Translations under genes and position numbers: made by a program
Source: an uncultured bacterium
GTDB taxonomy: Bacteria; Auribacterota; CAZIXI01
DNA length: 40,901 bases
Assembly (NCBI GenBank): GCA_964543115.1
Contig: CAZIXI010000001.1
Location: forward strand, 1-40,901
Direction of reading: 5' to 3'
Notes under the pieces: model-generated
The model's input: the letters and a program-made list of their open reading frames with translations, nothing else
What the model was told of the DNA's origin: nothing
Database searches by the model: none
In this document: piece after piece, positions 1-40,901 of the stretch
Layout of the letters: every line of letters starts with the position of its first letter
Position numbering within the stretch: position 1 is the stretch's first letter

Positions 1-3000
1 CACCTTTCTTTCCTTCCATCCGCGCCACCCGGTTGGCCGCATACCACTGCGCGCTGACAAACGCTATCCCCTGAACAGCAAAAAGCAGGCCCAGCGGAAT
101 ACCCAGCAGCTGTAAGGCCGGTAAGCCTGCACTAATCGTTCCAGCGGCTATGGCCCCCTGAATAAGATTAAACACCAGTGCGCCGTACGCCGCCACCAGC
201 GGAAAACTCAAAACCCCGGCAACAATCCCGGCAATAAAGGCTAGCGGCCCCAAATACCGCTTGCGGGCCGCGCTGCCGCTGCTCAATTGAAACAGCCCAA
301 ACGCTAAAATAAAACCAATAACCAGCGCCGCGATTCCCGGCGCTAAAAACAACAGATTCGTTATCACCGCCTGTCCGGTAAAGAGTAGAAACGGGTTTAT
401 CCCGCCGGCAACAAGCATTGCCGCCATGCCAATAACGCTGATCATTCCGCCGGTTAACCCCCGGAAGAACCTTTTCTTACCGGTCATCGGCATCTTGGCC
501 GCCTGCTTAAGATCCTTGCGGCTGACCAGCAGAAAAATAAGCTGCGCGCTTACTCCGATAACACCCAGAACCGCTGTACCCACAATAAACATCGGCCCGG
601 CCACCGCTAGGGTAAAATGTGCCGTTCCCAAAAGTGACAGTAATCCCGTGCCAACCATTAAAGGCGCGAAAGTACCGATAATATTAAGAATTTTCTTTAA
701 ACTCGATACACCAGTGGCTCTAGCCACATAACCAAACCCCACCCGTTCACCAACCGTAACCGCCCGGGCCAGTTCCTTTACGCTCCGGTCAACAGCAGCC
801 GTGCGTTTAACCTGCGAACTCAACGCCCAGCCCACAATCAGGGTAAACACCGCCACAGCGCTGATAATTACCAGCCCGAAACCGCCGGCGGAAATCCCGG
901 CCAGCCAGGGACTCATCAATCTCACACCCTGCTCCACGGTGAATAACTTAAATAGCCAACCGATAATACCAATACCCACCGCGGCACTTGTAATTACCGC
1001 CAGCGAAGAAGGCAAATATTTTACCAGGGCCCGTCTTACCTTCTGAGTATTAAGTATCCGGCGCGAAGGCCCCTTCCCTTGTTCTTCGGTATGTTCAGCC
1101 GGCGGCTCGCTTAACATCTCGCGAATACCCTTAAGCATCTGGTAGAGCTCCTTATTCATCTTTTCTTCTGTTTCTATATATATATTACCTGTTATTCTCT
1201 CAATTTCCGCGTAAATCTGCTTCGGATTAATAAATTTCTTTCGAAACCCTGCGCCGGCCTGCATCTCCTGCAGCCGGTGCTTAACCCAGCCGCTTTTAGT
1301 TAAGAACACCGCGCGGGAATCATCAACCATCTTTAATGCCGCTGCTTGAAGTTTTTCAACTATTTGCTTCGCGTATTTTCCCGGATCATCACGCACTCCC
1401 TCCGCGCCTTGTTCACGGAAAACATCTATTAACCTTTCTTCTAATCCCTCCCAGTCAACACCAAACTCTCCCTCAAGCCATTTACCGGAAACAACCATTT
1501 GCCGCAGTTCCGCGTTTTGCAGTAAACGCGTACTCATAACCTCCCGCGCAAACTCACTTTCCTGCTCACCGGTTAATATCCTGTTATTCTTTATCTTCCG
1601 CCTCATCTCTTCAACAATGGTAAGGTCCCTTGATTTTTTAACCCCCAGCCTTCTCCGCAACTTAAGCTGATAGGGTTTCTCATTAGCCACTTTTCCTTTA
1701 AAATAATCAAGGTATTCCTCAATCAGCTTTTCATAGGTCACAAACACATTGTCTTCTACCGACCAGAATCCATACCACTCGCCGATCCTGCCGTCCCTGC
1801 CCACCCGACCCCGGAACTGGATATCGGTAGCATCCAATTCATCGCAGAAAGTGGATATTGCCGCCATCCGGTCCCCTTTAAAATCCACCCCTCTGCCGGA
1901 AAGGTTAGTGGAAACAATAATCGCCCGGCTGTCTATGGATATATCCTCAACAATATCCTTAATGGCATAATAATTATCCGAAGTGAATCTCACAATAATT
2001 GAATCAACATTAGCTATATCCACTCCATTAATAGAGAGTACGCGCACTTTATTTCCATCCGCGTCCCTTTCCCATTCCAGATCATACGTTCCCTCTTCAC
2101 CCGCCAAACTCTCTATATCTAATACTTGCTTACCGGCCAACTCACCTGTAATATTCTCTATAAATTCCCCGGCCTCTTTATCCGACTCCACCCTGAGCAG
2201 CACCGAACCAAAATCCTCGCCCGCGTGAACCGCCAGCGTCTTTCGCAGCGCCGCCTGCCGGGATTCATCCTTACTGCTAAAAACCTTTACCTCTTCTTTT
2301 CTTTTAGGGATTTTTCCCAGCTGCACCACCTCTTTATCGTACACCCGCTCCATAAATTCCGCATCCAGAGTAGCGCTGGCCGCGGTAAACTTTATTCCCG
2401 CCAAACCCAATACCTCCGGCAGGGTCATTGAGGCAATAGTGGGCTTATCCGCTTCCGCCCGCAGCCCGTGCTTTATCCGGATGGCGTTATCCACACCAAA
2501 ACTCCATTTCCTCCCGGGCAGTTCCCGGCCCGTGGCCCGGTCCAAGATAATCACCTCTTTCTCTTCGTCACCTTTGATTATATAATCTACTCCGCTAAGC
2601 CTCTCACCTTCCACATACTCCCCGCCCTGATAGAACACATAGGAAGTCAGGGCCAGCTGAACGAATTCCCGCCACAGATACAAATCACCGGCACTGAACG
2701 GCCGGCCTTTCTTCTGCCGGTAAACATCGCCCTCTTCCTGCTTTTCCAATATACCTTCCAATTTCATTAAACCCTCAGGAGTCAACACTACCCTTCTCGC
2801 CGATGAATCCATACTGCAAAAAATCGTATTGGGCCGGCCCTTACTGAAAAAACCATACTGTTTAATTATTTCATCCGCTGCCAGCTGCATCTGCAGCCTC
2901 TCTTCTGCCGCTTCCGTCAACTCCGCGATCTCCGCCGCGCCGGAGATAATACAGGGAGTCTGTATCTGCAGGTCCAGCGGCACATCACCTTCATCAAACA

Positions 3001-6000
3001 TGAGGAAATAATCTTGTTCCCCCAGCCTCAGCGCAATATCATCTTCTGATCTCACCGTATATAGATCCTCTTCTAATCTGTGTACAAAATTATAGGCATT
3101 AACATAAATAAGATCCGCCCGGCGATAAAGCTCCTTTTCCGTAACTTCTTCCCTAGCGCCATCCTGCCCCACAAGATAAGCCTTACGCTCACCTGCCACA
3201 GAAACAACATAGCCCACCCCGACCTCTAACAACCCCAGAACACCCGCCGCCTGCAAGGCATCTCTTTCCACCAGATTTTCTTCCGTACAAATAACCTGCT
3301 TTTCTTTCCTGCCTTTCTTCCGCTCACCTTCCAGCCATCTCAGGCAGGCAGCAGCCATAAAGGCAAAGGTCTTTCCGGCAGATGTAGGCACATTGGCCAG
3401 TTTCTCCCTGTACATCAACCGCGCCGCTCTTTTCTGATCTGCCCATTTATCATCTTTCCACACCTTTTCCAACCCTTGAGACTTAATAATCGCTTTCTTA
3501 ACCATAGCCAACGCCGTTTTTATCTCATCGGTCCCTAAACTGCCGCTTCCCGCTAATAATTCTTTCAACATAGCGAAATCAACTTCAGCTGCCCGCACCA
3601 CCGCCGAGCCTTCTTCCTCCGGCTCCTCCTCGGTCTTCATCTCCTCCCCTTCTTCCGGCTGTTCACGTAACTGTTCTATTATTCCCGCTAACATAAGTAA
3701 CTTTTCATCTATCCTGCCTAAAATTTCTCTTACCGCACTAAGATTATGCCTGTTGCGCACAATCCCTCTCGCTTCCCCTAATCCGCTTAAGACAACCTGT
3801 AATTCCTCTGCCCGTTCACGCCTGCCGGCAGGATCAATAGCGACAGGCACTGATTCAACTATCGATTCATGAATACCCTTTTCTACTTCAACTAATAACA
3901 ATTTCGCCGCTGCCAGATCCTCCTTGCTCTCCTCTTTCTTAATCCTTTCTTCTTCCTTCTTTACTTCGGCAATGCCTTTTTCCTGCGCGTCCGCCTGCTC
4001 ATATAAATGCGCTATTATCTCTTCCGGCACAAGCAGCAGTTCATCTATCTCAGTCAATGCCATATGCACTGTCTGATCATCATGCCTGTTCTGGAGCGCC
4101 CCCCTGGCCTCAACAATGCTGTTAAACATAACACCGATTTCCTGCGCCCGCTCACGTTTGCCCGCCGGATCCTCCGGCACAGGCGTTACCTTAACAATAA
4201 CTTCACGAACAGCCCTTTCTACCGCACTCTGGAAGAACGCCGCTTCGGCCAAGTCACCTGCCCTTTCTTCGGCTTCAATACCATCAGGATGGTGTTCACC
4301 TTCAACAGGTATTTCTTCCGCAACCTCCTCATCCGCGCGCCATATTTCCGGCTCTTCCCCGCCGGCAGCAAATTTACTAACAATATCCTTCAAGCCGTAT
4401 TTACCGCCATGTTTATAGGCCTCAAATAATATTGCTACCTGTTTTTCCGTCAGGTCCAGTCTTTTACCAATATCTTTTATTTTAGCGCGATGTTCTTCCA
4501 GTTGAAAAAATAAATACTCGGACCCGGAACCCACTATTTCTTTTGTGAATTCTTCCGGTTCAGTAAAATTATCATCAATCCAGGTTAATAAATATGTTAG
4601 CTCCGCTGTTTCTCCATCCAGCAATCCTGACCAGGCTTCCGCTTCCGCCCTGACCCGCATTTCCTGCCTTGCCTGGCGCAAGAAGTCGTCCCTTAACGTC
4701 ACTACTTTTTTCTTAAAAATCCTTCTTCTTTTATTATGATCTATACTCTCATCGCCTAGAATTTTTAGAATCTGCTCGTCCGCATCCTCAGTACTCAAAC
4801 CAACAACCTGCGCAAATGCCCGTACTTTTTTAGTTAATTCTTCCTTATCCAGAGACTGCGGCTCTTTCGACGAAAAAACCCTTTCCATCAACCAATCGAT
4901 CTTTTTCCTTTGTCTTTCTAACGCCCTTACCTGGACCAGCGCTTTCTGCATAAGACCGGGCCTTACCTGCCCCCTTTCCAAAACCCTTCTCAGTCCCGCT
5001 TCCCCTTGGCGGGAATAAACATAATAGAAATAACTATGACCAAAATGAGCCCGCTCTATCTGTTGATCCCTTAATCCTGATCTTCTCTCCAGGCTGATTA
5101 AACGGGACTCCATCACGCTTTCACTTCTCGTTAACATATTCATATCCGTTGTTTCTAATTGCTCCAGATCAATCGTCTCCACCAATTCTAAAATCCCATC
5201 TGCCAATCGTATTGCTGCCGGAAAATACAATTCAAGTTCACGCAGTTCCTCATTTGTCAGCGGCAATTCCCGCAGCTGCCTCTTCCTCAGCAAATATCTG
5301 ATTCCATATCCTCCTAGGACAAGCAAAATAATTCCGCCGGCCATAGTAACACCAAACCCCAGATTACCGCAGGAAGTCAGGGTCAACGCTGAAACCGCCA
5401 GTAAAATGATACTTCTGAGAACTCCTGCCGCCCGTTTTCCTACTGGACTATCCAGTAAAGATTTCTGGGCAGGGGAAATTAGCGGGAAAGGTATCGGCTG
5501 TGCTGCTTCCTCTCTCTCTACTACTTCCGGCACAATTTCTCCTTCTTCTATTACGTAGACTAACTCTCCCGGCTGTAATTCTCCCTCTTCCAGTTCCTCT
5601 AGGATTTCCACTCCTGTTGTTTCCTCATCCCTTTCCACCATAACTGACTTGGCAATGAGCCAAGAACGATAAAAATATTTCGCCACCAGCACCACGACAG
5701 CAACAGCACTACCAACACACACATATTTTAGCAGCATATCTGCCTTTGCTATCACAATATTAACTAAACTATCCATGCCCACAAGCCAGGTTATTGTTCC
5801 TAAAAACACAACCGTTACCAGAAAAACGAGCCAACGCTGTTTGTTTTTTTCTTTTCTTTCTTCCTCCGCCTTCTCTTCCCGTTTCCTCCACTCACTGGTA
5901 ACCTCCGCTAAATCCTCATTCATTTCTCCCGCAAACCACTGCTCTTCAGCCGGCTCGAATGCGGGAATCTGTTCTTCTATTTCTTCAGAAACAGGAAGCA

Positions 6001-8239
6001 GGGCCAACGGCTCACTCACCGCAGGCAGCGCGGGCGGAAGATCTTCCTCCTCCTTATCCCGGTAATGCCTGCGCCTCACCGGCCTTTTCTTGTAGGCATC
6101 CTTCTTGCCGGCATACAGCTTACGCCAGACATCCTCCGCATCTTTTTTACTAAGAAAATAAACTATTATCTTTTTGTCATCCTTACCGGTTATTTCCTTT
6201 CTGTCCATTTTCTTTCCGGCCAGTCTCCGCTTCCACCTCCTCTCTTCCCGCGGCCGCATCACCACCGCTTGAAGCTCACTGTCCTGGAAACTGAACGTAT
6301 GCGTCAGGGCCATATGGTTGGGTGAAATCTTCAGTTCATCAATCCCCGCTATTGCCTGTTGCAATTCCGCGATTAACTCTTCTGCTTCATTTGTGTCTAC
6401 ATCGATCTTCTCCCCTAAAGACACATAGGCATCCAGATTCCTGATCCACTGCTTGAGAAACTGCTTAAATTTTCGTTTTGTGTTCTTGAGGCCCTTACCA
6501 ATATTCACTGACAGAAAAATGCTATTAGCGTAGTTCTGAAATTCGGCCAGCAGCGGTTCCCTCCTTCCGGTTAAATCAGCGGGGTTTGTGAATATCACCG
6601 GATTGGCCAGGCGCTGACCTCTTTCCTGCAGGAGGCGCTCAAACGGACTTTTCACGTCCATCATCAGGTCAAGGTACTTTTTATCCAGGTCCGGCTCTAT
6701 CTTTGTTATCATTGGTGAAACAACCAAATAAGAAATATCCTTTTCTTTGAATCTATCGACAAGGCCCGCTGTGTGGAATCCGCCGGCAACCAGAAATCCC
6801 ACATCTATTTTTTCCTCATTCATCTTTTTAAAGAAATTGCTTACTATCGCCTCATCCCGCTTCAAGGCCAGGCGGTAGAACCGCTCAAACACGCTGAATT
6901 CCGGAACATTCAATTTATCCACCGCCACCGGCACCCGGCCATACTTCACTAACAGCCCGTTAGCCGCTGTTGCCAGCCTGGCAAAATCCATCTCCGCTTT
7001 ATGATCCCGGTAAAAGCCCTGCTCCTTGCGGCTGAGCTTTAAACCCGCCAGATGTTCAAGAACAATAAACGCCGTAATTAATCTATCTAGCTCATTCTGT
7101 TCCTTCTCGTTAAACAACCGTTCTTTCAAATCCTTCTCCAGCCTCTCTGATTCCGCGAACAATTCTTCGGGATTAACCTTAGCGTGCAGCTCCACAAGCT
7201 TCATATATTTTTGCAGATCCGGATAATCTTCATTCTTAAGGCCGTAATTTGTAATCAACCCTGCTAAATTCTCGTAAAAGCACTTTGCCTGGACCTTTCC
7301 CAGCCTCAACTGCAGGCTCAGCTTGATCAACCCCTGCGCCTCTTCCGTCACCATACAATCGAGTAATTGCTGAATAACAACCTGTCTCTGGGCCGCCACT
7401 TTATCCATCTCCAGGGAATTTTGTAATTCCAGAGAATCCACGGCAAACTTAATCTGCGGATACTCAGCCAGAGAAAGATTAGCAGTTTCAACATACCCCA
7501 GCAGCATATTCAGATATACCGAAAAGTCCGCCTCCCCTTTCCCGTAAGTAACAGCCACCCTGGCCAGCTTGGTTAATTCTTCCGGAAACAGCTTTTCAAT
7601 CAATCCCTCCAATCCGGTTCTCAGCTTCTTCAGGCAGGCAAGTACTACCGGCTTGGTCTCCTGCGCCTGCCGGAACACCGCCAGATTCTCTTTGTAGAGC
7701 GCTATCTCTTCAATACCGTAGAGCTCCACATTGTCCGCGGCGAAAATTGAAAAATACTCCGCGCCATTAAACAGCGCGTTTTTAAAATAGTGGTCGATAA
7801 CAATCTTTTTTACCTCCTGGTCAGGCACTGTCTTGAATCTCACTGCAGTGAGCGGCCCGCTGGCGCCCTCTACGGCAACCAGTTTCTTACCATCGTTAAA
7901 ATACATTTTCGTCAGGTGACCTAGAAGTTTCGCGTGATTAGCCTGTGCTTCGTAATTGGCGTGAGAATCCTGGATATGGATTACGATTTTCCCGTTATTT
8001 CCGCTTTGGCGCTCTTTTATCATACCGAAATCAGCCGGAACGGAAAGATCGTCAACGGAGGGAAAGGAATTCTTAATAAGAGGCATTATTTCCCGGGAAT
8101 TTTGAAGGTTGATGCTGGAAGTCCCCTGAATAGACATCGGCGTACCCTGCGCCCAGACATAGTTCTGGCAGCTAAAACATATTATTATAATATAAGTAAT
8201 AATATGAGCTAATATCCTGTATTTATTTAAAGACAACAT
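1..8239 (-). CDS. Giant polytopic membrane protein (>=2746 aa, C-terminus left of window) with an embedded SecA-like ATPase motor. Absent from the supplied ORF track.
   Basis: I translated the reverse complement by hand across the whole interval. The ATG is at 8239 (cat at 8237-8239) with GGGGGA about 9 nt upstream. There is no stop in that frame down to base 2, giving 2746 codons. The N-terminus MLSLNKYRILAHIITYIIIICFSCQNYVWAQG looks like a signal peptide or anchor. Hydrophobic segments lie at about 5660-5830 and 5290-5420, and many TM-like helices fill 2-1010. The track lists no minus-strand ORF in 1-8239, which fits a single open frame whose stop lies outside the window. Confidence 0.85.
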   Translation of the reverse strand, partial: MLSLNKYRILAHIITYIIIICFSCQNYVWAQGTPMSIQGTSSINLQNSREIMPLIKNSFPSVDDLSVPADFGMIKERQSGNNGKIVIHIQDSHANYEAQANHAKLLGHLTKMYFNDGKKLVAVEGASGPLTAVRFKTVPDQEVKKIVIDHYFKNALFNGAEYFSIFAADNVELYGIEEIALYKENLAVFRQAQETKPVVLACLKKLRTGLEGLIEKLFPEELTKLARVAVTYGKGEADFSVYLNMLLGYVETANLSLAEYPQIKFAVDSLELQNSLEMDKVAAQRQVVIQQLLDCMVTEEAQGLIKLSLQLRLGKVQAKCFYENLAGLITNYGLKNEDYPDLQKYMKLVELHAKVNPEELFAESERLEKDLKERLFNEKEQNELDRLITAFIVLEHLAGLKLSRKEQGFYRDHKAEMDFARLATAANGLLVKYGRVPVAVDKLNVPEFSVFERFYRLALKRDEAIVSNFFKKMNEEKIDVGFLVAGGFHTAGLVDRFKEKDISYLVVSPMITKIEPDLDKKYLDLMMDVKSPFERLLQERGQRLANPVIFTNPADLTGRREPLLAEFQNYANSIFLSVNIGKGLKNTKRKFKQFLKQWIRNLDAYVSLGEKIDVDTNEAEELIAELQQAIAGIDELKISPNHMALTHTFSFQDSELQAVVMRPREERRWKRRLAGKKMDRKEITGKDDKKIIVYFLSKKDAEDVWRKLYAGKKDAYKKRPVRRRHYRDKEEEDLPPALPAVSEPLALLPVSEEIEEQIPAFEPAEEQWFAGEMNEDLAEVTSEWRKREEKAEEERKEKNKQRWLVFLVTVVFLGTITWLVGMDSLVNIVIAKADMLLKYVCVGSAVAVVVLVAKYFYRSWLIAKSVMVERDEETTGVEILEELEEGELQPGELVYVIEEGEIVPEVVEREEAAQPIPFPLISPAQKSLLDSPVGKRAAGVLRSIILLAVSALTLTSCGNLGFGVTMAGGIILLVLGGYGIRYLLRKRQLRELPLTNEELRELELYFPAAIRLADGILELVETIDLEQLETTDMNMLTRSESVMESRLISLERRSGLRDQQIERAHFGHSYFYYVYSRQGEAGLRRVLERGQVRPGLMQKALVQVRALERQRKKIDWLMERVFSSKEPQSLDKEELTKKVRAFAQVVGLSTEDADEQILKILGDESIDHNKRRRIFKKKVVTLRDDFLRQARQEMRVRAEAEAWSGLLDGETAELTYLLTWIDDNFTEPEEFTKEIVGSGSEYLFFQLEEHRAKIKDIGKRLDLTEKQVAILFEAYKHGGKYGLKDIVSKFAAGGEEPEIWRADEEVAEEIPVEGEHHPDGIEAEERAGDLAEAAFFQSAVERAVREVIVKVTPVPEDPAGKRERAQEIGVMFNSIVEARGALQNRHDDQTVHMALTEIDELLLVPEEIIAHLYEQADAQEKGIAEVKKEEERIKKEESKEDLAAAKLLLVEVEKGIHESIVESVPVAIDPAGRRERAEELQVVLSGLGEARGIVRNRHNLSAVREILGRIDEKLLMLAGIIEQLREQPEEGEEMKTEEEPEEEGSAVVRAAEVDFAMLKELLAGSGSLGTDEIKTALAMVKKAIIKSQGLEKVWKDDKWADQKRAARLMYREKLANVPTSAGKTFAFMAAACLRWLEGERKKGRKEKQVICTEENLVERDALQAAGVLGLLEVGVGYVVSVAGERKAYLVGQDGAREEVTEKELYRRADLIYVNAYNFVHRLEEDLYTVRSEDDIALRLGEQDYFLMFDEGDVPLDLQIQTPCIISGAAEIAELTEAAEERLQMQLAADEIIKQYGFFSKGRPNTIFCSMDSSARRVVLTPEGLMKLEGILEKQEEGDVYRQKKGRPFSAGDLYLWREFVQLALTSYVFYQGGEYVEGERLSGVDYIIKGDEEKEVIILDRATGRELPGRKWSFGVDNAIRIKHGLRAEADKPTIASMTLPEVLGLAGIKFTAASATLDAEFMERVYDKEVVQLGKIPKRKEEVKVFSSKDESRQAALRKTLAVHAGEDFGSVLLRVESDKEAGEFIENITGELAGKQVLDIESLAGEEGTYDLEWERDADGNKVRVLSINGVDIANVDSIIVRFTSDNYYAIKDIVEDISIDSRAIIVSTNLSGRGVDFKGDRMAAISTFCDELDATDIQFRGRVGRDGRIGEWYGFWSVEDNVFVTYEKLIEEYLDYFKGKVANEKPYQLKLRRRLGVKKSRDLTIVEEMRRKIKNNRILTGEQESEFAREVMSTRLLQNAELRQMVVSGKWLEGEFGVDWEGLEERLIDVFREQGAEGVRDDPGKYAKQIVEKLQAAALKMVDDSRAVFLTKSGWVKHRLQEMQAGAGFRKKFINPKQIYAEIERITGNIYIETEEKMNKELYQMLKGIREMLSEPPAEHTEEQGKGPSRRILNTQKVRRALVKYLPSSLAVITSAAVGIGIIGWLFKLFTVEQGVRLMSPWLAGISAGGFGLVIISAVAVFTLIVGWALSSQVKRTAAVDRSVKELARAVTVGERVGFGYVARATGVSSLKKILNIIGTFAPLMVGTGLLSLLGTAHFTLAVAGPMFIVGTAVLGVIGVSAQLIFLLVSRKDLKQAAKMPMTGKKRFFRGLTGGMISVIGMAAMLVAGGINPFLLFTGQAVITNLLFLAPGIAALVIGFILAFGLFQLSSGSAARKRYLGPLAFIAGIVAGVLSFPLVAAYGALVFNLIQGAIAAGTISAGLPALQLLGIPLGLLFAVQGIAFVSAQWYAANRVARMEGKKG
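1740..3400 (-). other. SecA-like motor domain (NBD1, preprotein-crosslinking-like insert, NBD2) inside the giant ORF
   Basis: The following motifs occur in SecA order. Walker A VPTSAGKTF (3362-3391). ICTEENLVERD (cf. SecA VTVNDYLAxRD). LMFDEGD (DEGD at 2984-2995, cf. DEVD) followed by TPCIISG (cf. TPLIISG). VVLTPEGL. DYIIKG..EVIILDRATGRELPGRKWSFGVDNAIRIKHG (cf. DYIV.DGEV.IVDE.TGR..GRR.S.GLHQA.EAKEG). PTIASMT (cf. QTLASIT). IIVSTNLSGRGVDF (1880-1915, cf. TIATNMAGRGTDI). QFRGRVGRDGRIG (cf. QLRGRSGRQGD). Confidence 0.8.
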
Positions 8240-8316
8240 ATCTATATCCCCCGTAAAAGTAGTGAAGTTACAAGGAAAGTAGAGAGAAAATTTCTAACCC
8301 TCGCTTAGTTATAATA

Positions 8317-8331
8317 ACAAGAATGGTGCCA
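8317..8331 (-). promoter_or_regulatory. Weak sigma54-like -24/-12 element upstream of giant ORF 1
   Basis: The minus strand reads TGGCAC-cattc-TTGT. The -24 half is perfect but the -12 GC is replaced by GT. It lies about 78 nt upstream of the ATG at 8239. Confidence 0.3.
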
Positions 8332-8537
8332 GGATAAGAAATTGACCAAAAAAGAAGTTTACACTTTGGCTTGCAAACACTTAGGCGGGTAGATCGGATT
8401 CTTTTTTGCTGCTTAATTTAGGCAACTTATATAATAAATTATATATTTTAAGGTAATATATTTCTTATCAATCTGACAGAAAAATCAACCATTGACATTT
8501 TTGGTGTGTAGAACAGGATCTTCTCCCCAGTTAGACA

Positions 8538-8566
8538 TTGACTTTCTAATAAATATGTAATATAAT
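8538..8566 (+). promoter_or_regulatory. Sigma70-type promoter for hicB-hicA
   Basis: TTGACT (8538-8543), a 17-nt spacer, then TATAAT (8561-8566). AGGAGG at 8581-8586 precedes the ATG at 8595. Confidence 0.55.
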
Positions 8567-8594
8567 TTTCGTAAAGGAAAAGGAGGATATCAAA

Positions 8595-8819
8595 ATGGCC
8601 TTAAGACGATTTAAGATAATATTAGAACCTGAAGCGGAGGGAGGATATTCTGTATATGTTCCTTCACTTCCGGGGTGTACAACTCAAGGTGAAACACCAG
8701 AAGAATGCCTGAGAAATGCCAGAGAAGCAATCAATTTATTTATCCAATCACTACTGGATGATAATCTCTCTCTCCCGGAATCCGATGTGTTACTCGAAGA
8801 GATAGAGGTTAAAGTTTGA
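8595..8819 (+). CDS. hicB: HicB-family antitoxin (UPF0150-type, short form without DNA-binding tail)
   Basis: 74 aa. FKIILEPEAEGGYSVYVPSLPGCTTQGETPEECLRNAREAI matches the HicB N-terminal fold pattern. There is a strong RBS. The stop overlaps the start of the next gene. Confidence 0.85.
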   Translation: MALRRFKIILEPEAEGGYSVYVPSLPGCTTQGETPEECLRNAREAINLFIQSLLDDNLSLPESDVLLEEIEVKV

Positions 8820-9052
8820 AGGTCCCTTCTTTGCCCCAGATCCCCGGCAACCGCGTAGTTCGCGCTTTGGAAAAAGCAGGATTTATTGTGTTGAGACAAA
8901 GCGGCTCACATGTAGTATTGCGTCACAGGAATGAGCTCCGCCGCAGAACTGTAATCCCTCTCCATGGATCTAAGCCCGTTAAACCAGGCACTCTGCGGGC
9001 TATCCTCAAAGGCACCAATGTAACAATTGAGGAATTCAAAAAACTGCTCTAA
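8816..9052 (+). CDS. hicA: HicA-family mRNA interferase toxin
   Basis: 78 aa. VVRALEKAGFIVLRQSGSHVVLRH...IPLHGSKPVKPGTLRAILK is the YcfA/HicA signature (GSH ... P.H ... G.L). A TTG start at 8816 overlaps the hicB TGA (8817-8819). Confidence 0.9.
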   Translation: MKVPSLPQIPGNRVVRALEKAGFIVLRQSGSHVVLRHRNELRRRTVIPLHGSKPVKPGTLRAILKGTNVTIEEFKKLL

Positions 9053-9057
9053 TTAAA

Positions 9058-9492
9058 CTAAGAACCCGCAGGACCTTGCGTAATTACCCGCCCGTCAACG
9101 CAGAGTTTATTTTCCAGGCCGTCATGACAGCCATCATAACAACCAGCGATTAATGTGGCTGACGTACTGCTGTCATTTAAGCCCGCTACATACCAATAGT
9201 CCGGAGCCGCCACCGTGCCCTCATAGGAATGTGAGACACAATCAAAAATTTCCGCGTCATCTATATAATCGGGATGAAGTTTATCGCCCCACGGTTCTGA
9301 GGGAAACTCACCGTTATTTTTTAATCCATATAAATGCAGGGCAACACCGATCTGTTTTAGATTATTGGCGCAACTGGTCCTTTGCGCCAGCCGTTTGCTT
9401 TTACCCAGCATCGGCAGCAGAAATCCCAGCAAAATTACGGTAATGGCCATGACCATCATCAACTCCATCAACGTAAATCCCTCCCTCCTCAC
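9058..9492 (-). CDS. Prepilin-type N-terminal cleavage/methylation protein with C-terminal H-X9-DG motif (type II secretion pseudopilin-like)
   Basis: The leader and cleavage site read (M)RREG|FTLMELMMVMAITVILLG. SCANNLKQIGVALHLY follows. The C-terminus reads CHDGLENKLCVDG, which is H-X9-DG. The track ORF extends to 9549 from a GTG, but those extra 19 codons translate a repeat arm. The GTG at 9492 has GGAGG 8 nt upstream and gives a normal short leader. Confidence 0.85.
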   Translation of the reverse strand: MRREGFTLMELMMVMAITVILLGFLLPMLGKSKRLAQRTSCANNLKQIGVALHLYGLKNNGEFPSEPWGDKLHPDYIDDAEIFDCVSHSYEGTVAAPDYWYVAGLNDSSTSATLIAGCYDGCHDGLENKLCVDGRVITQGPAGS

Positions 9493-9516
9493 AGCCACCA
9501 CCTCCGTGTTAAATTT

Positions 9517-9609
9517 AAACGCAGAGACCGCAGAGGACGCAGAAAACACAAATAATAATTATGTGAATACTCTGCGTACTCTGCGAAGATCTTTGCGCTC
9601 TTTGCGTTT
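9517..9609. repeat. Imperfect palindrome built from 9-nt-phased heptamers (CGCAGAG x3 / CTCTGCG, CTTTGCG x4)
   Basis: Left-arm heptamers start at 9520, 9529 and 9538. Right-arm heptamers start at 9570, 9579, 9591 and 9600. The outer 19 nt (9517-9535 versus 9591-9609) are 16/19 complementary. The element sits at the junction of the 1842-aa ORF stop (9559) and the pseudopilin start. Confidence 0.7.
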
Positions 9610-12600
9610 ATTTTCAGACGCTATTTGAATACCATCCCGAACTCTGCTCCAGCCGTGTTTTACCAACCGCTTTAACTCAACGGAATTCAAACAAATAACA
9701 AAATTATTAAGCCACTTAAAAAAGGCAGCGGCCCAGGCAGGCGCCTTGACCTGCTCTTCTCTGTTCATAACCTCGTCCTTACGCTCCGCTGTCACCTTTC
9801 GGGGAGTAATCTTTATTATTCCCGGCCGCTGATAGGAAACCTCTTCCATCCTCCGTTTAAACTGCTCTCTCGGCAAGGGCGCCACCTTAACAACCTCCTC
9901 TTCGTAGAGGTCAGCATCTCGGTCAGGATATAATTCCCTGCCCAGGTAGCTCCGGTAATAAGAATAAGGCTTTTTCTCCGGCTTACCCGCCGCACCAGCA
10001 GTCTCTCTTGGACAAATAATACTTTTTCTTTCGCCCTTTTCCCGCAGCACGTATACCGAGCCATAACCGTAATTATACCCCTTGGCTGACTCATCTTCTT
10101 CATCACCATCGTCGTTAATTATTTGCGTCTCATTTTCTTCTATATTATTATTTTCTTTTTTATCCCCTTGTTCCATTTCCTCATTTTCTTCTTCTTGCTC
10201 ATCTCCCTGTTCTTCTTCCTGCTCATTATCTTCTTCATCCCCTTCCTTATCTTCTTCTTCCTCTTCATCTATATCATCTTCATCATCTTCCTGTTCATCA
10301 TCATCCTGTTCATCATCATCCTGTTCATCCTCTTCCTTGTCTTGCTCATCTTCTTCCTGACTATCCGGTTCTTCTGCATCCTGCTCAGGATCATCTACAT
10401 CCTCTTCACCCTCATCTTCGTATCCATCATCGCTGTTCTCCTCCCCTTCACCCTTCTCATAAGCCAGGAAAAGGCTATAGCCATCGGGCGCTATTTCGTG
10501 CTGCAGTGCCCCAGCGCATTTCTCGGCAATCAAATCACCGGTCAGCAAATCCTCAACCGTCTTATCCACAATCAGCGCCGAGCTCACCTGCACTGTTTCT
10601 GTGGTATCCGGACTGTAATTTTTGAAACTCATTAAAACCTGTGAAAGATCAGCAGTAACCAGGTAATCTACCAGCACCAATGAACTACCGCTAACAATCA
10701 ATTCCGGCGTTAAACCAAATCCGTGATTAGTATCAGTATAGATCATCCTCATCCAGCCATATCTGTCCTCCCAGGTCCAATCACTGGCCCCGTCAGCCAG
10801 GTTATCAATCGGCTTATTGGCACCCAGACTGAATAATGATATTGCCGTATCATATTCCGGACTGCCCAGGTAATCATTTACAATCAGGGCCGGCGATCCG
10901 TCAGAATCGTCAAACCGGGCCAGCACCGCGCCTTTCCCGGCAACGATCTCATCCCGGTACTTCCACATATTCACGAAGTTGTTATAGTCCAATAACGGTG
11001 AATAAAGCAGCCGGGCGTCGTATGTTATACTAAAAGAGGCTGTCTCATAATAACCATAACTTTGATCATCGTCCTCCAGGTCAGGGTCTATCTGCAGATT
11101 ACTGGCATCGGTATCGATGCCAAACAAATCTTCCAACATAAATAACCAATCCGGATCGGTATTTCGAGACACGCCATATTCATCCATAATTCCGGGCAGA
11201 TCGGCATTCACATGGATCTTTACTCCACCCAGCGCCGCGGCAGTGAGCTGAGCCAGAACATCACCGCTCATCTTCTGATTGCGTGACAACACAACAGCCT
11301 TATAGCCGGAATAATCCCCCGCCAGCATCTCCTCACGATTAATAAATCCCGGACTAAACCCCAACCTCTTTAACGTACCGAATAAATTATGCATTTCCGC
11401 CTGAAAACGGTTCACGATACTGTCAAGCGCGTCAGTCCACAACAAAGCGATATCCGGTGCCGGATCAATAAACTGCGGCAGTAATTCCTGAATTTTTATG
11501 TCATCCATCTGCTCGAACATTTTCTTAACTATTGTATATACGGGTTTCGGATTGCCCTCTATATCCACTACTCCAAAACCAACTTCCCTGGCCGTTACAT
11601 AACATTGATCCCGGTCACTCCAATGAAAAATACAAACACCGGCGGCCCCGGACGCTACTGTTTCCCAGACAGCGTTTCTCACCAATAGCGCCTGCCGCTC
11701 TTCATCAATGCCCGGATACATAATCTCCGTACTGGTAAATCCCGTCTCTGTTACCATCACCGGCAATCCAGCATCATGCCGCGCCCGGGCAATGCCCCAT
11801 TTGCCGGTCATCAATTCATCATTTTCCAGGCCCCAGGGATAGTTGTTAATACTCCAGAAATCCAGCGGCGTACCGGCAGCACTGCAGGCCAGAACAATCT
11901 TTCTGGCATCTTCGGTATGATACCGCCAATCTTCCTCGCCCCACTGCATACCCACAACCGCGTAGGTAATGAGATGGTTCTCATCCACTTCTTTTACTGC
12001 CGCGGCCAGTAAAGCAATATAGCCGCCAATACTCTCCTCCCGCCATTGAGTAAGGTCATACCAGCTGGTTTTGTCCCGGGCAAGATACCGGCCGGCATTC
12101 TCACCCGCGTAACCAAACGGTATCGGCATATCCACCTGGGCAAAATCCGCGTATGGATGCCCCGGCAAATAGCCGGGTTCAGCAGCATTATCCTTGGCCC
12201 ATTGCTCATTAAGCGCGCCGATACTACCGGCGTACCTATCCTCCAGCCACTGCCGAAAAGCGCTCTGACAGGCATCATCATATCCATCATACTCAACACT
12301 CCACAGACCCATATAACCATACTCATTTCCCAGAATCCAGCCGGCAACAGTATCAGCAAGATCTTCACGCGCGCCCCCAACAGAATAACGGCCCACAACC
12401 GCTTGTAAATATTCGGCTGCTTCCGCCCGCACCTCCGGATGCTCATAACTCAAGATATCCGACTGCCAGGGCCCCTGCGGATGCGCCTCACAAGGGGGAT
12501 GCTTTGTATACCAGTCATCCGGAAACCACTCCGGCGGCCATTGATAACCAATAACCGGAAACACCTTTAGCCCCCGGACCTGAGCCTCTTCCAGTAACAG

Positions 12601-15087
12601 ATCATAATTATCCCACTCAAAATGATCATCTTCCTGCTCAATATGCTTCCAGACAAAATCCACCCGCAAGGCATTGGCGCCCACTGCCTGCATCCCGTCT
12701 AAATCATTACGCAATTGCACCGGACTTTGCCACTGCCCCAGATCCTTCACCCAGGTCTGATAAGCAATGCCCCGCGGCAGCCAGTATCCACCCTGACCGT
12801 CATTTGACTGCGGATTCCAGAAATATCCGTTCTCCAGGCGGATATAATCATCCGCTGTATATACAGGATCAATAAACTCATCCGTTTCATAATTCGGATC
12901 ATAATAAACACCTATTTCACCAATTGCCACACTGCCGCCATCTGTATCAAAAACAACAGTAACCGTTACTACATCAGCTACACTATCGAAAACAATCTCC
13001 ATATTCTCATTATTAACCCCAAATTCCAGTTCAACCACATTACCCTGAGCATCGGTAATAAAGATCGTGCCGCCGGCAGCACCCTTAATCGACTCTAGAG
13101 TTATTTTATTAATAAACTCCAGCGGATTTTCGTCATCCCAACTATATTGCAGCCAGGGTGAAGGCTCCGCAGCGGAAATCCACTCGGTAGCCGGATCACC
13201 ATCGTTAATGTTAGCCTTATCCGCTTCTCCGGTGGAAACCTCTACCAGCGCGGCGCTATACGCGTAATTTTCCAGCTCCGCGCACACTTCTCCTTCCAGA
13301 AACAAAACATCATCTATCCGGCCGCTGCCCTGTACAAACATTGCGTTAATATCAATAATATCAATATCCGGATAGGCATCATGAAGATCCTGGGATAGAT
13401 TGCGCTTAAGGGTATGCCACTTACCATCCCGCGCGTCAGGCAGCCCGTGATGAATGAACTTACCGCCCTCATCCACCATCTGCAGCATATCCCCGGCAGT
13501 GGGTGTATAGTAAAGATAATGACGGCCGGCGGTAGTATCCACACTCACATACAACGCGAAATCCAGGTGATATCTCATTGACCACTGAAACAGCGTATTT
13601 TTCAGATTAAGATAAGCGCCATCCGGATTCATCAAGGCATAACAATTATTGAGCCCGGCACCATCCAGTTCAATCACCCGCGAACCCCGGCTCCAATCAT
13701 AAACACAAGCAATCTCCGCCTCATCAGGATCATTGTCAAAAACACTCCAGCCGGCGGTATTATAATCAGCAAGCCAATTTCCAGTACCGCGATTATCGAA
13801 TTCACTCATTCCCCACTGAATCTCAGCGGGCTGAAAATCACCCGGCAGATCAATTGAATGCACACTACCGTAACTACTGAACAATAACTCTAAATCACCG
13901 GCGGGATTAATAACGTCACCCACACTATCCTGATCAATATCCACCAGCACCAGTCCCGGAGAAAGCGCAAAACTGTATGGTTCGGGCCAGCCGGCTATTT
14001 CCTTTTCCACCCCGGAACCGGTAAGACAATGCAATTTTCCGGAAGCAGAAGAGGCAATTATCTCCGGCTCCCCATCATTATTAATATCGCCAACAACAGG
14101 CTGGTAAACCGCTTCCTGCCCCAATTCCGCAAAAAAGACACCGCTGCCAGCCAGATTATAAGCCGCCAGACAGCCATTAGCAGACCCGCTAAGGATCTCA
14201 GCAACTCCGTCGCCGTTAATATCAGCCAGACTTAAATATGCGCCATCCGTATTGTCTACTTCTTCCAAATCCACCGGGAAGCCGTTTAACTCTTCCAGGG
14301 CACCGGCGGTATAACGATATCCATAAAGCTTAACCTCCGCCCCAATATCCGCGGAGAAAAAGATCTCCGGATTCCCATCATTATCAATATCACCGGCAAC
14401 CGGCCAGCCGGCCTCAATAAATACATGTGCCGCGCCAGCCAATTCCGCCTGATCACCATCAAGGATGAAAATTCCATCCTCGCCGGCAGCAGCAATCTCT
14501 TTTTTCCCGTCATCATCGAATTCAGCAAGGGCAATCCGGTAATCCTCGAGATAAACAACCTCATCTTCAAATCCATCACTGATATCACCGACAGCCAGAT
14601 TACCCGGCACAAAACCAGGGACAACGGGATATCCATCCGCCTCCGCGCCATCCGCGCGCCAGGCATAAACACTTCCGGCATCCCCTCCCTCATTCTGCAG
14701 CCCCAAAATAATTTCCAGTTTCCCATCAGCATCCAGATCACCCACGGAAATACCGGTTACCGCCCGGCCGCTGACACTAACCGGCCAGCCTTCCCGCAGA
14801 GCGCCATTGCGCTGCCAGACATACACGCTGCTCTTATCTTCGGCCTCATCATATCCCGCGCAGATAATCTCCAGCACAAAATCACTATCTAGATCAGCCA
14901 CAACCGGTGCGCTCATCGCCAAATCACCACCGGTACCGTATTTATCCGGATGAGAGGTAACCTTAGTAACAATAGCAATGTTGTTAAACTGCAATACCTG
15001 GGCGCACAACATTCCTGTTAGGGCCAACACCCTCGCCAGAACCAACAACATAACTATGTTAACACTCTTCCGCCGCATTATACTCAC
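9559..15087 (-). CDS. Giant secreted protein: FG-GAP repeats, discoidin/CBM-like region, clan GH-A (GH42-like) glycoside hydrolase and poly-acidic tail
   Basis: 1842-aa ORF. It has a signal peptide (the ATG at 15078 after GAGGTG is the likelier start). FG-GAP-type repeats include GDLDADGKLEII, GDIDNDGNPEIF, ADINGDGVAEIL and GDINNDGEPEII (about 13850-14910). NINDGDPATEWIS resembles a discoidin domain. The TIM-barrel hydrolase region has RVDFVWKHIEQEDDHFEWDNYD, the acid/base motif GWILGNEYGY (NE at 12322-12327) and the nucleophile motif VMVTETGF (E at 11746-11748). YKAVVLSRNQKMSGDVLAQL..GGVKIHV resembles the GH42 middle domain. Confidence 0.85.
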   Translation of the reverse strand: MSIMRRKSVNIVMLLVLARVLALTGMLCAQVLQFNNIAIVTKVTSHPDKYGTGGDLAMSAPVVADLDSDFVLEIICAGYDEAEDKSSVYVWQRNGALREGWPVSVSGRAVTGISVGDLDADGKLEIILGLQNEGGDAGSVYAWRADGAEADGYPVVPGFVPGNLAVGDISDGFEDEVVYLEDYRIALAEFDDDGKKEIAAAGEDGIFILDGDQAELAGAAHVFIEAGWPVAGDIDNDGNPEIFFSADIGAEVKLYGYRYTAGALEELNGFPVDLEEVDNTDGAYLSLADINGDGVAEILSGSANGCLAAYNLAGSGVFFAELGQEAVYQPVVGDINNDGEPEIIASSASGKLHCLTGSGVEKEIAGWPEPYSFALSPGLVLVDIDQDSVGDVINPAGDLELLFSSYGSVHSIDLPGDFQPAEIQWGMSEFDNRGTGNWLADYNTAGWSVFDNDPDEAEIACVYDWSRGSRVIELDGAGLNNCYALMNPDGAYLNLKNTLFQWSMRYHLDFALYVSVDTTAGRHYLYYTPTAGDMLQMVDEGGKFIHHGLPDARDGKWHTLKRNLSQDLHDAYPDIDIIDINAMFVQGSGRIDDVLFLEGEVCAELENYAYSAALVEVSTGEADKANINDGDPATEWISAAEPSPWLQYSWDDENPLEFINKITLESIKGAAGGTIFITDAQGNVVELEFGVNNENMEIVFDSVADVVTVTVVFDTDGGSVAIGEIGVYYDPNYETDEFIDPVYTADDYIRLENGYFWNPQSNDGQGGYWLPRGIAYQTWVKDLGQWQSPVQLRNDLDGMQAVGANALRVDFVWKHIEQEDDHFEWDNYDLLLEEAQVRGLKVFPVIGYQWPPEWFPDDWYTKHPPCEAHPQGPWQSDILSYEHPEVRAEAAEYLQAVVGRYSVGGAREDLADTVAGWILGNEYGYMGLWSVEYDGYDDACQSAFRQWLEDRYAGSIGALNEQWAKDNAAEPGYLPGHPYADFAQVDMPIPFGYAGENAGRYLARDKTSWYDLTQWREESIGGYIALLAAAVKEVDENHLITYAVVGMQWGEEDWRYHTEDARKIVLACSAAGTPLDFWSINNYPWGLENDELMTGKWGIARARHDAGLPVMVTETGFTSTEIMYPGIDEERQALLVRNAVWETVASGAAGVCIFHWSDRDQCYVTAREVGFGVVDIEGNPKPVYTIVKKMFEQMDDIKIQELLPQFIDPAPDIALLWTDALDSIVNRFQAEMHNLFGTLKRLGFSPGFINREEMLAGDYSGYKAVVLSRNQKMSGDVLAQLTAAALGGVKIHVNADLPGIMDEYGVSRNTDPDWLFMLEDLFGIDTDASNLQIDPDLEDDDQSYGYYETASFSITYDARLLYSPLLDYNNFVNMWKYRDEIVAGKGAVLARFDDSDGSPALIVNDYLGSPEYDTAISLFSLGANKPIDNLADGASDWTWEDRYGWMRMIYTDTNHGFGLTPELIVSGSSLVLVDYLVTADLSQVLMSFKNYSPDTTETVQVSSALIVDKTVEDLLTGDLIAEKCAGALQHEIAPDGYSLFLAYEKGEGEENSDDGYEDEGEEDVDDPEQDAEEPDSQEEDEQDKEEDEQDDDEQDDDEQEDDEDDIDEEEEEDKEGDEEDNEQEEEQGDEQEEENEEMEQGDKKENNNIEENETQIINDDGDEEDESAKGYNYGYGSVYVLREKGERKSIICPRETAGAAGKPEKKPYSYYRSYLGRELYPDRDADLYEEEVVKVAPLPREQFKRRMEEVSYQRPGIIKITPRKVTAERKDEVMNREEQVKAPAWAAAFFKWLNNFVICLNSVELKRLVKHGWSRVRDGIQIASENKRKERKDLRRVRRVFT
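10085..10465 (-). repeat. Poly-acidic low-complexity tract (D/E/Q rich) with short tandem nucleotide repeats
   Basis: The protein segment reads EGEENSDDGYEDEGEEDVDD...EEDEQDKEEDEQDDDEQDDDEQEDDEDD...GDEEDES. The plus strand shows repeated ctgttcatcatcatc units around 10283-10335. Confidence 0.8.
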
Positions 15088-15093
15088 ACCTCT

Positions 15094-15125
15094 CTTTATT
15101 TCTTTATTTCTTTACTTCTTTACTT
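15094..15125. repeat. 4 x 8-nt tandem repeat (ctttattt x2, ctttactt x2) across a gene junction
   Basis: Read directly from the sequence. It spans the TAA of the 278-aa ORF (15112-15114) and the spacer before the RBS of the 1842-aa ORF. Confidence 0.6.
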
Positions 15126-15876
15126 CAAACTCCGTCTCCCCTTCAGCTACCCGTTCTGCCGCCCCATACAACTTCCCATAATCCACCCTGGCCTTGAGTT
15201 GATAACTCCCCGGAACAAGATCAAGCCTGCGGCTGAACATAAACGGCCTCGTCTGCCCCACCTGCGCCGGCTGGCCAAAAGGAACATTAAAAACACATTT
15301 TCTTTCTCCTTGCGCGTCTAAAACTTCCAAATCAATCTGCGGCCGAATATGAATATTGCTTTCATTCTTCACAAAAACAGTGCCGCTCATCTTTTTCGCC
15401 GCCGGATCGTACTTCAGCTTAATCTTATTCACCGCCGCGCCCAGCTTGACCGTATTCTGAGCAATGGCATAAACAGGCACACCAAAACGGATACCCAGCA
15501 GTGATTTCTGCTTGCCAAGTTCATCAGCCACAAAAAACACCATACAACGATACTCACCTTCGGCCCCTTCCGGCAAAACGATCTTATAGGGCACTTTTTT
15601 CTCCTGTCCCGGATCAAGTTTGAGCTTGTCCGTCTCAACAGAAAACCAGTCAGCTACACCGATATCCCTTTTGCCTTTCTTATCCAGCTCAACCCTGACC
15701 TGAAGCGGAATTTTACCGGTATTTTTTAATTTAAAACACTGCTCAGCCGGCACCCCTTTATCCACCACTGCCTCCAAAACAACCGGATCAACATTAAGGC
15801 CGGCAAACAAACAGTCTGGCCACATAGTCAGCACAAAAGCTAAAACAGCAACAAAATAAAGTTTATTTATTCGCAT
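15112..15876 (-). CDS. Secreted two-domain beta-sandwich protein, possibly a PapD-like chaperone
   Basis: The track ORF is 15112..15948. The ATG at 15876 follows AAGGGGG and gives the signal peptide MRINKLYFVAVLAFVLTMWPDCLFA. The mature part is about 250 aa with alternating beta-strand patterns in two halves (LNVDPVVLEAVVDKG..CFKLKNTGKIPLQVRVEL and SGTVFVKNESNIHIRPQIDLEV). The function call is by pattern only. Confidence 0.6.
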   Translation of the reverse strand: MRINKLYFVAVLAFVLTMWPDCLFAGLNVDPVVLEAVVDKGVPAEQCFKLKNTGKIPLQVRVELDKKGKRDIGVADWFSVETDKLKLDPGQEKKVPYKIVLPEGAEGEYRCMVFFVADELGKQKSLLGIRFGVPVYAIAQNTVKLGAAVNKIKLKYDPAAKKMSGTVFVKNESNIHIRPQIDLEVLDAQGERKCVFNVPFGQPAQVGQTRPFMFSRRLDLVPGSYQLKARVDYGKLYGAAERVAEGETEFEVKK

Positions 15877-15970
15877 AAACACCCCCTTCCTCCGCGCGTC
15901 CCGAACAAACTCAGGGCGCGCAGAGGAAGGAGGGAGACTAAAAAACAATCTCCCTCTTCCACTCTTCGCT

Positions 15971-16918
15971 TTATTCGTGGATCAGTTCAATATACAGACT
16001 GGTGGTATAGGTATCCGGCTCCAACAGATAGGCCTGCGGATTATTGGGATCACCCCAATTAGTACTCGCGAACCTGGAAGCCATAAAGATCACCATATCG
16101 CCGTCAGCTAGACTAACCATTGAACCATCGACATTACCGCCGGTAGCCGGAACCAAGCTGCCGTCCGAGCCGGGAGCTCCAATCGCCACGATAGAATAGA
16201 CCATATCATCCTCTTCGCCGTCTCCGTCAGCGTCATTGAAGATCTCATCGACAAAACTATCATCGCTCTTATCACCAATGTAATGCCAATCATCAAACGC
16301 GACCCAACAATCGCCCACATTGTCATCTTCAATATATGAACCCGTTCCCTGAGGAGTCAAAGAAGACACAGGCGAATAATTGACCAGATCAGCAGCGGCA
16401 TAAGAATCATATGCCTGCCAGGCGATCACCGCCCGGTTCCCGGGATCCAGGTCATCAATGGTTTTCGTTCCGGCAGCAACATCCTGAATATCGCCTACAC
16501 TCAACAAACCGGAATAGGACAATGACCCGCCGCCGCTGTCATTGCCGGCGACATAATCAGTGATGGGAACATCCGCGCCAACCACAGCATCGACAACATC
16601 ATCATTATCAGTAATGATCCGTATACCCCAGGAATAGTTACTGGAATAATCAACCCTAAAACACTCATCGGCCACCGTCCACAAACTGGCGCCGTCATTC
16701 AGATCCAGGCCGCTCAGGTCAAAACCAAGCGTCCCGGCCCCGGGAGCGCCGGTAGCGGTAATCAAATAATTGACATTTAAACTAGTTGAACCGGCAATCT
16801 GCACGGAAATAGAAATGGCTTCCGAGGCTTCGTCAATATCCGCTCTCAGCGGCGCGCCCCAGGCACAGATCACTACGGCCATAATACTTGCCACAATCAC
16901 TCTAAATAACTTACTCAC
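15971..16918 (-). CDS. Secreted acidic protein, paralog family member (WGIRxxTDN motif, C-terminal YxELxHE)
   Basis: 315 aa. The GTG start has AGGAGG 5 nt upstream. Signal peptide KLFRVIVASIMAVVICAWGAPLRA. Motifs are SWGIRIITDN, IAWQAY, GDKSD, ASRFAS and the C-terminus LYIELIHE. Confidence 0.8.
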   Translation of the reverse strand: MSKLFRVIVASIMAVVICAWGAPLRADIDEASEAISISVQIAGSTSLNVNYLITATGAPGAGTLGFDLSGLDLNDGASLWTVADECFRVDYSSNYSWGIRIITDNDDVVDAVVGADVPITDYVAGNDSGGGSLSYSGLLSVGDIQDVAAGTKTIDDLDPGNRAVIAWQAYDSYAAADLVNYSPVSSLTPQGTGSYIEDDNVGDCWVAFDDWHYIGDKSDDSFVDEIFNDADGDGEEDDMVYSIVAIGAPGSDGSLVPATGGNVDGSMVSLADGDMVIFMASRFASTNWGDPNNPQAYLLEPDTYTTSLYIELIHE

Positions 16919-16965
16919 TAGAACCTCCTTATTCAGTTTAATAAGAGTTCTGCAAAATAGTCTTT

Positions 16966-17050
16966 TGTCATACCGCGGCTTGACCGCGGTATCCAGAAAT
17001 AATTACATCGCAAACACTACTGGATCCCGCGGTTAAACCGCGGGATGACA
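16966..17050. repeat. Two inverted copies of a ~31-nt REP-like hairpin element
   Basis: The left copy, tgtcATACCGCGGcttgaCCGCGGTATccag, is at 16966-16996. The right copy, ctggATCCCGCGGttaaaCCGCGGGATgaca, is at 17020-17050. Each has a 9-bp stem and a 5-nt loop, and the copies are mutually inverted with a 23-nt spacer. The element is intergenic, between two paralog genes. Confidence 0.75.
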
Positions 17051-17230
17051 TTTGAGCTTTTTTACTCTATTTTACAGAAGTCTAAGTTTAATGAATATTT
17101 ATCAGCCATCCGCGTTATCCGTTAACGGGCTGATCTCACTTGTTATATGTTAACAGCTGAAAACCCCATTGATAAATTTGTCCTCACCTCCTTTTTGGGA
17201 TCATTTTAATTTCAGCTCATTTCTTTCGCG

Positions 17231-18166
17231 CTATTCGTGCAGCAACTCTACATAAACCGTCGCTCCATAACCGCCGGCAGGCAGCTCAAATTCCAGCGGA
17301 TCTTCCCCTGTATAATCCTTACTGCCAAACCTTGCTCCGATATATACCACCACATCACCATCACCGGCTTTGGGAAAAGGAACACCATCCATCCCCATAC
17401 CGGTTATCGGATGCTGTGCTAAATAGCTGGCCGCACCGTTACCGAAAATCGCCAGATTATAGTTATACTCCGCCAGCACTTCATTATCCTCTCCCCAGAA
17501 ATAATCCAGCACCAGCCCACCCGCGTATCCGCTATCGCTTTTATCCATCATATACGCCCATTTTGTCTTCCAGTTATCAGCCGGATCTTCCGGCGTCGGA
17601 TCTACCTCTGCATCGCTCAAAATATCCGGAAACTGTTTATTTTCATATATCTGCCAGGCCAATTCCGCCCGCAGCCGCGGATCGTCATATTTATCCGCGG
17701 ACACTAACCCGCCATAAGAAACAATATCGTCACCCACCTGGTACTGCCCATTGACATACACATATCCATCATTTCCCGCCTCTTCCCATTCCCATTGCCC
17801 GTCCTCCCCTTGAGCCAATGGCTTAGGATACATCTTGTTCCAAATTATTTTATTATCAGTGACCAGCCTGATCCCCCAATTCGGGGTATTACAATCATAA
17901 ATTATCCGCACATATTGATCGGCAATAACCCAGGGATTATCCACGCCAAACTCCTCTGATTTAAGCCCGGTAAAAGTCATATGCGAAACAGGAACTAAAT
18001 TGTCATCGCTTATTTTTCTGAGTTCCACGCTTAACGTTGACACTGCCGGCAAAAAGAAACCAGCCTTAACCATTTGCTTCTTGGGCAGCACAATATCATC
18101 AGCCAGACAAACTCCCCCTAAACTGACCACTAAAATTACCAGAATTATTTTTAGCATCCAGTGCAT
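17231..18166 (-). CDS. Secreted protein, paralog family member (WGIRxxTDN, C-terminal YVELLHE)
   Basis: The track ORF is 17231..18220. The ATG at 18166 (MHWMLKIILVILVVSLGGVCLA) gives a signal peptide and avoids overlap with the upstream stop at 18177. Motifs are NWGIRLVTDN, LAWQIY, MDKSD, GARFGS and the C-terminus VYVELLHE. Confidence 0.8.
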   Translation of the reverse strand: MHWMLKIILVILVVSLGGVCLADDIVLPKKQMVKAGFFLPAVSTLSVELRKISDDNLVPVSHMTFTGLKSEEFGVDNPWVIADQYVRIIYDCNTPNWGIRLVTDNKIIWNKMYPKPLAQGEDGQWEWEEAGNDGYVYVNGQYQVGDDIVSYGGLVSADKYDDPRLRAELAWQIYENKQFPDILSDAEVDPTPEDPADNWKTKWAYMMDKSDSGYAGGLVLDYFWGEDNEVLAEYNYNLAIFGNGAASYLAQHPITGMGMDGVPFPKAGDGDVVVYIGARFGSKDYTGEDPLEFELPAGGYGATVYVELLHE

Positions 18167-18176
18167 AGCTATCACC

Positions 18177-19025
18177 CTAATAATGGTACATCTGCACATA
18201 TACCTTAGTGTCATAATCACCGCCCGCTACTTCACTGAAGTCGGCGCCTAAATAAACATACATCCCATAGGGCCCGTTACCCTGACCGTCAACCGCGCCC
18301 AATCCGCCGCCAAAAGTCATCTCCGCGTGCTGCATCCCCATCGGGCCCACCACCGTGGCGTAATCCATCCCGTTCTGCCAAGATAAACCCGGATGGGGAA
18401 ACCATTGCCCCCAAAACTCTACCGGATCACTCCAGCCGTCATTGGCCCTATCCTTCATCCAGATCCAGCAATAATAATCTTCCGGGCCCGCCCTCTTTAA
18501 ATGATGCTCCGCTGTTTCGATAATCTTAAGTTCCGTTTCCTTATCCTCAAACGGCACGGGATGCGCCGCCCGCCAGCACATGGGCAGCCTGTGCTTTCCT
18601 GTCTCATGCACCAGGCCCGCGGCAAAATCACCCGCCACCTTTCCCTTTATCTCTTCCGCTATTTCTTCCGGCACTCCGGCCGGCGCCAGCATATAATTGG
18701 CGTTGTACACATATTTGGTATTTCTGCTCACTAATGTATTATCGGTAAATATCTGTATTCCCCACATATCCGGCCATAGCTCTTCCCCGAAAGAATATTC
18801 AATAAACAAATATTTATCCGCTGCCTGCCACTTTGTCTGCCCCGGAACAATCCCGGACCAGGAAACTTTACCGCTAAAATCAGTACTATCATCACTGACA
18901 TTCTTGATCGTGACCGACAATTCCAGCGCATAGACAGAAGATAAACCGATAAACAGCACCCCCAACAGTATTAGAATCATTAGCTTTTTGCGCATCATAG
19001 TGCCTGATATAAATACAAGAAACAT
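18177..19025 (-). CDS. Secreted protein, divergent paralog family member (WGIQIFTDN, C-terminal YVQMYHY)
   Basis: 282-aa ORF. The start is ambiguous: ATG at 19025, or ATG at 18998 giving MMRKKLMILILLGVLFIGLSSVYA. Motifs are MWGIQIFTDN and the C-terminus KVYVQMYHY. Confidence 0.75.
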   Translation of the reverse strand: MFLVFISGTMMRKKLMILILLGVLFIGLSSVYALELSVTIKNVSDDSTDFSGKVSWSGIVPGQTKWQAADKYLFIEYSFGEELWPDMWGIQIFTDNTLVSRNTKYVYNANYMLAPAGVPEEIAEEIKGKVAGDFAAGLVHETGKHRLPMCWRAAHPVPFEDKETELKIIETAEHHLKRAGPEDYYCWIWMKDRANDGWSDPVEFWGQWFPHPGLSWQNGMDYATVVGPMGMQHAEMTFGGGLGAVDGQGNGPYGMYVYLGADFSEVAGGDYDTKVYVQMYHY

Positions 19026-19309
19026 GCCAGGAAGATAAACAACCGCAAAAACACTCGGATCACCTTAGCTACCAATGACTTTGGTTGACTTTCCTCATTG
19101 TTGCCCATCACCAGCCTTTTCTTGATACGAGAAATAATTTATACATTTAAAGGTAAAATAGAATCCGCCTCCGATATTTCAAATTTTACCTATTTTCATA
19201 TAATTTATTGCCCCTACACCAATACTCCGGCAGCAACCAAAAACGCTCAAATCATCCTATCTACTTGCTGTTCTGTTGCTTACGTGAATTGCTCTGTTCT
19301 CCCGGCATT

Positions 19310-19324
19310 TGGCACCTAAGTTGC
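19310..19324 (+). promoter_or_regulatory. Sigma54 (-24/-12) promoter
   Basis: TGGCAC-ctaag-TTGC is an exact match to the TGGCAC-N5-TTGC consensus. It is intergenic, about 160 nt upstream of the ATG at 19483, and the downstream operon encodes a sigma54 activator. Confidence 0.7.
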
Positions 19325-19482
19325 GTATTAGAAACAGGCACAGGCAAACAAAACAAAAAACCGTATCTGAGGAGACAACGTAAACAAAGCTAAAGCAGGT
19401 TGGATCGAGCCGTAAAAGGAATGCCGTGGTCCTTGCCCTTCCATGCTTCCTCTCCTGCTTATTTACTCACCAAGGGGGGAAA

Positions 19483-19977
19483 ATGAAAAAAATAATTATC
19501 TTCATAATTGGATTTATCCTTTCTTCATTAATTCAGCCAGCTCCCGCCGGCGCCTATGAGAGCGATATTGATATATATGGAAAGATCACCGAAGTAGGCG
19601 CCAGGGCCCGTGACGAATATGTAACCTTCACCATAAAAGACGCCCTGGGTATAGATCGCTATTTCAGCTCTGACAATAATCTCATAGCGCCGATGATCGT
19701 CTCTGCTTACCACACCCAGACAATCTGCCGAATAAAATCAGCAGGTAAAGACAGAGACGGATACAATATCCTTTCCGCCTTTGCCCTGGATACGGATTAC
19801 GACACCCCGAAAACGAATGACAGAATTCTAGTTGAATTGAAGGAAATGAGAACACGCTTAGATAAAATAGAAAAGCTTTCTTACTATATTTCCCGTTACA
19901 TCAATAAAATACGCAAAAACGAACTGCAAATAGAAGAAATGGTTAAAAAACAGGAAAAAGCCAAAGGAGGAATATGA
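19483..19977 (+). CDS. Secreted hypothetical protein with C-terminal coiled-coil-like tail
   Basis: The track ORF starts at 19426. The ATG at 19483 follows AAGGGGGGA and gives the signal peptide MKKIIIFIIGFILSSLIQPAPAGA. No family recognised. Confidence 0.7.
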   Translation: MKKIIIFIIGFILSSLIQPAPAGAYESDIDIYGKITEVGARARDEYVTFTIKDALGIDRYFSSDNNLIAPMIVSAYHTQTICRIKSAGKDRDGYNILSAFALDTDYDTPKTNDRILVELKEMRTRLDKIEKLSYYISRYINKIRKNELQIEEMVKKQEKAKGGI

Positions 19978-20192
19978 TGACTAAAAGAACAATGCCAACA
20001 AGATTATTAGCGACTCTTATTGCTTTTTTAGCGGCTGTTCTGTTTCTCTCTCATTTCGCCTTTACTTTGGAAAAGAAAATTGAGAATGCCGCCGGCACTA
20101 AAACAACCAAAACGGCGAAAGTACGCAAACACTCGCTTCAACAAGCGCAGGAGTACATGAAAAGGTTCAATCACGAGAAATCCGGCAGCTGA
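19974..20192 (+). CDS. Small single-pass membrane protein, hypothetical
   Basis: 72 aa. AAAGGAGGA precedes the ATG, which overlaps the upstream TGA. TM segment LLATLIAFLAAVLFLSHFAF. Confidence 0.6.
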   Translation: MMTKRTMPTRLLATLIAFLAAVLFLSHFAFTLEKKIENAAGTKTTKTAKVRKHSLQQAQEYMKRFNHEKSGS

Positions 20193-20315
20193 TTGAAATA
20201 ACCGCGCTCCCCGGGTGGTTTATACTCCCCAGATACTGCTCTCAGGGTATCTACCTATTTACCCCTTGAAATATCCCAAAACATGTAATATCATATGGGA
20301 AAAGGAAATACTCTT

Positions 20316-21710
20316 ATGAGCAAACTTAAAGGAAAAATACTTATCGTTGATGACGACAAGTTTTTCTGCGACATTAAATCCGCCTTCCTGCAAAAAAACG
20401 ACTTTGAGACAGAAACCCTCAACTCCGCCGGCCAGGTGCTGGACACGTTAAAATCCGCCTTTTTTGACCTCGTACTGCTGGACTTAAAGATAGGTGAAGA
20501 AAACGGCATTGAGGTACTGCAGGGAATAAAGAAATTTGACCCGGAAACACCGGTCATCATGATAACCGGGTTTGAAGATGTGGCCACCGCGGTTGAGGCC
20601 ATCCAGGAAGGCGCCTATGATTACCTCAAGAAAAAGATAACTAACGAAGAGCTGTTGATCAAAATAGACCGGGCGATTGAAAAGCATAAAGATGCCGTGG
20701 AAATACGCACCCTGAAAGACGCCCTCAACGAACACTACGGATTTTCAAATATCGTCGGCGCGAATAAGCACATGAAAGAGGTATACGAACTGATAAAAAC
20801 AGTCTGCGATACCGATGCGACAATACTAATTAACGGCGAAACCGGCAGCGGCAAAGAACTCATCGCCAAGGCCGTACATTTTAACAGTCAACGAAAAGAC
20901 AAACCGTTCGTCGCCGTAAACTGCGCCGCGATAAGCGAACACTTAATGGAAAGCGAACTTTTCGGCCATGAAAAGGGCGCCTTTACCGGCGCGCATCAGC
21001 AGAGAAAAGGTAAAGCAGAGATAGCCCACGGCGGAACGTTATTCCTGGACGAGATAGGCGATATGTCACTTAACCTGCAGGCCAAACTGTTAAGGTTCCT
21101 GCAGGATAAATCCTTTGAGCGGGTAGGCGGCAACGACACCCTGACCTCCGATACCAGGGTAATTACCGCCACCAATAAAAACCTGCCCCAAATGATCCAG
21201 GACAATGCCTTCCGCGAGGATCTTTATTACCGGATCAACATGATGCGTGTCGAATTACCTCCCTTAAGAAGCAGGCTGGATGATTTACCCCTGCTGGCGG
21301 ATCATTTCATTAAACGCGCCAACATAAAATACGGCAAACAGGTAAAAAGCTTATCAAATGAGACCCTGGAAAAGTTGAAAGAATATCCCTGGCCGGGAAA
21401 TGTCCGGGAACTGGAAAATGTTATCAGCCGGCTTGTGCTGACCTCCAAAAAGAACCTGATCAGCGCCCAGGAGATCTCCGGTTTCCTGCAAGCGCAGGAA
21501 ACCCCCGCCCAGGAAGATTTACCCAGCGTGGATGTACCGCTTCGCGAGGCCCGGGAAGATTTCGAAAAATGGTACCTGAAAGAATTATTAAGAAAATACC
21601 ACGGAAACATAAAAATGGTCTCTGAAAAATCCGAAATGCAGCGGAAATCAATCTTTCTGAAAATGGCCAAATTCGGCCTTAAAAAAGAAGATTTCAAAAA
21701 ACTCCCCTAA
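20316..21710 (+). CDS. Sigma54-dependent response regulator (NtrC family: receiver, AAA+ domain and Fis-type HTH)
   Basis: The receiver reads KILIVDDD...DLVLLDLKIG. Walker A is GETGSGKE. ESELFGHEKGAFTGA contains the GAFTGA sigma54-contact loop. GTLFLDEIG, RVITATN and FREDLYYRIN follow. The C-terminal HTH reads NIKMVSEKSEMQRKSIFLKMAKFGL. The track start is 20295. The ATG at 20316 has AAGGAA upstream. Confidence 0.92.
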   Translation: MSKLKGKILIVDDDKFFCDIKSAFLQKNDFETETLNSAGQVLDTLKSAFFDLVLLDLKIGEENGIEVLQGIKKFDPETPVIMITGFEDVATAVEAIQEGAYDYLKKKITNEELLIKIDRAIEKHKDAVEIRTLKDALNEHYGFSNIVGANKHMKEVYELIKTVCDTDATILINGETGSGKELIAKAVHFNSQRKDKPFVAVNCAAISEHLMESELFGHEKGAFTGAHQQRKGKAEIAHGGTLFLDEIGDMSLNLQAKLLRFLQDKSFERVGGNDTLTSDTRVITATNKNLPQMIQDNAFREDLYYRINMMRVELPPLRSRLDDLPLLADHFIKRANIKYGKQVKSLSNETLEKLKEYPWPGNVRELENVISRLVLTSKKNLISAQEISGFLQAQETPAQEDLPSVDVPLREAREDFEKWYLKELLRKYHGNIKMVSEKSEMQRKSIFLKMAKFGLKKEDFKKLP

Positions 21711-21729
21711 TCCTTACCTGGAGGGAAAC

Positions 21730-22458
21730 ATGAATAAAGCGCATAAATATTCTATCTTGATTACTTTGATCCTGCTATCCGCTGTAATCTACTACGGTCA
21801 CACCTCCGCCGAAGGCAAAATATCCGGCGGTGAATTTGTCGTAAAACTGGTGCACTCTCTGGGCCTTGATTACAAACTGCCGGCTGACGCTACGGCAAAT
21901 GATTTTATTAATCTGCTGAAAGAACAAAAGATTATCTTTCCCCCGGATTTTGATCCGGCAAAACCAATCACCAGGGATCAAAAAGCCGAGCTCCTGTCAC
22001 AGGCCCTGTCCATGGAAGAAATCGGCAAGGATAAGCGCCAGCGAAGAATGGAAATCTACCGGGATAAAGCGGTCATCAAAAAGATAGAGGGTAAAGTAAT
22101 GGTAAAACGCGGCGGCACTGATGAATGGATTCCCGCGGAACTGGACATGCAATTAACGGAAAGCGATTACATAAAAACCGGCCCCGCCTCCGAGGTTTCC
22201 CTGCGGGTAGGGGTTTCCGGGGTAATCCAGATCAAAGAAAACAGCGAATTGTTGCTGCGCACCCTGGCCACAGAGGCAGACAAAAAGTCAGAAAACATCC
22301 TGGTCTACCTGGCCATGGGTGAGATCGAAGTTGACGTGAGATTTATTGACCGTCATTCCACCTTCGAAACCCAGACCCCCACCACCGTTGCCGCGGTCCG
22401 CGGCACCATCTACATCGTCCGGGTATCACCTATTGACGGAAAAACAGAAATACGGTAA
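21730..22458 (+). CDS. Secreted FecR-domain protein
   Basis: GGAGGG RBS and a signal peptide. IEGKVMVKRGGTDEWIPAELDMQLTESDYIKTGPASEVSLRV....IKENSEL...TPTTVAAVRGTIYIV fits the FecR-domain pattern. Confidence 0.75.
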   Translation: MNKAHKYSILITLILLSAVIYYGHTSAEGKISGGEFVVKLVHSLGLDYKLPADATANDFINLLKEQKIIFPPDFDPAKPITRDQKAELLSQALSMEEIGKDKRQRRMEIYRDKAVIKKIEGKVMVKRGGTDEWIPAELDMQLTESDYIKTGPASEVSLRVGVSGVIQIKENSELLLRTLATEADKKSENILVYLAMGEIEVDVRFIDRHSTFETQTPTTVAAVRGTIYIVRVSPIDGKTEIR

Positions 22459-22526
22459 GGAAGTATCATCTAAGCTCTGTAAAGATAGCTTATCCTCTTT
22501 GCTGCAGCAAATCGTTGAATGTTTTT

Positions 22527-22554
22527 CACCACGAAGAACACGAAGATCACGAAG
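22527..22554. repeat. Left arm of the inverted repeat bracketing the GxxExxY gene (CACGAAG x3, 9-nt phase)
   Basis: CACGAAG heptamers start at 22530, 22539 and 22548. The arm is 24/28 complementary to 22941-22968. Confidence 0.75.
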
Positions 22555-22567
22555 GTTAAAATAGAGC

Positions 22568-22939
22568 TTATAGCACGTATCTTTTTAATCCATCCTTCAA
22601 GATTCTAACATTAAAATTGATTAATAAACCTATACCAATACCAGCAAGTTTCATATAAGTCAACAACTGTGCTTCATGAATTGCTGCTAGTTTTTCTACA
22701 CTCTTAAGTTCTACAATCAGCTTATCTTCAATCAAAATATCCAGCCGATAACCGCAATCTAACTTCACTCCCTTATACTCAACAGGAAATGGATATTGTA
22801 ATTTAAAAAATATACCGTTTTGCTTAAGTTCATGGGCCAGGCATTGTTCATAAGTTGATTCTAATAATCCAGGTCCTAAATTCCTATGCACTTCAATAGC
22901 ACAACCAATTACTTTATTTGATAACTCATCAAATTTCAT
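22568..22939 (-). CDS. GxxExxY-family protein (PD-(D/E)XK-like)
   Basis: 123 aa. VIGCAIEVHRNLGPGLLESTYEQCLAHEL contains the G-x-x-E-x-x-Y motif. RLDILIEDKLIVELKS is a D...ExK nuclease-fold motif. Confidence 0.9.
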   Translation of the reverse strand: MKFDELSNKVIGCAIEVHRNLGPGLLESTYEQCLAHELKQNGIFFKLQYPFPVEYKGVKLDCGYRLDILIEDKLIVELKSVEKLAAIHEAQLLTYMKLAGIGIGLLINFNVRILKDGLKRYVL

Positions 22940-22940
22940 T

Positions 22941-22968
22941 CTTCGTGTCCTTCGTGCTCTTCGTGGTT
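22941..22968. repeat. Right arm of the inverted repeat bracketing the GxxExxY gene (CTTCGTG x3, 9-nt phase)
   Basis: CTTCGTG heptamers start at 22941, 22950 and 22959. The arm begins 2 nt upstream of the gene's ATG, and its GAAGGA may serve as the RBS. Confidence 0.75.
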
Positions 22969-23024
22969 TTAAACATATTCTCTATTACTCATATTTTACC
23001 AGGCCGCAGGCCGCTATTATTTAT

Positions 23025-25574
23025 CTAGGATCGAGGATCTTTAATCGGCAGATACACCTTGAACGTTGTCCCTTTATCGACGATACTTTCAGCCTGAATC
23101 GTGCCGCCGTACTTTTTCACTATTTCCTGGCTGGCATAAAGGCCCAGGCCCGCGCCTTTATCCTCCCTTTTAGAAGTAAAAAACGCCTCGAATATCCGGC
23201 CCAGATTCTCCGGCGGTATCCCGCAGCCGGTATCTTTTATCCGCACTTCCGCCATATTTTCCCTGTCTTTGGAAACCAGAGAAATCACCGTTAATTCCCC
23301 ACCCTTAACCATGGATTCAACAGCATTATGGATCAGATTTAAAAACACCTGTTTTAACTCACCCCGGTCCGCTAACACCAGCGGCAGCTTAGAATCTAAT
23401 TCCTTGTTTAATTTAATCTTTTTCTTCATTAACTGGCCGGAGGAAAGATTCAACATCTCTTCGATAACTTCATTAATCGCCACCGCTACGACTTCTTTTT
23501 CCCGGGGACGATAAAGGTCCTTTAAGCTCTCACTCAAGCTATCCAGCCGTTTGGTTTCTTCCAGCGCGGAGGTAACAAACTTTTTGGCCAGGGACAATTC
23601 CTCCACCTCTACCTTATCCAGATCATCTTTTACCATTTCCAGGCTGCTCTTTAAATTAACGATCGGTTTACTTAAGTCATGATGCAATGTGGCCGCCACC
23701 TTCCCTACCGCGGATAAGCGCTCACTCTTGATCACTTCCTCCTGCGCCGTGCGCAGCTTATTAATCATAATGGCCATCGCTTTGTATTTTTCTTCTAATT
23801 CTTCCGTAACGTAACTCAAATCAATTTCAGATATTTCTTTTTCCTCCTTATATTCCACCAGCGGAACCCTGTCTACCTCCCGATCATACACGCATATTTT
23901 ATTGGCACCCTCTTTTCTTGCTCTGAGCAGCGCGGCTTCCGCGCGTTTAACAAAAGGTTTCGCGTATCTTTCCCTTACGTCCCGCGAATCGGCAATACCG
24001 GCACTCAGGGCCAAGGAAGAAACCGAAGTTATCTTTTCATTGAGCGTTTTTCCGATTCTCTCCGCATAGGACCGGGCGCCTTGTTTGGCTACCTGGCGCA
24101 AAACTGAGCAGAACTCAATCTCTCCGTAACGGGCAATAAAATCTATTCCCCTGGTCTTGCGGGAAGATTTAACAATCAAATTTGCCGCCTCTTTTATCAC
24201 ATTATTGGCCTTTTCCGCTCCCAACTCCGAAACCACCTGTTCGAAATTGTCTATGCCGAAGAGCACCAGAGACAGCTCCTCATCCTCCCTGAGATGTTTA
24301 AGGATATTATCCAATTTCAGCAGGAAATACCTCCTGGTAGGCAGCCCCGTCAAGATATCAACTATAACAAATTTTTTTATCTTAAAACTTTGAATAAGTA
24401 AACTCACGTAATTCGTTATCACCCCGGTTAAGTAAACTGCCAGCACGACAAGGGGAACACTAAAAAAATCCCAGCTTATATTATTAATCACTAAAAGCAG
24501 ACTAACGGCGGCAAAGAGAGCCAGAATCACCACTGTCCAGATAGTGCCGGAATAAATTCCTCTTTTAACGGTGAGAATACTGATTATTACACTTAATACT
24601 AACAAAAGCGCGATATTTACCGCCGCCGGCAGATGATAGATAAAATCCCTGTTCAGCAGCATTACCGCCGTATTAGCGATTATGCCCACACTGGCCATTT
24701 TTCCTAACGGCGTAAGATTAGCTTCCTGTAATGCCTCACCCGTAGCCCCCACCAGGACTATCCTTCCCCGAAAAAGATCCGGAGAAACATTACCGCTGAT
24801 AACCTCTCCCAGAGGAACAACGGTAAAATCAGCTAATCTCGCGGAATAATTAAGCGGTATAATACCGTTTTCGGGGACGGATAGGTTTAGTTTTTCAGCT
24901 AAACTTTCCGGTGAAATTTCCGCCAATGGCTTACCGGCAAACGCCCAGACAACTTTCAGATCGAAGGCATAATCAATTACCTCTCCCTGAAGCGCGTGCA
25001 AGCGAAAAAGCCTGGTTTCCCGAATAACACCGTCTTTATCTTCCGGCTTATTAGTAAAACCATAGCCAAGAGCATTTTCTGTAAACTTATGCGCTGGAAC
25101 AATATACCTGCCGTCCTGAGAGTCAAAGTAGGAAGCCAGGATAACGTTTCCCGCATCCCGGAAGGCCCCGGCCAACAGATCGTCACTGGCCTTTAAAGCC
25201 GGAACCGGACTGGTTCCGCTAAAAACAAGGTCGAAGGCAATTACGGCAGGTTGATGCTTTATGAGCTTATAAACAAGATTGGCAAAGACATCACGCTTCC
25301 AGGGCCATTTCGCCCTGACCGCCTGATCATCAATGGCCACAATGAGAAATTTATCCAGATTTTCCGGCCGGGAGGTAAGTTTATATTTTAAATTCGCTAA
25401 CAGATCACCGGCCTTAAGCTTGGGAGTGGTAAGTAATCCGGTTAGGCTGCCGATGGAATAGAGAACCAATATTACAGCAGCTACTGTCAGAGGCCGCCGC
25501 AATCGGACCAACTTTCTCAGCCATAAATAGTTAGTCATAATAAACTTCGGGAAGTCAATGGAATTTAACCGCAC
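23025..25574 (-). CDS. Hybrid sensor: CHASE2 domain, TM block, degenerate GGDEF domain and histidine kinase (HisKA + HATPase_c)
   Basis: The CHASE2 region reads FLIVAIDDQAV..WPWKRDVFANLVYKL..PAVIAFDLVF. TM helices lie at about aa 310-400. The GGDEF-like region reads DILTGLPTRRYF...FGIDNFE...ARYGEIEF, with GEIEF at 24111-24125 in place of GGDEF. The H-box is AATLHHDLSKPI. The ATPase region reads NLIHNAVES, IKDTGCGIP and GAGLGLY. Confidence 0.88.
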   Translation of the reverse strand: MRLNSIDFPKFIMTNYLWLRKLVRLRRPLTVAAVILVLYSIGSLTGLLTTPKLKAGDLLANLKYKLTSRPENLDKFLIVAIDDQAVRAKWPWKRDVFANLVYKLIKHQPAVIAFDLVFSGTSPVPALKASDDLLAGAFRDAGNVILASYFDSQDGRYIVPAHKFTENALGYGFTNKPEDKDGVIRETRLFRLHALQGEVIDYAFDLKVVWAFAGKPLAEISPESLAEKLNLSVPENGIIPLNYSARLADFTVVPLGEVISGNVSPDLFRGRIVLVGATGEALQEANLTPLGKMASVGIIANTAVMLLNRDFIYHLPAAVNIALLLVLSVIISILTVKRGIYSGTIWTVVILALFAAVSLLLVINNISWDFFSVPLVVLAVYLTGVITNYVSLLIQSFKIKKFVIVDILTGLPTRRYFLLKLDNILKHLREDEELSLVLFGIDNFEQVVSELGAEKANNVIKEAANLIVKSSRKTRGIDFIARYGEIEFCSVLRQVAKQGARSYAERIGKTLNEKITSVSSLALSAGIADSRDVRERYAKPFVKRAEAALLRARKEGANKICVYDREVDRVPLVEYKEEKEISEIDLSYVTEELEEKYKAMAIMINKLRTAQEEVIKSERLSAVGKVAATLHHDLSKPIVNLKSSLEMVKDDLDKVEVEELSLAKKFVTSALEETKRLDSLSESLKDLYRPREKEVVAVAINEVIEEMLNLSSGQLMKKKIKLNKELDSKLPLVLADRGELKQVFLNLIHNAVESMVKGGELTVISLVSKDRENMAEVRIKDTGCGIPPENLGRIFEAFFTSKREDKGAGLGLYASQEIVKKYGGTIQAESIVDKGTTFKVYLPIKDPRS

Positions 25575-25957
25575 TTCTTTAAAATAAACTGTTCAATATT
25601 TGAGGCAATTTTTAAAGCTTCTTCAGCTTCTTGTTTTGTTCGAGGGGGGACAGTTACAGGATATCTGAGTATTACATAGTAGTCAGTTATCTTACGGCAT
25701 TTATCTTCAAATTGTGCCACTTCTTCATCTATAGAGCAGCAATCTTTAACTAACTTTACCAAATCATGGATCTTGGAATATTTCCTGGCGTGATATACCA
25801 AAAATCCTTTAAGATATTTCTCTATTGCCTGGTGACATAAAACACAGACCTGAGAATAAAATTTGTCAGAATATTCAAATCCCAGCTTTGCATACCCCAA
25901 TTCATTTTCTCCCAGCTTAAACCATTCTTGAGATAACTTTGCAGAGTTATTTTTCAT
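25565..25957 (-). CDS. HEPN-domain protein (toxin partner of MNT)
   Basis: 130 aa. QVCVLCHQAIEKYLKGFLVYH....IHDLVKL fits the HEPN helix pattern. It overlaps the upstream MNT gene by 11 nt. Confidence 0.8.
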   Translation of the reverse strand: MKNNSAKLSQEWFKLGENELGYAKLGFEYSDKFYSQVCVLCHQAIEKYLKGFLVYHARKYSKIHDLVKLVKDCCSIDEEVAQFEDKCRKITDYYVILRYPVTVPPRTKQEAEEALKIASNIEQFILKKCG

Positions 25958-26273
25958 AAAGAACCTTGCCCTTAGCTAAAACTTGCTGAATAAAACTATC
26001 TCCAAGAAGCCTTCTCTGCTCTAGTTCCTCCGGGGTATATACCAAAATATCAAGTGGTAAGTCTGTATCCAAACAGCACCTGACCTCATATGTCCTTTTA
26101 AAATAATCCTTTTTAGTTGATTTGACAATCATCAGGTCTATATCGCTATCCTTGCCAAATCGCCCCTGAGCGGCACTTCCGAACACCAATATCTTTTCAG
26201 GATTATAATTTCTACTAATCTGATCAACAATCTGCTTAATTTGTGTCATTAAGTTATTATTTTCAGCTTTCAT
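25947..26273 (-). CDS. Minimal nucleotidyltransferase (MNT) antitoxin-type protein
   Basis: 108 aa. ILVFGSAAQGRFGKDSDIDLMIV is the GS-x(9-10)-D-x-D nucleotidyltransferase motif. GAAGGAG RBS. Confidence 0.85.
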   Translation of the reverse strand: MKAENNNLMTQIKQIVDQISRNYNPEKILVFGSAAQGRFGKDSDIDLMIVKSTKKDYFKRTYEVRCCLDTDLPLDILVYTPEELEQRRLLGDSFIQQVLAKGKVLYEK

Positions 26274-26539
26274 CTTACTCCTTCAATATTCTATCGATCT
26301 TTCCCCTACCCCCCCACAGGATATAGTAAGAAATAAAACCCTATAGATAATATATTATAGCGCAAAAGGGAAGGCTTTACAATGCTTTTTCTGGCGACAT
26401 GAAAACCGGGACAGAGAATGCGTTATGACTTCCTTAAAATATACTTTCGATTATTACCGTGCGCTCATTATCAGGCAACAGGAAGATTCACGTAATTATC
26501 TGGAGCGGAAAAATCCAAGGCGGCAAGCGATACCTCTAT

Positions 26540-27499
26540 TCAAAAAGTGTAGTTTCTATCTTTCTCTTTCTGTACCGGCCGTTGCTGGGAACTTGAGCTT
26601 TGATTCTCTTTACCGGTTAAATCAATATCCGGCTGCCATTGGAGCCATTCATCCTGCGGTGTGTCAACTAAGGAGAAAATCGCACCGGCCTTACTTGGCG
26701 CGCCCATCTGATCATTGTTCGGCGTGGCAAAGGCCATGCCGCCGGTAAGGATTGAGGCCAGTGACTCAGTCTTTATTTTAGCGCCAAAAAGGTTAACGGA
26801 CATCCCAATCCCGCTGGCGTTCCAAAACCGGGTATTTTCACGAACTAAGAGAGCGTATTTCTCCATTATATCTACATCAATATCAACAGTCTTGGCGTTT
26901 TCCGCTAATTTATAACTAACAACTTCTCCTACCTGTACTTCCCGGTAAAAAACCGGCACGCCGGCATGCAATGATCCAAGTTTATCCGATTTAACAATTA
27001 TCCTAAGAGGATTCCCTCCCGGATCACCAAAAGGAGGATTTTCGACGCCTTTAAAGACTTTTGCCGGCTGACCCTGGCCAAGCTTAACTTCAATATAACT
27101 CCCTGAGATAATTGTTTCTAATCCGGAAACACCGCTAAGACCGATTTGTGGCCGGACGACCCAGAACATTGATCCGGCACGAGCCAATTTTTTCGCTGAC
27201 CTGTTTAATTTCGCTTCCACAACCACACCATCCAAATCACTATTGAGCTTTACTGAAACGACCTCTCCGACAATTACTCCTTCGTATTTAATCTGTGCCT
27301 TAGGCACAATATTGGACCCATCCTTGAAAGTAATAGTAATCGGAATGCCGCTTTCCATAATAGCCTGACAGACAAGCCAGATCCCGATTCCCGCCGCAAT
27401 AAGAGGAATGATCCAGATGGGTGAAAACCTGCTCTGTTTTACGGTGACAACTTCAGGTAATCCTTTTTCCGATACTTTTTCTCCAGATTGTTCACTCAT
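26540..27499 (-). CDS. pqiB: PqiB/MlaD-family protein with two MCE domains
   Basis: N-terminal TM segment SPIWIIPLIAAGIGIWLV followed by two MCE-like repeats (ITITFKDGSNIVPKAQIKYEGVIVGEVVSVKL and IIVKSDKLGSLHAGVPVFYREVQVGEVVSYKL). The ATG overlaps the upstream stop (ATGA). The symbol is a family-level assignment only. Confidence 0.75.
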   Translation of the reverse strand: MSEQSGEKVSEKGLPEVVTVKQSRFSPIWIIPLIAAGIGIWLVCQAIMESGIPITITFKDGSNIVPKAQIKYEGVIVGEVVSVKLNSDLDGVVVEAKLNRSAKKLARAGSMFWVVRPQIGLSGVSGLETIISGSYIEVKLGQGQPAKVFKGVENPPFGDPGGNPLRIIVKSDKLGSLHAGVPVFYREVQVGEVVSYKLAENAKTVDIDVDIMEKYALLVRENTRFWNASGIGMSVNLFGAKIKTESLASILTGGMAFATPNNDQMGAPSKAGAIFSLVDTPQDEWLQWQPDIDLTGKENQSSSSQQRPVQKEKDRNYTF

Positions 27500-28131
27500 T
27501 TTCTATCCTCCGCTGGTTCCCAAATTAATCGCGGATCAAAACTACGCGCCGCGAACAGGGTTATAACCACTACTGCGGCAAAGGCCAGTGCGCCGGGACC
27601 CGGCACAACCGTGGCAATCTGCCCTAATTTAACTACCGCTACCAGAATTGCAAGAAGGAAAACATCCAGCATGGACCAGCGCCCGATCACATCGATCACT
27701 TGATACAATTTAGTTCTATCCTTTTTCCTCCCTTCACTCTTCAAGGAAAGGCAAAGGTAGGCCAAGCCAATAAGCTTTGTCAGTGGAATAGCTATACTGG
27801 CGCAGAAAACGAGCGCGGCCAGCGGCCACATGCCGTCATTGTAGAGCTGCTTAACTCCCGCCCAAATAGTGGTCTGCTGTGATAACCCTAAATAGGTAAA
27901 GGTCATGATCGGGTAAACGTTTGCCGGAACATACAATACAATACCCGCGATCACCAGGGCCAGTGTTCTGTTAATACTGTTCGGTTTTCGTTTATACAGC
28001 ACGGCGCCGCATCTGTGGCATTTGGCAATAAAACCGACAGGAATACAAACGGAACGCTGTAAGAAATCACAAAGCGGACAGGCAATTAGCGAGGACTGCG
28101 CGGAAATCTTTTTTACAGAATTAACACTCAA
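27496..28131 (-). CDS. pqiA: PqiA-family integral membrane protein (single-repeat form)
   Basis: Zinc-ribbon-like CPLCDF...CHRCGAVL followed by four hydrophobic helices. TTG start with AGGGAG upstream. The symbol is a family-level assignment only. Confidence 0.7.
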   Translation of the reverse strand: MSVNSVKKISAQSSLIACPLCDFLQRSVCIPVGFIAKCHRCGAVLYKRKPNSINRTLALVIAGIVLYVPANVYPIMTFTYLGLSQQTTIWAGVKQLYNDGMWPLAALVFCASIAIPLTKLIGLAYLCLSLKSEGRKKDRTKLYQVIDVIGRWSMLDVFLLAILVAVVKLGQIATVVPGPGALAFAAVVVITLFAARSFDPRLIWEPAEDRK

Positions 28132-28253
28132 GGCGTTGCTCCCTTTTACACTGTATCCTTTTTATATAATTTACCAATTTTCAGGTATATTGGCAAATGT
28201 TTTTCGTACTCAGTGATATCGGGAACAACACCTGAAAGAACACAGAAAAACCG

Positions 28254-28301
28254 GGTGACCTGCCCCCAAAAAACTGGTACAACTATTGGGGACAGGTCAC
28301 C
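28254..28301 (-). terminator. Hairpin followed by a T-run on the minus strand (intrinsic-terminator-like)
   Basis: ggtgacctgcccc (28254-28266) pairs with ggggacaggtcacc (28288-28301), with one bulge and a 21-nt loop. On the minus strand the hairpin is followed by CGGTTTTTCTGTG. Confidence 0.45.
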
Positions 28302-28364
28302 AAAAGAACACCTTTTTTCCTTATATCTTCACTATAATCCACAAAGAACCGCAGATATTAATAT

Positions 28365-28379
28365 TCAAGAATCGTGCCA
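28365..28379 (-). promoter_or_regulatory. Sigma54-like element with degenerate -12 half
   Basis: The minus strand reads TGGCAC-gattc-TTGA. Its flanks are homologous to the consensus promoter at 32831-32845. Confidence 0.35.
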
Positions 28380-28510
28380 GAATTAAAAACAGGCAGAAAA
28401 CTTACGTATACTCTTGCGGCATAAATTCCTGGCGGGATAAACAGCCTGGAGAGACATGAAAAATTCGTTATAATTATGAAGTTAATACGAGAAGACAAAC
28501 GAATTAACTC

Positions 28511-29863
28511 TTACTGGCGAGCTCCATTTAAGGACCAATGTAAATACTGCTCGATGCATCCTGCCAAATAAAAAGGTAAATTCAATAGAGTATAGTTTTT
28601 ACCTCTAATAGTTTTTACGTTGTCAATCTTTAATTGATCTGAATATACTCTGACAGCATATTGGTGCGGGGCACGATCAATAAATTCACTTAATGAACGC
28701 AAACGGCCGGCGCTGCCCATCTTTACTTCAATAGGTATTACATAATTCTCATACGGAATGATATAATCAATCTGGGCGTTTGACTGTTTTTTCTCCCGGA
28801 CCCAAAACTGTACTTTTTCACTAATCGTGCGGTACCTGGCCAATAACTCCTGCCCTATTATATGTTCCGCGATTTTCCCTTCATAGACACTGTTTAAATT
28901 TTGGGTGCCAAAAAGTTCTTTTTGTATCCCGACAAAATAATTAATCAATCCTGTATCGAGAAGATGCAATCTGGGGGATTTTTTATAATTAGCAACCATG
29001 GGCAAATCGACCACAGTTGCTGGATACATCAGCGTAATAATCATTGCTTTCTCAAGAGTCTTGAGCGCTTCTCCCATTTCTCGTGATTTATAACGGGAAT
29101 TACCGAAACCCTCAAAACGAATCCTGCTCCCGGCCGAGTAAAAAGAACTCTCGAGAGCATGGCGCATTACACGCGCTAAGGTTCTATTACGCGCGTATTT
29201 TTCAATATCTTCAAGATAAGATTGTAATAAGCTTTCATAAACAGGCTTTAAATTATTGAGATCCCGTGTTTCAGCATAAACATTGACTGCTTCCGGCATG
29301 CCACCGATCAGCGTATATTGATAAAACTGTTTTAGTAATTTCGCATGCGCAAAACTTGGACAAGGAATCTGGCTAATAACTTCTAAAGATGAATTATCTC
29401 TAAGGGCACCTAGATACTCTTTAAAAGTCAAAGGCTTCATATAAAGATATTCCACACGTCCAACTGGAAAATTAATATGACTATCTATTAAAGATTCCAA
29501 TAAAGAACCGGCAGCAATAACAAAAAGTTCTTTTGCATCTTCGTAAAAATATCGCAGCAGGGATACAGCGGCCGGAGAATTTTGTATTTCATCAATAAAG
29601 ATTAACGTTTTCAGTGAAGACCGTTTCTTATTCTTTAGAAAAAATATTCCCTGGATAAGTTCTTCAATCGCATACCCCTTGTCAAACAGTTGGCGATCAG
29701 CAGGTAACTCAAGATTGAGGTAGATATATTGTTCAAAATGTTTAGCGAACATTTCAACTGCCGTTGTTTTACCAACTTGCCTGGCACCGCGCAGCACCAG
29801 AGGTTTTCTGTGTTCTTTTTGCGACCAAGTGTTTAGTTCTTTAAGAATTACTCTATTAAACAT
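28511..29863 (-). CDS. AAA-type ATPase with DUF4143-like C-terminal domain
   Basis: 450 aa. Walker A in LVLRGARQVGKTT and Walker B in LIFIDEIQ. Length and layout are typical of the AAA_14/DUF4143 family (COG1373). GGAGAG RBS. Confidence 0.8.
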   Translation of the reverse strand: MFNRVILKELNTWSQKEHRKPLVLRGARQVGKTTAVEMFAKHFEQYIYLNLELPADRQLFDKGYAIEELIQGIFFLKNKKRSSLKTLIFIDEIQNSPAAVSLLRYFYEDAKELFVIAAGSLLESLIDSHINFPVGRVEYLYMKPLTFKEYLGALRDNSSLEVISQIPCPSFAHAKLLKQFYQYTLIGGMPEAVNVYAETRDLNNLKPVYESLLQSYLEDIEKYARNRTLARVMRHALESSFYSAGSRIRFEGFGNSRYKSREMGEALKTLEKAMIITLMYPATVVDLPMVANYKKSPRLHLLDTGLINYFVGIQKELFGTQNLNSVYEGKIAEHIIGQELLARYRTISEKVQFWVREKKQSNAQIDYIIPYENYVIPIEVKMGSAGRLRSLSEFIDRAPHQYAVRVYSDQLKIDNVKTIRGKNYTLLNLPFYLAGCIEQYLHWSLNGARQ

Positions 29864-29901
29864 CTTACTCTCCGGGTATAATTACATTTGATTAATGTAA
29901 A

Positions 29902-30000
29902 GTCAGCCATAATACAGGCACAAATTGTGCCAAGGTCAGCTATATTTTTACATATTATTGTGTTATAGTCAACTATATTTATTATTCCTCCAGAACGGTT
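29902..30000. repeat. Three degenerate direct repeats phased exactly 33 nt apart
   Basis: GTCAGCCATAATA at 29902, GTCAGCTATATTT at 29935 and GTCAACTATATTT at 29968. Units 1 and 2 also share ATTGTG at the same offset. Unit 1 contains the palindrome GGCACAaatTGTGCC. Confidence 0.55.
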
Positions 30001-30275
30001 TCATAATTTAAAACTAGATAATTGATATAAGTGTTTGCGTTTATAGGAGATATATACACAACTCGCTATCTTAGGCAGGTAAAATTTCCTGGACAATAAT
30101 TAACATTTTATATTTTCCAGGAAATATTAAAGTATTACTTTACTATTTCATGTGGCAATTATTAGCTACCATAAAATCATCCATTCTATAAACGTACTGC
30201 ATTGATAATGAATAATATATAATAGTCTAAAGATACCCCCTTGCTATCGGAATTCCAACACAGTCTTACCGTTTC

Positions 30276-32789
30276 CTATACGGCAACATCACAGCCGACA
30301 AATTCTTCCGCTAATAACCCGCTTGCTGCCGGCGTTAAATCCTGGGCAGCGGAATCAATATCCGGCAAAGGAGTATTTCCGGAAACAGATCCCTTACTAA
30401 CTACGCGGAACAACAGCGCCCCGCCTCTAATTGGCAGCTCCATATACTGAAGCCTTATTTCCATGATATTGGCTAAATCAGATAGATAGTTTTTGTAAAA
30501 TTCCACATTTTTTCTGGGCACATCCGGTTTAAGTAATATCATCCCTCCCGGCCTAACTACCCTTAATACATCTCTTAACACCTGCAGTTCCTTGCCGCGC
30601 CCGCCCTGTTTCACCAAATGGTGAAGAAAATCCAGGATATTCACCTTACTGACAGAATCATCCGCTAACATTGTCAGTTCTTCGGCAACATCCCCTAGAA
30701 TAATATCCAGCGGTGGAACTTCCGGCTGCGGGAATTCTTCAGCGGATTCTTTCAGCTCCTCAATCAATCGCAGAATTGTTGTTACCTTTACCCCCCCCTG
30801 CCGCCTTATCCTGGTTCTTATCTCCTTAGCGGCTCTTATCCAGGCATAATTCCCCTTTAAACCCACGACAAAGGGCAGATTATATTCCGCTATATCGATA
30901 TAAATAGATTTTTTAACTCCTGCCAGACAGGCGGCAATATTCATAATTCCCGGCCCGCCGCCCAGCGAGAGATGAACATCGTCTTCATTCAAATCCAACG
31001 GCCCCAGCACCTCAGCCGCCGAGGTTGTATGAAAAGCCCAAGACCTGCCGGCTATCTCTGTGGGCAACATTGCCGGCAAATCAATCAGCCGCCTGCCATC
31101 CGCCTGCTCCCTAAACGGCAGCACACCTTTACTTTTGCCAAGGAGCTCCAGCATAAAACTCACATGATAGATACGCCCTAGAATATCCAGAACAGAACTT
31201 GTATCCATTGTATCCCGGAAACCCGCGCTAAGATCTGCCAGTAAATACCACAATTCATTACCCGGCTCTACGTTAAGGCTCTCTGTAAACAAATCTATCG
31301 TATCTTTGCGCAATTGATTGGTCGCCGACAATCTATCCAGGTATCTCTCTTCCGCTTCCTGCTTGATCCCTTCAAATATCCTCTTATTCTGTCCGTCAAT
31401 GATCTGTAAAATTGATTCAAGAATAGAAGAATCTTCCGGATAATATTTATATTCAGCCAAACCACGAAAAATCGTCTGACAAAAATTAGACAGCATACCT
31501 TCCATCTCTGCCGCCATTTCACGAATATAGAGAACCTCTAAATATTCCTTTAATGATTCGGCTAATAAGCGAGCCTCCGCCCGGCCGTAGCCCTTCACCT
31601 GTCTTTTATCATTTCGTGTTGCATCCCAGGCCTCTTCCAGAAAACGCCGGCCTGCTTCATCACCCAGGGCCTGGCGGCTCATTACCCCGTCAAATAACGC
31701 TTTATGAACCTGTTTGCTCCGTTGCCGCCTTTCTTCTTCAGTTCCTTCACTCTTACCGTAATGACGGTCAAATTCCTGCAGGCACATCAGGGGTTTAATG
31801 TAATTTATCTTTCCGATATCCACGCACACCGCCTCTTCCGACCTGCTGCTTGAGGGGCTGCCTTCAGGCCGGGGGGGCCAGGCCTTAAACATAACATTTT
31901 CCGGCTGCACGTCACTAATTCCCAGATATCTTATATCTCCTACATCGGCGTCTACTTCATCATTAATCCTAAAAACAGCCCTGCCATTTGCCTTCTTCGT
32001 ATCCAGCGCGCACATTACCGAAAGATAGGCAACAACCAGGTTCTTGATCCTTACGGGAATAAACAGGCCGCGGGCCATCAGCTGATGCGCGGTGGGACCG
32101 TCAACCCAATCTTCGGTATAGGCATAAAATCTATTATCCGAATCACTTAAATCCTCAATGTAAAGGCCAAACGAAGGGATTTTACCACTGCGTTTACTGC
32201 TGATTTCATGCAAAGTGGGTATTTCTTCCCGGCCCGATTCCCTGGACCGGGCAAAACCCTCTCTCGCGGCCCTGTTAATAGCAACCTTTAACGCGAATCT
32301 TTGCGGCACCCCCTTGAGCCCCTCAATAAACACTTCCACGCGCAATGTCTGCTTCTGGGAACCCTGTCCTCCCTCGTAAACATCAATCTTCTCTATGGGA
32401 ATAGAAAGATCAACCATCCCGCCCAGGGCGTTATAAACGAATTTTTTATCCTTTAATAATTCCTCTATCTTAGCTAAATTGGCCGCGATCTTGCGATTAT
32501 CTTTGGGGTTTCTCCGGGAACGCCTATCCCGGCAAAAATTCACTTCATATTCAAATCCATTCTCCGCCTCATAATCAATATCCTTTCTCAAACTATAGAC
32601 AGGAACCTCATTTTGCTCTTCGGGATCACTATTGTGCCGCGCACCGGCCCGCACACCATCGCGGAAGGCCCCATCTTGCAGATAGCTCTGACTGGCCAGC
32701 GTAGAGCTGTTTTTAAACTCAGCGGCAGCCACAGTATTCTGCCATAAGAATACTATCGCTATAACCAGAGATATGATTTTATTATGCAT
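30276..32789 (-). CDS. Secreted fusion: protein-kinase-like domain and class I SAM-dependent methyltransferase domain
   Basis: 837 aa. Signal peptide MHNKIISLVIAIVFLWQNTVAAA. Kinase-like motifs are FALKVAI (beta3 Lys), YTEDWVDG (hinge), ISDVQPENVMF (cf. HRDLKPEN catalytic loop) and VCVDIGK (cf. DFG). Methyltransferase motifs are HLSLGGGPG (motif I), IYIDI, ILGDVAEE and VRPGGMILL. Confidence 0.8.
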   Translation of the reverse strand: MHNKIISLVIAIVFLWQNTVAAAEFKNSSTLASQSYLQDGAFRDGVRAGARHNSDPEEQNEVPVYSLRKDIDYEAENGFEYEVNFCRDRRSRRNPKDNRKIAANLAKIEELLKDKKFVYNALGGMVDLSIPIEKIDVYEGGQGSQKQTLRVEVFIEGLKGVPQRFALKVAINRAAREGFARSRESGREEIPTLHEISSKRSGKIPSFGLYIEDLSDSDNRFYAYTEDWVDGPTAHQLMARGLFIPVRIKNLVVAYLSVMCALDTKKANGRAVFRINDEVDADVGDIRYLGISDVQPENVMFKAWPPRPEGSPSSSRSEEAVCVDIGKINYIKPLMCLQEFDRHYGKSEGTEEERRQRSKQVHKALFDGVMSRQALGDEAGRRFLEEAWDATRNDKRQVKGYGRAEARLLAESLKEYLEVLYIREMAAEMEGMLSNFCQTIFRGLAEYKYYPEDSSILESILQIIDGQNKRIFEGIKQEAEERYLDRLSATNQLRKDTIDLFTESLNVEPGNELWYLLADLSAGFRDTMDTSSVLDILGRIYHVSFMLELLGKSKGVLPFREQADGRRLIDLPAMLPTEIAGRSWAFHTTSAAEVLGPLDLNEDDVHLSLGGGPGIMNIAACLAGVKKSIYIDIAEYNLPFVVGLKGNYAWIRAAKEIRTRIRRQGGVKVTTILRLIEELKESAEEFPQPEVPPLDIILGDVAEELTMLADDSVSKVNILDFLHHLVKQGGRGKELQVLRDVLRVVRPGGMILLKPDVPRKNVEFYKNYLSDLANIMEIRLQYMELPIRGGALLFRVVSKGSVSGNTPLPDIDSAAQDLTPAASGLLAEEFVGCDVAV

Positions 32790-32830
32790 AATTTACACCT
32801 TAATTCACAAAAAACCGTACCTTTCTATTC

Positions 32831-32845
32831 GCAATAATCGTGCCA
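32831..32845 (-). promoter_or_regulatory. Sigma54 (-24/-12) promoter for the kinase-like/methyltransferase gene
   Basis: The minus strand reads TGGCAC-gatta-TTGC, an exact consensus match. It lies 42 nt upstream of the ATG at 32789, with AAGGTG as the RBS. The initial transcribed sequence TTGCGAATAGAAAGG resembles TTGCGTATTAGAAACAGG at the 19310 promoter. Confidence 0.7.
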
Positions 32846-32995
32846 GGATCAGCTAAAAGGCAGAAAACTGTCGTATCTGATTGGATTGCTTAATGATACG
32901 TAATTGACAGGCTGTTTTTGGCAGGTAGAACATCTAATAAGCAGTCAATATCCTGTATATTCAATCCTAATAAATTCCTATTTTTGTGTTAAATT

Positions 32996-35900
32996 TTACG
33001 CGGAATGTTCAGTCGCTAACGCCTTTTCCAATGACTCTACATTAACCCTGGGCACCGGCGGCGCGCTCCAACCGCCATTAATATTCTGTTTCGGCATGAA
33101 AATTTCATAGCCATCACCAATCTTGGCCTTCAGCATTTCCCGTACTCTCTTTTCTACCACGCGCGGATCGCCGCCGGAATTGAGTACCAGGTAAAACGCC
33201 TCACTCAGTGACTGCTGTACGAATTGCGCCTCCACACCCTCAATAGCGCTTTCCAATACAACCGCCTTCACCGCGCCCACAACTATTTCCATAAACTGCG
33301 CTACCCAGTTACTGGGATTATCAACAAATACCAACTCAACCGTATCTTCAGTCTTTATCTGTTTCTTGATACTCTCTAAAACAGTCAGCTTATTCTTTTC
33401 CACATCTTCCCGCACCTGTTTTGTCCTCACCAGGCCGGCGTATAATTCACTCTGCTGGCCTAGCAGCAGGTTAATTATCTGTTCTTCACTTACCGGCAGT
33501 TCATCATCCTTCATATTCACAAACGCGAACTTCACGTCAATCTCTACCTTCCGGCCCCTGATTTCCTGCTCTAAACCCCTAAGGCTCCTGGCCTGGGCCG
33601 CTATCTGCAGGCCCTTCATAGTCAATTGCGCCTTTCCGTCAGGTCCAAGCTTAATCAGGCTGGGCGCGTCTAACACATACACCATCGTCCCGCTCCAGGG
33701 TTTCTCAGGCATTTCACCCAGCTCACTTAACCCGCCCTGGAAGATGTCCCGGCCCGCCTGATCCGCCGCCAACTGCACCTGATCGCTAACCGGCATCTTC
33801 TTCGTCTTCTGCACGAAGCTCACCTTTTTATAATCGCCTTTAGCGGTCCTCGCACCCAGCTCGATCTTCCGGGGATCAAATCCAAATTTCTCGGCATTGG
33901 CAATGGTCAAGGCCGCGATATCCAGGAAGCCCAATTGCGTCAGCAAATCAACAAACTCTTTATCCCGGCCGCTCTTCGTCAATTCAAATTCAATGCCCAG
34001 TTTCTGATGGGTAAACACAGGACTGGCAGCATCACCTAAACCCAAATTCTCCACAAAATCTGCCAGCACTTCTTCCCAGACAGACGGCTGCAAGTCATAA
34101 TATTTATCGGCAAATAGATTAGGGAAGAACTTTTCCTGTACATCTTTAGAGGTAAGAATAATCTCCATTATCCTGCTCAGGGCCCTGCGCTCTGCCTCCG
34201 TGCCGTTTCTGGCAATATCATAGATACGCGTATGCACACCTTCATGCACCACACTTCTAAATGTCTTTTCCGCACTTAATTTGCCGGACACAACCGCCGT
34301 CCCGTCACTCAAGGTCCAGCCACTAAATTCTGCCGGAACCTTACCGGTATTAACTTTCTCCTTCAGCAACTGATCCACCCTCTGCCGCACTGGTTCCGCC
34401 GCCCGTGCTTCCGGCTTAAGGAAAGACACAACCGCTCCCGGCGCCGGCATACTTACCGGCAACAACACGGGCGCTAGACCTTTCTCTTCTGTCACCTCTA
34501 CGTCCTTCCGCGCCTCGGCATAGACAGACTGCATCTGTTGCATCGCCCGATCGATTTTTCCGTAATCAGGCATCAATCCCTGAACTTCTTCATCTACTTC
34601 ACTTGGCTCCCGCAACAGCGCGATAATCTCTTCATTGGTATAGACATCCATCAGTTCAGCGCAAATTGCCTGTGTCAGCTCCAGATAATCCATCTCCATT
34701 ATATTCCCATACTGTTCATAACAGGATTCCAGATACTTCCGGAGACTGAAAGCCACGAACTTCTCTCCAATATCAACACAAATCGGATCTTGTTTATAAA
34801 CCCGTTTTCCAGCAACCCGGCTGGCTTCTGTATCAACAATAAATTTGGTGTTTTCTTCATTACGGTCATCCGGATAGATCAAATTACCTTCAAGATTATA
34901 CATTCTCTTAGCGATCCGCACCCAGAGCCGGGTCAACGCCACTAAGTTTTCCTCTTTAAACTGGTCCGCTGCTATTAAGTCATGAACATCATCCCCGTCA
35001 ATCCATTCTTCAAAGAACTGCCGTTTACCCTGACTCTCGCTTTCCCAACCGTAAACCGGCACCAAGCCACTGCCGGATAATTTCTGCAAGCGTTCCAATT
35101 CAATATCCGATATCTTGCCCTTAACACCGGCAACATCCTTTTCTATCTTTAACGCCGCGAAAAGCACCTCCATTTTCTTGCCGCCGGTTAGAGTGAATAC
35201 TACCCGGTAAACATCCTTCTGCGTACCGCTCTTCTCAAAAGAAAGAGCCATCTCCCTAATATCAGCCAGGTCAATATCCAACTGATACTTTTCCCGGACA
35301 AATCTGATAAAATCATCCGTATTCTTCTCCAATTCAACCCGGACACTGACCAATGCCTCGTGCGTCGACTGAATAATGCTCTCGTAAGTACGCCCGTCTT
35401 CCCAGACTAGGACACCGGCTTCATTTACGCGGCACTGACTCTTTACTGATTCAGGGAAGACCGCCTGACCGCTGATTTTCTGAATCAAATCCCGTTTGCC
35501 AATAAAAGCAATTTTACCCTCAACATAATCGGCAAAGATCCGGGCCGGATCATTTGGATGTTCACTAATAAGCGAATGGAGATAATCAATATCACCTTCC
35601 GCTACTGCTTGATCCACAATAAACTTCAAGAACTCACTCGGCTGGCCTTTTTCAGCAAACGCCCACAATGCCTGCGAGGCCTGGGCATGGGTCTTGCCAT
35701 TCTGCAACTCCTGCCATTCATGATCAATGCGTTCGGCCAGTAAAGCAACCGCGCCTTCTCTGATAATCTTATTCCATAAAGCCTTAGTAACATAAATCTG
35801 AACCTTATCTCCCACCTTCTTCCCGTAAAAATACACCATATTGCTTACACCAGCCGCTCCCGCGCGCTGAGCGAACCCTAACTGGCTGCCCTGATCAACC

Positions 35901-38900
35901 GTCAGCACCTCCACATTACTGACGTCAAACGCCGTTTCACCTTCAGCTGGCGGCGCCCGTTCCTCAATCTGCCTGATTCTCGCTGCCGCCTGATCAATCG
36001 CTTGCTGCTCACTAACAACCTGTGCCCCTTTATCCGCAATAATAGTGTCAACATATTCAGCCACACCCGCCAGATCCTCACTCGCCCAGGTGGCGCCCGG
36101 CGCCTTACTGGTCACCCCTGGCAACGTCGGCGCTTCCGGAGCGGTAATCACCGGAAGAGTAGGCGCTTCCCTGCTTATTACCCCCTCAGCCTCCGCCAAT
36201 GCCTGCTCCTGCTCCAGCTCATCCCGCTGCAACCGTGCCAATAGGCCTGTAAATTCTTGTTTCCGCTCTTCCGGTGCTATTTCCTGAGCCTGTAACAATA
36301 TATTTTTTGCCTCAACTAATTCATCCAGCTGATAGTGGAGTATTCCAATACTCTTTAAGACTCCCCATTTTTCCTCCGCCGGCGCCAAATCAGCAGCTTC
36401 CTGCAATTTGGCCATTCCCTTCTCTACATCTCCCTCTGAAGACAATATATCACCCAGACTCCTCAGTACGTTCCATTTGTTTTCCTCCGATACAATGGTT
36501 TCCGCCTTTTCCAGCACGGCAATCGCTTCCGCTACCTTCCTCTGCGCTCTCAGCACAACAGCTAAATTCACAAAATTAGCCCAGCTGTCTTCACCTTCCA
36601 GGGCAATACATTCATTGAAAATCTGCTCCAATTTAACCGCGTCATGTATGGTCTGTTCTTGCCAATATACATTAACTAAGGCTTGTAACTGCTGCAAGAC
36701 TGCTGCCTCATTGCCTTCCAGAGTTTTCATTTGCTCAACTTGTGCCCAAATACCATCAAACACCTCATTGGCCTCAGCCGGCTTATTCATCCTAACTAAG
36801 GTTTCTAACAGTTTCAGCTGAACCTGCGTATTGCCTTCCTCAGCCACCGCCTCCTGCCCGGCCAGTGACTGCAATTTCACAAGCATCTCATCTGAGCGCT
36901 TGCCGTCACTATCCTTTAATCCCTGGGCAACCTCCGCGTAGATGCCCGCCTGCTCAACAGCACTTTTCTTTCCCACAGCCTCTGAACTTGCATAAGCATA
37001 CACCTGCAACCAATCTCCCTGTTGTTTATGCACCCTGAACAGCTGTGCATCTACCGCCGCTATGCTGGCCTGCTGATTTTGCAGTTGAGGATTGGCAATC
37101 AATAAATCCTTAGCCTGCTGTAGCACACCAGCAGCCTTCGCTAACAGCACCTGATCCTCTCCGGCCTTTTCCACTGCCTTACCGGCAATCTGCTGATAGC
37201 GCTGCACCCTGTCAGAAACATCCTCTATAGCGTCAGCCATTTTCATCGCCTTATCTACATCACCTTGTTCCACCGCGGATTCAAACACTATTTTGTCAGC
37301 CTGCTCTTTTTCCTGACTGAACAGCGCCTTTAATCTGTCGTCAGACAATGTATCTATATTAGCCAGGATCTCTGTAGCCTGTTTAACCGACATCCCCTCG
37401 GCCTGCATCTGCATCTGCATCACTCGGGACATCGCCGTCTGCTGATCCATCTGCCCCGATTCCATCTGCTGCCTCAAGTCCGCCATCTCTTTTTCCATCG
37501 CCTTTTCCGCACCTGTCTGTAATTCCATAAGTGACTGTTTTACCGCTGCCATCTTTTCCATATCCTGCTGAGTAACCGAATACCCCAGCGCATTCAATAC
37601 TCCGGTCAATGCCCTTACATAACTCACAGCATTATTAGCATCCGCCTGGCTTAACCCCTTAAACGCCGCTGCCAAAGCGACATTATCCTTTGTGCGCATT
37701 CCAATAAGTTCACGGTCATAATTTCTATCTGCAACCAGTAGACCCACTGCCGCAAAAACTGTTTCCCTCACCTGACTGTCATTGGTGGTTAACAACAATT
37801 GGATGTACCCTTCAGCAAGCTCTTTCGGCCCGGCTAAACGCTTACTCTCGCGAATAGCCTTCACCGTACTATAAGTACCCAAAGCAGCACCGACAGCCAA
37901 TGCGCCCAGGGTAAACAACCCAGAACTTATTACGCCCGCACCCATCAGGCTCAGCGCGCCAACAGACACACCCAATTTCACCGCCGGATGCTTGAGCACC
38001 TCCAGTTGTGCCGCTTTTTCCGCACCCTCGGGAGTCTCAAACATCTTTGCTATCCTGGTACCGGCAAATTTCTGCGCAACCAAACCCTTGATTACATTTG
38101 TTACCCCGCCGCTTTGCTTCAACTGTAATCTGATCCTGGCAACAGTTGATGTCTCCGCCTTTTTCTGCAGCTTGGCCAATTCCGCTTTTTCCTCTTTCTG
38201 CTTAACTATATTTCCCCTGACCACCTGAGCTATTTCAACCTTCGTCCGGACCTCCGGCTGATCAATACCCTGAACCGCAGCTTCAACCTTCTCAATAACC
38301 GTTTTCATCTCCACCACATCTTGATCCTTACCAGTATACTCCGCCACTTTAGTAGAAATAGTCTGCGCCCTATCGGTCTGCCCGCTGGCAACATACAGCT
38401 GCGCCAGCACAACCAGCGAATCAATATTTGTTGCCATTACATTTACCTCAGCCAAATTATCCTCAGTAACTCCAACACTGCTCAATAAATCCGCCTCCGC
38501 AATCTCCATTGCTGCGGCCTCCTGTGCCTGGCCATTGGCCAAGTAAGCGCGTGCCAGCACCATATTCTGCTCTTCTGTCCGATCTTCAACCTGCGCCAGC
38601 GCTGTTGCTGCCTTATCATAGTTACCTTTCTGCAGATTATTTTCAGCTTTTAAGGTCACATTGTCCGGCTGAAGAGCAAACTGCAGGGCCTGATAAGAAT
38701 CTATATCACTCATCGCAGCTTTCATTTCTTCCGGATCTTTTTCCTGCTGTAAATTTTTAACTTGTTCTTCTGCCCAGGAAGCTACATCTCCCTGCGTCTC
38801 AGCTGTCATAAGCTGGCCGGCAATCTTATGCGCCGCCTCATCACTGGCCGTTTGAATACCTAATAAGTTTTTCACCAACGCTTGACTGAACACTGCAGTG

Positions 38901-40901
38901 ATTTCTTGCTCTTCCCCCTCCCTAATATCTCCGAATATCCCGTCTGCCGAGGCTATGCCAGTAACAAAACCAGACTGTAGCTCCTGATTTTTCGGGAAGA
39001 ATTCCGCGACCATACTTCTTATTTCACTGATCCTCTCTCGTTCCTTCTTACTATAGGTCGGCAGCAAGATGTCCGCCATCCCTTCTTCCCCTAGATTTTC
39101 AAAACTCATAATTCCTTTCTCTGCCTCTTTCAGCGCCTCTTTCTTTTCCTTTAATTGTTTATCTAATTTACGCATCTCTTTGCCTGCTTTGCGTTGACTC
39201 ACAGTACCTACTTGAAGCTTATACTGCTGCTCCCGCATTTCAGCTTCAATCTCACCTTTTTCTCTAGTCAAATTCACTGCCTGAGTGATTGTTTCTGCCG
39301 GAAGTGCCTGCTGAACTTTCTGTTTATCGGCAGCATCACCGTTCTCCAATATCCAGCCAGCCAGCTGTACTCCGGGCGCGGAAGAATTCAAAATATCCAG
39401 AAACACTCCCCCGCTCATACTAGCAGCAATACCGTAATCCTGCAGATTAGTGGCCAAAGTCACTACCTGGATAAAATCTGTTTCCGGTTGCTGCAACAAT
39501 TCATTAACCGCGGTTTGAATGCTTTCCGGCAGCTTGGCAGCAACCTTACCCCAATCACCCGAACTAAAATTCTTTATCCGAGTTATCTTGTCACTAGTTA
39601 TAAAAGGATCTATCTTCTTAAGAACTGACTCCAGATCTGCTCCATTGTCCTGGCAGAGTTGCTGAATCATTGTCACTGCCTCAATAGAATTTGTCGGCTC
39701 TGCTTTGCCTAAGACATTACCTAAGGCCAAGAATACTGCTTTTTCTTCTCCTTTTTCATCAGTGGCACTCTCTGCCAAGCTGCTTATCCAAGTAGGAACA
39801 ATGGCCAAAGAAGCATTACCGCGGGCAATAAATGTTTGGGCAAGAATATCCATAGATACACCCTTTTCTTGTAAACGATTCACCGCTTTTTCCCCGCCGA
39901 CTTTCCGCACGGCCTCAGTTAACGCTTCGGCTTTTGTCTTGACCGTCACCGCAGTCTCCTTGGCCCCCAGCGTGGCCTTGGAAGGAAGGATATCGCTGGC
40001 TAAGGTTTTTACAACACTGATTACATACTCTACTCCACCCTCCTGCGGCACACGGGCCAGGGACTTTTCCGGCATCTTGGCAGCCTCGATACTGTCCCAG
40101 GTTTTTTTATTGGTTACATCTATCTCCAGTTCCGCTGCCCGCTTATTGGCATAGGAACGCACTTCTTTTAATTTTCTGTTAGTGCCAATCTCCGTCCATA
40201 ACCTCTGCGCGGTTCTAATGGCGTTGTTCAGCATATTCTGGGCAATCTCTTCCGGCGAACGGTATTCTTTGGCGGTGAATATATCATCAGATTCCCCTTC
40301 CCCGCTGTTCAGCCGGTCCAGCATTTTCTCTAATATCTTCACTTCTGCACATTCCGCTCCCTTCATCTCTGTCAGTATCATGATCATCTCTTTTACCGGT
40401 TCTTTAAACAACTTACCCAGCACCTCACTGGAGATCTTAAACTCTGTGGAACTGCTCTTATCCACCAGGCCCATAAACCGAGCGTTAGCCTCCAGGCTGT
40501 TTAATAGTGCCTCTCCCGCCTCCCCTTTCGCCTTTTGGATTGTAAACTTCTGTAATTGGTCTGTAACCTCCATAAACTCCTCACTCATCGTTAACTCATT
40601 AGTCTTCATGAAGTTCCGCATTTTCAGGGCCTGCTGGCGAGTTTCTCCCAATGCCTTCATATCAAAGTGCAAATGCCGCATAGTCTCTTTTCCGCTTCTT
40701 CCCGCCCTGCCCAGAGCTTGTAATAGCAGATCACGGTTCATGGTATGGGCATCCAGAATTAACAGATTTATAGTAATTTTCTCTTTCGCCTTACCTGTAA
40801 CACCTTCCGGTGCTTCCGAGGCAAAATCCAGGCCCCGCATACCCAGATCAGTGGCCAACACTATCCGCCCACCATGCAAGCCGGCCTTGCCGGCAACTGT
40901 T
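32996..40901 (-). CDS. Giant multidomain protein (>=2634 aa in window, N-terminus right of window): SecA-type NBD2 end, TM hairpin, TPR-like repeats, kinase-like module and HExxH motif
   Basis: The track ORF is 32996..40879, but the 'M' at 40879 is an in-frame TTG. The frame stays open to 40900 (TVAGKAGLHGGRIVLATDLGMRGLDF). Stop at 32996. Confidence 0.9.
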   Translation of the reverse strand, partial: TVAGKAGLHGGRIVLATDLGMRGLDFASEAPEGVTGKAKEKITINLLILDAHTMNRDLLLQALGRAGRSGKETMRHLHFDMKALGETRQQALKMRNFMKTNELTMSEEFMEVTDQLQKFTIQKAKGEAGEALLNSLEANARFMGLVDKSSSTEFKISSEVLGKLFKEPVKEMIMILTEMKGAECAEVKILEKMLDRLNSGEGESDDIFTAKEYRSPEEIAQNMLNNAIRTAQRLWTEIGTNRKLKEVRSYANKRAAELEIDVTNKKTWDSIEAAKMPEKSLARVPQEGGVEYVISVVKTLASDILPSKATLGAKETAVTVKTKAEALTEAVRKVGGEKAVNRLQEKGVSMDILAQTFIARGNASLAIVPTWISSLAESATDEKGEEKAVFLALGNVLGKAEPTNSIEAVTMIQQLCQDNGADLESVLKKIDPFITSDKITRIKNFSSGDWGKVAAKLPESIQTAVNELLQQPETDFIQVVTLATNLQDYGIAASMSGGVFLDILNSSAPGVQLAGWILENGDAADKQKVQQALPAETITQAVNLTREKGEIEAEMREQQYKLQVGTVSQRKAGKEMRKLDKQLKEKKEALKEAEKGIMSFENLGEEGMADILLPTYSKKERERISEIRSMVAEFFPKNQELQSGFVTGIASADGIFGDIREGEEQEITAVFSQALVKNLLGIQTASDEAAHKIAGQLMTAETQGDVASWAEEQVKNLQQEKDPEEMKAAMSDIDSYQALQFALQPDNVTLKAENNLQKGNYDKAATALAQVEDRTEEQNMVLARAYLANGQAQEAAAMEIAEADLLSSVGVTEDNLAEVNVMATNIDSLVVLAQLYVASGQTDRAQTISTKVAEYTGKDQDVVEMKTVIEKVEAAVQGIDQPEVRTKVEIAQVVRGNIVKQKEEKAELAKLQKKAETSTVARIRLQLKQSGGVTNVIKGLVAQKFAGTRIAKMFETPEGAEKAAQLEVLKHPAVKLGVSVGALSLMGAGVISSGLFTLGALAVGAALGTYSTVKAIRESKRLAGPKELAEGYIQLLLTTNDSQVRETVFAAVGLLVADRNYDRELIGMRTKDNVALAAAFKGLSQADANNAVSYVRALTGVLNALGYSVTQQDMEKMAAVKQSLMELQTGAEKAMEKEMADLRQQMESGQMDQQTAMSRVMQMQMQAEGMSVKQATEILANIDTLSDDRLKALFSQEKEQADKIVFESAVEQGDVDKAMKMADAIEDVSDRVQRYQQIAGKAVEKAGEDQVLLAKAAGVLQQAKDLLIANPQLQNQQASIAAVDAQLFRVHKQQGDWLQVYAYASSEAVGKKSAVEQAGIYAEVAQGLKDSDGKRSDEMLVKLQSLAGQEAVAEEGNTQVQLKLLETLVRMNKPAEANEVFDGIWAQVEQMKTLEGNEAAVLQQLQALVNVYWQEQTIHDAVKLEQIFNECIALEGEDSWANFVNLAVVLRAQRKVAEAIAVLEKAETIVSEENKWNVLRSLGDILSSEGDVEKGMAKLQEAADLAPAEEKWGVLKSIGILHYQLDELVEAKNILLQAQEIAPEERKQEFTGLLARLQRDELEQEQALAEAEGVISREAPTLPVITAPEAPTLPGVTSKAPGATWASEDLAGVAEYVDTIIADKGAQVVSEQQAIDQAAARIRQIEERAPPAEGETAFDVSNVEVLTVDQGSQLGFAQRAGAAGVSNMVYFYGKKVGDKVQIYVTKALWNKIIREGAVALLAERIDHEWQELQNGKTHAQASQALWAFAEKGQPSEFLKFIVDQAVAEGDIDYLHSLISEHPNDPARIFADYVEGKIAFIGKRDLIQKISGQAVFPESVKSQCRVNEAGVLVWEDGRTYESIIQSTHEALVSVRVELEKNTDDFIRFVREKYQLDIDLADIREMALSFEKSGTQKDVYRVVFTLTGGKKMEVLFAALKIEKDVAGVKGKISDIELERLQKLSGSGLVPVYGWESESQGKRQFFEEWIDGDDVHDLIAADQFKEENLVALTRLWVRIAKRMYNLEGNLIYPDDRNEENTKFIVDTEASRVAGKRVYKQDPICVDIGEKFVAFSLRKYLESCYEQYGNIMEMDYLELTQAICAELMDVYTNEEIIALLREPSEVDEEVQGLMPDYGKIDRAMQQMQSVYAEARKDVEVTEEKGLAPVLLPVSMPAPGAVVSFLKPEARAAEPVRQRVDQLLKEKVNTGKVPAEFSGWTLSDGTAVVSGKLSAEKTFRSVVHEGVHTRIYDIARNGTEAERRALSRIMEIILTSKDVQEKFFPNLFADKYYDLQPSVWEEVLADFVENLGLGDAASPVFTHQKLGIEFELTKSGRDKEFVDLLTQLGFLDIAALTIANAEKFGFDPRKIELGARTAKGDYKKVSFVQKTKKMPVSDQVQLAADQAGRDIFQGGLSELGEMPEKPWSGTMVYVLDAPSLIKLGPDGKAQLTMKGLQIAAQARSLRGLEQEIRGRKVEIDVKFAFVNMKDDELPVSEEQIINLLLGQQSELYAGLVRTKQVREDVEKNKLTVLESIKKQIKTEDTVELVFVDNPSNWVAQFMEIVVGAVKAVVLESAIEGVEAQFVQQSLSEAFYLVLNSGGDPRVVEKRVREMLKAKIGDGYEIFMPKQNINGGWSAPPVPRVNVESLEKALATEHSA
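34232..34246 (-). other. HExxH motif (possible zinc metallopeptidase site)
   Basis: The minus strand reads CAT GAA GGT GTG CAT, encoding HEGVH in the context FRSVVHEGVHTRIYD. Confidence 0.35.
34650..35260 (-). other. Protein-kinase-like module in giant ORF 3, paralogous to that of the 837-aa protein
   Basis: VLFAALKIEK, FFEEWIDGDD, LIYPDDRNEENTKF (34850-34872) and PICVDIGEKF (34758-34790). The order and spacing match FALKVAI, YTEDWVDGP, SDVQPENVMF and VCVDIGK in the 837-aa ORF. Confidence 0.6.
37865..37985 (-). other. Predicted TM hairpin in giant ORF 3
   Basis: AVKLGVSVGALSLMGAGVISSGLFTLGALAVGAALGTYSTV is a roughly 40-residue Gly/Ala-rich hydrophobic stretch flanked by charged residues. 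Confidence 0.6.
40640..40900 (-). other. SecA-like NBD2 C-terminal motifs
   Basis: AGKAGLHGGRIVLATDLGMRGLDF corresponds to SecA AQAG..G.VTIATNMAGRGTDI. INLLILDAHTMNRDLLLQALGRAGRSGKETMRHLHFDMKAL corresponds to [42 protein letters not shown]. Confidence 0.7.

Follow-up and report, generated by a model that had tools for sequence, protein, structure and literature searches.

Candidate usher-less surface module of secreted beta-rich subunits and a PapD/WxLIP-like partner in uncultured bacteria

What is built by three neighbouring genes for secreted proteins of an unnamed family that lie next to a gene for a chaperone-like protein? This question is raised by a 40,901-nucleotide stretch of DNA (the window), for which the initial annotation had listed four such open reading frames. 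All four are present on the minus strand and are called here A (18177..19025, 282 aa in the list of open reading frames), B (17231..18166, 311 aa), C (15971..16918, 315 aa) and D (15112..15876, 254 aa from its ATG), and each starts with a hydrophobic signal-peptide-like segment. The probable true start of A is the MRKK at 18995, its database version having 272 aa, and D would have 278 aa if translated from an upstream TTG at 15948. In BLASTP comparisons B and C match each other with an E-value of 2e-12 and A and B with 1e-6, A and C with only 0.009. As the HMM A7, which represents distant family members only with the window sequences left out, also finds A (1.3e-42), B (5.7e-31) and C (3.2e-16), the three are paralogous beyond chance, as had been proposed; a further family HMM (A4) finds A with 6e-32. 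An orthologue of B (P0002, 66% identical) is present in the syntenic locus L001.

An exhaustive profile search of this subunit family resulted in 173 clusters, nearly all of them with 250–360 aa, a signal peptide and the C-terminal motif Y-x-T-x-LYVELxHE. The shared motifs named at the outset are hallmarks of the whole family, as the consensus of 67 relatives contains PW..A.QYL.V.Y......WG.RI.TDN, RA.LAWQV and WAY..DK.D as well as Y.T..YVEL.HE at the extreme C-terminus, and the same motif layout is found in a more distant branch of about 250 aa. Searches against Pfam, NCBIfam and the PDB sequences gave no match for the family of A, B and C, which indeed carries no recognised name, and no match of the paralogs to an enzyme family, which would count against a fibre, was found.

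The AF2 model of C (pLDDT 87.2, pTM 0.80) was compared with the PDB using Foldseek, and the fibril proteins TLP-1b (2.2e-4) and TLP-1a (1.4e-3) were the top matches with a probability of at least 0.99. TLP-1 is the single fold match below 1e-3, the TM-scores being low (0.32–0.43), and not even profiles or a concatenated query revealed any sequence similarity between the subunits and TLP-1. The next matches are CanA (E 0.11) and TasA (E 0.15), neither of them significant alone, and TLP-1, CanA and TasA are all donor-strand fibres. The suggested likeness to fibre subunits thus stands as far as the best solved fold match is concerned, but not for the C-terminal strand as the free donor: the hallmark strand of C (YTTSLYIELIHE-COOH, 15974..16009, minus strand) is modelled as an integral core strand (E308-314) with high confidence (pLDDT 93–96). 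Proteins of the family nearly always stop 2–3 residues past this strand, and almost every full-length subunit hit is covered by the profile up to its final residue.

The sole low-confidence unstructured stretch of the monomer model lies at the N-terminus, where residues 21–40 of C show a pLDDT of 55–68 and no secondary structure, with values of at least 90 from residue 41 on. An extension of about 20 aa is present here in B and C and absent from A. In alignments it comprises residues 23–44 of B (DDIVLPKKQMVKAGFFLPAVST, 18035..18100, minus strand), which follow the signal-peptide cleavage site and precede the first core strand, and residues 27–44 of C (including EAISISVQIAGSTS, 16787..16840, minus strand), where hydrophobic residues alternate in a pattern that is kept in relatives. 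In A the signal peptide ends with ...VYA and is directly followed by the first core strand LELSVTIKNVSDD. The distance from the signal peptide to the conserved Trp, read for each sequence, falls into two groups of about 30–40 and about 42–67 residues, and at least one extended subunit together with one non-extended subunit is encoded in all seven close-clade loci (the window, L001, L006, L007, L008, L009 and L028). In a few fusion proteins the HMM match begins at position 30–31 and so covers part of the extension. As the extension separates B and C from A and the closest structural analogues are all N-terminal donors, the donor strand is probably N-terminal and not C-terminal, the extensions of B and C being the likelier candidates, and A becomes a candidate tip or cap subunit.

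For D, the AF2 model shows two consecutive all-beta domains with high confidence (pLDDT 89.4), and the best Foldseek matches include an enterococcal WxLIP (9i25_C, 4.8e-10) and the chaperone-usher chaperones YadV, CsuC, Caf1M, CfaA and FimC (1e-9 to 1e-7), supporting the earlier description of the 278-aa reading frame as an Ig-like, PapD-sized and chaperone-like protein. Further matches of D are Vpr fibrils, RbmA and CEP192, two-Ig folds being common. Its Pfam match is Cep192_D3 (PapD-like/ASH, 3e-7), with no match of the window protein to PapD_N or PapD_C, and among 22 members of the D family WxLIP_PGBD is matched by seven, WxLIP_HBD by three and PapD_N by three; a family profile matches CsuC weakly (E 0.016). 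The motif NESNIHIRP (N171-P179, 15340..15366, minus strand) marks the start of domain 2, and its N, N, H, I, R and P do not vary between phyla (alignments A6 and A8). Distant relatives carry an N-terminal P-x-R-x-E motif, the Arg of which we take to be comparable to Arg8 of PapD and which is missing in the clade of the window protein. D has no C-terminal transmembrane helix and is basic (44 K/R versus 33 D/E), complementing the charge of the acidic subunits, C in particular being very acidic (51 D/E versus 9 K/R). Two D relatives contain an AMIN domain, a periplasmic peptidoglycan-associated module, which would suit a periplasmic location. We regard D as a protein that may chaperone or anchor the subunits in the periplasm.

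In order to follow the partnership beyond the window, D was searched alone by its family motifs (NESNIHIRP serving as the pattern), giving 44 loci, 17 of them from GTDB genomes and 27 from metagenomes, with Omnitrophota, Elusimicrobiota, Verrucomicrobiota, Aminicenantes and others as hosts. A gene with a subunit domain adjoins D in 25 of them (11 of the 17 GTDB and 14 of the 27 metagenome loci), which supports a conserved subunit–D pairing across phyla. In several other D loci the subunit position is taken by different small secreted paralogs, and L006 has subunits and the protein E described below without D. In other phyla the subunit domain often forms the C-terminal part of a glycoside hydrolase, and a glycoamylase-like or GH2-like protein of this kind lies directly before D in L019, L021, L023, L039, L045 and L047-49; some multidomain relatives have the subunit domain at the N-terminus. 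The neighbours include type II secretion (T2SS) E/F/G genes, located after the module in L039 and L048, GH5, GH94 and CBM30/11 proteins and a sugar ABC transporter.

Within the window D is followed after 24 bp by E (9559..15087, minus strand), a secreted protein of 1842 aa for which Pfam shows an FG-GAP beta-propeller and a GH42-like TIM barrel. It further has an acidic tract of 130 aa (10084..10473), and its C-terminus is conserved and basic/amphipathic. Orthologues of E come after D or the subunits in L001, L006, L007, L008 and L009, and E is likely the enzyme that the assembly displays or is associated with. A GspG-like pseudopilin (9058..9549, minus strand; prepilin N-methylation motif and DUF1559 in Pfam, NCBIfam GspG 2.4e-8) is encoded 9 bp downstream of E, an order kept in L001, and represents a possible link to type II secretion-type export. 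As stated in the initial annotation, there is no usher: none was found among the scanned window ORFs of at least 150 aa, and none was noticed among the selected neighbours scanned in related loci.

We give an even chance to the reading that A-B-C-D(-E) is a widespread undescribed two-component surface module, in which a strand-complemented fibre or display structure is made with a PapD/WxLIP-like partner and without an usher. Family membership, the predicted folds and their similarities, the conserved gene adjacency, the extension split and the link to hydrolases and T2SS genes are seen in the data themselves; for subunit binding by D, polymerisation, polarity, export route and function we infer the following model. 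A, B and C would be Sec-exported, acidic, beta-rich subunits with an acceptor groove in the core fold, flanked by the first core strand and the invariant C-terminal strand. Periplasmic D probably complements each subunit with a beta-strand and would thereby keep it assembly-competent or anchor it. B and C would polymerise by inserting their N-terminal extension into the groove of a neighbour, the donor-strand exchange known from TLP-1, TasA, CanA and chaperone-usher pili, and A, lacking the extension, would only accept a strand and mark one end of the fibre. Judged from the gene neighbourhood, export across the outer membrane might proceed by type II secretion-like machinery. The assembly would be tied to carbohydrate-active enzymes, in the window as the separate protein E and in other phyla as a hydrolase fused N-terminally to an acceptor-type subunit domain, like a two-domain tip adhesin or a 'long WxL' protein. 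The pairing of subunits with D in several poorly known phyla would then point to a so far undescribed mechanism by which an enzyme-carrying surface fibre is built or anchored without an usher. Points that speak against the model are the low TM-scores and absent sequence similarity of the TLP-1 match, the non-significant TasA and CanA matches, the commonness of two-Ig folds, the motif Arg missing from the clade of D, the lack of D in L006, the N-terminal subunit domain of some multidomain relatives and the early start of the HMM match in a few fusion proteins.

Some of these data can also be read as a non-filamentous complex, which we consider rather unlikely. The subunits would be envelope anchoring modules, D would insert a hairpin strand into each and hold it on the peptidoglycan or the outer surface, and the complex would only tether hydrolases and binding proteins (E or fused passengers), as in the arrangement of small WxL, long WxL and WxLIP proteins of Lactobacillales. 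The more frequent WxLIP than PapD_N matches of the D family, the WxLIP structures among the top Foldseek matches of D and the two AMIN-containing relatives fit this idea, and the carbohydrate-utilisation neighbourhood resembles what has reportedly been put forward for the csc/WxL clusters of Lactobacillus plantarum. The locus layout is that of WxL clusters, in which a two-Ig protein accompanies one small protein that consists of the domain only and one large protein with a further copy at its C-terminus (PMC10599100). For WxLIP, completion of the WxL sandwich by a strand is predicted. However, the Pfam WxL domain is matched by no subunit, the WxL chain of 9i25 is absent from the best 50 Foldseek matches of the subunit model, D lacks the NQIDK motif of WxLIP as well as its transmembrane helix, and polymerisation accounts better for both the extension split and a fibre being the best fold match.

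It seems improbable that the paralogs are monomeric jelly-roll proteins that bind carbohydrate or calcium in the manner of lectins or CBMs and aid the hydrolase E, with D as a generic Ig-fold accessory or adhesin that complements no strand. The invariant Trp, Asp and Asn residues (W, WG.R..TDN, DK.D) and the strong acidity would suit sugar or Ca2+ sites, GH and CBM genes are abundant in the loci and two-Ig folds are widespread, but Pfam analysis of 138 members gave no CBM or lectin family except in passenger domains and neither is among the Foldseek matches listed. This reading would also leave unexplained why a PapD/WxLIP-like protein is strictly adjacent across phyla, why the C-terminal hallmark is placed so exactly and why there are two N-terminal classes. 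A two-dimensional lattice (S-layer or sheath) with D as periplasmic holdase is very improbable: acidic, beta-rich, secreted subunits with several paralogs per locus would be compatible with it and one S-layer protein (7ptp, E 3) appears far down the Foldseek list, but no S-layer match is significant, the best matches are helical fibres and a non-extended subunit suits a linear polymer with ends.

Compared with known systems, the usher-less fibre favoured here resembles TLP-1a and TLP-1b (PDB 9IKJ/9IKK; CryoSeek, Tsinghua Lotus Pond) as the only significant solved match, with secreted, beta-rich protomers of about 240–300 aa, long loops and an N-terminal segment that is disordered in monomer predictions and is the donor strand in TLP-1, where it inserts between beta2 and the C-terminal beta7 (PMC11494351). 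In contrast, no sequence similarity to these orphan pond-water fibrils was detected, and neither a partner chaperone nor a heteropolymer is known for them. TasA from Bacillus and CanA from Pyrodictium are likewise secreted jelly-roll-like subunits that polymerise by an N-terminal donor strand, but the subunits described here show no Peptidase_M73 match in Pfam, a SipW-type signal peptidase gene was not found in the window, and TasA and CanA fibres are chaperone-free whereas a PapD-like partner is conserved next to the subunits here. The WxL clusters (WxLIP being DUF916-DUF3324) share the architecture, a WxLIP-like partner and the predicted strand insertion and differ in that our subunits match WxL neither by sequence nor, among the matches listed, by fold. 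They are reported almost only from Lactobacillales and Bacillales (PMC10599100), unlike the loci found here in Omnitrophota, Elusimicrobiota, Verrucomicrobiota, Aminicenantes and other MAGs. Chaperone-usher pili of the PapD/FimC/CsuC type differ by their usher, by an Ig pilin instead of a subunit fold of about 300 aa nearer to TLP-1 and TasA, by the PapD_N and PapD_C models, which D of the window does not match, by the motif Arg that its clade does not conserve, and by their hosts, as those found here are Omnitrophota and other non-proteobacterial phyla. With these pili the module shares a boomerang-type two-Ig partner beside several paralogous subunits, a conserved C-terminal strand with alternating hydrophobic residues, some subunits without an N-terminal extension, comparable to tip adhesins, and large proteins with an N-terminal functional and a C-terminal subunit domain, comparable to two-domain adhesins.

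The genes under study form a tight row on the minus strand, in which three paralogous secreted subunits, A (18177..19025), B (17231..18166) and C (15971..16918), are followed by the two-Ig protein D (15112..15876), the 1842-aa secreted FG-GAP/GH42-like protein E (9559..15087) and a GspG-like pseudopilin gene (9058..9549). Downstream of the row lies a giant minus-strand ORF (2..8293) of more than 2764 aa, which continues past the left end of the window. Pairwise BLASTP connected B with C (2e-12), A with B (1e-6) and, weakly, A with C (0.009). An HMM built from distant relatives alone, including no window sequence, gave high scores to A (1.3e-42), B (5.7e-31) and C (3.2e-16), confirming the paralogy proposed in the initial annotation, and the motifs that had been picked out there proved to be the consensus of the entire subunit family. 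Signal-peptide-like starts are present on A, B, C and D, as had also been claimed for the paralogs and their partner.

The family to which the subunits belong is indeed an unrecognised one. Neither Pfam nor NCBIfam gave a match for A, B or C, and PDB sequence searches came up empty as well, whether run with single sequences, with three family profiles or with ten distant members joined into a 2187-aa query. In 138 subunit relatives the only Pfam domains were the passengers that a few long proteins carry. The possibility that the paralogs are enzymes was rejected, as there were zero enzyme matches. Using a word-indexed homologue search we obtained 2–4 subunit relatives at most, so that an exhaustive profile search was required to reveal the family: hmmsearch against 1.84 billion representatives yielded 173 clusters at E ≤ 1e-3 and 79 at ≤ 1e-10. 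Nearly all of these measure 220–360 aa and start with a signal peptide; the profile covers them down to the final residue, and their C-terminus reads Y-x-T-x-L-Y-V-E-L-x-H-E or a near variant. All six subunit-family proteins that we looked up are named 'hypothetical protein' in every source.

The AlphaFold2 model of D (21 homologues, pLDDT 89.4) consists of two successive all-beta (beta-sandwich) domains. Foldseek matched it to enterococcal WxLIP (9i25_C, bound to a long WxL protein, 4.8e-10; 9i1y, 9e-10) and to YadV, CsuC, CupB2, DraB, Caf1M, CfaA, FimC and SafB (1e-9 to 1e-7) with a TM-score (target) of at most 0.58, which bears out the PapD-like two-Ig partner suggested earlier; other two-Ig proteins, namely the Vpr fibril, RbmA and CEP192, were matched too. 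The only Pfam match of D from the window was the PapD-like/ASH-type Cep192_D3 (3e-7). Among 22 diverse D-family members WxLIP_PGBD (DUF916) was found in seven (best 3e-6), WxLIP_HBD (DUF3324) in three (best 5e-4) and PapD_N in three, with the window D not among them in any of these cases, and the best PDB sequence match of the D-family profile was CsuC, weak at E 0.016. An invariant N-x-(G/S)-N-(V/I)-H-I-R-P is located at the start of domain 2, and in distant relatives the first strand carries the motif P-x-R-x-E, whose Arg is replaced by Val in the window clade. In PapD, the conserved cleft residues R8 and K112 anchor the C-terminal carboxylate of the subunit. D is basic and the subunits are strongly acidic. 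Relatives of D have K/E-rich tails at the C-terminus, and two of them carry an AMIN domain, a periplasmic peptidoglycan-associated module, so that a periplasmic location would fit.

Close relatives of the cluster (40–66% identity) show the order subunits, D and E-like giant FG-GAP/GH42 protein in the related loci L001/L002, L007, L008, L009 and L028, and L006 has subunits and E with D missing. We also scanned for loci with D-family motifs as the only bait, the subunits not being used, and found 17 loci in GTDB species genomes and 27 in metagenomes. The 17 genome loci originate from six Omnitrophota MAGs, Elusimicrobiota, Aminicenantes, Opitutales/Puniceicoccaceae, Marinamargulisbacteria and MAGs labelled 'Clostridia'. 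Local HMM searches located a subunit-family domain directly beside D in 11 of the 17 genome loci and in 14 of the 27 metagenome loci, those without it being mostly contigs too short to judge, and some of the remaining loci carry different small secreted paralogs with a similar C-terminal pattern beside D. No subunit bait entered into this adjacency. No other evidence speaks more strongly for a joint function of subunits and D. In the Aminicenantes-type loci L013 (1..3379), L014 (7230..11446), L037, L038 and L040 three or four unannotated secreted paralogs of ~200 aa, ending in W-x-V-T-Y-T-L-T, precede D, which is about 485 aa long in loci of this type and has a C-terminal AMIN domain. These small paralogs were rejected as homologues of the window family, since hhalign could match no more than 13 N-terminal columns (prob 68%); they gave no PDB or WxL match, and we treat them as a different subunit family in the same locus position. 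Relatives of D with more than 32% identity were absent from the GTDB species-representative genomes, and at least 20 with 36–63% identity were present in metagenome assemblies; the clade of the window seems to be missing from the 185,579 reference species.

For C, AlphaFold2 with a 67-sequence alignment (pLDDT 87.2, pTM 0.80) gave a beta-rich model with long loops and a few short helices. The sole Foldseek match below 1e-3 in the PDB was TLP-1b (2.2e-4), followed by TLP-1a (1.4e-3), both with prob ≥0.99. TLP-1a and TLP-1b (9IKJ/9IKK) are orphan fibrils solved by cryo-EM straight from pond water (PMC11494351). Next in the list were CanA cannulae (0.11) and the TasA fibre (8aur_A, E 0.15, prob 0.14, TM 0.21–0.25), and CsuA/B and PapA, pilins of the Ig fold that lacks its seventh strand and is completed by a donor strand, matched weakly (E 1.9–2.7). 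Because the TM-scores to TLP-1 are only 0.32–0.43 (10–12% identity) and the profile and concatenate PDB searches revealed no sequence-level similarity between TLP-1 and the subunits, we treat this as a probable relation at the fold level and not as family membership. The analogy to fibre subunits drawn in the initial annotation holds, with the TLP-1 fibrils as the best solved fold match. Foldseek against viral structures brought up no significant match, so that descent from a viral capsid jelly-roll was no longer considered.

The model also bears on the strand that might be exchanged between subunits. In TLP-1 the N-terminal strand of the protomer is disordered in AF2 monomers and inserts into another protomer, in the cleft that its beta2 and C-terminal beta7 form (PMC11494351); in fibrils of this type it is donated to protomer n+4, completing the sandwich. 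The C model places the C-terminal hallmark in the core as a strand (E308-314, pLDDT 93–96), and its sole poorly predicted part, residues 21–40, is the stretch from the signal-peptide cleavage site up to the first core strand. The initial annotation had taken the C-terminal strand for the exchanged element, which is probably wrong, as it is modelled in the core; by analogy with the C-terminal strand of chaperone-usher pilins and beta7 of TLP-1 it is likely to line the groove, and the donor strand is more likely N-terminal than C-terminal. Many members possess an extension of ~20 residues with alternating hydrophobics between signal peptide and first core strand, and others are without it. In the window it is present in B (residues 23–44) and C (residues 27–44, including EAISISVQIAGSTS) and has no counterpart in A. 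The distances from signal peptide to conserved Trp, per-sequence values read by eye, fall into two groups of about 30–40 and about 42–67 residues, and each of seven close-clade loci has at least one extension-bearing and at least one extension-less subunit. In distant loci the gene preceding D often encodes 900–2000 aa with an N-terminal passenger (Glycoamylase PF10091, GH2 TIM barrel, Big_9/cadherin or CBM-like domains) and a C-terminal subunit domain, and in such fusion proteins the HMM match begins at or past the extension positions. Putative donor-bearing subunits next to acceptor-only ones would follow the logic of polar donor-strand fibres, where the terminal subunit or two-domain tip merely accepts.

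Genes related to carbohydrates recur around the module. CBM30/CBM11 proteins and proteins with CHU_C/FlgD-Ig-like C-termini are encoded immediately 3' of D in related loci, FG-GAP together with Glycoamylase occurs in L017, and GH5, GH94 and a sugar ABC transporter are among the neighbours. In E itself, over half of a 130-residue tract (10084..10473, aa 1539–1668) is Asp/Glu, and the conserved basic/amphipathic C-terminal region behind it, common to E orthologues, is a separate 157-aa ORF in L008. Right behind the signal peptide, E (14980..15015) and all its orthologues (L001 and L006–L009) have a conserved alternating-hydrophobic segment of the form I-x-I-x-I-x-x-K-I-T-T-H-P-D, ending in K-(I/V/M)-T-(T/S)-H-P-D. 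As it resembles the subunit extensions it could, speculatively, dock E on an acceptor subunit, and it could equally be the first propeller strand.

Consistent with the earlier statement that no usher is present, PF00577 was not found among the scanned window ORFs of at least 150 aa, nor among selected scanned neighbours in related loci. The loci L039 and L048 have T2SS E, F and G genes behind the module, and an ORF of L019 has an N-terminal sequence close to the T2SS E proteins of these two loci. The giant ORF downstream of the row contains divergent SecA_DEAD, SecA_PP_bind and Helicase_C domains at residues ~1588–2168 and corresponds to the giant genes of 'Archaeovorin' type known from Omnitrophota, of which SecA_DEAD/SecA_PP_bind is a hallmark, which makes Omnitrophota the most likely origin of the window. 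Such giant genes reportedly have T2SS-like loci, small prepilin-like genes and genes for solute-binding proteins and glycosyl hydrolases on their flanks, and a role in the degradation of prey cell walls is assumed for them (bioRxiv 10.1101/2023.11.21.568195). An 8076-aa protein is also encoded just upstream of the subunits in L007. As the cluster adjoins predation-implicated giant genes in Omnitrophota, it may belong to that poorly understood apparatus. None of the consulted papers on Omnitrophota or on TLP-1 mentions the module.

Concerning regulation, the B–C gap is unusually long (312 bp) and contains two GC-rich hairpins (16973..16989 and 17027..17043, CCGCGG-N5-CCGCGG), which are the two found in the window versus 0.12 expected, with 0 in 26 related loci; they could serve as mRNA stabiliser or as attenuator setting subunit ratios. 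Sigma-70 promoter and terminator scans across the cluster stayed at chance level, and a sigma-54 candidate that overlaps the beginning of A was rejected for its two mismatches. Perfect sigma-54 -24/-12 sites (TGGCAC-N5-TTGC), both intergenic, are located at 19310..19324 (+), 102 bp upstream of a small secreted-protein gene (19426..19977), and at 32831..32845 (-), 42 bp upstream of an 837-aa gene (30276..32789), and a near-consensus site (TGGCACCATTCTTGT, one mismatch) at 8317-8331 lies just upstream of the giant ORF. Next to the site at 19310..19324 are genes for a sigma-54 activator (20295..21710) and for a FecR-like protein (21730..22458). The flanking region also encodes a CHASE2-GGDEF-HisKA-HATPase hybrid sensor (23025..25574), a 2627-aa TPR-containing protein (32996..40879) and a PqiA/MlaD pair (26540..28131), the latter indicating a diderm envelope.

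We propose that subunits and D would leave the cytoplasm via Sec and that D would bind the subunits by strand complementation, keeping them assembly-competent or anchoring them. B and C would polymerise through their N-terminal extensions with A capping one end, outer export would proceed by a T2SS-like route and not by an usher, and the assembly would carry or organise the hydrolase E. We give this mechanism as a whole about even chances. The main rival is a non-filamentous anchoring complex as in WxL systems, which we consider possible but doubtful. The layout of the module equals that of WxL clusters, where WxLIP is accompanied by a small WxL and by a long WxL that carries the WxL domain at its C-terminus (PMC10599100). 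The NQIDK motif of WxLIP is absent from D, and D has no C-terminal transmembrane helix, its sequence stopping directly after domain 2. The WxL domain (Pfam PF13731) is absent from 67 close subunit-family members (E ≤ 1), 71 distant ones (E ≤ 0.01) and 10 small paralogs of other loci (E ≤ 1), and so is Peptidase_M73 (camelysin/TasA) from the window paralogs (E ≤ 1) and the same 67 close (E ≤ 1) and 71 distant relatives (E ≤ 0.01). That the subunits are monomeric lectin-like proteins is in our view unlikely, and that they build a lattice is very improbable.

In summary, the module is real, conserved and unannotated, and it would vary the principle of assembly by strand complementation through a new subunit family, a WxLIP/PapD-like partner, the lack of an usher, the link to GH and T2SS genes and hosts from uncultivated phyla. 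A bolder reading, which we put forward only tentatively, is that loci of this type contain the genes so far missing for orphan fibrils of the TLP-1 kind from the environment, and that they represent a third class of donor-strand pili, chaperone-assisted, usher-independent and exported by a T2SS-like route. If true, this fibril class would span Omnitrophota, Elusimicrobiota, Verrucomicrobiota, Aminicenantes and relatives, and glycoside hydrolases would be placed at the fibre tips, either fused or docked by a donor strand like the N-terminal segment of E. Predatory Omnitrophota would have it beside the SecA-domain 'Archaeovorin' giants, as part of a prey-attachment and cell-wall-degradation apparatus, and the Firmicutes WxL/WxLIP clusters and chaperone-usher pili would be linked as evolutionary relatives. 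The module would offer a first genomic handle on TLP-1-type fibrils, and the two new profile families, for subunit and D, could be used to annotate hundreds of 'hypothetical proteins'. To our knowledge, the only beta-strand-complemented surface assemblies with a two-Ig partner are the chaperone-usher pili of Proteobacteria and relatives and the WxL/WxLIP clusters of Firmicutes; the module would extend this principle to uncultivated phyla and a new subunit fold, would add an usher-less, possibly T2SS-dependent route, and would put the principle to a new use in displaying polysaccharide-degrading enzymes.

Follow-up and report, generated by a model that had tools for sequence, protein, structure and literature searches.

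In E. coli O9a, WbdD adds a phosphate to a terminal mannose and next a methyl group to that phosphate (PMC3482155), and, like the cassette described here, it carries a eukaryotic-like kinase-fold domain and a class I SAM methyltransferase on one polypeptide (PDB 4azs). The order in WbdD is methyltransferase–kinase–coiled coil, whereas here it is reversed (kinase–helical linker–methyltransferase), with a much smaller kinase C-lobe; WbdD is also cytoplasmic, whereas the proteins at this locus and their relatives bear Sec-type signals. PDB sequence searches with the cassette gave no sequence-level similarity to WbdD, which ranks 33rd among the fold matches of the kinase module in giant ORF 3 (G3; E = 1.8e-5). 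A glycan substrate is compatible with the carbohydrate-rich gene context here.

The giant genes of Omnitrophota (bioRxiv 10.1101/2023.11.21.568195; 10.64898/2026.06.07.730766) have features matching the context of our window, the 40,901-nt stretch of DNA analyzed here. These giants ('Archaeovorins'), like the window and its relatives, combine a divergent motor of the SecA_DEAD type with membrane helices, scaffolds of TPRs and mosaics of metabolic enzyme domains that include Methyltransf_11, GNAT, phosphoglucomutase (PGM/PMM), glycosyltransferases and radical SAM, and, as in the window, pilin-like and glycoside-hydrolase genes lie nearby. The giants in the window run into its ends, so their sizes are lower bounds. 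Giant ORF 1 matches SecA_DEAD (divergently), SecA_PP_bind and Helicase_C, and TPRs are the sole Pfam matches of G3. The cut N-terminal edge of G3 aligns to giant ORF 1 in its Helicase_C region with a score of 50, reached by 4 of 1,000 shuffles, and corresponds, as far as this alignment indicates, to the C-terminal half of a motor resembling SecA/DEAD. The hydrophobic stretch of G3 may be read from its sequence as a single long membrane helix or as two short ones. A pilin-like gene and a gene for an FG-GAP/GH42 protein are also found near the giants. Next to G3 lies the gene for the 837-aa protein P0001 (Table 1).

Table 1. Features of P0001 and G3. Residue 1 of G3 is the first full codon, at 40900. 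Paired motifs are given as P0001; G3.
Feature	Position in window	Strand	Residues and motifs	Basis
P0001, predicted exported kinase-like/methyltransferase protein	30276..32789	minus	837 aa	ORF list, translation
P0001 N-terminal Sec-type signal peptide	32721..32789	minus	aa 1-23; predicted cleavage after AAA	sequence inspection
P0001 protein-kinase-like module	31605..32429	minus	aa 121-395	family HMM, AF2, Foldseek, conserved columns
P0001 catalytic core		minus	aa 143-327: K168, E189, D293, N298, D324	
P0001 helical linker domain	31020..31469	minus	aa 441-590	'mid' HMM
P0001 class I SAM-dependent methyltransferase domain	30390..31022	minus	aa 590-800; motif I LSLGGGPG 607-614	Methyltransf_11
σ54 -24/-12 promoter consensus, exact	32831..32845	minus	TGGCACGATTATTGC; ATG of 837-aa gene 42 nt downstream	pattern search
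G3, open to window end	32996..40900	minus	at least 2634 aa	open-frame scan, translation
G3 protein-kinase-like module	34628..35284	minus	aa 1873-2091: K1918, E1934, D2012, N2017, D2043	family HMM, AF2, Foldseek
G3 hydrophobic stretch	37877..37984	minus	36-38 aa (aa 973-1008)	Kyte-Doolittle scan
G3 helicase motifs V/VI, cut N-terminal edge	40691..40900	minus	ATDLGMRGLDF ... QALGRAGRSG	alignment to giant ORF 1
Gly-rich loop			GSQKQTL 143-149; GTQKDVY 1892-1898	
β3 Lys			FALK, K168; AALK, K1918	
αC Glu			E189; E1934	
Hinge			EDWVDG 226-231; EEWIDG 1964-1969	
Catalytic loop			DVQPEN 293-298; DRNEEN 2012-2017	
DFG-like			CVDIGK 322-327; CVDIGE 2041-2046	

P0001 and G3 have one collinear module of ~220 aa in common. 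All motifs named in the initial annotation are present and collinear in both proteins, including the near-canonical catalytic loop of P0001 with its D-x4-N kept; only the span proposed for the module in the giant (34650–35260) needed slight widening. From shallow input alignments of 16 sequences, AF2 models both modules as bilobal domains (pLDDT 87.4 and pTM 0.87 for P0001; 87.8 and 0.84 for G3). The best 50 PDB matches listed by Foldseek for each model, out of more than 1,000 at E ≤ 1e-3 in the case of G3, are all kinase-fold proteins, and TM-scores against solved kinases range from 0.35 to 0.53. The kinase fold suspected earlier for both proteins is thus borne out, and the models support bilobal protein-kinase-like domains, in which the catalytic residues are kept.

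Hanks-type kinases (PknB, YabT) and eukaryotic protein kinases (PF00069) are the best structural matches of the modules, and have the β3 Lys, αC Glu, D-x4-N (DVQPEN versus DLKPEN) and DxG in common with them; unlike Hanks-type kinases, the module has the glycine loop GxxGSQK. The C-lobe is strongly reduced in the modelled family modules, and the kinase-like module has no HRD His/Arg, APE motif, long activation segment or αG–αI helices. Across 16 divergent members, the αC Glu, the catalytic-loop Asn and the Gly of DxG are invariant, and the β3 Lys, catalytic Asp, DxG Asp and glycine-loop Gly and Lys are at least 90% conserved. Of these 16 aligned members, 15 have every element of the canonical set (Lys, Glu, Asp-x4-Asn, Asp-x-Gly), both window copies among them.

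The class I SAM methyltransferase that had been recognized in P0001 from its motif I matches Methyltransf_11 when the domain is scanned alone (23.6 bits; cut-off, 21.2). The domain also has weak PDB methyltransferase matches and aligns by hhalign to the methyltransferase of P0011 (E = 0.0028), and Methyltransf_11 is matched in all five cassette members. The helical linker has no Pfam match; its 'mid' HMM matches P0001–P0005, the only subgroup in which the linker is conserved. Three full-length homologs of P0001 were found (P0002–P0004), and residues 80–837 align both to residues 4234–4941 of P0005, with 35% identity, and to residues 3471–4099 of P0006. The kinase–linker–methyltransferase cassette thus occupies the C-terminal region of P0005 (5182 aa), in which residues 4072–5180 are collinear with the entire P0002–P0004 and even their signal peptide and C-terminal tail recur, and it is embedded within the 4423-aa P0006. 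P0011, P0013 and P0014 have an upstream block and the kinase in common but differ downstream, where there is a methyltransferase, a HAD-like block or no further block; the methyltransferase of the distant member P0011 (38 bits) is an independent, unrelated one. Because several members (P0007, P0008 and G3) have the kinase module without a methyltransferase, the coupling of the two is not obligatory.

The best explanation, which we hold to be reasonably probable, is that this is a mobile enzyme cassette, with a kinase module of the protein-kinase-like (PKL) superfamily, belonging to the domain pool of giant proteins and free-standing in P0001, for which we infer phosphorylate-then-methylate chemistry by analogy with WbdD. 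ATP would be held between the five-stranded N-lobe and the small helical C-lobe, and the γ-phosphate would be transferred by the K168–E189 pair, D293 and N298 of the catalytic loop and the metal-binding D324 of DIG. The fused methyltransferase may then modify the phosphorylated substrate too, perhaps at the newly added phosphate. As substrate, a glycan of the envelope or a protein is most likely, belonging either to the cell itself or to a prey or host cell.

Kinase-fold proteins also catalyze AMPylation (SelO), glutamylation (SidJ) and small-molecule or lipid phosphorylation (APH, choline kinase, Kdo kinase), and non-kinase chemistry has repeatedly been uncovered in secreted atypical ones. 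It is conceivable, if unlikely, that the module likewise has another chemistry or serves as a non-catalytic scaffold. APH(3') and choline kinase are among the top fold matches of P0001 (TM up to 0.50), as are 25-hydroxysteroid kinase and Rv3168, beside protein kinases; like APH(3') and choline kinase, the module is compact and lacks protein-kinase regulatory elements, and its minimal C-lobe is without the elements by which protein kinases bind substrates. In one member, P0018, the catalytic loop is degenerate (NPGLNN) and ADPG replaces VDIG. However, the canonical set kept by 15 of the 16 aligned members is characteristic of ordinary phosphotransfer, in which ATP binds in the normal orientation. 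The module has no sequence similarity to APH(3') or choline kinase, and it lacks a His before the Asp and hence the Brenner motif HxDxxxxN.

The signal peptide proposed for P0001 was upheld by inspection of its N terminus, MHNKIISLVIAIVFLWQNTVAAA followed by EF, in which the n-, h- and c-regions typical of a Sec signal can be recognized: MHNK as n-region, a hydrophobic core of 12 residues and an AxA site, with residues 4–23 flagged by a hydrophobicity scan. Equivalent N termini occur in P0002–P0008, and P0002 has a lipobox (LAGC). Given the Sec-type signals of the free-standing forms, we predict export of the enzyme from the cytoplasm. The counterpoint is that an exported enzyme would find neither ATP nor SAM in a normal periplasm. 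Both are cytoplasmic, and WbdD itself is a cytoplasmic, membrane-associated enzyme (PMC3482155); moreover, many long Omnitrophota proteins with methyltransferase, GNAT or PGM domains have been argued to be anchored in the inner membrane with a cytoplasmic bulk (10.64898/2026.06.07.730766). The N-terminal segment might therefore be a membrane anchor, holding the enzyme at the cytoplasmic face, where it would act on lipid-linked glycans as WbdD does. We consider this improbable, because the n-region Lys, the short core and the AxA site predict an N-in orientation with export of the C-terminal part and cleavage, the lipobox of P0002 points the same way and the same kind of signal is present in all eight family members with complete N termini.

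The initial annotation had further proposed an enzyme–substrate or co-assembly relationship between P0001 and G3, in which the small enzyme would modify the giant or assemble with it through the common fold. The two genes lie side by side on one strand, with a gap of 206 nt, and at L001, the only orthologous locus, a long secreted multi-enzyme protein is likewise encoded immediately upstream of the P0001 ortholog. The fusions in P0005 and P0006 support, by Rosetta-stone logic, a functional link of the cassette to long proteins. Nonetheless, a dedicated pair appears improbable. The upstream protein at L001 (1,569 aa) has no kinase module and is not a G3 ortholog, and the P0001 gene has its own σ54 promoter match (the pattern has seven matches against 2.3 expected, five of the seven intergenic and upstream of genes, and a σ54 activator gene lies at 20295–21710 of the window). 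The modules are ~21% identical, which makes them neither a recent duplication nor co-evolving copies, and we found no sign that such PKL domains heterodimerize. If the hydrophobic stretch of G3 is a hairpin, its kinase module would be cytoplasmic, with P0001 exported. The two copies look instead, from sequence, like paralogous cassettes that were drawn from a pool of shuffled domains.

That P0001 and G3 resemble each other by chance or composition, without a real common domain, has next to no probability and is refuted by the shuffle test, HMM and Foldseek: BLASTP is weak alone (E = 3e-4, N-lobe only), and searches of Pfam, NCBIfam and PDB sequences found no kinase for the module, but the Smith–Waterman score over the whole module is 85, as against 33.1±4.9 for 2,000 shuffles (z = 10.6, none reaching 85), a family HMM built from 18 members with G3 left out matches G3 at 87.3 bits (E = 1e-27; model positions 9–217 of 233), and the two confident, independent AF2 models each retrieve only kinases among the best 50 listed.

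Among 1.84 billion representative clusters, the family has 18 matches, 17 of them credible. Eight members are proteins of 3,600–7,500 aa, and all five named ones come from Candidatus Omnitrophica/Omnitrophota MAGs. Neither a Pfam model, at its threshold, nor any PDB sequence matches the family; none of 16 members reaches the cut-off of Pfam Pkinase, one coming to E = 0.0044. In the two preprints on Omnitrophota giants (bioRxiv 10.1101/2023.11.21.568195; 10.64898/2026.06.07.730766), kinase-related terms lead to no description of a protein-kinase-like domain. The module is a very rare, previously undescribed and highly divergent family of the PKL superfamily. P0001 is a free-standing, signal-peptide-bearing copy of a kinase/helical linker/class I SAM methyltransferase cassette that elsewhere is the C-terminal part of giants, and in G3 the kinase module occurs by itself, as a second, paralogous copy. 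The presence of the module in both therefore points to shuffling of cassettes among proteins of this class, through fission and fusion of genes, and the family is part of an interchangeable enzyme-domain pool of Omnitrophota-type long and giant multi-enzyme proteins.

The initial annotation had proposed that P0001, the 837-aa exported kinase-like/methyltransferase protein, and G3, the giant ORF 3 that is cut by the window end, share a kinase-like module. All of the motifs that it named are present in both proteins, in the same order. BLASTP between P0001 and G3 aligned only the N-lobe (residues 143-243 with 1892-1981; 31% identity, E = 3e-4), and a Smith-Waterman alignment of the two modules spans the glycine loop to the DIG motif, with a score of 85 against 33.1±4.9 in 2000 shuffled controls (z = 10.6). 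The decisive test came from relatives independent of G3. We searched 1.84 billion representative proteins exhaustively with a profile of the module from P0001 and three close homologues, and recovered 18 proteins. A family HMM built from these 18, with G3 left out and with one protein (P0019) included that was later found to be spurious, matches residues 1873-2091 of G3 at 87.3 bits (E = 1e-27) and covers 209 of 233 model positions. The module of G3 occupies 34628-35284 in the window; the span first assigned was 34650-35260. Tests that included the family HMM detected no further copy in giant ORF 1 or ORF 2.

Pfam and NCBIfam scans of P0001 and G3 returned no kinase family, only TPRs and a marginal methyltransferase; the Pfam kinase families gave no match to either protein at E <= 1, and a PDB sequence search with the kinase profile gave none at E <= 10. 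When 16 family members were scanned singly against Pkinase (PF00069), one produced a sub-threshold match (E = 0.0044), and the curated cut-off was reached by none of them, nor by P0001 or G3. We predicted the structures of both window copies with AF2 from a 16-sequence alignment. The models adopt a bilobal kinase fold, a β-sheet N-lobe with αC and a helical C-lobe, with secondary structure elements in the order β1-β2-β3-αC-β4-β5-hinge-αD-αE-β6-β9. In Foldseek comparisons with the PDB (E <= 1e-3), the best 50 matches listed, of 72 for the P0001 model and of 1029 for the G3 model, all have the protein-kinase-like (PKL) fold. Those listed for P0001 (E-values of 2e-5 to 7e-4) include YabT, PknB, casein kinase 1, MAP kinases, APH(3')-Ia and choline kinase, and those for G3 include FGFR2, ULK1/2, CDC7, CK1, class III lanthipeptide synthetase kinase domains and WbdD. 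TM-scores to PDB kinases are modest for both models (0.35-0.53), and the module is therefore a very divergent member of the kinase fold. Judged by these models, the kinase-like fold assigned at the outset was correct.

The family alignment (16 members, mean column identity of 30%) contains an invariant αC Glu, hinge Gly, catalytic-loop Asn and Gly of DxG, and the glycine-loop Gly and Lys (GSQK), β3 Ala-x-Lys, catalytic Asp and DxG Asp are at least 90% conserved. These residues fall on the predicted β3, αC (with the Glu at its start), catalytic loop and post-β8 loop of the models, and all are retained in both window copies. Hanks-type kinases, in contrast, carry HRD, an APE-ended activation segment and helices αF-αI, all of which the module lacks: no His-Arg precedes the Asp in ISDVQPEN (P0001) or YPDDRNEEN (G3), and neither copy has APE, a long activation segment or the αF-αI C-lobe helices. 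After DIG there are only a short strand and three helices, and the module ends ~70 aa past this motif. On its sequence and predicted structure, the module is a new family within the protein-kinase-like superfamily, outside every curated kinase family.

Features of the window and of the two module copies (nucleotide positions refer to the window; aa, residue numbers)
Feature	Position	Strand	Description
Giant ORF 1	2-8293	-	at least 2764 aa, off left window end; SecA_DEAD, SecA_PP_bind, Helicase_C (Pfam)
σ54-like site	8317-8331	-	just upstream of giant ORF 1
Pilin-like protein	9058-9549		N_methyl + DUF1559 (Pfam)
ORF 2	9559-15087		1842 aa; FG-GAP repeats + GH42 domain (Pfam)
σ54-like site	19310-19324	+	just upstream of ORF at 19426
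σ54 activator	20295-21710		σ54-dependent response regulator
Nucleotidyltransferase/HEPN pair	25565-26273	-	toxin-antitoxin type
σ54-like site	28365-28379	-	just upstream of PqiA gene
AAA_14/DUF4143 ATPase	28511-29863	-	
σ54-like site	29918-29932	-	just upstream of AAA_14 ATPase gene
P0001 gene	30276-32789	-	same strand as G3, 206 nt downstream of G3
x-L-A motif in P0001	~32685-32705	-	aa 29-35
Exact σ54 -24/-12 match	32831-32845	-	TGGCAC-N5-TTGC, 42 nt before P0001 ATG
Giant ORF 3 (G3)	32996-40900	-	at least 2634 aa, open to right window end
AF2 model, P0001	aa 119-395		pLDDT 87.4, pTM 0.87
AF2 model, G3	aa 1863-2105		pLDDT 87.8, pTM 0.84
β3 Lys			P0001 K168; G3 K1918
αC Glu			P0001 E189; G3 E1934
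Catalytic Asp			P0001 D293; G3 D2012
Catalytic-loop Asn			P0001 N298; G3 N2017
DxG Asp (D-I-G)			P0001 D324; G3 D2043

The family is extremely rare, with 18 matches among the 1.84 billion representatives, one of them spurious; this is P0019, a repetitive protein with 15 weak partial matches, which we rejected as a member. Eight members are proteins of 3,624 to 7,546 aa, and all five that are publicly named belong to Candidatus Omnitrophica/Omnitrophota MAGs (PIZ85115.1, MDD5566049.1, RJO64544.1, MBU4590787.1 and MCX5708659.1). A word-indexed search with the 16-member module alignment gave no match; as 18 had come from the exhaustive search, the index itself was probably limiting. Scans of GTDB genome representatives and JGI metagenomes with an alignment of the cassette (kinase, helical linker and methyltransferase) yielded no confirmed relative, and a look-up of the exact P0001 sequence found it not on record. 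The contig of P0003 carries no other gene.

As the initial annotation had it, P0001 joins its kinase (aa 121-395) to a class I SAM methyltransferase (residues 590-800); the helical linker between them (residues 441-590) is limited to the closest relatives. The methyltransferase domain scanned alone matches Methyltransf_11 (PF08241) at 23.6 bits, above the cut-off of 21.2, and in the whole-protein scan the match falls just under it (20.0 bits). All five cassette members match Methyltransf_11 (best E of 1.3e-7), motif I (LSLGGGPG, containing GGGPG) is invariant, and the PDB profile matches of the domain are weak, yet to methyltransferases. A weak lead is a sub-threshold match of one cassette member to Bin3, a phosphate methyltransferase family (E = 3.3e-4).

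The N-terminus of P0001, MHNK-IISLVIAIVFLW-QNTVAAA/EF, reads as the three regions of a Sec signal peptide followed by a predicted cleavage site (slash). The N-terminus of its full-length homologue P0002 includes a lipobox (LAGC), and the same type of start is found in the homologues and relatives P0003-P0008 and in the protein encoded upstream of the cassette gene at L001, the only orthologous locus available. P0001 and the other free-standing forms are therefore predicted to be exported. A motif x-L-A-(S/P/N/K/V)-x-(S/K), exemplified by TLASQS, KLANRS, NLAPDS and TLAVQS, lies 5-20 residues past the predicted cleavage site in nine of nine signal-peptide proteins of the group, namely P0001-P0008 and the L001 upstream protein (L001:388-5097), the latter lacking the kinase module. 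The motif is missing from the other secreted proteins of the window, and it may be a sorting or processing signal. We also observed small aliphatic residues at the very C-terminus of P0001-P0008, the module-bearing giant P0015, G3 (window 32999-33030, minus strand) and the L001 upstream protein (...LLEQAA, ...LLETYA, ...IQVSA, ...INVSV, ...LLLLAA, ...IEDAA, ...IAMAA, ...ATEHSA, ...CDVAV, ...ILSAV), which may constitute a shared C-terminal signal.

The cassette recurs inside much longer proteins. Without its signal peptide, P0001 aligns with residues 4234-4941 of P0005 (5182 aa, complete; 35% identity) and with 3471-4099 of P0006 (4423 aa). Residues 4072-5180 of P0005 are collinear with the entire P0002-P0004, from an N-terminal block through kinase, linker and methyltransferase to a C-terminal block, and P0005 (L012:5580-21128) also has a homologous signal peptide and the last 25 residues common to these three proteins. 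P0003 and P0004 are ~1170 aa long, of which the last 1100 aa are common to P0005; given the shared signal peptide, C-terminal ~1100 aa and tail, P0003 resembles P0005 minus an internal payload of ~4000 aa. P0005 thus looks like a short protein with ~4000 aa of enzyme domains inserted after its N-terminus, among them adenosine deaminase, PLP enzyme, radical SAM, adenylate kinase and glycosyltransferase domains. P0005 and P0006 have blocks in common, in a different order.

P0002-P0006 contain the kinase-methyltransferase fusion too, and P0011 has one with a different methyltransferase; the association arose at least twice. In a second subgroup, an anthrax-lethal-factor-like HExxH domain precedes the kinase. 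The upstream blocks and kinases of P0011, P0013 and P0014 are 91-98% identical, and what follows the kinase is a methyltransferase (Methyltransf_11, 38 bits), a HAD-like block or nothing; these whole-block swaps fall exactly at junctions marked (A/S)SSP(L/V). The module is also carried by the small predicted-secreted proteins P0007 (507 aa) and P0008 (400 aa), which contain little else, and a degenerate copy is joined to a GNAT acetyltransferase in P0018. Swapped contexts and fusions of this kind identify the module as one interchangeable cassette in a long-protein enzyme mosaic. More widely, the junction motif (A/S)SSP(L/V/I/A) recurs between domain blocks of P0010-P0014, P0016, P0017 and P0023, all Omnitrophota MAG proteins, and P0023 has two internal twin-arginine-like motifs (SRRKFLKVG and SRRDFLKAAG) after such junctions. 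This suggests either polyprotein processing or the fusion of former genes.

The presence of the same fold in P0001 and its giant neighbour had led to the suggestion of an enzyme-substrate or co-assembly relationship. L001, of which L002 and L003 are shorter copies, retains the genes for the CHASE2-GGDEF-histidine kinase, FecR and the σ54 regulator downstream. Upstream of its cassette gene, on the same strand, it encodes a signal-peptide protein of 1569 aa that has phosphoglucomutase and HExxH motifs. We rejected this protein as a G3 orthologue or module carrier, with a similarity confined to 36 C-terminal aa (E = 0.01). Four cases are informative (the window, L001, P0005 and P0006); in each of them the cassette directly follows, or is fused to, a long multi-enzyme protein, and in the window only does it lie beside a giant of the same fold. 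An enzyme-substrate pairing of P0001 and G3 is unsupported beyond their adjacency. The two copies are better explained as paralogous cassettes of a very rare, newly recognised kinase-like family in the Omnitrophota long-protein domain pool.

The part of G3 at the window edge starts within helicase motifs V and VI, which align with the Helicase_C part of giant ORF 1 (score of 50, reached by 4 of 1000 shuffles). Pfam detects TPRs in G3, and it has one hydrophobic stretch of 36-38 residues (aa 973-1008), with the module C-terminal to it. This stretch could be a hairpin, in which case the module would remain on the side of the SecA-like motor. The flanks of the module are orphans, and a word-indexed search for homologues of the last 1035 aa of G3 found no match and did not return the query itself either. 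One of these flanks contains an HExxH motif (HEGVH, then TRIY; aa 2216-2227, window ~34220-34255, minus strand) 130 aa past the module, and a DHEWQELQNGKTH stretch (aa ~1722-1740) lies 146 aa ahead of it. P0011-P0014 and P0016 also have HExxH blocks ahead of the module, that of P0011 being anthrax-lethal-factor-like, and P0002-P0006 have an FHEG...H..IY block there.

Nearly all genes of the window lie on the minus strand. GC skew on the plus strand is negative throughout (-0.05 to -0.39), a strong and uniform strand asymmetry, so the coding strand is G-rich. Giant ORF 1 has a signal-peptide-like N-terminus of its own (MLSLNKYRILAHIITYIIIICFSCQNYVWA/QG), and its first 450 aa are similar to the N-terminus of P0015 (23% identity, E = 2e-19). 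It also has many hydrophobic segments and, at aa ~1588-2168, a divergent SecA motor. A phmmer search with this motor detected no SecA-like region in the module-bearing giants. Downstream of P0001, Pfam identifies the AAA_14/DUF4143 ATPase, PqiA, MlaD and the nucleotidyltransferase/HEPN pair, as well as a CHASE2-GGDEF-histidine kinase, FecR and the σ54-dependent response regulator, which is 38-45% identical to proteins of assorted MAGs. The syntenic L001 is without the first four of these (ATPase, PqiA, MlaD and nucleotidyltransferase/HEPN genes), which are therefore probably insertions in the window. The ATPase gene lies where the GC content of the window is lowest (38% at 28-30 kb). Three neighbouring minus-strand genes (15971-16918, 17231-18220 and 18177-19025) encode signal-peptide proteins of ~280-330 aa without a Pfam match, and they appear to form a small paralogous family because their C-termini are similar (...YIELIHE, ...YVELLHE and ...YVQMYHY).

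With at most one mismatch allowed, the σ54 -24/-12 pattern TGGCAC-N5-TTGC has seven matches in the window against 2.3 expected, five of them intergenic. The P0001 gene, which has the exact match, also has an AAGGTG ribosome-binding site. The σ54 match is not conserved, none being present upstream of the L001 orthologue.

Giant or very long proteins of Omnitrophota have been described in two preprints (10.1101/2023.11.21.568195; 10.64898/2026.06.07.730766). Such proteins have divergent SecA DEAD domains and membrane helices, their genes lie near those for type II secretion/pilin and carbohydrate functions, and their domain pool includes PF08241 methyltransferases, GNAT, phosphoglucomutases, glycosyltransferases and radical SAM. 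The window fits that description. Giant ORF 1 has both the SecA_DEAD domain (with SecA_PP_bind and Helicase_C) and hydrophobic segments, whereas G3 shows just helicase motifs V/VI at the window edge and one hydrophobic stretch. Kinase-related words led to no description of a PKL domain in either paper (10.1101/2023.11.21.568195; 10.64898/2026.06.07.730766). Among fusions of a kinase fold to a methyltransferase, the closest precedent in function is E. coli O9a WbdD, which phosphorylates the terminal O-antigen mannose and then methylates the phosphate (PMC3482155). Like P0001, WbdD combines kinase-fold and class I methyltransferase domains on one polypeptide, but their order is methyltransferase-kinase-coiled coil rather than kinase-linker-methyltransferase, and WbdD is cytoplasmic and has no sequence similarity to P0001-type proteins. 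PDB-sequence profile searches with the kinase and methyltransferase alignments did not retrieve it, and the link is at the level of fold only, through the Foldseek match of the G3 module to 4azs.

By analogy with established PKL enzymes, ATP would bind beneath the GxxGSQK loop, the K168-E189 pair would position its phosphates, D324 and N298 would hold the metals and D293 would act as the base. The repeated fusion and the WbdD precedent suggest that the methyltransferase may act on the substrate of the kinase, possibly on the phosphate; candidate substrates are glycans, proteins and small molecules. ATP and SAM are normally absent where exported proteins go. Given the predicted export of the free-standing forms, either these proteins act in or on another cell, which would accord with the proposal that Omnitrophota are predatory or host-dependent, or the topology prediction is wrong. 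An unlikely possibility is that the cassette serves as an exported effector specific to Omnitrophota. On its own, or at the tail end of a giant SecA-motor protein, it would be delivered to or into prey or host, where it would use the victim's ATP and SAM to mark envelope glycans or proteins with phosphate and methyl groups, possibly as methyl-phosphate. If true, this would be a secreted kinase/methyltransferase weapon of a new type and would offer a first biochemical handle on the role of the giant proteins.

Over most of their length, Omnitrophota giant proteins contain no recognisable domain, and one such dark region now appears to be a distinct kinase-fold family with a predicted intact catalytic site. 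New secreted kinase-fold families have repeatedly shown unexpected chemistry, and the repeated methyltransferase fusion suggests a phosphorylate-then-methylate reaction, which is a testable hypothesis. Unlike the giants, the small free-standing members (400-1300 aa) are expressible and assayable, and we consider the family of moderate to good interest mainly because such proteins can probe giant-protein biochemistry. Our comparisons further indicate that the giants evolve through the insertion and swapping of whole enzyme cassettes between conserved termini, at marked junctions.

Follow-up and report, generated by a model that had tools for sequence, protein, structure and literature searches.

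The C-terminal part of a giant bacterial membrane protein retains the end of a divergent, probably SecA-like motor module

How bacteria make, insert, and export proteins of thousands to tens of thousands of residues is an open question, and fused SecA-like motors are the main clue to how such giants are handled. Giant TM proteins with divergent SecA domains have been described in the Omnitrophota and other phyla by West-Roberts et al. (2023, bioRxiv 10.1101/2023.11.21.568195), who focused on proteins of 30 kaa or more, with SecA_DEAD and SecA_PP_bind domains assigned via PF07517 and PF01043, and these giants have been proposed to export themselves or accessory proteins. A PF07517 architecture cluster of 20 proteins has also been described (bioRxiv 10.64898/2026.06.07.730766).

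The protein studied here, hereafter the target, is a more divergent example of these already described giant SecA-domain TM proteins. Like them, it has a very long ORF, TM segments, and, inside the chain, a SecA-like motor that lacks a recognisable scaffold/wing domain. The locus also resembles theirs, with a pseudopilin (secretion/pilus-type), a glycoside-hydrolase-like gene, and a second giant whose SecA motor Pfam recognises; no GspD/E/F genes were found in the window. However, the target family has no Pfam-detectable SecA_DEAD or SecA_PP_bind domain, although giant 1 at the same locus has both. Furthermore, whereas the published giants reach at least 30 kaa, the relatives of the target are 2–6 kaa long, and the target itself, with its N-terminus missing, has at least 2634 aa in the window. 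The relatives that could be located in genomes occur in Elusimicrobia MAGs (a placement that rests on the tight P0009-cluster alignment A4), and a long conserved post-motor helix further distinguishes the family from the published giants. The features of the window, that is, the whole stretch of 40,901 nucleotides analysed, are as follows.

2..8239, minus strand: giant 1, with its start Met at about 8239, running off the left edge
9058-9549: pseudopilin (N_methyl + SBP_bac_10)
9559-15087: FG-GAP/GH42-like protein, 1842 aa
32996..40900, minus strand: target giant ORF, 2634 codons plus a stop at 32996-32998
34232..34246, minus strand: HExxH motif (HEGVH), single copy, aa 2219-2223
34721..35248, minus strand: putative kinase-like segment, aa ~1885-2060, motifs recognised by eye
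36092..36178, minus strand: Pro-rich linker ISREAPTLPVITAPEAPTLPGVTSKAPGA, read off the translation
36221..36598, minus strand: TPR block 2, aa ~1435-1560 (Pfam TPR_2 6e-9, TPR_19, TPR_8, TPR_14, TPR_12)
37865..37984, minus strand: Gly/Ala-rich hydrophobic hairpin, aa 973-1012 (hydropathy scan)
38306..38668, minus strand: TPR block 1, aa ~745-865 (Pfam TPR_19 5.5e-7, ANAPC3, TPR_4)
39914..40897, minus strand: C-terminal third of the SecA-like motor module (the end of NBD2 and a conserved helical post-motor region), aa 2-329
40391..40459, minus strand: post-motor motif KSxSxxFK...E....L.KEP, with K148, S151, F154, K155, E159, and K166 invariant (alignment A3)
40694..40720, minus strand: motif VI, QALGRAGRS, aa 61-69, at the start of QALGRAGRSGKETMRHLHF (aa 61-79, nt 40664-40720)
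40823..40858, minus strand: SF2/SecA motif V, LATDLGMRGLDF, aa 15-26

The earlier note had read this frame as running to the right edge with a SecA motif V/VI pair, and both the extent of the ORF and the positions of the motifs bear this out: the frame is uninterrupted from the right window edge (40900) down to its stop codon. The ORF is open at that edge and therefore lacks its N-terminus; what the window contains of this very large, membrane-anchored, multidomain bacterial protein is its C-terminal portion of at least 2,634 residues. An NCBI protein of 2621 aa on a 41,917-bp contig (P0001) is identical to it. The target contig extends only approximately 1 kb beyond the window, and encoding-contig searches with P0001 and the downstream gene found no contig that extends the target gene. 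Genome and metagenome scans with the target detected no close relative, and a metagenome scan based on alignment A1 gave no match. The contig carries no rRNA or tRNA genes, and its tentative placement in the Omnitrophota was not confirmed.

The residues nearest the edge belong to a motor. A leave-out family profile, built from 12 related motors with the target and its closest relative (P0002) omitted, matched aa 2-329 of the target with E 7.6e-48 (scaled to 1.84 billion proteins). The match covers profile positions 552-874 of 876, so that approximately two-thirds of the target motor lies off-window, as the earlier note had proposed for the rest of the motor; the full module is present in 14 relatives. 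P0002 itself aligned with aa 11-332 at 32% identity (E 3e-36). In alignment A3, R22 of motif V and Q61, G64, R65, and R68 of motif VI are invariant, and both arginines of motif VI are thus kept. The family motif VI reads QxxGRxGR, with Q in place of the H of the DEAD-box HRxGRxGR. The target thus has one feature of SecA, an NBD2 in which motifs V and VI (arginine finger) are present. According to the leave-out profile, a conserved helical region follows NBD2 (aa ~85-329). These observations support the reading of the edge motifs as motifs V/VI in the NBD2 of a large ATPase module, the remainder of which is off-window.

The family to which this module belongs is small and consists mostly of 2–6 kaa proteins, or fragments thereof, from uncultured bacteria. 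Scanning all 1.84 billion representatives with HMMER yielded 36 proteins at E<=1e-3, each representing a cluster at 50% identity, a number low enough to make targeted structural and biochemical studies of the family feasible. All 14 full-length relatives contain the whole module in collinear order, with Walker A (GxGKT/S), DEAD, an insert of ~200 aa, motif III, motifs V/VI, and then a conserved helical region; across them, GK, DE, and the G..T of motif III, which reads SAT, are nearly invariant, and the Q and R of motif VI are invariant. The module is ~850–950 residues in size and its members are 20–36% identical. We infer the Walker A/B motifs of the target from these relatives, the N-terminal two-thirds of its own motor being off-window. 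In 17 family members, including the target, a hydrophobic segment or hairpin lies 236–851 aa past the module. This segment and the motor are what family members were shown to share, and all else is non-homologous 'cargo': a local phmmer search with aa 330-2634 of the target gave no match in any family member or related locus, nor did tblastn of the cargo against plasmids. Two homologue searches with C-terminal fragments also gave no match, but they missed even the identical P0001, and these negatives are therefore unreliable. The motor-plus-hairpin unit looks like a portable module with fully variable cargo.

On balance, we favour the reading that the target is a giant membrane-anchored multidomain protein with a very divergent SecA-like ATPase in its missing N-terminal part, and we consider this probable. 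The ATPase would comprise two RecA-like domains, the first with an insert of ~200 residues at the site of the SecA preprotein-binding domain. The ATPase part would have to be cytoplasmic, and since a hairpin of two helices crosses the membrane and comes back, the bulk of the in-window protein probably also lies in the cytoplasm, anchored to the membrane. The motor would most likely grip and move polypeptide, as SecA does, and would power the insertion or export of partner proteins or of segments of the chain to which it belongs; SecYEG is a possible site for this. A different function, which we think unlikely but take seriously, is that the SecA-like module is a structural relic or a regulatory ATP switch without a translocation role, and that the protein is a cytoplasmic, membrane-tethered TPR scaffold with enzymatic modules, whose assembly or conformation the motor controls. 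This would fit with a two-helix hairpin that kept all the in-window domains cytoplasmic, with the TPR arrays, which suggest protein–protein scaffolding, and with the fact that the cargo is not conserved along with the motor. However, a relic is not expected to retain a conserved module of ~850 residues, and the retention of the catalytic motifs (GK, DE, and the Q/R of motif VI) at 20–36% identity, as a pattern of conservation, indicates selection for ATP hydrolysis.

The assignment of a SecA-like, polypeptide-moving motor must also be weighed against an SF2 helicase of the DEAD-box, Ski2, or DinG/XPD type that acts on RNA or DNA from within a large scaffold protein, a reading that we consider improbable. 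At the sequence level, the module is not recognised as SecA: curated SecA HMMs (Pfam PF07517, PF01043, and PF21090; NCBIfam TIGR00963 and others) had no match to the target, P0002, or any of the 14 motors, for which reason we do not class the family as SecA proper. Pfam detected only a weak Helicase_C, in seven of the 14 members, and when the family profile was compared with PDB sequences, the DEAD-box proteins DDX42 and Prp28 (E 5e-4 to 1e-3) ranked marginally above SecA (7e-3). With DEAD-box RNA helicases the module also has in common motifs V and VI of NBD2, a Walker B that reads DEAD, and the SAT motif III. These PDB sequence matches, to both DEAD-box proteins and SecA, were confined to the universal motifs of NBD2; the profile of the NBD1 half found nothing significant among PDB sequences, and single-sequence and profile searches of the PDB with the target edge, the P0002 motor, and a motif-III segment gave no match.

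The structural evidence points to SecA. The motor of a relative that is 26% identical to the target, P0003, was modelled with AlphaFold (pLDDT 75.6, pTM 0.76). In a Foldseek search of the PDB, the top 26 matches to this model were all SecA or SecA2, with E values from 2e-13 to 5e-7 over ~950 aligned columns, ahead of every helicase, and the next folds were Brr2 (1.8e-6), followed by Hel308, XPD, and DinG (to ~1e-5). SecY-bound SecA (6itc, 5eul) gave the best TM-scores; the TM-scores of the search were modest (0.33–0.49). The overall fold of the family motor, as modelled for P0003, is thus closest to that of SecA. The arrangement of the module is similar: like SecA and SecA2, it has two RecA-like domains with Walker A, DExD, and motifs III and V/VI, a large NBD1 insert between motifs II and III, and, in the model, helices downstream of NBD2 that include a long one. 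In SecA, the PPXD is inserted in NBD1 between motifs II and III, whereas DEAD-box proteins have ~25–30 aa between these motifs. The ~200-aa insert between DEAD and motif III in the relatives, which has no PF01043 match, would occupy the same topological site as the SecA PPXD and may be PPXD-like. The post-motor motif maps to a 48-residue helix (701-748) of the P0003 model, which is a candidate scaffold (HSD)-like helix. The stretch EATLSxxFxR...GGSAT...IY may resemble ATITFQNYFR...GMTGTA...IY of SecA, a possible likeness that carries no weight in the assignment. Unlike SecA and SecA2, however, the module sits inside proteins of several thousand residues and is followed by TM hairpins and unrelated cargo, and neither the wing domain nor the C-terminal tail is detectable (no SecA_SW Pfam match).

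The insert, the Q of motif VI, the consistent membrane tethering across the family, and the lower structural rank of the helicases all set the module apart from DEAD-box RNA helicases, and nucleic-acid unwinding by the motor seems unlikely. The proposal in the earlier note that the edge motifs are of the SecA type is therefore retained at the level of fold and topology only, on the model of a relative, and does not extend to the sequence, for which there is no SecA HMM match and DEAD-box proteins score marginally better than SecA.

The second giant in the window differs from the target in the sequence of its motor. The N-terminus of giant 1 resembles a signal peptide; the protein has TM clusters at aa 822-1002 and 2427-2747+ (TM scan) and a SecA-like motor at aa ~1588-2190 that matches Pfam SecA_DEAD (6e-11), SecA_PP_bind (8e-8), and Helicase_C (5e-4), as well as NCBIfam SecA models (E 1.5e-22 to 1.4e-9, far under their full-length cut-offs). 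It resembles the target in being a giant TM protein whose SecA-like motor is internal and in sharing its strand and contig, and motifs V/VI can be aligned between the two; unlike the target, its motor is matched by SecA_DEAD, SecA_PP_bind, and the NCBIfam SecA models. The suggestion that the two giants form a paralogous family was not upheld: BLASTP between them gave E 0.29, hhalign gave a probability of 32–43% on the universal motifs alone, and giant 1 was not matched by the target-family HMM at E<=10. Motifs V/VI are all that the two motors share, so the two are not close paralogues; recent paralogy is rejected, and by sequence they belong to different families. Although the nonsignificant BLASTP result and the lack of a Pfam match in the target edge region might suggest that the edge motifs are chance resemblances in an ORF that is merely a long helical/repeat protein, this is extremely improbable and is rejected by the leave-out profile match (7.6e-48 across 328 residues) and the P0002 alignment (3e-36).

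A second motor family exists beside the Pfam-detectable motors of giant proteins, and sequence HMMs are blind to it, which means that PF07517-based surveys undercount such motors. More speculatively, the family may represent an unrecognised sister lineage of SecA, that is, an HMM-invisible, self-contained motor (NBD1, PPXD-like insert, NBD2, and scaffold-like helix) fused in cis to hairpins and exchangeable cargo, acting as an engine that inserts or exports its own polypeptide or dedicated partners, with an occurrence in Elusimicrobia MAGs and in other uncultured bacteria that does not depend on the adjoining SecA_DEAD giants. We offer this broader scenario tentatively and regard it as doubtful in its full form. 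The value of the target locus itself is limited, its gene being truncated and its function inferred.

The cargo of the target consists of two TPR arrays, helical sequence, the Pro-rich linker, and an orphan stretch of ~1,000 residues that contains one HExxH. Most of the downstream modules that had been noticed from the sequence were recovered. The hydropathy scan located the Gly/Ala-rich TM hairpin, which is probably formed by two short TM helices split by SSG, judging from the sequence. The TPR-like repeats, including three W..L..G units at aa 1439, 1475, and 1511 (nt 36344-36586), 36 aa apart, fall inside Pfam TPR block 2, and the target has a further array in TPR block 1. The kinase-like module fared worse. 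Candidate residues can be named in the segment, namely K (FAALKIEKD), E (ELERLQKL), D..N (YPDDRNEEN), and D (VDIGEKF); however, the segment had no Pfam, NCBIfam, or PDB sequence match, and the AlphaFold model computed from the single sequence of aa 1601-2634, the last 1,034 aa, could not be used (pLDDT 36.6), so that the kinase idea comes down to a resemblance of motifs seen by eye. The HExxH motif had no family match. The motif itself was found as described, in one copy, in a protein of which His makes up only 0.7% and in which shuffling produced an HExxH in 1% of cases, which makes a chance occurrence unlikely, and HEGVH is a possible zincin-type site.

The minus-strand giant ORF at the right edge of the window runs from nt 40900 to a stop codon at 32996–32998 (2,634 codons), and its N-terminus is missing because the frame is open at that edge. 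An identical NCBI protein (P0001; 2,621 aa, with an internal start called) lies on a 41,917-bp contig, only ~1 kb longer than the window, which leaves no room for the remaining part of the gene. Both edge motifs that the earlier note quoted as SecA-type were found in the translation, along with the other features below (all on the minus strand).

aa 15–26 (nt 40823–40858), minus: edge motif LATDLGMRGLDF
aa 61–79 (nt 40664–40720), minus: edge motif QALGRAGRSGKETMRHLHF
aa ~745–865, minus: first TPR block (Pfam)
aa 973–1012 (nt 37865–37984), minus: Gly/Ala-rich hydrophobic stretch AVKLGVSVGALSLMGAGVISSGLFTLGALAVGAALGTYST, the one such stretch in a hydropathy scan
aa ~1435–1560, minus: second TPR block (Pfam), holding three W..L..G units with 36-residue spacing
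aa 1575–1603, minus: Pro-rich linker, followed by ~1,000 residues without detectable relatives
aa 2219–2223, minus: single HExxH motif (HEGVH)

A word-indexed search of 5.8 billion proteins identified P0002 as the sole relative beyond P0001. This protein, from a JGI metagenome, is ≥3,575 aa long and cut by its own contig end; it aligned with aa 11–332 of the right-edge giant (32% identity, E = 3e-36) and carried a Walker A motif, GMGGGKT, at aa 447 and IDEADV at aa 563, upstream of the homologous region. A family profile built from P0002 380–1330 and the edge of the right-edge giant, scanned with HMMER against the full set of 1.84 billion cluster representatives, yielded 36 proteins at E ≤ 1e-3, many of 2–6 kaa and many fragmentary; canonical SecA was absent among them. 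Both halves of the module were present and collinear in 14 of the 36. In the alignment of these 14 motors (A2), GxGKT/S is followed by DEADVxALSR, an insert of ~200 residues, and FGGSAT, then by NBD2 with motif V (xxRaxdF) and motif VI (LLQAxGRxGR), and finally by a conserved helical region that carries KSxSIxFK...KEP and ends in LPxE. A leave-out profile of 12 motors, excluding both the right-edge giant and P0002, matched aa 2–329 (E = 7.6e-48 at Z = 1.84 billion) at profile positions 552–874 of 876, and the window therefore opens about two thirds of the way into a module of ~850–950 residues. Judging from these alignments, the edge motifs are part of a real, conserved module, of which the window holds the last part; the rest of the motor lies off-window, as had been proposed, and by homology the Walker A/B motifs should be located ~550–650 residues upstream of the window edge.

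Sequence methods give no SecA call for this module. Pfam matched only the TPRs in the right-edge giant and nothing in P0002, and NCBIfam had no match to the right-edge giant. Among the 14 family motors, Pfam detected weak Helicase_C in seven, with SecA_DEAD and SecA_PP_bind absent, and in a 4,570-aa Elusimicrobium homologue it detected weak Helicase_C alone. Against PDB sequences, the family profile matched DEAD-box proteins (5e-4 to 1e-3) ahead of SecA (7e-3), over NBD2 only, and the NBD1 half had nothing significant. The structure and topology, on the other hand, support a likeness to SecA. The AlphaFold2 model of the motor of P0003, a relative 26% identical to the right-edge giant and not that protein's own sequence, was obtained from a 14-sequence alignment (pLDDT 75.6, pTM 0.76). 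The top 26 Foldseek matches of this model in the PDB were all SecA or SecA2 (E = 2e-13 to 5e-7, ~950 aligned columns), with the best TM-scores (0.41–0.49) for SecY-bound SecA (6itc, 5eul), and the first non-SecA matches, Brr2, Hel308, XPD, and DinG, appeared from 1.8e-6. The preprotein cross-linking domain of SecA sits between motifs II and III, where DEAD-box proteins have just ~25–30 residues; the ~200-aa insert of the family occupies this same position. Moreover, motif VI of the family has the general SF2/SecA Q, whereas DEAD-box proteins have H. In the P0003 model, KSxSxxFK...KEP falls in a 48-residue helix right after NBD2, which fits a candidate scaffold-like helix. The "SecA-type" designation thus holds for fold and topology but not for sequence family, on a model of a 26%-identical relative and with the NBD1 of the right-edge giant off-window.

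The other giant ORF on this strand (giant 1) begins near nt 8239 and continues past the left edge. Its start resembles a signal peptide, TM clusters lie at aa 822–1002 and 2427–2747+, and its motor was detected by SecA HMMs (SecA_DEAD, 6e-11; SecA_PP_bind, 8e-8; NCBIfam SecA models, 1.5e-22 and weaker), whereas the motor family of the right-edge giant was not. BLASTP between the two giants gave E = 0.29 over motifs V/VI, hhalign of giant 1 against the family gave probabilities of 32% over NBD1 and 43% over motifs V/VI, and the family HMM had no match to giant 1 at E ≤ 10. At the sequence level, their similarity is limited to universal motifs. Both motors are SecA-like, yet they are separate sequence families, and the paralogy suggested in the earlier note applies at superfamily depth only.

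Downstream of the motor, the hydrophobic stretch is most readily interpreted as a hairpin of two helices, in line with the TM hairpin proposed earlier, and a hydrophobic segment or hairpin lies 236–851 residues past the module in 17 family members, including the right-edge giant. The three repeat units noted previously proved to lie inside a TPR block. The noted HExxH is present, and the motif occurs in only 1% of shuffles because the protein is His-poor; Pfam gave no peptidase family match. By eye, the proposed kinase-like segment contains plausible candidates for the K, E, D..N, and D motifs, but it had no match in Pfam, NCBIfam, or PDB sequence searches, and its single-sequence model (pLDDT 36.6) was too low to use. 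A phmmer search with aa 330–2634 had no match in any family member or related locus; therefore, the motor and membrane segment are common to the family and the cargo is not.

The ATPase would have to be cytoplasmic and a two-helix hairpin would bring the chain back to the same membrane side, so the in-window protein is probably mostly cytoplasmic and membrane-tethered; the kinase-like module, if real, would suit this location. The retention of catalytic motifs across family members only 20–36% identical argues for a catalytically active motor. Its substrate would most likely be a polypeptide, and by analogy it may drive the insertion or export of the giant's own segments or of partner proteins. 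West-Roberts et al. (2023, bioRxiv 10.1101/2023.11.21.568195) proposed such a role for the SecA domains that Pfam detects in giant proteins. The giant TM proteins described in that work carry divergent SecA_DEAD and SecA_PP_bind domains, have no recognisable scaffold or wing domain, and are encoded close to secretion genes and carbohydrate genes; a PF07517 architecture cluster is reported among long Omnitrophota proteins (2026 preprint 10.64898/2026.06.07.730766). Giant 1 fits the published description. The right-edge giant represents a variant that has diverged further: unlike those of the published giants, the motors of its family escape SecA HMMs. The family is a small one, of 36 clusters at 50% identity, with located relatives in Elusimicrobia MAGs. 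Its members share a long conserved helix after the motor and a hairpin that recurs further downstream, and the cargo fused to these is not conserved. A scan with the alignment of the P0009 cluster, a tight subset of the family, located members in three Elusimicrobia MAGs. At locus L002 (38–16379, uncultured Elusimicrobium), the 4,570-aa ORF adjoins an 874-aa Pfam-dark ORF, and at L003 (1017–20908), an ORF of >4,650 aa adjoins a 2,047-aa Pfam-dark ORF, which suggests that giant genes travel in tandem in these MAG contigs too.

The following features lie between the two giants.

8317–8331 (minus), 19310–19324 (plus), 28365–28379 (minus), 29918–29932 (minus), 32831–32845 (minus): five intergenic, correctly oriented sigma-54-type sites
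9058–9549, minus: pseudopilin (N_methyl + SBP_bac_10/DUF1559)
9559–15087, minus: 1,842-aa protein that combines FG-GAP repeats with a GH42-like beta-galactosidase domain
20295–21710: sigma-54 activator response regulator
22571–22981, minus: stand-alone PD-(D/E)XK_3 nuclease-family gene (Pfam, 2.5e-43)
23025–25574: CHASE2-GGDEF-histidine kinase
25565–26273, minus: HEPN/MNT pair
25565–25957, minus: HEPN (Pfam, 3e-24)
25947–26273, minus: minimal nucleotidyltransferase (GSAAQG...DSDIDL), overlapping HEPN
26540–28131: PqiA- and MlaD-like genes
28511–29863: AAA_14/DUF4143 ATPase
30276–32789, minus: gene for an 837-aa protein whose N-terminus, MHNKIISLVIAIVFLWQNTVAAA, resembles a signal peptide; 206 bp downstream of the right-edge giant

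The pseudopilin gene is directly downstream of the FG-GAP/GH42-like gene, and both are directly upstream of giant 1. The PD-(D/E)XK_3 gene is flanked by a FecR-like gene and the histidine kinase, and the overlapping HEPN and nucleotidyltransferase genes are a HEPN/MNT toxin–antitoxin module. The AAA_14/DUF4143 gene lies in a low-GC patch (28000–31000; 0.38–0.40 vs 0.45–0.50 elsewhere) that may be acquired DNA. The 837-aa protein fell in no Pfam family, and its resemblance to methyltransferases, at aa 600–780, was no more than faint. No rRNA or tRNA genes were present in the window. The GC skew of the plus strand was −0.25 to −0.39 across the minus-strand giants, whose coding strands are therefore markedly richer in G than C. 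The sigma-54-type consensus TGGCAC-N5-TTGC occurred at seven sites with ≤1 mismatch (2.3 expected; seven reached in 0 of 100 shuffles), one of them ~80 nt upstream of the giant 1 start and an exact one 42 nt upstream of the gene for the 837-aa protein, as its own putative promoter. The window also encodes the sigma-54 activator and the CHASE2-GGDEF-histidine kinase, and the locus may be under sigma-54 regulation.
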